Shown: positions 1 through 17,030 of the stretch, piece by piece | Layout of the letters: every line of letters starts with the position of its first letter | How positions within the stretch are numbered: position 1 is the stretch's first letter | Assembly (NCBI GenBank): GCA_030549845.1 | Contig: JAUQQN010000003.1 | Location: forward strand, 1-17,030 | DNA: 17,030 nucleotides | Origin: Patescibacteria group bacterium | GTDB taxonomy: Bacteria; Patescibacteriota; Minisyncoccia; UBA6257; HR35 | Direction: 5' to 3' | Notes under the pieces: generated by a model | The model's database searches: none | What the model was told of the DNA's origin: nothing | What the model saw: the letters and a program-made list of their open reading frames with translations, nothing else | Made by a program: the position numbers and the translations under genes

Positions 1-2592
1 AAAGCTTGATGCTCCTAAATTATATGTATTATCAGAATAAGGAATAATATCTGAGTTTATATATCCTACAAAATTAATAGGAGTTGAGGTTGAAGCTCCT
101 AAAGTTGTAGAACCATATACATGTAATAAAGAAGTAGGTGTTGTAGTTCCTATTCCTATATTGCCATCATCTCTTACATATAATAATGGCTTATTAAGTG
201 AGTTTATTACTTTTAAAGAAAAAGTAGTATCACTGGAGCCAGCTCCCTTAATGAAAAGCTTAGTATTTGTATCTCTAAGAGGAACACCCCCAATCGAAAC
301 AGAACCATAATTATAGCCTGATAACCGCATTACTTCCACTTGAGGGCCATTATATCTCCATAACATGAATCTCATACTAACATATCTTGGCCCATAATCT
401 TCTGCTATAAACTGAATGCTTGCATCTGGAATTGTGGATCCATCACTAAATCTTCCTAAAAAATCTATTCCTGGTGGGTTAGCATTAGTATTGTGTAAAG
501 ACTTTAAAACTAAAGCTGTTCTTTGAACATTTCCTTCAACGGGCATCAGTAGTTCCAAGCTTGGCGTTGAAGTGTTTGAGCTTTTTATTGTAGTTGGAAT
601 GAGAAACCAAGATTTTCCACTACTTGATATTTTATTAATATAGGCAGTAGTAACCGTAGGAACAGTACCAGCAGTGGCTCCAGTTGAGGTAGTATAAGTA
701 TAAGAGGTAGCAGTTGTTGTAAAGTAATGATTTTGAGCATTAGAAGTGGTACCAGCATATAATCTATATTTAGCTGCGCCAATTACCGGTGACCAAGAGA
801 TAATAATAGCTTCACCTGCAGCTATGGTTATCGATACTTCTTGAGAACCAATTGTTGTACCTCCAGCTTCATCCTCTGCTACTACTTTAAAGTAATATGT
901 ACCAGACGGCAATGTCCCTCCAGTAGTTGTGGCAACAGTTACATTGGTAGGAGGTGGCATTTCAATAGCAAAATTCGAACCAGCAGAAATTGTTAATTTC
1001 TCTTGGGGTGCTATTGTTCCTATACCCACGTTACTGTTTAAATATAAACCTGACCCCCCCGCTTGAATCTCAAAGAATCTGCTTGTTTGTAGTTTAAAAT
1101 GAGAACCTCCAATGTCATGTCTTCCTAATTCTAGTGTACCAGCATAACTCCTGGATTCTAAATACAATCTTGGACTTTGACCAGAAAAGGATCCACTAAT
1201 CCCTCCCCACCCTCCTAAAAAAGCTCTATGATTACTATCTCCATAATAGAACCCGCCCGTAAATCCACCAACTGTTGATAGAGGAATATAAATTGTGCCA
1301 AATATTTCAGAAGAAGCAGGGGTAACGGTTAATTTTGCATTAGGATTAGTCATTCCGATGCCTACTCTTCCACTTTGGTCAATTGTAAGTACTGCTGTTG
1401 AGGGGAAGGTGGAAGTGGTAATTTTAAATTTGTTTGAATCTGAAATATCTACTCCTATTGTATATTGAGTAGAAGGAGTAATTCCTGTTCTAAATTGAAT
1501 TTGAGGAGAATATGTTGTTGAAGTTGCAGAAGTTATTGTAAGAATTGGTGATATATTTGTTGAATAGAGTTCTAATAAAGAAGTGGGTGTTGTTGTTCCT
1601 ATTCCTAATCTTTTATTATTATTATCCCAATAAAGATTAGAATTATCTTGAGAGATTAAACCATTATTTCCTGCAAATAATATAGAACCAGGAGTTAAGG
1701 AAGATAAGGCTAAGTTAGCAAATGTTGGTGAAGAGGTAGTTGAGATATCTTGTGGGGTAGATAGTATAATATTTGAACCTACAGAGGATATATTTATTTG
1801 ATTTGGTGTTCCTTGTAAAGTTAAAGCTCCTGTTAAAGAATTTAAGGATAATACTCCTGTATTAGATATTGTTGCTGTAGATGTTCCTGTTATTGATATT
1901 CCTGGGCCTGGTATAAGTAATGAAGTAATATCTTTATATTCTAAGCTTGTTCCTGTATTATTAACTCCTAATATTTGATTAGCTAAACCTAATGTATTAA
2001 GTCCTGTACCTCCTGAAGTTATAGAAAGAGGTGTTAAAAGTACAAGAGAATTAGCTGTTATACCTCCTGTAGCTAATATATTTCCTTGTACTGTAAGTTT
2101 TTCTGAAGGTGTTGTTGTTCCTATAGCTACTGAGTCTGTAATTGTTTGTAATCTAACTACATTTCCATCATCTGTCCAACCTCCTGCTGTAGATAATGTT
2201 ACATCTGCCCATTGAAGATTGCCATTACCTATATATTGTAGGAATTGATTAGGATTAGGAGGATTTGAAGGCCAAATATAAGATATTCCATTAAAAGTTG
2301 TAGTATTTGTTACTATTAATTCTCCTAATATTTTTACTGTTCCTGTATTAAAAGAAAGAAGATTATTATTAAGTTCTACTATTGTTGTAGTAGATATATA
2401 TGTAGGTAAAGGAGGAGATACTGTACAATTAGGATCACCTGGAGAGCAAGAAGGATCTAAGGTTTCTCCTGGTCTATAAGGAGAAATAGGGGGTGAGGAA
2501 TATACTAAGGAGTAGATAAAGAGGAAGATAGTTAAAAATAAGAAGAAAATTCCTATATTTTTGTTAATTTTTACTTTTACATTATTAGGCAT
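1..2592 (-). CDS. Giant secreted tail-fibre-like repeat protein, N-terminal 864 aa; the 3' end runs off the left edge of the window
   Basis: I translated the minus strand line by line. ATG at 2592..2590 is followed by 864 sense codons with no stop down to base 1. It is absent from the ORF track, presumably because there is no in-window stop. N-terminus MPNNVKVKINKNIGIFFLFLTIFLFIYSLVYS looks like a signal peptide or anchor, followed by PGETLDPSCSPGDPNCTV. An SGGTGLNTLG motif is present. There are five G/AIGT-type copies followed by a K/L-L-x-V-like motif: VAIGTTTPSEKLTV, LGIGTTTPTSLLEL, VGIGMTNPNAKLTV, VGIGTIAPQEKLTI, IGIGTTTPTSLLHV. One FN3-like segment is present (PPPTNVTV...ISWSPVIGAAKYRLYAG). 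The visible end is PYSDNTYNLGASSF. Confidence 0.85.
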   Translation of the reverse strand, partial: MPNNVKVKINKNIGIFFLFLTIFLFIYSLVYSSPPISPYRPGETLDPSCSPGDPNCTVSPPLPTYISTTTIVELNNNLLSFNTGTVKILGELIVTNTTTFNGISYIWPSNPPNPNQFLQYIGNGNLQWADVTLSTAGGWTDDGNVVRLQTITDSVAIGTTTPSEKLTVQGNILATGGITANSLVLLTPLSITSGGTGLNTLGLANQILGVNNTGTSLEYKDITSLLIPGPGISITGTSTATISNTGVLSLNSLTGALTLQGTPNQINISSVGSNIILSTPQDISTTSSPTFANLALSSLTPGSILFAGNNGLISQDNSNLYWDNNNKRLGIGTTTPTSLLELYSTNISPILTITSATSTTYSPQIQFRTGITPSTQYTIGVDISDSNKFKITTSTFPSTAVLTIDQSGRVGIGMTNPNAKLTVTPASSEIFGTIYIPLSTVGGFTGGFYYGDSNHRAFLGGWGGISGSFSGQSPRLYLESRSYAGTLELGRHDIGGSHFKLQTSRFFEIQAGGSGLYLNSNVGIGTIAPQEKLTISAGSNFAIEMPPPTNVTVATTTGGTLPSGTYYFKVVAEDEAGGTTIGSQEVSITIAAGEAIIISWSPVIGAAKYRLYAGTTSNAQNHYFTTTATSYTYTTSTGATAGTVPTVTTAYINKISSSGKSWFLIPTTIKSSNTSTPSLELLMPVEGNVQRTALVLKSLHNTNANPPGIDFLGRFSDGSTIPDASIQFIAEDYGPRYVSMRFMLWRYNGPQVEVMRLSGYNYGSVSIGGVPLRDTNTKLFIKGAGSSDTTFSLKVINSLNKPLLYVRDDGNIGIGTTTPTSLLHVYGSTTLGASTSTPINFVGYINSDIIPYSDNTYNLGASSF
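1054..1060. repeat. C7 (G7 on the coding strand) homopolymer inside the tail-fibre-like CDS
   Basis: Plus strand tgaCCCCCCCgc; coding strand CAA GCG GGG GGG TCA (QAGGS). This is one of only two G/C runs of 7 that I saw in the window. Confidence 0.9.
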
Positions 2593-2603
2593 TATTTAAA
2601 TTA

Positions 2604-2609
2604 ATTATA
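2604..2609 (-). promoter_or_regulatory. Candidate -10 box (TATAAT) 11 nt upstream of the ATG of the tail-fibre-like gene
   Basis: Minus strand reads GTTA-TATAAT-TAATTTAAATA-ATG. I found no convincing -35 hexamer, and the G7CC tract lies in the spacer region. Confidence 0.35.
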
Positions 2610-2621
2610 TAACGGTGAATT

Positions 2622-2628
2622 GGGGGGG
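2622..2628. repeat. G7 homopolymer (followed by CC) between tRNA-Arg(CCT) and the tail-fibre-like gene
   Basis: Plus strand aattGGGGGGGcctaat. It lies 13-19 nt upstream of the candidate TATAAT on the minus strand. Confidence 0.9.
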
Positions 2629-2662
2629 CCTAATAAAGTGGTGGATAAGTTTTTTGGAAGGG

Positions 2663-2735
2663 TGCCCCTGGCAGGACTCGAACCTGCAACCTTCTCCTTA
2701 GGACGGAGACGCTCTTCCTATTAAGCTACAGGGGC
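2663..2735 (-). tRNA. tRNA-Arg (anticodon CCT)
   Basis: Minus strand GCCCCTG-TA-GCTT-AATAGGAA-GAGC-G-TCTCC-GTCCTAA-GGAGA-AGGTT-GCAGG-TTCGAGT-CCTGC-CAGGGGC-A folds as a 73-nt cloverleaf. The T-loop TTCGAGT is canonical. No 3' CCA is encoded. Confidence 0.92.
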
Positions 2736-2744
2736 TACTTAATA

Positions 2745-2753
2745 ATTATATCA
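2745..2753 (-). promoter_or_regulatory. Extended -10 promoter element TGaTATAAT upstream of tRNA-Arg(CCT)
   Basis: Minus strand reads AAGAA-TGaTATAAT-TATTAAGTA-GCCCCTG(tRNA). The hexamer ends 9 nt before the mature tRNA 5' end. Confidence 0.5.
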
Positions 2754-2767
2754 TTCTTGAAAGCTGT

Positions 2768-2807
2768 TTAACATTCTTTTGTTAAATATTCACATTCTTT
2801 TGTTAAA
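2768..2807. repeat. Two direct copies of tt[a/c]acattcttttgttaaa with a 21-bp period, overlapping the -35 and upstream region of the tRNA-Arg(CCT) promoter
   Basis: The 16-mer acattcttttgttaaa occurs at 2771..2786 and 2792..2807. The first copy also forms an inverted repeat, TTTAACA-N6-TGTTAAA. Confidence 0.8.
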
Positions 2808-2934
2808 GAATCTGAGCGGTAATGACATCTAAAAAATTAATATGTAAACATAATTAAATTTTCTGATTCCTTCAAACTTTAATTTTTTAATTTTTCTTCC
2901 AAATTTAAAAAAAATTCTTTTTCTTTTAATTTTT

Positions 2935-2962
2935 CATTTACAATGCTATAGCATTCTAAATG
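2935..2962. repeat. 28-bp near-perfect palindrome (13 of 14 arm pairs)
   Basis: CATTTAcAATGCTA|TAGCATTcTAAATG. The central 14 bp AATGCTATAGCATT (2942..2955) is a perfect palindrome, and the outer 6-bp arms CATTTA/TAAATG also pair. Confidence 0.85.
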
Positions 2963-3033
2963 TACAATCATAAAAGGTTAAAGTTGTGGTAAATAAAATT
3001 TAGAAAGGTATGATAAATAAGATTTTTTGTTAG

Positions 3034-3118
3034 TGCCTGGGGAGGGATTCGAACCCTCACGGCCGTAAAGGCCAGGGGATTTTGAGTCCCCTGCGTCTGC
3101 CAATTCCGCCACCCAGGC
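3034..3118 (-). tRNA. tRNA-Leu (anticodon CAA), class II with long variable arm
   Basis: Minus strand GCCTGGG-TG-GCGGAATTGGCAGACGC-A-GGGGA-CTCAAAA-TCCCC-TGGCCTTTACGGCCGT-GAGGG-TTCGAAT-CCCTC-CCCAGGC-A, 85 nt. No CCA is encoded. It starts 22 nt after the pheT stop codon. Confidence 0.93.
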
Positions 3119-3140
3119 TTTCAATTAAAATTATATCAAA

Positions 3141-5159
3141 TTACCTAATAATAGCTCCAAATTTGTCTTGTAATCTTTTAATAATTTGACTCATCAGTAT
3201 ATCAACTTCTTCATCTTTCAAAGTTCTGTCACTTCTTCGAAATATAAGATGATAGGCTAAGCTTTTTTCATTTTCTTTAAGTGGAGGACCTTGATAGATA
3301 TCAAATAACTCGATATCTTCTAGAAGGTCTTTTGCAACTTCGTAAATCTCATTTTCTATCTGATCTGATTGAATATATTCAGCGACAATAAGAGAAAGGT
3401 CTCTTATTATTGCAGGATAAGTTGGTATTTCTTTAAATAGCTTTTCTTTTTCAAAATAATTTATAAGTTTTGTTAAATTAATTTCAGCTACAAAAACAGG
3501 TTGTTTGATTTCGTATTTTTTCATAATATCTTCACTTAAGTATCCCCAAAAACCTATAAAGTCTTCTTCCTCAGTATGAATTGCACTTAAAAGTTTGAAA
3601 GAGTTTGTATTTTGAGTAAATGGTTTATAGTGAAATTTTTTAAGACCCAATATTTCAGCTAGATAATTTAATATTCCTTTTCCTAAAGCTAATAAATTTT
3701 GAAGGTTTTCCCGAGTTATAGCAATACCTAAATGTATATCTTCCATTATTTTATTTTTTTGAATTACAGCAACATCTCCTATTTCAAAAATTTCTATTTC
3801 TTTTGTCCTCAACCAATTGTAATAATTCAAGTTTTTAGAAATTGCTTTAACTAAATTTATAAACACAAAAGGTCGATAGTATTTAAATAAATTACTAACA
3901 GGGTTTAAAATCTCTATTATTTCTCCTCTTTGTCTAATAATCTCTTCAAAACTTACAAGATCTTCGTCATCTATAAAACTATAAGTTATAACTTCATCTA
4001 AGCCAGCAGAGGTTAAATTTTTTCTTAAAAAGTCTTCAAATTTTAAAACTTTGTTTTCTTTTCCTATTTTAAAAACAGAAGGAAAACTTTCTTTTACTTT
4101 TTTATATCCAATAAATCTTGCAATTTCTTCTATTAGATCAACATCCGTTTTAAGATCTAATCTTTCAATAGGTGGAGTTATATAAACATAATCTTTTGAT
4201 TTCTTCATAATCTTTGCGCCCAATCTTTTGAGTAAATTTGTTATCTCTTTGTCGCTTATTTTTTCTCCAACATAGTTATTTAATTTTTCAAACTTCAAAA
4301 GAATATTATCGGGTTTTTGGATTTTATTAAGTTGAAAGATTCCTTTTGCTGGTTTTCCTTTGCAATATTTTTGTATCAGATATGTTAAGTATTCTAGAGA
4401 TTTTAATGAGTTAATTTCGGATACTTTTCTTTCAAATCTATAACTAGCTTCTGTTTGCAAATTAAGAGCTCTAGATGTTTTGTAAATTGTAGATGGATCA
4501 AAAATTGCTGCTTCTATCAATATATTTTTTGTATTTAAATCAACTTCTGCAGACTTTGCTCCTTGGATTCCAGCCAATGCTAAGATTTTTTTCTTATCTG
4601 TAATTAATATACAACCTTTTGGAAGAGTATAATAAACATCTTTTAATGAGTGAAATACTTCTTTTTCTTTTGATTCTCTAACTATAATTTCTTTTTCAAC
4701 TTTATCTAAATCAAAGACATGAAGAGGTGCACCATATTTTATCATTACATAATTACTTAAATCAACTATTAAATTTATTGAATTTAAGCCATAGCTTTCT
4801 ACAAATTCCTTAAGCCAATTTGGAGATTCTGAATTTTTTACATCTAATATAACTCTTGCAAAATAATTTAAGCATAAATGAGTTCTTGATGATATTTTTA
4901 TAAAGTTTTCAATTTTTTTAGATATTTCTTTGATTTTAAACTTTTCATCCTTTATTTTATATCCTGTAATCAAAGATATTTCTTTTGCTAATCCATAAAT
5001 ATTACCTGCATCAGAAAACCTATTTGGCAAAATATCAACATCTAAATATCCATCTTCATATAAAGTTTCAAAAGATTTCTCAGTTAATTCTTGTGCAACT
5101 TTTTTCCAATCTATTTTTTTATTGAAAAATTCTTGTAAGTCTTTTGTTCTAAACCTCAT
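3141..5159 (-). CDS. pheT: Phenylalanine--tRNA ligase beta subunit (short form, 672 aa)
   Basis: B3_4-type motifs: SPNWLKEFVESYGLNSINLIVDLSNYVMIKYGAPLHVFDLDKV. B5-like segment: LLKFEKLNNYVGEKISDKEITNLLKRLG. C-terminal FDX-ACB-like segment: YPAIIRDLSLIV...SLAYHLIFRRSDRTLKDEEV. It lies immediately downstream of pheS with a 2-nt gap. Confidence 0.95.
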   Translation of the reverse strand: MRFRTKDLQEFFNKKIDWKKVAQELTEKSFETLYEDGYLDVDILPNRFSDAGNIYGLAKEISLITGYKIKDEKFKIKEISKKIENFIKISSRTHLCLNYFARVILDVKNSESPNWLKEFVESYGLNSINLIVDLSNYVMIKYGAPLHVFDLDKVEKEIIVRESKEKEVFHSLKDVYYTLPKGCILITDKKKILALAGIQGAKSAEVDLNTKNILIEAAIFDPSTIYKTSRALNLQTEASYRFERKVSEINSLKSLEYLTYLIQKYCKGKPAKGIFQLNKIQKPDNILLKFEKLNNYVGEKISDKEITNLLKRLGAKIMKKSKDYVYITPPIERLDLKTDVDLIEEIARFIGYKKVKESFPSVFKIGKENKVLKFEDFLRKNLTSAGLDEVITYSFIDDEDLVSFEEIIRQRGEIIEILNPVSNLFKYYRPFVFINLVKAISKNLNYYNWLRTKEIEIFEIGDVAVIQKNKIMEDIHLGIAITRENLQNLLALGKGILNYLAEILGLKKFHYKPFTQNTNSFKLLSAIHTEEEDFIGFWGYLSEDIMKKYEIKQPVFVAEINLTKLINYFEKEKLFKEIPTYPAIIRDLSLIVAEYIQSDQIENEIYEVAKDLLEDIELFDIYQGPPLKENEKSLAYHLIFRRSDRTLKDEEVDILMSQIIKRLQDKFGAIIR

Positions 5160-5161
5160 TT

Positions 5162-6181
5162 TTAAAATTGTTTAATAAATCTTAAATCTCCTGAGTTAAA
5201 TAATCTAACATCATTTATATTATGCCTTAACATAATTATTCTTTCAATTCCTAAACCAAATGCATAACCAAAGTATTTATTTGTATCAATTCCTGCTTCT
5301 TTCAAAACAAACGGGTGTATCATTCCTGCTCCTGCTATTTCTAGATACCCAGAATTTTTACAGACATTACATCCTTTTCCTTTACATAGTACGCATTCCA
5401 AATCAATTTCTACGCTTGGTTCAGTGAAGGGAAAATATGAAGTTCTAAAAATCACTTCAAGTTCTGTGCCGAAAAATTCCTTGAAAAAAATCTTTAAAAC
5501 TCCTTTTAATTCTCTTAAATCAGCATGTTCACCAACGGCTAAACCTTCTAATTGATGAAATTGTATTTCATGTCTTTGATCAGTGGCTTCATGACGAAAG
5601 ACTTTTCCTGGAATTACAACTCTTATAGGTAGAGGCTTATTTTTTAGTACTTCAACTTGGTGGGCTGATGTGTGGGTTCGTAAAAGATATTTATTATTTT
5701 TATCTTCAAATTTTAACCAAAGTGTATCCCATAAATCCCTTGAAGGATGGTTAGGTGGAATGTTCAAAGAATCAAAGTTTTCATATTCTGTAACCAGTTC
5801 TCTACCTCTTTCTATATCAAAACCTAATTTCATAAATATTTCTTTTATTTCTTTTATCGCTTGATTTAAGATGTGAATATGCCCTTTTCTTATTTTTTCT
5901 CCAGGATGATGAATGTCAAACTTAATTTCTTTTTTGCTGGTGATTATTCTTTCTTTTGCAACCTCATAAAGTTTTTCTATTTCATTTTTTACATAATTAA
6001 AATACTCTCCTAATTCTCTTCTTTCTTTTTCTTCTAATTTCACAATTTTATCTAAAATTTCTTTTAATAATCCTTTCCTTCCTAAAAATCGAATTCTAAA
6101 ATTTTCTAAACTATTTTCAGAATTAATTTCTTCAATAATTTTACGAGCTTCGTTCAAAATATTATCTAATTCCTCTTTCAT
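5162..6181 (-). CDS. pheS: Phenylalanine--tRNA ligase alpha subunit
   Basis: Class II aaRS motifs: FRHEATDQRHEIQFHQLEG (motif 2), YFPFTEPSVEID, and GYAFGLGIERIIMLRHNINDVRLF...DLRFIKQF (motif 3 and C-terminus). A Cys knuckle CVLCKGKGCNVCKNSGYLEIAGAGMIHP is present, as in many bacterial PheS. Confidence 0.97.
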   Translation of the reverse strand: MKEELDNILNEARKIIEEINSENSLENFRIRFLGRKGLLKEILDKIVKLEEKERRELGEYFNYVKNEIEKLYEVAKERIITSKKEIKFDIHHPGEKIRKGHIHILNQAIKEIKEIFMKLGFDIERGRELVTEYENFDSLNIPPNHPSRDLWDTLWLKFEDKNNKYLLRTHTSAHQVEVLKNKPLPIRVVIPGKVFRHEATDQRHEIQFHQLEGLAVGEHADLRELKGVLKIFFKEFFGTELEVIFRTSYFPFTEPSVEIDLECVLCKGKGCNVCKNSGYLEIAGAGMIHPFVLKEAGIDTNKYFGYAFGLGIERIIMLRHNINDVRLFNSGDLRFIKQF

Positions 6182-6182
6182 T

Positions 6183-7931
6183 TTATTTATTTCTTTTTTC
6201 TATCCTAATTTGTGAATCATAATATGAAATTCTATGTATACCGCCTATATAGATACCTGAAGAATCTACAGTTATTGCACTAGGGTAATCTTCTTGATCA
6301 GATGGATTTTCAATTTTATCCCATATTATATTTAAATTATCTTTCTGAATTTTTAATATTCTCCATTTCCTATCTCCGCCTTCAACTATAGAAGTTATAG
6401 TGTAAATATATTTATCAAAGACCCTAATTTTTCCTGATATATTATTTAAACTGCCTAATAAAGACAGGTTACTACTATTTCTTTTTTCTAATCTTTCACT
6501 TGTCATTACATAAATATTCCCACTATTATCTAAATCTAAGCTTACGAAGGGTTTGTTTGAGGTAGCATAGCTTATTAAGTTATTTAAATTATTTATATCT
6601 CTTTTTTCTAATCTTCCATATATTGACCCACAAGAAGGGTTATTCCAATTGAAATTCCCTACATAGCCTCCTATATATAAATAACTATCTTTCACAACAA
6701 TTTGTGGGTATATATCATAGTCAAAACAAAGACATGTATAACCCGAAGAGCAAGCAGCATAAGGAGTATGTGGATTTATTTGAATAGTTTGGACAGCTGT
6801 TAAATCACTTTTATTTAATTTAGTTATAACCCAATAATAATCTGACGTACCGCCTGCAGATGTATAAACTGTCCTTCTATTCCAGCCGGCTAGATATATA
6901 TAATTACTATCTTGAGCCATTGACCATACAGTTTCCATTGAAGAAATATTTACAGCGCTAACTAAGCTTCCATTTATTTTATCTCTCTTTTCAAGTCTAC
7001 CTGTAACTCCTGACCTCCCCTGCCTGCCCCCAATATAAATATAATCTCTATCTTCGATGACCCCTCCAAATACGCTATCAAAATCATAGGTATTATAATA
7101 AGGGTTTGGATCTGAAGTAGTAGACCATATTATCTCGCCATTTAGTTTTTTTCTTTTTTGAATTACCCATCGCCAATTATCATTTTCGTTTACTTTATTA
7201 TCACCTACTAAGTAAATATAATCATTATCTAAAGCGAGACCTTCGATATCATCCCATAGATTACCCCAATTTTCAGAAAAAGCCCACATTATTTCTCCTG
7301 AAGGTAAAAGTGCTAATTCAAAATCCATCGGAGCTAAGTTTTTATTATTACCAAATTCCAAAAGCCAATGTGCAGTTCCATTATCTTTTCCTGAAATACT
7401 ATCTATTCCTTTATTTTTTTCAGATTCTAAATTAGCTATTAATTCAAATTCTTTACCAGAAGTAGAAACAAAAAAAGCATAAAAATAATTTATATCATTA
7501 ATAGGATCAGTTGGTAGATTGTTTATTCTGAGAATAGGATTTTGAGAAAAATTAACTGGGATCCATCCTTCGCCATTTATATTTGAAGGGTCAGGAGAAC
7601 AATAATACTGATATCCTTGAGGAGGATCTGGTAAATCTGGGTAATCTACTTGACAATTAGTTGTTGCTGATTTAGAAGGTAATGATAAATATATGTAATT
7701 TGATCGTCCTAATGAAATCCTAGGGTCTTCAAGTAAAAAACTTTTCAAAATATTTTCAAGTTTAGAAAGGTTATTTACTCTTAAAAGGTCTCTTGATTCT
7801 TTTGAAAGCTTATCTTTTCTTAATAATTGTGTACTCAATCCTAATAAAGTTGTTACTAATATTAGAAAAATAACTACTTCTAAATAAGTGAACCCTCTTA
7901 AAATCTTCATCTTTTTAAAAAATTTTACCAA
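6183..7931 (-). CDS. Prepilin-type (type IV pilin/pseudopilin-like) protein fused to a roughly 7-bladed SBBP/NHL-like beta-propeller
   Basis: Class III signal motif MKILRG|FTYLEVVIFLILV with Glu at +5. The ORF-track start is a TTG at 7931; the ATG at 7910 gives the canonical short leader and is probably the true start. The pilin-like globular domain shares RVNNL..LE, GWIPVNF, LPTDPIN and GKEFELIANLE with the 12910..15150 protein. Seven repeats follow the pattern D.YIY(I/L).G ... (R/K)(L/I)EKR(D/N)..N(G/L)..(L/I) (GRLEKRDKINGSL, GRLEKRDINNLNNL, ERLEKRNSSNLSL, WVIQKRKKLNGEIIW, WRILKIQKDNLNIIW, ...). Confidence 0.85.
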   Translation of the reverse strand: MVKFFKKMKILRGFTYLEVVIFLILVTTLLGLSTQLLRKDKLSKESRDLLRVNNLSKLENILKSFLLEDPRISLGRSNYIYLSLPSKSATTNCQVDYPDLPDPPQGYQYYCSPDPSNINGEGWIPVNFSQNPILRINNLPTDPINDINYFYAFFVSTSGKEFELIANLESEKNKGIDSISGKDNGTAHWLLEFGNNKNLAPMDFELALLPSGEIMWAFSENWGNLWDDIEGLALDNDYIYLVGDNKVNENDNWRWVIQKRKKLNGEIIWSTTSDPNPYYNTYDFDSVFGGVIEDRDYIYIGGRQGRSGVTGRLEKRDKINGSLVSAVNISSMETVWSMAQDSNYIYLAGWNRRTVYTSAGGTSDYYWVITKLNKSDLTAVQTIQINPHTPYAACSSGYTCLCFDYDIYPQIVVKDSYLYIGGYVGNFNWNNPSCGSIYGRLEKRDINNLNNLISYATSNKPFVSLDLDNSGNIYVMTSERLEKRNSSNLSLLGSLNNISGKIRVFDKYIYTITSIVEGGDRKWRILKIQKDNLNIIWDKIENPSDQEDYPSAITVDSSGIYIGGIHRISYYDSQIRIEKRNK

Positions 7932-7937
7932 AAAACA

Positions 7938-8525
7938 TTAAAGTTCTAAAGCTTCTTTTAATGTTTCTGGGTCAATAAATTCTATTTCACCTCCTGTTGG
8001 TATTCCTTTTTTGAGCCCTCTTATTTTAACATTGAATTTTTCAACAATTTTTATAACCTCTTTTTTTAATGGCTCTGCTTCTTTTGTAAATGGTAAAGCT
8101 AATATAACTTCTTTTATGTTTTTATCTTCCTCGAATCTTTTCTTTAATTTAATTAAATTTTCTTTCACATATTCTTTTTCTTCAAATGGAAGCAATAAAC
8201 CACCAATTACATAATAAACTCCGCGATATTTCTTTAAATTTTCAATTGTTATTAAATCTGTTTCTCTTGCTACAATACATAAAGTGCTTTTATTTCTTTT
8301 AGGATCTTTACAAATTTCACAAATTTCATCATTAATTATCGGGAAATTACAATATTTGCAAAAGTTTAAATTTTCTATTAAAGCTTTTAGAGATTCTAGA
8401 AATGTTTCTTTAAATTTCTTATCTTGCTTAACAAACCAAAAAAATAATCTCCAAGCTTGTCTTGGTCCTATTTCTGGAAAATTATCAAAAAATTGGATTA
8501 TTTTTTTAAATAAAGGTGGAAGCAT
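7938..8525 (-). CDS. recR: Recombination protein RecR
   Basis: HhH-like FPEIGPRQAWRLFFWF, a C4 zinc finger CKYC...CEIC, and a Toprim-like KEVILALPFTKEAEPLKKEV followed by GIPTGGEIEFIDPETLKEALE. Confidence 0.9.
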   Translation of the reverse strand: MLPPLFKKIIQFFDNFPEIGPRQAWRLFFWFVKQDKKFKETFLESLKALIENLNFCKYCNFPIINDEICEICKDPKRNKSTLCIVARETDLITIENLKKYRGVYYVIGGLLLPFEEKEYVKENLIKLKKRFEEDKNIKEVILALPFTKEAEPLKKEVIKIVEKFNVKIRGLKKGIPTGGEIEFIDPETLKEALEL

Positions 8526-8880
8526 ATTTAATTATATTTTTAAGAAAAATTGTTATAAAAATTGAAAGGCTAAAAATCACTGCTAATAAAACAAGAAGGC
8601 TTCCTAGGTCTTTTATTGCCTTTATTTTAGGATGATATTCTTCTGTTATAAGATTGCAAATTTCTTCTATTGAAGTATTTAAAGCCTCTGAAAAAAATAT
8701 TAAAATTACTGCTAAAATAACCAAAACTAATTCTATTGGCTGAAATCTAAAAATAATACTTAAAATTATTATCAAACCTCCTATAAGAATATTCAATCTA
8801 AAATGAAAATGCGTTCGATAAATATATAAAAATCCTTCATAAGCTTTTTTAAAGCTTTGAAAAATTGAATTATTTTTCAT
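8506..8880 (-). CDS. dgkA: DgkA-family integral membrane lipid kinase (diacylglycerol/undecaprenol kinase family)
   Basis: 124 aa with three hydrophobic segments. The signature SEALNTSIEEICNLITEEYHPKIKAIKDLGSLLVL is collinear with E. coli DgkA EILNSAIEAVVDRIGSEYHELSGRAKDMGSAAVL. Its 3' end overlaps the recR start by 20 nt. Confidence 0.85.
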   Translation of the reverse strand: MKNNSIFQSFKKAYEGFLYIYRTHFHFRLNILIGGLIIILSIIFRFQPIELVLVILAVILIFFSEALNTSIEEICNLITEEYHPKIKAIKDLGSLLVLLAVIFSLSIFITIFLKNIIKYASTFI

Positions 8881-8891
8881 TTAATTAAATT

Positions 8892-8919
8892 ATTATAAGT
8901 GAGCTAAAGGAATTTTCAA
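8892..8919 (-). promoter_or_regulatory. Near-consensus sigma-70-type promoter of the dgkA-recR-pilin-pheST cluster
   Basis: Minus strand reads TTGAAA (8919..8914), a 16-nt spacer, TATAAT (8897..8892), then AATTTAATTAA-ATG. The -10 ends 11 nt before the dgkA ATG, which implies a very short leader or none. Confidence 0.55.
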
Positions 8920-9002
8920 ATTTTTAATTCTTAACTTTGTTAATTTAGTGCTTATTTTAAAACTTGTAATTTTTTAGCTTTATTTTTTTAATTATTCAAA
9001 AC

Positions 9003-10580
9003 ATGGATAACAAATCTTATCTAAATCACATAGTGGAAGTATTAATAGCCATAATTTTACTTTCCCTTGTTATAATCCTCCCCTCTCCCTCTTTCTCCCA
9101 AACATCATATAAAGCAAAAATAGCTAATTATCCTATAACTATAGAACTTAAAAAAGAAGATAATAACAAGATTATAGGAAGATATAAGTATGATAAGGTA
9201 GGAAAATGGCTAAAACTTGAAGGAAAAATTCCTACTTCTTCTAATAGAGTAATAATCAATGAATATGATGAAAATGATAAAAATACAGGATATTTTATAG
9301 GAATATTATCTAAGGATAAAACAAGCATTAAACTATTAAGTTGGATAGATAAAATAAATAAGAATAGAAGATTAAAAGTATATTCTCCTTTAATTAGGTT
9401 GTTAGAAGAAAAATCTTCTAAGATTAGAAAATATAAGTTAGGGGATTATGATCGGATTTATAATATTTATCTTTCTATCTCTGAGAAGTATTCTAATATT
9501 GGGGTAAAATATGGAAGAAAAGATAATAAATATTATATCCAAATAAATGATAAAACTTATGGGCCTTATGATTATGTTCAAGAATTAACTTTCTCCCCTG
9601 ATAGCTCTAAGTATGGATTTATGTATAAAAAAGAGAATGAATATTATATTAATGAATATTATATTCAAATCAATGATAAAACTTATGGGCCCTATGATGA
9701 TGCTTGGTGGTTAACTTTCTCTCCTGATAGCTCTAAGTATGGATTTATGTATAAAAAAGAGAATGAATATTATATTAATGAATATTATATTCAAATCAAT
9801 GATAAAACTTATGGACCTTATGATAATGCTTGGTTGTTAATTTTCTCTCCTGATAGTTCTAAGTATATGTTTGTGTATAAAAAAGATAATAAAGCTTACA
9901 TTCAAATCAATGATAAAACTTATGGGCCCTATGATAATGCTTGGTGGTTAACTTTCTCTCCTGATAGTTCTAAGTATGGATTTGTGTATGAAAAAGATAA
10001 CAAATATTATATTCAAATCAATGATAAAACTTATGGGCCCCATGATAATGCTTGGGAGTTAACTTTCTCTCCTGATAGTTCTAAGTATGGATTTGTGTAT
10101 GAAAAAGATAATAAAGCTTACATTCAAATCAATGATAAAACTTATGGACCTTATGATAATGCTTGTTGGTTAACTTTCTCCCCTGATAGCTCTAAGTATG
10201 GATTTTGGTATAAAAAAGATGATAAATATTACATTCAATTAAATGATAAAACTTATGGACCTTATGATGATGCTTGGTGGTTAACTTTCTCTCCTGATAG
10301 CTCTAAGTATGGATTTATGTATAAAAAAGATGATAAATATTACATTCAATTAAATGATAAAACTTATGGGCCTTATGATTATGCTTGGTGGTTAACTTTC
10401 TCTCCTGATAGTTCTAAGTATGGATTTATGTATAAAAAAGGTAATAAAGAATATATTCAAATAAATGACAAAACCTATGGGCCTTATGATAAAGAAGCAA
10501 CTTTTACTTTTACAAAAGACAATAGAACATTTATAGGATATGTTAAGGGTAAAGATTTAATTATTGAAGAAATAGAATAA
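9003..10580 (+). CDS. Signal-anchored tandem-repeat protein with nine PD40-like (FSPD-motif, TolB-type beta-propeller-like) repeats
   Basis: N-terminal hydrophobic segment IVEVLIAIILLSLVIILPSPSFSQ. Eight near-identical units YYIQINDKTYGPYD.AWWLTFSPDSSKYGF.YKKDNK are followed by one degenerate unit. The F-S-P-D-(S/G)-x-K-x-x-F spacing and the 37-aa period resemble PD40 repeats. Confidence 0.85.
   Translation: MDNKSYLNHIVEVLIAIILLSLVIILPSPSFSQTSYKAKIANYPITIELKKEDNNKIIGRYKYDKVGKWLKLEGKIPTSSNRVIINEYDENDKNTGYFIGILSKDKTSIKLLSWIDKINKNRRLKVYSPLIRLLEEKSSKIRKYKLGDYDRIYNIYLSISEKYSNIGVKYGRKDNKYYIQINDKTYGPYDYVQELTFSPDSSKYGFMYKKENEYYINEYYIQINDKTYGPYDDAWWLTFSPDSSKYGFMYKKENEYYINEYYIQINDKTYGPYDNAWLLIFSPDSSKYMFVYKKDNKAYIQINDKTYGPYDNAWWLTFSPDSSKYGFVYEKDNKYYIQINDKTYGPHDNAWELTFSPDSSKYGFVYEKDNKAYIQINDKTYGPYDNACWLTFSPDSSKYGFWYKKDDKYYIQLNDKTYGPYDDAWWLTFSPDSSKYGFMYKKDDKYYIQLNDKTYGPYDYAWWLTFSPDSSKYGFMYKKGNKEYIQINDKTYGPYDKEATFTFTKDNRTFIGYVKGKDLIIEEIE
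9531..10577 (+). repeat. In-frame tandem DNA repeat array: 2 x 126 bp, 6 x 111 bp, plus one degenerate terminal unit
   Basis: Unit starts are 9531, 9657, 9783, 9894, 10005, 10116, 10227, 10338 and 10449. Units share long identical stretches such as caatgataaaacttatgg and ttaactttctctcctgatag.tctaagtatggattt. Confidence 0.9.
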
Positions 10581-10582
10581 AG

Positions 10583-10610
10583 TTGATTTTTAGATTAATT
10601 GTGCTAAAAT
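10583..10610 (+). promoter_or_regulatory. Candidate promoter of the tRNA-Leu/Tyr pair: -35 TTGATT, 16-nt spacer containing the TG extension, -10 TAAAAT (extended -10 TGcTAAAAT)
   Basis: TTGATT at 10583..10588 and TGcTAAAAT at 10602..10610. tRNA-Leu starts at 10642. Confidence 0.5.
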
Positions 10611-10641
10611 AATAATTAATAAGATTTAGAGGTTTAAATTA

Positions 10642-10727
10642 GCCCGGGTGGCGGAATTGGTAGACGCGTTGGGCTTAAAACCCAATGGCCTACATAGGCT
10701 GTGAGGGTTCGAATCCCTCCCCGGGCA
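10642..10727 (+). tRNA. tRNA-Leu (anticodon TAA), class II
   Basis: GCCCGGG-TG-GCGGAATTGGTAGACGC-G-TTGGG-CTTAAAA-CCCAA-TGGCCTACATAGGCTGT-GAGGG-TTCGAAT-CCCTC-CCCGGGC-A, 86 nt. No CCA is encoded. Confidence 0.93.
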
Positions 10728-10731
10728 AATA

Positions 10732-10815
10732 CCAGGGGTGGCGGAGTGGACAAACGCACCTGGCTGTAAACCAGGCGCCCTCGTGGCTGCGCAGGTTCGA
10801 ATCCTGCCCCCTGGA
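10732..10815 (+). tRNA. tRNA-Tyr (anticodon GTA), class II with long variable arm and a C1:G72 first pair
   Basis: CCAGGGG-TG-GCGGAGTGGACAAACGC-A-CCTGG-CTGTAAA-CCAGG-CGCCCTCGTGGCTGC-GCAGG-TTCGAAT-CCTGC-CCCCTGG-A, 84 nt. It starts 4 nt after tRNA-Leu. The D-loop GAGTGGACAAA resembles E. coli tRNA-Tyr GAGCGGCCAAA. Confidence 0.9.
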
Positions 10816-10834
10816 AATGAACAAAGAAATCCTA

Positions 10835-10843
10835 TGCTAAAAT
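10835..10843 (+). promoter_or_regulatory. Extended -10-like element TGcTAAAAT
   Basis: cctaTGcTAAAATag lies 20 nt downstream of tRNA-Tyr. I found no clear -35. Confidence 0.3.
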
Positions 10844-10906
10844 AGTTTTGAAGATGGCAAAAGAAATGATAAATAAGATTAAAAAACTAAGAAAAAACTA
10901 GAAGTA

Positions 10907-10915
10907 TGATAAAAT
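10907..10915 (+). promoter_or_regulatory. Extended -10-like element TGaTAAAAT upstream of tRNA-Arg(TCG), topA and rplT
   Basis: gtaTGaTAAAATtattttagattcataa-GCCCCCA(tRNA). The hexamer ends 16 nt before the tRNA 5' end. Confidence 0.4.
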
Positions 10916-10931
10916 TATTTTAGATTCATAA

Positions 10932-11004
10932 GCCCCCATAGCTCAATTGGAAGAGCGGGTGGCTTCGGACCACCAGGTTGCAGGTTCGAGTCCTGCTGGG
11001 GGCT
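10932..11004 (+). tRNA. tRNA-Arg (anticodon TCG)
   Basis: GCCCCCA-TA-GCTC-AATTGGAA-GAGC-G-GGTGG-CTTCGGA-CCACC-AGGTT-GCAGG-TTCGAGT-CCTGC-TGGGGGC-T, 73 nt. The T-arm is identical to that of tRNA-Arg(CCT). No CCA is encoded. Confidence 0.9.
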
Positions 11005-11011
11005 TTTTTAA

Positions 11012-12586
11012 ATGAAAATAATAATAGTTGAATCTCCTAAAAAGGCTAAAACTATAAAAAAATTTTTAAAAAACAGAAGGATTTTGGTTATTTCTTCAAA
11101 AGGACATATTGTAGATTTACCCAAAAATAAATTTGGAATATATATAGAGGAAGGCGGAAAGTTAAAGGTTGAATATGTACTATTAAAATCTTTTTTCTTA
11201 AACTACTTAAAAAAATTGAAAAACAATATAAATGAATTTATTTTAGCCACAGATCCTGACAGAGAAGGTGAATTTATTGCATGGAGTATTGTAGAGTTTT
11301 TAAAGTTAAAAAATTACTCAAGAATTAGATTTTATGAAATATCAAAAAATGCGATATTGAATGCTTTGCAAAATAAAGAATCCATTAATTTAAATTTAGT
11401 AAAAGCCCAAAAAGCTAGAAGGTTTTTAGATAGAATTATAGGTTATACATTATCACCAATTTTATGGAAAGAAAAAATAGGTGAATCTGCAGGTAGAGTA
11501 CAATCTTCGGCGTTAAGAATTATAGTTGAAAAAGAAGAAGAGATAAAAAAATTTAAGGAAGAGAAATTTTATAAACTAGAAGTTGATTTTGGTAGTTTTA
11601 AGGCTTATTATGTCGAAAATAAAAATGACAAATTTAAAGATAAGGATTATTTAGAGAAAATTAAAAAAGGGATAAAGGGAAAAGAATTTATTTTAAATAA
11701 AATTGAAATAAAACAACAACCAATTAAAAAGCCCACTCCATTAGATACAGCGCTGCTTCAAAGGGTTAGTTACTTAAAATATAAATTTTCGGCTCCTTTA
11801 ACTATGAAAATTGCTCAATCATTATATGAAAAGGGTTTTATTACCTATCATAGAACAGATTCTTTTAATTTATCTAAAGAATTTCTAGAAAAAATCAAAG
11901 GCATTCTTGGAGAATATTATGAAAGACCCTATATTAAAAAATCTGAATTTTCACAAGAGGCTCATGAAGCTATTAGGCCAGTATATATTAAAAGAGATGT
12001 AAATTTAAAAGATATTGAAAAGAAATTGTACGAGTTGATCTTTGATTTTACCTTAGCAAGTTGTAGTAAAGATGGTTTATTAGAAAAAATTGTTTTTATA
12101 TTGAATCCTTTATCAAGCAAAAATCTTTTATTCAAAGCAGAAGGAGAAAAATTAATATTCGATGGATTTTTAAAATTTTATCCTTTTAAGATTTCTTTTA
12201 AAGAATTGCCTAATTTAGAAAGGGGTACTATATTAAAAGCTAAAAATATAAAAATCTTAGAAGTCAGAACCAAGCCTCCTTCAAGATATTCTGAAGCTAC
12301 ACTAATAAAGAAATTAAAGGAATTAGGAATAGGTAGGCCTTCTACTTATGCTGAAATTATCAAAACTTTACTAAAACGGAAATATATAATCAAAGAAAAA
12401 GGTTATTTAAAACCAACTGAGAAAGGAGTAAGGGTAATAGAATTTTTAAAAAGTCACTTTAAAGATATAATTGACTTAAATTTTACTGCAAAAATGGAAA
12501 AAAATTTAGATGAAATTGCAAAAGGGCTAAGAGATTATGAGAAATTTGTAATAGACTTTTGGAAATTTTTAAAAAGTTTATTATAA
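11012..12586 (+). CDS. topA: DNA topoisomerase I (type IA), core-only 524-aa form
   Basis: Toprim motifs IIIVESPKKAKTIKKFL and LATDPDREGEFIAWSI. The active-site region is SLYEKGFITYHRTDS. RPSTYAEIIKTLLKRKYI and NFTAKMEKNLDEIA match the end of the E. coli core domains. The protein stops directly after these motifs. Confidence 0.93.
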   Translation: MKIIIVESPKKAKTIKKFLKNRRILVISSKGHIVDLPKNKFGIYIEEGGKLKVEYVLLKSFFLNYLKKLKNNINEFILATDPDREGEFIAWSIVEFLKLKNYSRIRFYEISKNAILNALQNKESINLNLVKAQKARRFLDRIIGYTLSPILWKEKIGESAGRVQSSALRIIVEKEEEIKKFKEEKFYKLEVDFGSFKAYYVENKNDKFKDKDYLEKIKKGIKGKEFILNKIEIKQQPIKKPTPLDTALLQRVSYLKYKFSAPLTMKIAQSLYEKGFITYHRTDSFNLSKEFLEKIKGILGEYYERPYIKKSEFSQEAHEAIRPVYIKRDVNLKDIEKKLYELIFDFTLASCSKDGLLEKIVFILNPLSSKNLLFKAEGEKLIFDGFLKFYPFKISFKELPNLERGTILKAKNIKILEVRTKPPSRYSEATLIKKLKELGIGRPSTYAEIIKTLLKRKYIIKEKGYLKPTEKGVRVIEFLKSHFKDIIDLNFTAKMEKNLDEIAKGLRDYEKFVIDFWKFLKSLL

Positions 12587-12596
12587 TTAAATCATT

Positions 12597-12941
12597 ATGG
12601 TAAGAGTAAAAAGAGGAAAAATAAAAACAAAGAAAAGAAAAAAGTTGTTAAGATTAGCTAAGGGTTATAAATGGGGTAGAAAAAGTAAAGAGAAGTTTGC
12701 TAAAGAAGCTATTTTGCATGCATTTAAACATGCCTATGAAGGAAGAAAAAAGAAAAAAAGAGATTTTAGAAGATTATGGCAAATTAGGTTGAATGCATTT
12801 TTGAGAGAAAGAGGATTAAAGTATTCTACTTTTATAAAAAAACTAAAAGATAATAACATAAAGTTAAATAGAAAAATTTTAGCTGAGCTTTCTATGAATT
12901 ATCCTACAATTATGGAAGAAATCGTAAATTCTGTAAAATAG
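12597..12941 (+). CDS. rplT: 50S ribosomal protein L20
   Basis: MVRVKRGKIKTKKRKKLLRLAKGYKWGRKS...AYEGRKKKKRDFRRLWQIRLNA...LKYSTFIKKLKDNNIKLNRKILAEL is the characteristic L20 sequence. It starts 10 nt after the topA stop codon. Confidence 0.95.
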   Translation: MVRVKRGKIKTKKRKKLLRLAKGYKWGRKSKEKFAKEAILHAFKHAYEGRKKKKRDFRRLWQIRLNAFLRERGLKYSTFIKKLKDNNIKLNRKILAELSMNYPTIMEEIVNSVK

Positions 12942-15150
12942 GTTGTAATATTTTGAAAATATTTGAAAAGTTATTTAGTTGATATGGTAATGATAAACAG
13001 TTAGGGCAGTTTCCATTTTCATCTATTTTCATAATAAAACCTCCTTTGCTAAAGTTATATCCTGCGATTATTAAATCTTTATCTATTGCATTTATTATTT
13101 TGTTAAGAAAACTAGAGGGATATAGTTTATAAGTAGACAATTTTGCAGAAGATATAGATAATATTCCTTGATTATTATATTTACCTACTCCATAGAAACT
13201 GTTTTTATAATTAGCAAAAGATCTTATTTCTAAATTACAAAAACTTTCACAAATAGGTATAAAGTTATACATTTCATTATTTAAAATTTCAAAGCTATCT
13301 GGTTTTATTTTTATTACTCTATAATATAAATTATTATTTTCTTTAAATTTCACTAAAATATAATAACTATTTTCTATCTCTGAAGGTAGAATAGAAAGAG
13401 CTTCAGCATTTGATATCGTTAAACAATTTAATACATCACCACTATCATCAATTTTCCCTACCCATCCTTCAGCTAAGGTTTGTCCGACTAGAAGATAAAA
13501 AACATTCGATCCTTCTTGAAAGATTTTAATATCATTAAGTTTCTGGGGCGAATAACAGATACTGGATGAGGTTGAAACTCGATAATTAAAAATTTGGCCT
13601 GTTGAAGAACTGATTTTAAAAACATAAGCTGAACTTGTGGTCTCTCCTACTCCGATGTAATTACCATCACTTGTTCTTTCTAAAGATTTAATCGAAGAAT
13701 AATTTTCTAAAGTAGATGTGGAAATCCATTTTATTGATCCTGTAGAAGAAATTTTTACTGCTAAGGCGGTATTTTCATAAAAACCCCCAAAAATATAATG
13801 ATCAACATATTTATCTCCATTTTCATCTACTGGTAATACAGAAATAAATATACTTGTTGTTACATTCTGTAGGTTAATAGTAGAAGATAAAAGAACATTA
13901 CCAAATACATCAATTTTTGCCCACCATGGAAGTGTAGTTGTAGAATTAATCTTTTTGCCTCCTGCTACGATATAATATTTTTCAAATTTTTCATCAGAGA
14001 TTTTAACATCATAAGGATAAGTATCTAAACCAAAAAACCGTATCCAAGGTTCTGTATTAAAAGGACAACCATAGGCTTCCATTTCACAAACATGAGCATT
14101 TGATCCCCAACCTACAGCCCATGCATTTGTTATATCATTAATAGAAGTAGTTGTGAAATCATAACATTCTCTATATGGGCTTTCAATCCCTGATGTCCAT
14201 GTGGCATTTTTATAATATTTAATATATGGAGCATTCCCTTGTGCGCTAAAGGATGAATATACTTTTAGATAAGAAAGAAAGTAAGGCCTACTGAATTTAT
14301 GTGCTACATAATAAGTAAGAATTGATAATGAAGTGGAAGTGGACCCATCATGAACAGCTGTAGTATCAGTAGGGATAACTTCATTATTATTATCGAACAA
14401 AAGCCATTGGCCTTCAGTAATTTTTATAGGATTCAAACAAGAAAAACTAGCACCATTTGGGTAACTAGGAAATTTTAGTATCGGAGCTTGCTTACAGGTT
14501 GTAGTAGTTATTTCACCATATAATCTATTTCCAACTATTAAACATTTATTGGTCCCAGCCTCATAAATTTCATTATCACTTCCTCCATCTTTTGAAGTTT
14601 TATCTTGTTTTCCTCCATATTTGTTTTCTGAATATTCTAAGTTTGCATTTAATTCAAATTCCTTTGTGCCTCTTGAAAATGCATAAGTATAAAAAAATCC
14701 TGAAGAGTAAGAGTTGATTGGATCAATAGGTAAATAAGTTATTGGCGATGTTTTTAGCTCAGTAAAATTTATGGGGATCCAACCTAAGCCATTTATTTCT
14801 CTTAACAAAGTAGATGAAGAATTCTGAATAATATTCCAAGTTTTACCATTAGCATCTGTAATTGTTGTTGAAGGAATGGGTTCTTTATCATAAGGAATAG
14901 ATACAAAAATTGAAGGAAATGCTTCGTCATAACCTGTAGAATTGTAATTACCATCTAAATCAGCATAAGGGTTTGTTAAAAGATAAGCATTAATTGCAAG
15001 CTCAAGATTTTTAAGATCATTTACCCTTTGAAAGTCTCTATTTCTTTTAAAAAGCTCTATAGGATTAAGAAAATAAAAAAGAATACCCAGAACTGATATT
15101 ATAGCGGTTAATACTATTAAAATTTCAATTAAAGTAAAACCGCTTTTCAT
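12910..15150 (-). CDS. Prepilin-type protein with a pilin-like globular domain, a discoidin/jelly-roll-like middle domain and a roughly 7-bladed SBBP/NHL-like beta-propeller (746 aa)
   Basis: Leader MKSG|FTLIEILIVLTAI with Glu at +5. RVNDLKNLE, GWIPINF, LPIDPIN and TKEFELNANLE are collinear with the 6183..7931 protein. The middle segment ends ...HVCEMEAYGC, which resembles an F5/8 type C domain end. Blade-like repeats include YYIVAGG...WWAKIDVFGNVL, HYIFGGF...LAVKISSTGSIKW, NYIGVGE...YVFKISSSTGQI, YLLVGQT...WVGKIDDSGDVL and LIIAGYN...GFIMKIDENGNC. Confidence 0.85.
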   Translation of the reverse strand: MKSGFTLIEILIVLTAIISVLGILFYFLNPIELFKRNRDFQRVNDLKNLELAINAYLLTNPYADLDGNYNSTGYDEAFPSIFVSIPYDKEPIPSTTITDANGKTWNIIQNSSSTLLREINGLGWIPINFTELKTSPITYLPIDPINSYSSGFFYTYAFSRGTKEFELNANLEYSENKYGGKQDKTSKDGGSDNEIYEAGTNKCLIVGNRLYGEITTTTCKQAPILKFPSYPNGASFSCLNPIKITEGQWLLFDNNNEVIPTDTTAVHDGSTSTSLSILTYYVAHKFSRPYFLSYLKVYSSFSAQGNAPYIKYYKNATWTSGIESPYRECYDFTTTSINDITNAWAVGWGSNAHVCEMEAYGCPFNTEPWIRFFGLDTYPYDVKISDEKFEKYYIVAGGKKINSTTTLPWWAKIDVFGNVLLSSTINLQNVTTSIFISVLPVDENGDKYVDHYIFGGFYENTALAVKISSTGSIKWISTSTLENYSSIKSLERTSDGNYIGVGETTSSAYVFKISSSTGQIFNYRVSTSSSICYSPQKLNDIKIFQEGSNVFYLLVGQTLAEGWVGKIDDSGDVLNCLTISNAEALSILPSEIENSYYILVKFKENNNLYYRVIKIKPDSFEILNNEMYNFIPICESFCNLEIRSFANYKNSFYGVGKYNNQGILSISSAKLSTYKLYPSSFLNKIINAIDKDLIIAGYNFSKGGFIMKIDENGNCPNCLSLPYQLNNFSNIFKILQPILQNLRFLP

Positions 15151-17030
15151 TTATAAGCCCTTATCCTACCTTCTAAAAATATACTATCATCATAAAGATT
15201 AAGATGAAGAATTCTTGCGTACACATCGAAATCTTTAATGTTAGCTTGGAACCATTCTGCACTTTCTACTTGAGCAGAGCCTGGGATACCTAATCCGATA
15301 TATGATCTAGCATCATCTAAATCAAAAGGTATATACTGTAAGGCAGTTAAATAGATTTTTGAACAAGTTTTAGCTACTTGTATAGTAGTTGTACCTATAG
15401 AACTAATTTGGATCATCGAGTTTATTTGATTATCGCAATATATCTTTATCATTCCAGCTTGCACTAAGTTTCTTACAATTAACTTAAGATGGTTAACATA
15501 AGTTGGGCTACCAAAATCTAGTTTCCAGACCAAATATTCAGTATAATTAGCTACTGAATTATAGCCTGTTATTCTAGAAATCCAAGTACGTAATATATAT
15601 CCTGTATAATCAATTTCATTTTCTCGAGTTGTGATAGCGATAGCATCACTTAATGGACCTTCTCCTATCTCATTTACCGCAGAAACTTTATAATAATAAG
15701 TCGTACTTGTAGATAGATTTTGATCAACATAAGTATTTGTTAAAGGTTGTGCTACCAAGGTATAATCAACCCCATTTGTGCTTCTAAAAAGTTTATAATA
15801 AAGAATTGGATAACCTCCGGTACAGAGAGGATTTTCAGGATAAGTTATGCAATTCCAATTTAATCGAACAAAGTTACTCCCATAATCTGAAACCATTATT
15901 GAAAATTGGCCTGGTTTTGTCCCTGCTTTTTTGCACACTTCATTACTGTATCCACTTTCTCCATTTGCATTTTTAGCTGTTACAACATAACAATAAGTCC
16001 TTCCGATATTTACATTTGTATCTTGAAAAGAAAGTTGAGAAGATGAAACTATTGCATAAGGTGTATTTGAATAGCTTTGTCCTAATTCTTTTCTATAAAT
16101 TCTATATTCTGTTATTGAAGAACCACCATTATCTGCAGGTGGGATCCAAGAAAGATTTAATACTCTATCACCTACTGTAATATTTAAGCTCTGTGGGGGT
16201 GATGGAAGCCCATAAGGAGTACCAGAAGCTATATTACTATAAGATCCTTCACCAACGCTATTTACTCCAGAAACAGCATAGTAATATGCTCTGCCAGGAG
16301 TTAGATTCTGGTGGATATAGGTTCGAATTGATGAAGAAGTTGTCGCTATTCTATAGTATTGATTATTAATAACTTGATATACATTGTAATAGAGAATAGG
16401 TAGCGAACTTGAAGCTTGAGTCCAGGATAAAGTGTTTTGTCTATTTCCAGGAGTTACTGTAAGAGACGGAGCTCCAGGAACACCAGGAGCTATGCATGCT
16501 TCGTTAGACGGTAAACTTTCACCTATAGAATTTACAGCTGTAACCTTATAACAATATTTATCATCTGGAGAACCTAAATTATCATAAAAATAAAAGTTTG
16601 TTGTGGTACCTGCAAGATTATAACTTCCTGAATCTGTAATTTTTCTGTAGATGTTATAATAAAGAATTGTACTTCCACCATTGGATGATGGTTCTTCCCA
16701 AGTTAAGTATCTTATAGGTATGGGATTATATGTAACAGTTAAATTTCTAGGAGGGGATGGCACTGTTGTTGTATTTATTGTACATGAAATTAACTCTATT
16801 TGATTAATTGTATTTTTAATATCATTCGATAACAAGTTAAGATTACGAATAGATAATGCAGATAAATCAAGATTTAAAAGGGTGTTTTTATCAATTTCTG
16901 TTGTAACTATTTGATTCCTTACGTTTTGAACTATAATGGAAGTGGTAGGATAGTTATTGGATTGGAATTTGAGATCAGGTTTATAAGGGATTCCATAAGT
17001 TGCTGGATCTAATTTTATTAAAACAATATC
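15147..17030 (-). CDS. Surface protein with four tandem fibronectin type III domains and a 159-aa C-terminal domain; the 5' end is open at the right window edge
   Basis: The track ORF starts at a TTG (16835), but I checked the same frame and it stays open for all 65 codons from 17030 (DIVLIKLDPATYGIPYKPDLKF...SIRNLN-LLSNDIK). The true start is therefore probably outside the window. FN3 hallmarks occur four times, for example PSPPRNLTV...LTWEEP..NGGS.ILYYNIYR...YCYKVTAVNSIGES and P.SLNITVGDRVLNLSWIPPADNGGSSITEYRIYR...YCYVVTAKNANGES. The stop TGA overlaps the next ATG as ATGA at 15147..15150. Confidence 0.85.
   Translation of the reverse strand, partial: DIVLIKLDPATYGIPYKPDLKFQSNNYPTTSIIVQNVRNQIVTTEIDKNTLLNLDLSALSIRNLNLLSNDIKNTINQIELISCTINTTTVPSPPRNLTVTYNPIPIRYLTWEEPSSNGGSTILYYNIYRKITDSGSYNLAGTTTNFYFYDNLGSPDDKYCYKVTAVNSIGESLPSNEACIAPGVPGAPSLTVTPGNRQNTLSWTQASSSLPILYYNVYQVINNQYYRIATTSSSIRTYIHQNLTPGRAYYYAVSGVNSVGEGSYSNIASGTPYGLPSPPQSLNITVGDRVLNLSWIPPADNGGSSITEYRIYRKELGQSYSNTPYAIVSSSQLSFQDTNVNIGRTYCYVVTAKNANGESGYSNEVCKKAGTKPGQFSIMVSDYGSNFVRLNWNCITYPENPLCTGGYPILYYKLFRSTNGVDYTLVAQPLTNTYVDQNLSTSTTYYYKVSAVNEIGEGPLSDAIAITTRENEIDYTGYILRTWISRITGYNSVANYTEYLVWKLDFGSPTYVNHLKLIVRNLVQAGMIKIYCDNQINSMIQISSIGTTTIQVAKTCSKIYLTALQYIPFDLDDARSYIGLGIPGSAQVESAEWFQANIKDFDVYARILHLNLYDDSIFLEGRIRAYK
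15627..16760 (-). other. Array of four FN3 domains (about 94 aa each) within the 15147..17030 CDS
   Basis: Boundaries were derived from the protein coordinates (aa 26-403 of the track ORF) using the repeated P..P..L ... W ... Y.(I/V)YR ... Y.Y.V.A.N..GE pattern. Confidence 0.75.

Follow-up and report, generated by a model that had tools for sequence, protein, structure and literature searches.

The window (the whole stretch of DNA that was analysed, 17,030 nucleotides) carries on its minus strand a gene in which a prepilin leader, a long N-terminal helix, a globular pilin head, and a seven-bladed β-propeller are joined in one polypeptide. A second, paralogous prepilin gene lies 5 kb away on the same strand. 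The principal features are as follows.

6183..7910, minus strand: modular prepilin CDS, 575 aa from the ATG at 7910, stop codon at 6183-6185 (ORF list)
7893..7910, minus strand: class III (prepilin) leader MKILRG, aa 1-6, read from the sequence, with the predicted cut after Gly6
7728..7892, minus strand: mature N-terminus and α1 helix, aa 7-61 (AF2 models, alignments, and profile matches)
7296..7727, minus strand: globular pilin head, aa 62-205 (head-only AF2 model, conservation in alignments A3, A6, and A7, and homology to the second prepilin)
6186..7295, minus strand: seven-bladed β-propeller cargo, aa 206-575 (AF2, Foldseek, repeat listing, and alignment A2)
12910..15150, minus strand: paralogous modular prepilin, 746 aa, beginning MKSG/FTLIE, where the slash marks the cleavage point (TIGR02532 and BLASTP of the head)

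The first-pass annotation had placed the ORF at 6183-7931 with a product of 575-582 aa; this frame is present on the minus strand and both starts were located, the longer product of 582 aa beginning at a TTG at 7931 (ORF 6183..7931). The ATG at 7910 is preferred as the probable start because the resulting six-residue basic leader resembles the leaders of five to eight residues in the orthologues, because gene callers on two independent assemblies give a 575-aa product, and because the cluster representative P0001 (98% identical) is also 575 aa long. The window organism's own assemblies in which the product is called consist, at this locus, of contigs of 4.6-5.9 kb, and an identical copy of the gene is present in the sequencing runs SRR21619495 and SRR21619497.

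The prepilin site reads MKILRG/FTYLEVVIFLILVTTLLGL, with Gly at position -1, Phe at +1, and Glu at +5 (MKILRG/FTYLE). Glu+5 is invariant across the orthologue alignment A5 and the head-family alignments A6 and A7, and position -1 is occupied by Gly, Ser, or Ala in the orthologues. Behind FTYLE, residues 7-61 consist of a hydrophobic α1N segment and an amphipathic α1C segment with an RD..R motif (R40, D41, and R44); E11, D41, and R44 are invariant in A5-A7. A helix of 53 residues (9-61) is present in both AF2 models, full-length and head-only. When the head profile is compared with the PDB sequences, every match at E ≤ 0.13 is a type IV pilin or a pseudopilin, including geopilin (E 9.5e-7, positions 3-64), Thermus PilA (E 1.9e-5, positions 7-97), and GspG (E 5.7e-5, positions 7-87). 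Furthermore, profile position 7 (Phe) pairs with residue 1 of the mature proteins in 6xxd (PilA), 5wda (GspG), and 8pfb (PilE1). The single sequence gives no match to Pfam N_methyl (PF07963) or TIGR02532 even at E ≤ 1, so that the curated thresholds are not reached, and a full-length phmmer search of the PDB sequences returns only chance matches (E > 0.3).

The globular head contains five β-strands, a conserved pair of cysteines (Cys86 and Cys104), and a short linker helix at residues 195-200, and its conserved motifs are vYxSLP, dGxGWiPvnF, and LPxDPxN. The head-only AF2 model has a pLDDT of 95.0 and a pTM of 0.86. Pilin heads are very diverse, and Foldseek finds nothing significant in the PDB for the head-only model, the best match being a Thermus pilin (4bhr, E 2.1). 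The head profile retrieves at least 2,056 proteins, named in their sources as prepilin-type N-terminal cleavage/methylation proteins or type II secretion system proteins of Paceibacterota. The family, with a head of approximately 200 aa, is nearly confined to Patescibacteria (Paceibacteria). A prepilin motif is present in 88 of 98 head-class proteins, and 65 of 99 family members pass Pfam N_methyl at E ≤ 1e-3. Some members are stand-alone forms of about 190-210 aa, and in related genomes (loci L027, L069, L075, and L081) the family genes lie directly beside pilB (T2SSE and MshEN) and pilC (T2SSF). The adjacency and the N_methyl matches of the relatives back the pilus-subunit reading given in the first-pass annotation.

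Besides the stand-alone forms, the family includes members with a further domain behind the head. The commonest cargo is the ConA-like lectin Laminin_G_3 (PF13385), found in 49 of the 99 sampled proteins, and the others include RCC1 (two members), Kelch, LVIVD, DUF5122 (delta-60), PQQ_2, FGE-sulfatase, DUF2341, and Peptidase_S74. The sister protein P0005 joins the same head to a propeller of the SBBP/delta-60 type. The paralogue in the window scores 17.3 against TIGR02532 (cutoff 16.3), and its head matches that of the propeller protein in BLASTP at E 4e-23, while its cargo of approximately 540 aa is different, unannotated, and not matched by the propeller HMM. Since the paralogue combines the same head family with another cargo, one carrier is used in this genome for several different cargos. 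The head match between the two prepilins, together with the matches of the whole protein to 2,007 representative proteins at E ≤ 1e-3, shows that the architecture is more than a chance fusion. One further locus, L009, was considered as a full-length relative and rejected, as its gene order (FN3-pilin-rplT-topA) identifies it as an orthologue of the second pilin in the window.

The propeller (residues 206-575) has a mass of 42 kDa and a pI of 5.3, and it is similarly acidic in eight orthologues (pI 4.3-5.5). In the full-length AlphaFold2 model (mean pLDDT 87.3, pTM 0.79), the helix and the five-stranded head are followed by 28 strands which, grouped into blades by their DSSP assignment, form seven groups of four. 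Seven repeats of the form D.YIYxGG...RLEKRd..nG start at residues 231, 290, 337, 410, ~467, 501, and ~556. The individual elements, in the order of the polypeptide, are the following.

7272..7292, minus strand: first propeller strand SGEIMWA, aa 207-213 (AF2 strand order; PSGExxW conserved in the closest orthologues)
7113..7253, minus strand: blade 1, aa 220-266, DNDYIYLVG...WRWVIQKRKKLNGEIIW (strands 220-227, 231-241, 245-254, and 260-266; motif listing)
6945..7064, minus strand: blade 2, aa 283-322, DRDYIYIGG...GRLEKRDKINGSLV (strands 283-286, 290-297, 303-310, and 316-322; motif listing)
6777..6932, minus strand: blade 3, aa 327-378, DSNYIYLAG...YWVITKLNKSDLTAV (strands 327-333, 337-348, 355-366, and 372-378; motif listing)
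6705..6776, minus strand: Cys-rich insertion between blades 3 and 4, aa 379-402 (cysteine positions, alignment, and pLDDT)
6558..6704, minus strand: blade 4, aa 403-451, KDSYLYIGG...YGRLEKRDINNLNNLIS (strands 403-407, 410-416, 432-438, and 445-451; motif listing)
6444..6548, minus strand: blade 5, the shortest, aa 455-489, DNSGNIYVMTSERLEKRNSSNLSLL (strands 455-460, 465-470, 473-478, and 484-489; motif listing)
6309..6431, minus strand: blade 6, aa 494-534, FDKYIYTIT...KWRILKIQKDNLNIIW (strands 494-498, 501-510, 513-522, and 528-534; motif listing)
6192..6290, minus strand: blade 7, aa 541-573, DSSGIYIGG...SQIRIEKRNK (three strands, 541-548, 553-562, and 565-573)

In the model, the strand at residues 207-213 appears to complete blade 7 as its fourth strand and thereby to close the ring in the 'velcro' manner, because it precedes blade 1 and the C-terminal blade contributes only three strands (541-573). 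The insertion between blades 3 and 4 holds C387, C393, and C395, with a partner cysteine, C427, in blade 4, and its residues 381-400 are modelled with lower confidence (pLDDT 56-59). The insertion and its cysteines are found in the window protein, P0001-P0004, and P0130, and they are absent from P0131, P0132, P0040, and P0137; judged from this alignment, the Cys-rich insertion is limited to the clade of the window protein. Foldseek with the full model places CylK at the top (E 6.5e-13) and also retrieves the seven-bladed YncE (TM 0.71-0.75, target-normalised), tetrathionate hydrolase, and neuraminidase. Thus, the description given earlier from the sequence holds in sequence, profile, and structure prediction: a PilD/prepilin-peptidase site with Glu+5, a hydrophobic pilin helix, a globular domain put at about 180 aa (here approximately 180-200 aa), and seven repeats for which an AlphaFold check of the propeller had been proposed.

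The label 'SBBP/NHL-like' that was attached to the repeats fares differently. No Pfam/NCBIfam repeat model, including SBBP, NHL, and delta-60, matches the protein even at E ≤ 1, and hhalign against the SBBP/delta-60-bearing relative P0005 gives a probability of only 38%; membership in these families was rejected. SBBP-containing proteins are weakly retrieved by the propeller profile, with E-values of 1e-13 to 1e-15 over 8-15% of the query. SBBP (PF06739), delta-60 (TIGR02608/DUF5122), and NHL (PF01436) share with the window propeller blades of approximately 40-60 residues, a 'D..g.IYvaG' strand, and an occurrence in secreted or surface proteins, whereas the W-R-I-E-K-R-D strand is a hallmark specific to the family found here. 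The Pfam models for RCC1 (PF00415) and RCC1_2, the PilC/PilY1 model, and the catalytic family models likewise give no match. On the profile evidence, the propeller belongs to an unannotated 'YIYxxG...WRIEKRD' repeat family in surface proteins of many phyla, with 131 homologues retrieved by the propeller profile. No pilin accompanies the propeller in 175 of 187 proteins of the family; elsewhere it occurs with T9SS sorting tails, FN3 domains, and cadherin-like domains, and these partners mark it as an extracellular module. In P0012, the same kind of propeller is fused to an unrelated GspG-like pilin, so that one propeller family is found on two carriers. Precomputed labels on the propeller homologues, such as 'RIP' (PF00161) and DDE transposase, were set aside as spurious, because the underlying matches are short and repeated and none of the stretches is significant by itself.

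The full-length fusion is conserved at 43-47% identity in orthologues of related genomes. In three genomes the prepilin gene occupies the same position, X, in the order DAGK-recR-X-pheS-pheT, between recR and pheS. The intergenic gaps on its two sides measure 27 nt and 1 nt, and from these distances the gene may be co-transcribed with recR and pheST; a scan for promoters and terminators around the gene gave 18 sites against 19.4 expected from shuffled sequence, which is no better than chance. Neither pilB, pilC, and pilD nor other pilus assembly genes are present in the 17-kb window or within 10 kb of the orthologues in three genomes, and the link of the prepilin gene to a pilus machine in its own genome is assumed. 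Two of the genomes with orthologues have a ComEC gene (PF03772 with a Lactamase_B domain) at a distance of 3-5 kb upstream, with unrelated genes between.

The propeller pilin is real, but it falls within an already described class, the modular pilins of Raynaud et al. (2021), whose composition is found here as a head (aa 1-205), the linker helix 195-200, and the propeller (aa 206-575). The statement in the first-pass annotation that this architecture has no characterised example is therefore out of date, given these pilins and PilX2 of TM7x, the latter being required for binding to the host (PMC11623550). In the modular-pilin survey (PMC8179133), such proteins are reported to be very common in CPR phyla, and PilB (pilin and vWA) and PilC (pilin and ConA-like lectin) of Streptococcus sanguinis carry adhesive modules. 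Like the window protein, they combine an N-terminal class III pilin module, a short linker, and a bulky module unrelated to pilus biogenesis, and a role as adhesive minor pilins displayed at the tip has been proposed for them, which corresponds to the reading given below. PF13385, the leading cargo of the head family, is also the commonest architecture in that survey. There are significant differences, however. The propeller family has no Pfam match and is invisible to the survey, which is based on InterPro; the pilin module of approximately 200 aa is Patescibacteria-specific, compared with approximately 100-140 aa for the small module of the modular pilins; and the window protein is known from sequence and a model, unlike PilB and PilC of S. 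sanguinis.

The closest counterpart by description comes from the same superphylum. PilX2 of TM7x (Nanosynbacter lyticus, Saccharibacteria) is a minor pilin of the thin T4P-2 and has a seven-bladed propeller at its C-terminus. Mutants that lack PilX2 bind the host less well but retain the filament, so that it has been proposed as a tip adhesin (PMC11623550). Both are pilin-like proteins ending in a seven-bladed propeller, but that of PilX2 is built of RCC1 repeats and that of the window protein is not; PilX2 has no predicted PilD site (PMC11623550), whereas the window protein has a canonical G/FxxxE; and the pilX2 gene lies within a T4P locus instead of between recR and pheS. PilY1/PilC of Pseudomonas, Neisseria, and Myxococcus also present a propeller at the type IVa tip for adhesion, with variable partner domains, as the discussion of PMC8179133 describes. 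These are, by contrast, non-pilin proteins without a class III signal, held by a minor-pilin complex via the C-terminal propeller (IPR008707), whereas here the propeller is a cargo fused covalently to the pilin, and the resemblance is functional only. CofB (ETEC), ComZ (Thermus), and GspK (T2SS) are treated in the same source (PMC8179133) as pilin N-termini with extra domains at the filament tip, as proposed for the window protein; their additions are a β-repeat with a β-sandwich, a β-solenoid, and an inserted α domain, respectively, and none is a propeller.

The explanation that accounts best for these observations, to which we give a probability of about 70%, is that the gene product is a modular type IV pilin from an ultrasmall, Paceibacteria-like member of the Patescibacteria (CPR), and that this pilin is processed by PilD, serves as a minor or tip subunit, and presents a ligand-binding propeller. 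The precursor would insert in the membrane via its class III signal, and a PilD-type prepilin peptidase would cut after Gly6 and methylate Phe1 of the mature protein. The α1N segment and Glu5 would then guide the subunit into the type IV filament as it is assembled by a PilB/PilC machine, presumably encoded elsewhere in the genome. Because a 42-kDa propeller would hang off the C-terminal end of a 22-kDa head, the protein is most likely a minor pilin of low abundance, placed at the tip or close to it, and not a repeating subunit of the shaft. In this position, the acidic seven-bladed propeller could be presented as a ligand-binding module, and its probable target would be a glycan or protein on the surface of the host on which these epibionts depend.

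The weight placed on polymerization has to be set against another arrangement, in which the signal and helix only export and tether the propeller, cleaved or not, and an unpolymerised membrane-anchored surface protein acts at the envelope. A parallel would be the 'bindosome' of archaea, whose sugar-binding proteins have signals like those of prepilins. Its appeal lies in the position of the gene within a closely spaced housekeeping string, the absence of pilus genes within 10 kb in three genomes, the scores below the curated prepilin HMM thresholds, and the difficulty of fitting a 65-kDa subunit in a filament shaft. However, the α1 helix, Glu+5, and RD..R are conserved exactly as in the relatives encoded beside pilB and pilC, which include stand-alone forms of approximately 190 aa resembling ordinary filament subunits, and Glu+5 has, to our knowledge, no role in simple anchoring. 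Experiments have, moreover, shown that large modular pilins become part of pili (PMC8179133). The tethered arrangement is thus considered unlikely.

Two other accounts keep the filament or the surface and change the task of the propeller. CPR bacteria are thought to rely on scavenged nucleotides, and a pilin of a competence (Com-type) pilus, like the modular pilin ComZ of Thermus, could use the propeller to capture extracellular DNA for uptake by ComEC. The proximity of ComEC to the orthologues in two genomes and of recR to the gene fits this idea, as does the crystallisation with DNA (3vh0) of YncE, one of the best structural matches; yet unrelated genes separate ComEC from the prepilin gene, and the Foldseek matches of the propeller span many unrelated functions with nothing specific. 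The propeller is acidic in all orthologues, which is unfavourable for general DNA binding, and the E-K-R motif recurs once per blade in the propellers of many surface proteins other than pilins, a pattern that points to a structural role. A DNA receptor is for these reasons very improbable. An enzyme displayed on the pilus or surface, e.g. one that attacks the host envelope as a hydrolase or lyase, is likewise a poor candidate: no catalytic family model matches the protein, its conserved residues are the framework Y/G/W/E-K-R of every blade and not a unique active-site set, and the commonest cargo of the family is a lectin-type domain. These points stand against the matches to the propeller of the enzyme CylK, to tetrathionate hydrolase, and to neuraminidase, the FGE-sulfatase and Peptidase_S74 cargos on the same carrier, and the modular pilins with peptidase modules noted in the survey (PMC8179133). 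As a counterweight to an adhesive pilin, propellers can be enzymes, and CylK itself is an alkylating enzyme.

Beyond the single protein, a tentative and rather doubtful extension of the modular-pilin reading may be considered. In Paceibacteria, the pilin carrier of approximately 200 aa could form a cassette system: its cargos (lectins, propellers of at least five kinds, and enzyme-like domains) would be swappable, each genome would hold several paralogues, and the range of cargos would set which hosts are recognised. Within it, the WRIEKR-propeller pilin might be the core device for host receptor binding, vertically inherited and constitutively expressed; a core, vertically inherited device would fit the fixed place in the DAGK-recR-X-pheS-pheT string despite a protein identity of 43-45%. 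The WRIEKR propeller family is, in the same connection, one for which no function has been described anywhere.

Patescibacteria account for much of bacterial diversity, and they apparently live in attachment to other cells. Their host recognition is largely obscure beyond a few cultured Saccharibacteria, in which type IV pili play a part, as does a pilin that bears a propeller (PMC11623550). The present finding leaves the idea of modular pilins as it was and adds a clean, canonical prepilin-propeller fusion from an uncultured member of the Paceibacteria. Domain-based censuses of modular pilins overlook architectures whose cargo lacks a model. The locus also defines a family of carrier heads with at least 2,000 members, a family of surface propellers that is widespread and lies outside the Pfam/NCBIfam models searched, and a conserved genomic address. 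These three provide specific targets for expression and ligand screening and for predicting host range.

The target protein, a prepilin with a head of ~200 aa and a β-propeller behind it, is at a probability of about 0.7 a modular pilin displayed on a filament. Its gene lies in an AT-rich stretch (G+C about 22–38%) with closely packed housekeeping genes and five tRNA genes.

3141–5159, minus strand: pheT
5162–6181, minus strand: pheS
6183–7910, minus strand: target gene
7938–8525, minus strand: recR
8506–8880, minus strand: diacylglycerol kinase gene
11012–12586, plus strand: topA
12597–12941, plus strand: rplT

The target frame ends at the stop codon 6183–6185 and starts with either TTG at 7931 (582 aa) or ATG at 7910 (575 aa). 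The ATG is the better start, because the leader MKILRG resembles the 5–8-residue orthologue leaders in length and charge, a 575-aa product occurs in two independent assemblies and a 98%-identical cluster representative, and this choice leaves 27 nt between the gene and the stop codon of recR. The leader MKILRG is followed by FTYLEVVIFLILVTTLLGL, with Gly at −1, Phe at +1, and Glu at +5, as the prepilin-peptidase site had been read in the first-pass annotation.

The pilin HMM check proposed in that annotation gives a divided answer: the target itself stays below the thresholds of Pfam N_methyl and TIGR02532, without a match at E ≤ 1, but 65 of the 99 scanned head-family proteins match N_methyl. 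Target residues 1–200 also match (E 4e-23) a second prepilin of the window, which exceeds the TIGR02532 cutoff.

12910–15150, minus strand: second modular prepilin, 746 aa, MKSG followed by FTLIE; the target's head family with another, unannotated cargo of ~540 aa

An exhaustive search with the full-length target against 1.84 billion representative proteins (E ≤ 1e-3) recovers 2,007 relatives in two sets, covering either residues about 5–220 only or the propeller only. The motif of G/A/S followed by [FILVMYW][TSA]xxE occurs in 88 of 98 head-matching proteins. Against PDB sequences, every match of the head-only profile up to E 0.13 is a type IV pilin or pseudopilin, including geopilin (9.5e-7), Thermus PilA 6xxd (1.9e-5), and GspG 5wda (5.7e-5), and profile position 7 (Phe) lines up with the first residue of the mature chains. 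In a 5.8-billion-protein collection, the same profile matches at least 2,056 proteins, many of about 190–210 aa; where source names are given, they label Paceibacterota proteins as prepilin-type N-terminal cleavage/methylation or type II secretion system proteins. Invariant or nearly so in the family are Glu+5, R40/D41/R44, the Cys86/Cys104 pair, GxGWxP (G113, G115, W116, P118), and LPxDPxN (L132, P133, D135, P136, N138).

The AlphaFold2 model of the full-length target, built from a 66-row alignment of window sequences and homologue-search proteins, has a mean pLDDT of 87.3 and a pTM of 0.79. A single long helix (9–61) with a kink at 30–31 leads into five head strands (72–78, 101–105, 144–149, 154–160, and 183–187) and a short helix (195–200), after which 28 strands form seven groups of four. 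The seven repeats, D.YIYxxG...(W)R(I/L)EKRd..nG.l, begin at residues 231, 290, 337, 410, about 467, 501, and about 556. Strand 207–213 (SGEIMWA) lies ahead of blade 1, and only three strands make up the last blade; this order in the model suggests that the N-terminal strand closes the ring. Foldseek against the PDB returns only β-propellers for the full-length model, with CylK as the best match (E 6.5e-13), together with BamB and the seven-bladed YncE (target-normalised TM 0.71–0.75), followed by WD40 proteins. The seven-bladed propeller proposed earlier is thus borne out by structure prediction; the matches have many unrelated functions and are uninformative on that of the target. Modelled alone, the head (pLDDT 95.0, pTM 0.86) retains its helix-plus-sheet "lollipop" shape, and Foldseek finds no significant solved relative, the best being a Thermus pilin (E 2.1). 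By its sequence profile and the general shape of its model, the head is a pilin, but of a separate type.

The propeller matches no Pfam or NCBIfam model searched here. Its profile (131 proteins) reaches Nitrospiria, Spirochaetes, Bacteroidota, Actinobacteria, WOR-3, Planctomycetota, and others, and in many of the matched proteins the propeller is accompanied by T9SS sorting tails or by FN3, cadherin-like, or Big domains, so it is an extracellular module. SBBP repeats appear only in the weakest profile matches, and hhalign against a sister protein bearing SBBP/delta-60 gives 38% probability, so the former "SBBP/NHL-like" label is abandoned and any such resemblance is at best remote. The "YIYxxG...WRIEKRD" seven-bladed propeller (P0013–P0129) is a surface-protein module widespread over many phyla; a few members bear the precomputed label PF27111, some carry the wrong source name "formylmethanofuran dehydrogenase subunit C", and precomputed "RIP" labels on homologues are repeat artefacts. 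The propeller is acidic, with a pI of 5.3 in the target and 4.3–5.5 in orthologues. Its blades 3 and 4 are separated by an insertion.

6705–6776, minus strand: Cys-rich insertion, aa 379–402, with C387, C393, and C395; C427 lies in blade 4

This loop, modelled at lower confidence, is kept in the closest orthologues only and is missing from more distant head-plus-propeller proteins; it is a candidate determinant of specificity.

Of 274 retrieved proteins, 12 join a prepilin N-terminus to this propeller, 11 through the target's head family and one (P0012) through an unrelated GspG-like pilin module, while 175 of 187 propeller-matching proteins have no pilin N-terminus. Full-length orthologues at 43–47% identity retain all elements, and the head–propeller fusion is judged real and selected. 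Other head-family members carry other cargos: Laminin_G_3 is found in 49 of the 99 scanned, a sample skewed toward propeller fusions by the use of the full-length target as query, and RCC1, Kelch, LVIVD, DUF5122, PQQ_2, FGE-sulfatase, DUF2341, and Peptidase_S74 also occur.

The window and the 10-kb flanks of the orthologues contain no pilB, pilC, or pilD. In related genomes, head-family arrays lie by pilB/pilC.

L027, 6318–17865
L069, 5238–20561
L075, 88–4694
L081, 7963–10507

In L027, six consecutive head-family genes, three modular (261–389 aa) and three stand-alone (183–199 aa), stand immediately upstream of the PilB gene (T2SSE + MshEN, E 5e-124), which the stand-alone ones (about 190 aa) abut. 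In L069, genes of 195, 1263, and 344 aa precede a pilB–pilC cluster with more prepilins behind; in L075 and L081, head-family genes are <1 kb from pilB. The arrangement suggests that the stand-alone form may be a shaft pilin and that the fused forms are accessory pilins. A one-genome-per-species scan yields 328 relatives. Nearly all of them sit in assemblies of Patescibacteria, and several individual assemblies contribute three or four of the listed loci. On this distribution and the pilB/pilC-adjacent genes, the head is a lineage-specific type IV pilin module, serving both as ordinary subunit and as carrier.

The 1,263-aa pilin of L069 contains FN3 and Big domains, so an FN3 protein in the window may, by analogy, itself be a giant pilin with its N-terminus beyond the window.

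15150–17030, minus strand: FN3 open reading frame with four FN3 domains, continuing past the right edge

The second prepilin's start overlaps the end of this frame by 4 nt, and the order FN3 protein, pilin, rplT, topA is repeated in L009 and partly in L010, L012, and L071.

Among the fetched genomes, the housekeeping genes find their nearest matches in assemblies of Paceibacteria (Parcubacteria), which places the organism in the Patescibacteria (CPR). For pheT, identity is 70% to the gene of a "Candidatus Pacebacteria" assembly; for topA, it is 65% to those of "Candidatus Paceibacter" KUB_Bin06 and one Saccharibacteria-labelled assembly. The uninterrupted pheS and pheT frames indicate the standard genetic code. 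Three genomes retain the order DAGK–recR–X–pheS–pheT (X, the pilin–propeller gene), two of them with ComEC a few kb upstream. ComEC (Competence + Lactamase_B domain) lies at L001 5297–7346 and L084 894–2943, 3–5 kb upstream of the orthologue, separated by a DNA glycosylase gene, a diacylglycerol kinase gene, and recR; the matching part of the window instead has a repeat protein on the opposite strand. Another large frame occupies the left end.

9003–10580, plus strand: 525-aa repeat protein with a hydrophobic N-terminus
1–2595, minus strand: open frame of at least 865 aa, start near 2590, continuing past the left edge

The units of the former read "YIQINDKTYGPYDxAWWLTFSPDSSKYGF" and are encoded by a 111-nt tandem repeat (9776–10492, 6.5 copies), whose 90% DNA identity points to recent expansion; its only matches are weak, partial ones to NCBIfam TmcD_fam. 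The left-end frame has a signal-peptide-like N-terminus, MPNNVKVKINKNIGIFFLFLTIFLFIYSLVYS, and no match in a Pfam scan; it probably encodes a large protein that is secreted or sits at the cell surface.

The steps of the proposed mechanism come from what is established for type IV filaments in general; what the present analysis itself shows is the anatomy and the family context. The prepilin would insert into the membrane, PilD would cleave after Gly6 and methylate Phe1, and the alpha1N helix with Glu5 would direct incorporation at the base of the growing filament. With a propeller of 42 kDa attached to a head of 22 kDa, the subunit would more likely be sparse in the filament or sit at its tip, an argument also made for modular pilins (PMC8179133). 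The propeller would most plausibly bind a host-surface ligand. Tip position and adhesion are held with less confidence than filament display. The housekeeping gene context would also suit a surface anchor that never polymerises, but the assembly determinants are conserved, making this unlikely. A displayed enzyme, for which nothing specific speaks, has a small probability. Least probable is a DNA-receptor competence pilin, to which nearby ComEC and recR and the YncE match would point, as the propeller is acidic.

The target unites a pilin module with a functional module unrelated to pilus biogenesis, the combination defining modular pilins, which are represented in Magasanikbacteria, Falkowbacteria, Wolfebacteria, Gracilibacteria, Saccharibacteria, and Parcubacteria with a PF13385 lectin as the leading cargo (PMC8179133). 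PilX2, a minor pilin of the Saccharibacterium TM7x without a predicted PilD site, bears a C-terminal seven-bladed RCC1 propeller; deleting it leaves filaments in place but cuts host binding by half (PMC11623550). Both are precedents for the target, and the earlier statement that no characterised example of the architecture was known no longer holds. PilY1/PilC is the classic tip propeller, yet non-pilin, whereas the target propeller is pilin-fused; it belongs to none of the SBBP/NHL, PilY1, or RCC1-type propellers. The target is therefore a useful addition to known modular pilins, unsurprising to a specialist; what is new is a cargo propeller family undetected by any model searched here, a conserved housekeeping-gene address of the pilin–propeller gene, and a large Paceibacteria head family defined as a multi-cargo carrier.

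What the first reader, a model, noticed from the sequence alone, without database searches (positions are those of the whole stretch)
12910..15150. Second, larger pilin fusion: prepilin leader, pilin domain, discoidin-like domain and 7-bladed propeller
This protein is paralogous to the 6183..7931 protein through the leader and pilin-like domain. The shared motifs R(V)N(N/D)L..LE, GWIP(V/I)NF, LP.DPIN and KEFEL.ANLE occur in the same order. It also carries an extra segment of about 140 aa (aa 225-362) ending HVCEMEAYGC, reminiscent of F5/8 type C carbohydrate-binding domains. Its seven blades use a different sequence (G..(K/A)(I/V)(D/S)..G). Two divergent binding heads on the same pilin chassis suggest a modular family of pilus-presented adhesins with different ligands.
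Basis: partly seen in the sequence, partly recalled or inferred. Interest (0 to 1): 0.65.

Follow-up and report, generated by a model that had tools for sequence, protein, structure and literature searches.

The report
Three-module type IV pilin adhesin candidate
This gene from an ultrasmall Patescibacteria (CPR) bacterium encodes a pilus subunit carrying a sugar-binding-type domain and a seven-bladed propeller, probably a pilus-displayed adhesin; it is a real but fairly ordinary new member of the known class of "modular pilins".

Summary
Window 12910-15150 (-) is a 746-aa ORF with three modules.

- **Pilin module (aa 1-225):** canonical prepilin N-terminus, MKSG|FTLIE.
- **Middle cassette (aa 226-365):** 140 aa, with a discoidin/CBM32-like fold.
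- **Propeller (aa 366-720):** seven blades.

The pilin module is paralogous to that of the 6183-7931 protein (34% identity over 202 aa, E = 4e-23). AlphaFold2 and Foldseek support all three folds. The discoidin call rests on fold and motif only. Pfam F5_F8_type_C does not match.

The "modular family" reading is right and understated. This pilin chassis has 1,618 representative clusters (at 50% identity) at E <= 1e-30. It is found fused to LamG, FN3 arrays, Ig-like domains and several propeller types.

The gene is translationally coupled (ATGA overlap) to an upstream FN3-rich gene. In relatives that gene is a ~1,900-aa protein starting with the same chassis. The gene pair and its rplT-topA neighbours are conserved in Paceibacteria-type MAGs.

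Most likely this is a minor modular pilin displayed on type IV pili for attachment to host surface glycans. That function is inferred, not shown.

Modular pilins (Raynaud 2021) and lectin-like jelly-roll and propeller minor pilins in Saccharibacteria (PMC11623550) are already described. This is therefore a new member of a known kind.

The parts
12910..15150 (-). Complete gene for the 746-aa trimodular pilin (pilin module, CBM32-like module, seven-bladed propeller, C-terminal tail)
   Evidence: ORF list. There are ten full-length homologues at 35-97% identity.
15139..15150 (-). Leader peptide MKSG (aa 1-4), with the predicted prepilin-peptidase cleavage site G4|F5
   Evidence: The sequence reads MKSG|FTLIEIL, with Gly at -1, Phe at +1 and Glu at +5. 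TIGR02532 IV_pilin_GFxxxE scores 17.3 bits against a cut-off of 16.3. G4, F5, T6 and E9 are invariant in 11 homologues.
14476..15150 (-). Pilin module (aa 1-225): alpha-1 helix plus beta-sheet head, ending in the invariant Cys203...Cys219 loop
   Evidence: AF2 model: helices at aa 7-28 and 30-59, strands between aa 80 and 199, block pLDDT mostly 77-96. The module profile hits solved pilins and GspG at E = 2e-5 to 3e-3. BLASTP against the window paralogue gives E = 4e-23.
14056..14475 (-). Discoidin/CBM32-like beta-sandwich cassette (aa 226-365), including a disordered linker at about aa 220-235 and the C-terminal strand motif CEMEAYGC
   Evidence: AF2 pLDDT is about 88-94 for aa 240-365. Foldseek hits CBM32 and F5/8 type C structures at E = 4e-6 to 1e-4, with TM up to 0.67. 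The cassette is absent from P0005 and P0006.
12991..14055 (-). Seven-bladed beta-propeller (aa 366-720), a diverged DUF5122-like type
   Evidence: The model has 28 strands with pLDDT about 75-90. Foldseek TM to seven-bladed YncE is 0.70-0.73. hhalign against the DUF5122 pilin propellers gives probability 98.3% and E = 1.7e-14; the reversed-sequence control gives 0.5%.
13801..13827 (-). Putative Ca2+-binding loop D442-E-N-G-D446-K-Y-V-D450 (FG-GAP / DxNxDxxxD type) in blade 2
   Evidence: D442 and D450 are invariant and D446 is at least 90% conserved. PF13517 FG-GAP_3 hits 6 of 11 homologues, best E = 1.1e-5. The target itself has no Pfam hit here, so this rests on the motif only.
12910..13008 (-). 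Invariant C715-P-N-C718 at the end of the last blade, followed by a conserved tail (predicted helix aa 729-740) ending LRFLP and the stop codon
   Evidence: C715, C718, F732, I738, L742, F744 and P746 are invariant. AF2 places a helix at aa 729-740 with pLDDT below 45. Function is unknown. The last 32 nt overlap rplT on the opposite strand.
15147..17030 (-). 3' part of the upstream FN3-rich gene (at least 627 aa, running off the window). It overlaps the target start by ATGA. Its orthologues are ~1,900-aa modular pilins with the same chassis
   Evidence: The frame is open to position 17030. Pfam finds four fn3 stretches. It is 40% identical to the C-terminal 640 aa of the 1,933-aa protein in L001, E = 2e-128. 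The L001 and L003 proteins start MNRPRG|FTLIEIL and MKKG|FTLIEIL and carry the GWLPINF and LP.DP.N motifs. The ATGA overlap was read directly.
6183..7931 (-). Paralogous 582-aa pilin fusion with the same chassis (aa 1 to about 229) and a different repeat head (about seven YIYxGG...RLEKRD..NG repeats)
   Evidence: BLASTP. The chassis HMM hits it at E = 1e-64. Repeats are listed. The head is not detectably related to the target's propeller. Its fold was not modelled.
12597..12941 (+). rplT (ribosomal protein L20), convergent with the target; the two 3' ends overlap by 32 nt (12910-12941)
   Evidence: ORF and sequence. The same arrangement is seen in L001, L003, L004 and L009-L011.

Best explanation
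The gene encodes a trimodular minor type IV pilin of a Patescibacteria (Paceibacteria-like) bacterium.

**Shown by sequence or model**
- A class III signal peptide, MKSG|FTLIE.
- A hydrophobic alpha-1N helix continuing into a roughly 53-residue alpha-1, with a beta-sheet head (aa 1-225).
- A disordered linker.
- A discoidin/CBM32-like beta-sandwich (aa 226-365).
- A seven-bladed DUF5122-like propeller (aa 366-720). It carries one FG-GAP-type acidic loop and a conserved CxxC plus helical tail.

**Inferred mechanism**
1. Prepilin peptidase removes the 4-residue leader.
2. The alpha-1 helix first anchors the protein in the membrane. It then docks into the helical core of a type IV pilus.
3. The 520-residue head is too bulky for the shaft. 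The subunit therefore most likely sits at the tip, or sparsely along the filament on its flexible linker.
4. There the lectin-type domain and the propeller bind surface glycans or proteins of a host cell. Pilus retraction would then pull the episymbiont onto its host.
5. The protein is made together with a giant FN3-rich modular pilin from the translationally coupled upstream gene. The two may act on the same filament.

Across orthologues the chassis is conserved (59-65% identity) while the heads diverge fast (25-34%). That pattern fits a constant assembly module carrying variable ligand-recognition modules.

The confidence of 0.6 is for the whole statement. The structural identity as a modular pilin is about 0.9. 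The adhesin function on pili is about 0.55-0.6.
For: **Pilin identity**
- The N-terminal motif passes the TIGR02532 cut-off.
- G4, F5, T6, E9 and P30 are invariant.
- AF2 gives alpha-1 plus a beta-sheet head at high pLDDT.
- The module profile hits solved T4 pilins and GspG at E = 2e-5 to 3e-3.
- Sources name homologues PulG-like pseudopilin or prepilin-type protein.

**Head folds**
- CBM32/discoidin fold.
- Seven-bladed propeller.
- DUF5122-like propeller by hhalign, with a reversed-sequence control.
- FG-GAP_3 hits in 6 of 11 homologues.

**Modularity**
- The cassette is absent from P0005 and P0006.
- The same chassis carries LamG, FN3, Ig-like, PQQ-like propeller, DUF2341 and Big_7 domains.
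- There are 1,618 cluster representatives at E <= 1e-30.

**Operon**
- ATGA overlap with the upstream gene.
- The gene pair and its rplT-topA neighbours are conserved. Where its 5' end could be read (L001 and L003), the upstream gene starts with the same chassis.

**Divergence by domain**.

**Precedent**
- Modular pilins PilB and PilC of S. sanguinis act as adhesins or lectins (PMC8179133, PMC9934059).
- TM7x PilX2 is a propeller minor pilin needed for efficient host binding, and PilX1 is a jelly-roll minor pilin (PMC11623550).
- Type IV pili are reported as nearly universal in Patescibacteria (PMC11623550).
Against: - No pilus machinery gene (pilB, pilC, pilD, pilM/N/O) and no major pilin lies in the window or in the fetched flanks of relatives. 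Assembly into a filament is therefore not shown for this organism.
- PF07963 N_methyl scores below its gathering cut-off (14.5 against 21.2 bits).
- The lectin assignment has no sequence-level support, and no binding residues could be identified.
- Propeller similarity is generic. The top Foldseek hit, CylK, is an enzyme, and YncE binds DNA.
- The full-length model is only moderate (mean pLDDT 64, pTM 0.52). The relative orientation of the domains is unknown.
- No expression or localisation data exist.
Confidence: 0.6

Rival explanations
1. Surface-anchored binding protein that uses a pilin-type signal but is not a filament subunit. Archaeal sugar-binding proteins with class III signal peptides (the Sulfolobus "bindosome") work this way. 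Under this reading the alpha-1 helix only tethers a glycan-capturing head to the cell surface, for nutrient scavenging.
For: The head is carbohydrate-binding-type. No pilus genes lie nearby. The gene sits among housekeeping genes (rplT, topA, pheST). The bindosome analogy comes from general knowledge and was not tested here.
Against: The full pilin globular head is strongly conserved, with 59-65% identity against 25-34% for the propeller. It has invariant surface motifs (GW.PINF, LP.DP.N, DGG). That argues for a conserved assembly interface rather than a mere anchor. E9 (mature Glu5), typical of filament subunits, is invariant among the 11 full-length homologues. Experimental precedent in Patescibacteria places such proteins with pili (PMC11623550).
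Confidence: 0.15
2. Pilus- or surface-displayed enzyme. The propeller would be catalytic (for example a glycosidase, lyase or alkylating enzyme), with the CBM32-like module targeting it to a polysaccharide substrate such as the host cell wall.
For: CBM32 modules are usually appended to glycoside hydrolases (hits). The best propeller hit is the enzyme CylK at E = 3e-9. Modular pilins with predicted peptidase modules exist (PMC8179133).
Against: Invariant propeller residues are mostly Gly, Tyr, Lys and Asp of the repeat scaffold and the acidic loop. No candidate catalytic constellation stands out. The CylK match has low TM (0.36-0.41) and 13% identity. There are no Pfam or NCBIfam enzyme hits. 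Propeller sequence diverges fast (25-34% identity), which is unusual for an active site scaffold.
Confidence: 0.1
3. Pseudopilin of a type II secretion or competence (Com) system, as some database labels suggest (PulG). It would act in secretion or DNA uptake rather than adhesion.
For: Sources name homologues "type II secretory pathway pseudopilin PulG". There is a weak GspG match over alpha-1. The YncE-like propeller can bind DNA.
Against: The GspG and ComG models score far below their cut-offs (15-18 bits against 70-89), and they match only the shared alpha-1. A 520-aa head is not a feature of GspG or ComGC. The labels are automatic. The YncE similarity is a generic seven-blade fold at 10-11% identity.
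Confidence: 0.05

Closest known systems
Modular type IV pilins (Raynaud et al. 2021, PMC8179133): S. sanguinis PilB (pilin + vWA) and PilC (pilin + ConA-like lectin; PMC9934059)
   Same: An N-terminal class III signal and a small pilin module, joined by a short linker to bulky modules not specific to pili. The proposed role is pilus-presented ligand binding. Many of the catalogued architectures come from CPR phyla.
   Different: This protein has three modules, not two. Neither extra module is recognised by Pfam in the target, so it would have been missed by that InterPro-based census. The pilin module is a larger (~225 aa) CPR-type chassis with its own conserved motifs. No experimental data exist.
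Saccharibacteria TM7x minor pilins PilX2 (seven-bladed RCC1 propeller) and PilX1 (beta-jelly-roll), PMC11623550
   Same: A Patescibacteria pilin carrying a lectin-like jelly-roll and/or a seven-bladed propeller. Deleting pilX2 halves host binding, which is the best functional precedent.
   Different: Here both fold types are on one polypeptide. The propeller is DUF5122-like, not RCC1. [quoted passage not shown] The lineage differs (Paceibacteria-like). Sequence relatedness to PilX1 and PilX2 was not tested.
PilY1 / PilC tip adhesins of Pseudomonas and Neisseria
   Same: A propeller (seven-bladed in PilY1, per PMC11623550) associated with the pilus tip. PilY1 is also reported there to bind calcium, and the target has a candidate acidic loop.
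   Different: PilY1 is not a pilin and needs a minor-pilin complex to be presented. Here the propeller is fused directly to a pilin module. No Pfam PilC/PilY1 domain match was found.
CBM32 / F5-8 type C (discoidin) domains, e.g. C. perfringens GH89 CBM32-6 (4a42) and NanJ CBM32 (2v72)
   Same: A beta-sandwich of about 130 aa. Foldseek gives E = 4e-6 and TM 0.55-0.67. Two motifs resemble discoidin motifs I recalled from memory and did not check against a reference: the C-terminal strand E-M-E-A-Y-G and an early HDG.TST stretch.
   Different: No sequence-profile match to Pfam or to PDB CBM32 chains. Sugar-binding residues were not identified. The domain sits between a pilin and a propeller rather than on a glycosidase.

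Membership tests
Type IV pilin / type IV filament subunit | Class III signal peptide: short polar leader ending in Gly, then about 20 hydrophobic residues with Glu at mature position 5 | tested here: met
   The sequence is MKSG|FTLIEILIVLTAIISVLGILFYFLNP. TIGR02532 scores 17.3 bits against a cut-off of 16.3. G4, F5, T6 and E9 are invariant. Pfam N_methyl is below its cut-off (14.5 against 21.2 bits).
Type IV pilin / type IV filament subunit | Long N-terminal alpha-1 helix packed against an antiparallel beta-sheet ("lollipop" fold) | tested here: met
   The AF2 model of aa 1-370 has helices at aa 7-28 and 30-59 and strands between aa 80 and 199, with block pLDDT mostly 77-96. The Foldseek listing showed only CBM32 hits, so no structural superposition on a solved pilin was obtained.
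Type IV pilin / type IV filament subunit | Sequence relatedness to known pilins | tested here: met
   Profile A4 against PDB: geopilin 2e-5, GspG 2.7e-4, PilA (6xxd) 9e-4, PilE1 (8pfb) 3e-3. All matches lie over alpha-1 only.
Type IV pilin / type IV filament subunit | Processing by prepilin peptidase and polymerisation by a pilus machinery encoded in the same genome | not testable with these tools
   No machinery genes lie in the window or fetched flanks. The genome is not available. The literature says type IV pili are nearly universal in the phylum (PMC11623550).
Modular pilins (sensu Raynaud et al. 2021) | A pilin module linked to one or more independent domains not specific to pilus biology | tested here: met
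   There is a disordered linker at aa 220-235, followed by the CBM32-like and propeller domains. The cassette is present or absent between homologues. The same chassis carries other heads.
F5/8 type C (discoidin, PF00754) / CBM32 | Match to the family's sequence model | tested here: not met
   No Pfam hit for the target or for 10 isolated mid-domains, even at E <= 10. The profile against PDB sequences gives no CBM32 hit.
F5/8 type C (discoidin, PF00754) / CBM32 | Galactose-binding-domain-like beta-sandwich fold | tested here: met
   Foldseek returns 109 PDB hits at E <= 1e-3, and the 50 best shown are dominated by CBM32, factor V/VIII C2 and neuropilin b1. The best domain hit is 4a42 at E = 4e-6 and TM 0.67.
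F5/8 type C (discoidin, PF00754) / CBM32 | Carbohydrate (or lipid/protein) binding by the apical loops | not testable with these tools
   This needs binding assays or a ligand-bound structure.
DUF5122 (PF17164) beta-propeller | Match to the repeat model | tested here: inconclusive
   The target has no Pfam hit, and 2 of 11 homologues hit at E about 0.1. However, profile-profile comparison against the PF17164-positive pilin propellers P0018-22 gives probability 98.3% and E = 1.7e-14 over 305 columns. The reversed-sequence control gives 0.5%.
Seven-bladed beta-propeller (fold) | Seven four-stranded blades closing a ring | tested here: met
   There are 28 strands between aa 370 and 709. TM is 0.70-0.73 to seven-bladed YncE and 0.64-0.68 to WDR5. 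Seven K-I-D/S-x-x-G-type motifs recur at a period of about 50 aa.
PilY1/PilC tip adhesin | PilC/PilY1 C-terminal propeller domain model, on a protein that is not itself a pilin | tested here: not met
   There is no such Pfam hit, and the protein is itself a pilin.

The most novel reading that the evidence does not exclude
The translationally coupled pair (a ~1,900-aa FN3/propeller modular pilin plus this CBM32-propeller pilin) may form a dedicated heteromeric pilus-tip "grappling" complex. A third, LamG pilin beyond topA in relatives could be part of the same set. On this reading, a CPR-specific pilin chassis with at least 1,600 clusters at 50% identity is the phylum's main platform for swapping host-recognition heads, so head type would predict host range. 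The invariant CxxC-helix-LRFLP tail would be a new docking or sorting element.
Probability: 0.2. Interest if true: 0.65.

Novelty: new member of a known kind. Interest (0 to 1): 0.4.

Why it matters
How ultrasmall Patescibacteria recognise and hold on to their hosts is still largely open. The only genetic evidence so far comes from Saccharibacteria. This locus gives a concrete candidate in a different, uncultivated lineage: a pilin carrying a lectin-type domain and a propeller, co-encoded with a giant FN3 pilin.

The same ~225-aa pilin chassis carries many different heads across at least 1,600 sequence clusters. Pfam recognises nothing in this protein except a sub-threshold match to the N-terminal methylation motif. 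InterPro-based censuses of modular pilins would therefore miss architectures like this one.

A profile for the chassis would let head repertoires be catalogued across CPR genomes and compared with host associations.

Tried and rejected
1. **Sequence tests of the discoidin domain.** Pfam on the whole protein, on 11 homologues and on 10 isolated mid-domains at E <= 10 gave no F5_F8_type_C hit. A mid-domain profile against PDB sequences also gave nothing. The assignment therefore rests on fold.
2. **Second discoidin-like domain in the upstream gene.** I asked whether the C-terminal domain of the upstream FN3 protein is related to the mid-domain. hhalign probability was 3-10%. The first run included one mis-framed row, and the repeat without it gave the same answer. 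Rejected.
3. **Are the two window heads distant homologues?** My first hhalign run mixed the paralogue with the DUF5122 proteins and looked positive. Separating them showed the signal comes from P0018-22 only. The paralogue's head alone gives 0.2-0.5%. I withdrew that claim.
4. **N-terminus of the upstream gene in this lineage.** Contigs carrying the exact protein (5 kb) or the 97% relative (7.4 kb) are too short.
5. **First structure job.** An 11-sequence alignment left the pilin module at pLDDT 25-55. A second job on aa 1-370 with 28 sequences fixed this.
6. **Structural match of the pilin module to a solved pilin.** Foldseek on that model lists only CBM32-type hits in its top 50. No direct superposition on a solved pilin was obtained.
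7. **Non-coding features.** Rfam and tRNA scans found five tRNAs and no other RNA family match in the window.
Full report
**What is at the coordinates**

Window 12910-15150 holds a 746-aa ORF on the minus strand, starting at ATG. The window is AT-rich, with GC around 0.22-0.38 in 1-kb windows.

- Its start overlaps the stop of the upstream gene by ATGA...TAT AAA TGA / ATG AAA AGC GGT TTT ACT.
- Its last 32 nt overlap the 3' end of rplT, which is convergent.
- The other neighbours are a topA-type topoisomerase, three tRNAs, a repeat protein, a DAG-kinase-like gene, recR, the 582-aa paralogue, pheS, pheT, two more tRNAs, and a large ORF that runs off the left end.

**Checking the observation**

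BLASTP between the two window proteins gives 34% identity over 202 columns (aa 4-204 against aa 13-199), E = 4e-23. The paralogy of leader plus pilin-like domain is therefore formally significant.

The blade motif exactly as written has no literal match. A looser core, K-[IV]-[DS]-x-x-G preceded by hydrophobic residues, recurs seven times at a period of about 50 aa. It is clear in four blades and degenerate in three.

**Pilin module**

- The N-terminus is MKSG|FTLIEILIVLTAIISVLGILFYFLNP. It has Gly at -1, Phe at +1, Glu at +5, a hydrophobic stretch and a helix-breaking Pro.
- TIGR02532 passes its cut-off (17.3 against 16.3 bits). Pfam N_methyl does not (14.5 against 21.2 bits).
- In 11 full-length homologues G4, F5, T6, E9 and P30 are invariant.
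- A profile of the module (A4, 17 sequences) hits solved pilins and GspG over alpha-1 at E = 2e-5 to 3e-3.
- With 28 aligned sequences, AlphaFold2 models aa 1-370 at mean pLDDT 83.7. It shows helices at aa 7-28 and 30-59, a beta-sheet head up to about aa 200, a disordered linker at aa 220-235, and then a second domain.
- Cys203 and Cys219 are invariant. They bracket a 15-residue loop at the end of the module. Whether this is a D-region-like disulfide loop is an inference.

**Middle module**

- P0005 and P0006 share the pilin module (65-71% identity) and the propeller but lack target aa 226-365. The segment is therefore a discrete cassette.
- Its model (pLDDT about 88-94) matches CBM32 and F5/8 type C domains. 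Examples are CpGH89 CBM32-6 (E = 4e-6, TM 0.67), NanJ CBM32, factor VIII C2, neuropilin b1 and APC10.
- No sequence model recognises it. I call it discoidin/CBM32-like by fold, not a member of PF00754.

**Propeller**

- The full-length model has mean pLDDT 64, but about 75-90 over aa 240-715. It shows 28 strands between aa 370 and 709, which is seven four-stranded blades.
- Foldseek gives TM 0.70-0.73 to seven-bladed YncE and 0.64-0.68 to WDR5. The lowest E-values are to the propeller enzyme CylK.
- Profile-profile comparison links it to the PF17164 (DUF5122) propellers carried by other pilins of this chassis: probability 98.3%, E = 1.7e-14 over 305 columns. A reversed-sequence control gives 0.5%.
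- One loop, D442-x-N-x-D446-x-x-x-D450, has the FG-GAP/EF-hand spacing and is conserved. FG-GAP_3 hits 6 of 11 homologues. Calcium binding is inferred only.
- After the last blade comes an invariant CxxC and a conserved tail ending LRFLP (predicted helix aa 729-740). It is modelled with low confidence and its role is unknown.

**Family and context**

- Ten full-length homologues (35-97% identity) and many chassis-only relatives exist. Named relatives are Patescibacteria: Pacebacteria, Paceibacter, Parcubacteria.
- The 97% relative sits in a MAG labelled Thermoplasmata archaeon. Its neighbours are bacterial rplT and the FN3 gene, so the contig is probably mis-binned.
- A full HMMER scan of 1.84 billion representatives with the chassis profile gives 1,618 proteins at E <= 1e-30 and 3,923 at E <= 1e-10. 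Most listed hits are 400-430 aa, and a sampled 417-aa member is chassis + LamG. Lengths range from about 200 to 1,933 aa.
- Sampled heads include LamG, FN3 arrays, HYDIN-type Ig, PQQ/BamB-like propellers, DUF2341 and Big_7.
- Synteny is conserved in L001 and L003: cysS, a giant FN3 protein, the target orthologue, rplT (convergent) and topA. L003, L004 and L002 also carry a LamG pilin beyond topA.
- In L001 and L003 the giant FN3 protein (1,933 and 1,914 aa) itself begins with the same chassis.
- The window's truncated upstream ORF is 40% identical to the C-terminal 640 aa of the L001 protein, E = 2e-128. It is therefore very likely the 3' part of such a giant pilin. Its N-terminus could not be read in this lineage.
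- A chassis HMM finds exactly two complete copies in the window, and three per locus in L002 and L003.
- Against orthologues, the pilin module keeps 59-65% identity, the mid-domain 25-57% and the propeller 25-34%.

**The two heads in the window**

The paralogue's head has about seven YIYxGG...RLEKRD..NG repeats. It shows no profile similarity to the target's propeller or to the DUF5122 group (0.2-0.5%). An earlier positive result came from the DUF5122 sequences pooled with it, and I withdrew it. That the paralogue's head is a propeller was not verified.

**Mechanism**

The folds and the signal are shown. The rest is inferred:

- cleavage by prepilin peptidase;
- incorporation into type IV pili, probably at the tip because of the 520-aa head;
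- binding of host-surface glycans or proteins by the CBM32-like domain and propeller;
- possible cooperation with the co-translated giant FN3 pilin.

Support comes from published work:

- Modular pilins are widespread and are proposed to be tip-exposed. S. sanguinis PilB is an adhesin (PMC8179133). PilC carries a concanavalin A-like lectin module and belongs to a glycan-binding minor-pilin complex (PMC8179133, PMC9934059).
- In Saccharibacteria TM7x, the propeller minor pilin PilX2 is needed for efficient host binding, and PilX1 carries a lectin-like jelly-roll (PMC11623550).

Rivals are a non-filament surface tether (0.15), a displayed enzyme (0.10), and a T2SS/Com pseudopilin (0.05).

**Novelty and verdict**

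The finding is real and correctly read. It belongs to a described class. What is new is limited to four points:

- the particular three-module architecture, which Pfam does not detect;
- the conserved coupling to a giant modular pilin;
- the size of the chassis family;
- the unexplained conserved tail.

I rate it a new member of a known kind, with interest 0.4.

Noticed in passing
window 12910-12941; also L001 10267-10298 and L003 9828-9859: The pilin gene and rplT converge, and their 3' ends overlap by 32 nt. The overlap is conserved in relatives (38 nt in L002). The invariant C-terminal L(R/K)F(L/P)P of the pilin is encoded antisense to the last L20 codons. Dual-coding constraint may explain part of its conservation. 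There is also no room for separate terminators.
   Followed up: partly
window 12910-13008 (aa 715-746 of the target): An invariant CxxC at the end of the last blade is followed by a conserved tail of about 25 aa (predicted helix aa 729-740). It is present in all 11 full-length homologues. P0006 has the same CxxC and an LLFLP end, and P0013/P0014 of the ~1,085-aa chassis proteins have a similar CxxC-plus-tail. AF2 confidence is low and function is unknown.
   Followed up: partly
window 15147-17030 (-); L001 2199-8000; L003 1881-7625: The upstream FN3-rich gene runs off the window. In relatives it is a 1,914-1,933-aa protein that begins with the same pilin chassis. Behind the chassis come Ig-like domains, FN3 arrays, a repeat region with KxDxxGNIxWSK-type motifs like the target's blades, and a C-terminal domain of unknown type.
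   Followed up: yes
L002 4221-9904: In this 57.9-kb contig the giant FN3 pilin gene is split into at least seven small ORFs, while the target orthologue is intact. The giant gene is probably a pseudogene there, so the two partners may not be strictly co-dependent.
   Followed up: no
window 9003-10580 (+): A 525-aa protein with an N-terminal hydrophobic segment and about 9 near-identical repeats (YYIQINDKTYGPYD.AWWLTFSPDSSKYGF.YKK). The underlying DNA array at 9776-10492 has period 111, 6.5 copies and 90% matches. It gives only a sub-threshold NCBIfam TmcD_fam match (133 bits against a cut-off of 440). Beyond topA, L002, L003 and L004 carry a LamG pilin where the window has tRNA genes and then this gene.
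   Followed up: partly
window 1-2595 (-): A large ORF (at least 864 aa) runs off the left end of the window. It has an N-terminal hydrophobic segment and no Pfam match. It is probably another secreted or surface protein.
   Followed up: partly
L011 (GCA_038831315.1, contig JAWBKQ010000055.1): The 97%-identical orthologue lies in a MAG labelled "Thermoplasmata archaeon". The contig carries a bacterial-type rplT, and all other named relatives are Patescibacteria. It is most likely a mis-binned contig. Co-binning of an episymbiont with an archaeal host is a speculative alternative.
   Followed up: partly
P0028 (697 aa): This protein has three separate matches to the chassis profile plus a LamG domain. 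That suggests the globular pilin head can also occur in tandem copies within one protein.
   Followed up: no
window 2661-3118 (-) and 10642-11005 (+): Five tRNA genes were found: Arg-CCT, Leu-CAA, Leu-TAA, Tyr-GTA and Arg-TCG. Three of them sit between the repeat protein and topA.
   Followed up: yes

What the first reader, a model, noticed from the sequence alone, without database searches (positions are those of the whole stretch)
12910..17030. Candidate two-gene surface module: FN3-stalk protein translationally coupled (ATGA) to the pilin-discoidin-propeller gene
The FN3 protein ends RAYK-TGA, and the A of its stop lies within the ATG of the pilin gene (ATGA at 15147..15150), with an AAGGG 7 nt upstream of that ATG. 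This is a classic arrangement for stoichiometric co-expression. The upstream protein has four FN3 spacer domains and a 159-aa C-terminal domain of unknown fold. Its N-terminus lies outside the window, so it may itself carry a pilin or signal leader. Taken with the other three large surface genes, this looks like an uncharacterised pilus-associated attachment apparatus. That would fit an epibiotic or host-dependent small-genome bacterium. The functional interpretation is inference only.
Basis: inference. Interest (0 to 1): 0.7.

Follow-up and report, generated by a model that had tools for sequence, protein, structure and literature searches.

The report
Coupled pair of giant modular pilins
Two neighbouring genes of an ultra-small (Patescibacteria) bacterium both encode type IV pilus subunits carrying large adhesion-type domains, one about 1,900 residues long, and the pair is conserved in every relative examined, so it is most likely a pilus-borne device for attaching to a host cell.

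Summary
The ATGA stop/start overlap is at 15147-15150. The upstream frame stays open to the window edge and carries four FN3 domains plus a 159-aa C-terminal domain. The downstream 746-aa protein starts with a prepilin signal (MKSG|FTLIE).

New here: the "FN3-stalk protein" is the last third of a giant modular type IV pilin of about 1,900-1,950 aa. All five full-length orthologues start with a prepilin signal. Their ~200-aa pilin module is 44-51% identical to that of the downstream protein, so the two genes are old paralogues.

The pair lies between cysS and rplT-topA in all 12 lineages examined. These are Paceibacteria/Parcubacteria-type relatives with 35-97% identity in the small pilin. Eight lineages keep the ATGA overlap and four have gaps of 0-13 nt. 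The AAGGG "Shine-Dalgarno" is probably chance.

The small pilin is a pilin module, then a CBM32/discoidin-fold domain, then a beta-propeller. Scaffold domains are conserved and the distal domains diverge fastest.

Best reading (inferred): these are co-expressed minor pilins displayed at a type IV pilus tip as host adhesins. This resembles S. sanguinis PilB/PilC and Saccharibacteria PilX1/PilX2. It is a new variant of a known kind, not a new system.

The parts
15147..17030 (-). 3' third (627 codons plus stop) of a giant modular type IV pilin gene. The 5' two thirds lie beyond the window edge.
   Evidence: The frame is open to the window edge. A 97%-identical copy in L003 extends to at least 1570 aa. 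It is collinear with full-length orthologues of 1933 aa (L005), 1914 aa (L038), 1940 aa (L046), 1942 aa (L047) and 1953 aa (L048), all with prepilin N-termini.
16761..17030 (-). Last ~90 residues of the central beta-propeller-like repeat region plus a linker, upstream of the FN3 block.
   Evidence: Aligns with L003 residues 944-1033, downstream of the 'GN(I/V)xWAKxxGG' repeats. Those repeats are weakly similar to the propeller of the 746-aa protein (E 0.001) and to PQQ_2 (E 0.15). The propeller fold is inferred, not modelled.
15627..16760 (-). Four tandem FN3 domains at 16479-16760, 16206-16478, 15915-16205 and 15627-15914.
   Evidence: Pfam fn3 at 99.6 bits, 4 stretches. Boundaries come from a local FN3 profile. 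The same block of four (five in L008) is present in the orthologues.
15150..15626 (-). 159-aa C-terminal domain of the giant pilin; fold unknown. It is the fastest-diverging part of the protein (22-29% identity between orthologues, against 48-59% for the FN3 blocks).
   Evidence: No Pfam hit, no match among PDB sequences, and only the 92%-identical copy found among 1.84 billion representatives. The shared motifs WKLDFGxPxY(I/V), (L/I)KIxC and KTCSKIY are in the alignment.
15147..15150 (-). ATGA: stop of the giant pilin gene overlapping the start of the 746-aa pilin gene.
   Evidence: The same overlap occurs in 8 of 12 lineages; the others have gaps of 0-13 nt.
15158..15162 (-). AAGGG 7 nt before the ATG. 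Present, but probably not a functional Shine-Dalgarno.
   Evidence: One search shows it. It is not conserved at orthologous junctions, and no other gene start checked in the window has an SD-like motif.
12910..15150 (-). 746-aa modular type IV pilin gene (pilin module, discoidin-like domain, beta-propeller, C-terminal tail).
14494..15150 (-). Pilin module (aa 1-219). It has the leader MKSG, mature end F1-T-L-I-E5, a ~21-aa hydrophobic helix, a globular part, and an invariant Cys203...Cys219 pair.
   Evidence: TIGR02532 scores 17.3 against a cut-off of 16.3. It is 49% identical (E 3e-48) to the N-terminus of the giant pilin of L005. The AF2 model shows helix 7-59 followed by strands, but pLDDT is low after residue 110.
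14056..14430 (-). Galactose-binding-like (discoidin/CBM32-type) beta-sandwich, aa ~241-365.
   Evidence: The AF2 domain model has pLDDT 85.7. Foldseek against PDB returns APC10/Doc1, CBM32 modules, factor VIII C2, neuropilin b1 and the DDR2 discoidin domain, with E 9e-6 to 1e-3 and TM 0.5-0.6. There is no Pfam hit by sequence.
13006..14055 (-). Beta-propeller, aa ~366-715.
   Evidence: AF2 pLDDT is ~80 over residues 240-620. Foldseek against PDB returns CylK, BamB, YncE and WD40 propellers at E 3e-9 to 1e-6.
12913..13005 (-). Conserved C-terminal tail: CxxC followed by ~25 residues ending LRFLP.
   Evidence: Invariant C715, C718, F744 and P746. The last ~10 codons overlap rplT on the other strand, which probably constrains them. 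The rest of the tail is unexplained.
12910..12941 (.). 32-nt convergent overlap of the 3' ends of the pilin gene and rplT.
   Evidence: The same 29-38-nt overlap occurs in L005, L038, L046, L047 and L048.
6183..7931 (-). Third paralogous modular pilin in the window (582 aa as listed). The likely start is the ATG at 7910, giving MKILRG|FTYLE. It has the same pilin module plus propeller-like repeats.
   Evidence: 34% identity over 200 aa to the pilin module of the 746-aa protein, E 4e-23; sequence. It is absent from the corresponding recR/pheS site in L006.

Best explanation
The region holds two co-directional, almost certainly co-transcribed genes for paralogous modular type IV pilins of a Patescibacteria (Paceibacteria/Parcubacteria-type) bacterium.

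The upstream gene, of which the window holds only the last third, encodes a giant pilin of about 1,900-1,950 aa. Its order of parts is: prepilin signal and ~200-aa pilin module, two Ig-like domains, five FN3, a ~470-aa propeller-like region, four FN3, and a rapidly evolving ~160-aa C-terminal domain. The downstream gene encodes a 746-aa pilin: pilin module, discoidin/CBM32-fold domain, beta-propeller.

Proposed mechanism:
- One mRNA carries both genes.
- A ribosome terminating at the TGA of the giant gene restarts at the overlapping ATG. In this SD-poor genome that ties synthesis of the second pilin to that of the first.
- A prepilin peptidase cleaves both products after Gly.
- Both products insert by their N-terminal helices into a type IV filament. 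Their bulk means they can only fit at its tip, probably as a small complex of minor pilins.
- From the tip, the lectin-like domain, the propellers and the distal C-terminal domain contact a host cell surface. The FN3/Ig array acts as a spacer of some tens of nanometres.

Shown: the gene structures, the prepilin signals, the paralogy, the domain folds of the small pilin, conservation of the pair and junction, and the pattern of domain divergence. Inferred: coupling, processing, assembly into a pilus, tip location, complex formation and host binding.
For: Prepilin signal: TIGR02532 is above its cut-off for the 746-aa protein. G-1/F+1/E+5 are invariant in 11 homologues. All five full-length giants carry the same signal.

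Paralogy: the pilin modules are 44-51% identical between giant and small, 48-55% among giants and 50-63% among small pilins.

Pair and synteny: the order cysS<-|giant->small->|<-rplT<-topA is present wherever enough flank is held, and giant-small adjacency holds in all 12 lineages examined. ATGA occurs in 8 of 12 and the gap never exceeds 13 nt. No terminator-like site lies between the genes and promoter-like sites show no excess.

Folds: CBM32/discoidin-like and beta-propeller.

Divergence: pilin, Ig and FN3 modules are 48-63% identical, against 31-36% for the propellers and 22-29% for the C-terminal domain. That pattern is expected if the distal modules bind variable ligands.

Precedents: modular pilins are widespread, occur in CPR phyla and include FN3 modules (PMC8179133). 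S. sanguinis PilA/PilB/PilC form a tip complex of minor pilins with adhesive modules (PMC9934059). In Saccharibacteria TM7x the minor pilins PilX1 (jelly roll) and PilX2 (7-bladed propeller) have extra C-terminal domains, and deleting pilX2 halves host binding. Pilus machinery genes are well conserved across Patescibacteria (PMC12206443).
Against: No pilB/C/D/M/N/O/T gene lies in the window or in the ~10 kb on either side of the pair that was held for the longest loci. A matching machinery in this organism is therefore assumed, not seen.

The globular part of the pilin module was modelled with low confidence (pLDDT 25-35 for residues 111-224).

The N-terminus of the window's own giant gene was not recovered. 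It is inferred from orthologues.

In one relative (L004) the giant gene is broken by at least five frame changes while the small pilin is intact. If real, the small pilin can persist without its partner.

Four lineages lack the overlap, so strict termination-reinitiation is not universal.

There are no expression or interaction data.
Confidence: 0.6

Rival explanations
1. The class III signal serves only as an export and anchoring route. After export the two proteins stay anchored in the cytoplasmic membrane by their N-terminal helix, or form a short surface assembly like the archaeal bindosome. They would then act as cell-body adhesins or a surface coat rather than as subunits of an extended pilus.
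For: The locus is far from any pilus machinery gene and sits among housekeeping genes. A ~1,900-aa subunit is far larger than any pilin shown to be assembled; the largest noted in the 2021 survey is 860 aa. The FN3/Ig array alone could span an envelope layer without a pilus. The archaeal precedent is from general knowledge of Sulfolobus sugar-binding proteins with class III signals, not tested here.
Against: The ~200-aa module after the signal is conserved at 44-63% identity and also occurs as a stand-alone ~200-aa pilin next to rplT in L009. That is more than a simple anchor would need. Glu5 is invariant. Orphan pilin loci away from the machinery are normal, for example TM7x loci three and four.
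Confidence: 0.2
2. The two genes are neighbours only because they arose by tandem duplication. They work independently, perhaps on different filaments or at different times, and the ATGA overlap is a by-product of genome compaction rather than a device for matched expression.
For: The pilin modules are paralogous. Genes throughout the window are packed with gaps or overlaps of a few bases. Four lineages have lost the overlap. L004 keeps an intact small pilin next to a broken giant gene.
Against: The duplication predates the divergence of all 12 lineages, yet adjacency, order and orientation were never disturbed and the gap never exceeds 13 nt. The small pilin's start sits inside or directly against the upstream ORF, with no SD and no promoter-like excess. 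Its translation therefore most plausibly depends on ribosomes arriving from upstream.
Confidence: 0.15
3. They are minor (pseudo)pilins of a competence pilus or a type II secretion-like pseudopilus, as the database name 'type II secretion system protein' suggests. Their role would be DNA uptake or protein export rather than adhesion.
For: NCBI and JGI name homologues 'type II secretion system protein' or 'pseudopilin PulG'. There are weak N-terminal matches to ComGC/ComGD/GspG models. Large DNA-binding minor pilins such as ComZ are mentioned in PMC8179133.
Against: All ComG/Gsp equivalog scores are far below their cut-offs (15-18 bits against 70-89) and cover only the N-terminal helix. The extra modules are of adhesion or carbohydrate-binding type: FN3, Ig, CBM32-like fold and propeller. 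From general knowledge, not tested here: Patescibacteria are not known to have an outer membrane for a T2SS to cross.
Confidence: 0.05

Closest known systems
Modular minor pilins PilB (vWA module) and PilC (Ig plus ConA-like lectin module) of Streptococcus sanguinis type IV pili, which form the tip complex PilABC (PMC8179133, PMC9934059)
   Same: They have a class III signal and a small pilin module with bulky adhesion or lectin modules grafted on the C-terminal side. Two different modular pilins are encoded together and are proposed to sit side by side at the filament tip. The host is monoderm-type. One partner here has a lectin-type fold, as PilC does.
   Different: There is no detectable sequence relationship beyond the N-terminal motif. 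The modules differ (FN3, Ig, propellers, CBM32-like, unknown C-terminal domain). The giant pilin is about four times longer than PilB or PilC. Here the two pilin modules are paralogues of each other. The genes lie outside any pil locus. No PilA-like small partner was identified.
Saccharibacteria (TM7x) minor pilins PilX1 (beta-jelly-roll C-terminal domain) and PilX2 (7-bladed beta-propeller), of which PilX2 is needed for normal host binding (PMC12206443)
   Same: Both are Patescibacteria and both have pilins carrying a jelly roll and/or a beta-propeller. The proposed role as the adhesin component of a host-tethering type IV pilus is the same.
   Different: PilX1 and PilX2 were reported without a predicted PilD signal. 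The proteins here have a canonical G|FTLIE signal. Here the jelly roll and the propeller sit in one protein and are paired with a giant FN3-rich pilin. The class differs (Paceibacteria-type, not Saccharimonadia).
PilY1/PilC tip adhesin of diderm type IVa pili
   Same: A beta-propeller is presented at the pilus tip for adhesion, with variable additional modules.
   Different: PilY1 is not a pilin and rides on a complex of four minor pilins. Here the propeller is fused directly to a pilin module. No Pfam hit to the PilY1/PilC propeller family appeared, and PilY1 was not among the top 50 structural matches.
Large minor pilins CofB/TcpB (type IVb) and GspK (T2SS)
   Same: They are minor pilins with extra domains that cap the filament and start its assembly (as summarised in PMC8179133).
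   Different: They have one or two extra domains and a few hundred residues in total. Their extra domains are unrelated, and no paired giant partner is known.

Membership tests
Type IV pilins (type 4 filament subunits) | Class III signal peptide: a short hydrophilic leader ending in Gly, then Phe+1 and Glu+5 | tested here: met
   The 746-aa protein reads MKSG|FTLIE. G4, F5, T6 and E9 are invariant in 11 homologues. TIGR02532 scores 17.3 bits against a cut-off of 16.3. For the giant gene the signal is seen only in orthologues: MNRPRG|FTLIE, MKKG|FTLIE, MKKG|FTLLE and MKQRG|FTLLE. Model scores there fall below the cut-offs (13.5 against 16.3; N_methyl 17.8 against 21.2).
Type IV pilins (type 4 filament subunits) | About 21 hydrophobic residues after the cleavage site, forming the N-terminal half of a long alpha-helix | tested here: met
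   The sequence is FTLIEILIVLTAIISVLGILFYF. The AF2 model gives helix 7-27 plus 31-59.
Type IV pilins (type 4 filament subunits) | Globular alpha/beta pilin head packed on the helix | tested here: inconclusive
   Strands at 80-111 follow the helix, but pLDDT is 25-35 for residues 111-224. The profile search of PDB sequences hit only the N-terminal helix of Geobacter pilins, at E 0.3. A conserved Cys203-Cys219 pair at the end of the module resembles the disulfide loop of type IVa pilins; that resemblance is from my own knowledge.
Type IV pilins (type 4 filament subunits) | Genome encodes a prepilin peptidase and an assembly ATPase/platform, and the protein is found in filaments | not testable with these tools
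   None is present in the window or in the flanks held for the related loci. PMC12206443 reports the machinery to be well conserved across Patescibacteria.
Modular pilins (sensu Raynaud et al. 2021) | An N-terminal pilin moiety plus at least one extra domain not specific to pilus biology | tested here: met
   The giant pilin orthologues carry nine FN3 domains (5 + 4); the Ig-like domains and a propeller-like region were seen in L005, L003 and L046. The small pilin has a CBM32/discoidin-fold domain and a beta-propeller.
Fibronectin type III domain (PF00041) | Score above the Pfam gathering threshold | tested here: met
   99.6 bits against 25, in four stretches in the window fragment. The orthologue L005 scores 200.5 bits in nine stretches.
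Discoidin / F5_F8_type_C / CBM32 (galactose-binding domain-like) | Sequence match to the family model | tested here: not met
   No Pfam hit for the domain in any of 10 homologues, even at E<=10, and no hit among PDB sequences.
Discoidin / F5_F8_type_C / CBM32 (galactose-binding domain-like) | Beta-sandwich fold superimposable on family members | tested here: met
   The model has pLDDT 85.7. Thirty-six PDB matches have E<=1e-3, dominated by APC10, CBM32, FVIII C2, neuropilin b1 and DDR2 discoidin domains, with TM 0.5-0.6. Sugar binding was not tested.
PilY1/PilC tip adhesins | PilY1/PilC-type C-terminal beta-propeller domain in a non-pilin protein | tested here: not met
   No Pfam match to that family. 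The protein is itself a pilin. The best structural matches are generic propellers: CylK, BamB, YncE and WD40.
T2SS pseudopilins GspG/GspH and competence pilins ComGC/GD/GF (database names of homologues) | Score above the NCBIfam equivalog cut-off | tested here: not met
   Scores are 12-18 bits against cut-offs of 70-89, and cover the N-terminal helix only.
Translationally coupled gene pair | Stop of the upstream gene overlaps or abuts the start of the downstream gene, on the same strand, with no intervening promoter or terminator | tested here: met
   ATGA in the window and in 8 of 12 lineages, with gaps of 0-13 nt in the rest. There is no terminator-like site between the genes and no promoter-like excess.
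Translationally coupled gene pair | Downstream translation depends on upstream translation | not testable with these tools
   This needs reporter fusions or ribosome profiling.

The most novel reading that the evidence does not exclude
The two paralogous pilins form a dedicated heteromeric cap on a type IV pilus. In this cap the ~1,900-aa subunit unfolds into a roughly 40-50 nm FN3/Ig tether ending in a hypervariable recognition domain, in effect a flexible fishing line mounted on a retractable filament. The smaller lectin-propeller subunit would provide a second, short-range contact. Together they would set host range in this Paceibacteria lineage. The hosts might be archaeal, because near-identical contigs turn up in four different archaeal MAGs and the named best FN3 matches are mostly archaeal proteins.
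Probability: 0.2. Interest if true: 0.75.

Novelty: new variant of a known kind. Interest (0 to 1): 0.5.

Why it matters
How ultra-small Patescibacteria recognise and hold their hosts is largely unknown outside a few cultured Saccharibacteria. In those, type IV pili and one propeller-bearing minor pilin are implicated.

This locus gives a concrete, conserved candidate for the recognition device in a different and largely uncultured class. It offers clear handles for experiment: two defined proteins, a lectin-fold domain, and fast-evolving distal domains that could be expressed and tested on glycan arrays or candidate host cells.

It also stretches the idea of a modular pilin. A subunit of about 1,900 residues with nine FN3 domains is more than twice the most extreme case noted in the 2021 survey (860 aa). 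That raises the question of how something so large passes through and is mounted on a type IV pilus machine.

There is a practical point too. These proteins are currently named 'type II secretion system protein' or 'fibronectin type III domain-containing protein', and they are filed under archaeal MAGs. Both labels mislead.

Tried and rejected
1. A homologue search with the whole 627-aa fragment returned only generic FN3 proteins (best 36% identity over the repeats). It did not find even the 97%-identical copy, so it said nothing about orthologues.
2. A word-index search with the 159-aa C-terminal domain found nothing. The exhaustive search of 1.84 billion representatives found only the 92%-identical copy plus three repetitive giant proteins with many short stretches, which I regard as compositional matches.
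3. Extending the window's own contig failed. The look-ups returned only two 5-kb Logan contigs, although the cluster table shows a 44,437-nt NCBI contig.
It gave only distant pilins.
The fold of that domain remains unknown. A profile-profile comparison with the discoidin-like domain of the small pilin gave 3.7% probability. My impression that the C-terminal domain is also a jelly roll, based on the 'WKLDFG...' motif, is unsupported.
7. A diversity-generating retroelement target was considered and rejected. No template/variable repeat pair involves this region. The only cross-match, 7410-7454 against 14620-14664, is the pilin-module paralogy.
8. Fusion of the two ORFs by programmed frameshifting at the overlap was rejected. 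There is no slippery heptamer, and the downstream protein needs its own N-terminal signal.
9. A Pam (donor-strand-exchange) pilus of CPR bacteria (bioRxiv 10.64898/2026.03.03.709456) was rejected. These proteins carry class III signals, which that system does not use.
10. A Shine-Dalgarno function for AAGGG was rejected as unsupported.


Full report
OBSERVATION

On the minus strand the window reads ...AGG ATA AGG GCT TAT AAA TGA, with ATG AAA AGC GGT TTT ACT starting one base before the stop. The four bases ATGA at 15147-15150 are therefore shared by the stop of the upstream ORF and the start of the 746-aa ORF. AAGGG lies at 15158-15162, 7 nt before the ATG.

The upstream frame has no stop up to the window edge (627 codons), so its start is outside the window. 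Pfam finds fn3 at 99.6 bits (cut-off 25) in four stretches. A local FN3 profile puts them at aa 91-184, 185-275, 276-372 and 373-468, leaving a 159-aa C-terminal domain. All stated facts are correct. The only slip is wording: the T and G of the stop lie inside the ATG.

WHAT THE WINDOW IS

The other genes are bacterial housekeeping genes: pheS, pheT, recR, dgkA, a short topA, rplT and five tRNAs. G+C is 22-38%.

Genomes that hold relatives of the 746-aa protein are titled Candidatus Pacebacteria, Candidatus Paceibacter, Patescibacteria group and Candidatus Parcubacteria.

THE DOWNSTREAM PROTEIN

- It begins MKSG|FTLIEILIVLTAIISVLGILFYF. This is a short leader ending in Gly, then Phe+1, Glu+5 and about 21 hydrophobic residues. 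It passes the NCBIfam prepilin model TIGR02532 (17.3 bits against 16.3).
- Matches to GspG/GspH/ComG models are far below their cut-offs and cover only this helix. The database name 'type II secretion system protein' is therefore not justified.
- Eleven full-length homologues were found with 35-97% identity, and the ten of them in alignment A1 align end to end with the window protein.
- An AF2 model built on that alignment is confident for residues 240-620. It shows a beta-sandwich followed by a beta-propeller. The PDB matches are generic propellers: CylK, BamB, YncE and WD40.
- The sandwich modelled alone has pLDDT 85.7. It matches APC10/Doc1, many CBM32 modules, factor VIII C2, neuropilin b1 and the DDR2 discoidin domain at E 9e-6 to 1e-3 and TM 0.5-0.6. 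No sequence model detects it.
- 'Pilin-discoidin-propeller' is therefore right at the fold level.
- The globular part of the pilin module was poorly modelled.

THE UPSTREAM PROTEIN

A 97%-identical locus (L003) extends the ORF to at least 1570 aa without reaching its start.

Five more distant loci hold complete orthologues of 1933, 1914, 1940, 1942 and 1953 aa (L005, L038, L046, L047, L048). The L003 and L005 proteins are collinear over about 1,600 residues at 43% identity. The L046 protein aligns with the window fragment over its C-terminal FN3 block at 35% identity.

Every complete orthologue starts with a prepilin signal: MNRPRG|FTLIE, MKKG|FTLIE, MKKG|FTLLE or MKQRG|FTLLE. Its first ~200 residues are 44-51% identical to the pilin module of the downstream protein, for example E 3e-48 (matrix).

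The conserved architecture, in order:
- pilin module;
- two Ig-like domains (HYDIN/VesB-type, 'choice-of-anchor D');
- five FN3;
- a ~470-aa region with 'GN(I/V)xWAKxxGG' repeats that resembles the small pilin's propeller only weakly (E 0.001);
- four FN3;
- the C-terminal domain.

The window's 'FN3-stalk protein' is thus the last third of a giant modular type IV pilin. Its prepilin N-terminus is inferred from orthologues and was not seen for the window's own gene.

A third gene in the window (6183-7931, probable start at 7910, MKILRG|FTYLE) has the same pilin module (34% identity, E 4e-23) followed by propeller-like repeats.

CONSERVATION OF THE PAIR

I examined 12 lineages:
- window/L003
- L004
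- L005
- L006
- L007/L038-L040
- L008
- L041
- L042
- L043
- L046
- L047
- L048

In all of them the giant gene, or its 3' end where the contig is short, lies directly upstream of the smaller pilin on the same strand.

Where enough flank exists, the order is cysS (divergent), giant pilin, small pilin, rplT (convergent, 3' ends overlapping by about 30 nt), topA.

The junction is an ATGA overlap in eight lineages. It is TAA directly followed by ATG in L005, a 3-nt gap in L047, a 9-nt gap in L008 and a 13-nt gap in L048.

In L046-L048 the downstream partner is 1080-1094 aa. It has the same pilin module and the same C-terminal CxxC-plus-tail, but a longer middle part.

The two pilin modules are more alike within each gene (48-63%) than between the genes (44-51%). 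The duplication therefore predates these lineages.

No terminator-like site separates the genes and promoter-like sites are at the level of shuffled sequence.

THE AAGGG

None of the other ten gene starts I checked in the window has a GGAGG-like motif at the right distance. AAGGG lies within codons and is absent from the orthologous junctions apart from the 97%-identical L003. I treat it as chance.

In a genome that does not rely on Shine-Dalgarno pairing, a start codon buried in the end of an upstream ORF is most plausibly served by terminating ribosomes. This is the argument for coupling, and it is inference.

DIVERGENCE PATTERN

Between orthologues, the pilin, Ig and FN3 modules are 48-63% identical. 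The propellers are 31-36% identical and the giant's C-terminal domain only 22-29%.

The C-terminal domain has no Pfam match, no match to PDB sequences, and no relative other than the near-identical copy among 1.84 billion representatives.

A conserved scaffold with fast-changing distal modules is what an adhesin facing variable ligands would show.

MECHANISM

Shown:
- two paralogous prepilin-type genes;
- their domain content;
- a conserved, tight junction;
- the conserved position of the pair in the genome.

Inferred:
- one transcript carries both genes;
- the second gene is translated by reinitiation;
- a prepilin peptidase cleaves both products;
- both insert through the N-terminal helix into a type IV filament;
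- both sit at the tip because of their bulk;
- the lectin-fold domain, the propellers and the distal domain bind a host surface;
- the eleven Ig/FN3 domains act as a spacer of some tens of nanometres.

The spacer estimate is mine, from the usual ~3.5-4 nm per domain.

The inference rests on three precedents:
- Modular pilins are widespread, occur in CPR phyla and include FN3 modules. They are argued to be tip-located (PMC8179133).
- S. sanguinis PilA, PilB and PilC form such a tip complex, with a vWA module and a lectin module (PMC9934059).
- In the Saccharibacterium TM7x the minor pilins PilX1 (jelly roll) and PilX2 (seven-bladed propeller) carry extra domains. Loss of pilX2 halves host binding, and pilus machinery genes are well conserved across Patescibacteria (PMC12206443).

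Weak points:
- No pilus machinery gene is in view.
- The pilin head is poorly modelled.
- The frame-shifted giant gene in L004 may mean that the small pilin can do without its partner.

RIVALS

- Class III signals might serve only for export and anchoring, giving cell-body adhesins. I give this 0.2.
- Adjacency might be a relic of tandem duplication with no functional link. I give this 0.15.
- The proteins might have a competence or secretion pseudopilus role. I give this 0.05.

I rejected a Pam donor-strand pilus, a diversity-generating retroelement target and a frameshift fusion, for the reasons listed under 'tried and rejected'.

COMPARISON AND NOVELTY

The proteins meet the testable criteria for type IV pilins (signal, helix) and for modular pilins. 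They do not meet those for GspG/H, ComG, PilY1 or the discoidin sequence family, although the fold of the last is matched.

They work like S. sanguinis PilB/PilC and TM7x PilX1/PilX2. They differ in four ways:
- size: about 1,900 aa, against 860 aa for the most extreme case in the 2021 survey;
- module set;
- being a pair of mutual paralogues with a conserved overlapping junction;
- lying at a housekeeping locus rather than a pil locus.

I found no paper describing this family, but the held library is incomplete.

Verdict: a real, conserved feature and a new variant of a known kind, of moderate interest.

Noticed in passing
whole window; cluster members: Copies at least 90% identical to the window's 746-aa pilin and pheS are deposited in NCBI MAGs labelled Thermoplasmata, Nitrososphaeria, Candidatus Methanomethyliaceae and Nitrososphaerota archaeon. 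The genes are plainly bacterial (rplT, recR, bacterial pheST) and their relatives are Patescibacteria. Either short AT-rich contigs of this bacterium are repeatedly mis-binned into archaeal genomes, or it co-varies in abundance with archaea. The named best matches to its FN3 repeats are also mostly archaeal proteins.
   Followed up: partly
L004:4221-10003: In one relative (JGI Ga0669692_01900) the giant pilin gene is collinear with the intact orthologue but switches reading frame at least five times. The neighbouring cysS, the small pilin, rplT and topA are intact. It is either a decaying pseudogene or an assembly error in repeats.
   Followed up: partly
window 12910-12941: The pilin gene and rplT converge and overlap by 32 nt at their 3' ends. 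The overlap is conserved in the relatives. It probably explains why the last residues of the pilin (LRFLP) are nearly invariant.
   Followed up: partly
window 12913-13005 (aa 716-746 of the small pilin): An invariant CxxC is followed by a ~25-residue, possibly helical tail. It is conserved even in the 1080-aa partners of more distant genomes. Only the last ~10 codons are covered by the rplT overlap; the rest is unexplained.
   Followed up: no
window 6183-7931 (-): This is a third modular pilin with the same ~200-aa pilin module (34% identity) plus propeller-like repeats, inserted between pheS and recR. The listed TTG start is probably wrong: the ATG at 7910 gives the leader MKILRG|FTYLE. The gene is absent from the same site in L006.
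   Followed up: partly
window 9003-10580 (+): This 525-aa membrane-anchored protein consists mostly of about nine tandem ~37-aa repeats (111-nt DNA period, up to 90% identical) with the motif YYIQINDKTYGPYD-AWWLTFSPDSSKYGF. It is probably another propeller-type surface protein.
   Followed up: no
window 1-2595 (-): This protein of more than 865 aa has a signal anchor and runs off the left edge. It has an FN3-like segment and recurring 'IGTTTPxxKLxV' motifs that reminded me of phage tail-fibre proteins (from memory, not tested). It has no Pfam or NCBIfam hit.
   Followed up: no
window, all gene starts: None of the gene starts examined has a Shine-Dalgarno-like motif; the upstream regions are simply A/T-rich. 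This organism seems to initiate translation largely without SD pairing.
   Followed up: partly
L038:11797-12915, L004:14196-15440, L007:5019-6248, L041:4190-5422: In several relatives a further modular pilin (prepilin motif plus a Laminin_G_3/ConA-like lectin domain, 372-414 aa) follows topA. The window has tRNA genes and the repeat protein at that position instead.
   Followed up: no
L009:3618-4226: In a more distant Patescibacteria genome a stand-alone ~200-aa pilin consisting only of this pilin module (46% identity) sits beside rplT (separated from it by one open frame on the opposite strand), with no giant gene upstream. It may represent the ancestral, unextended state of the locus.
   Followed up: no
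L008:2163-2190: The junction carries a ~13-nt tandem duplication (TTCTACAAATGAT / TTCTACAAATGA). It separates the stop from the start and so turns the ATGA overlap into a 9-nt gap.
   Followed up: no
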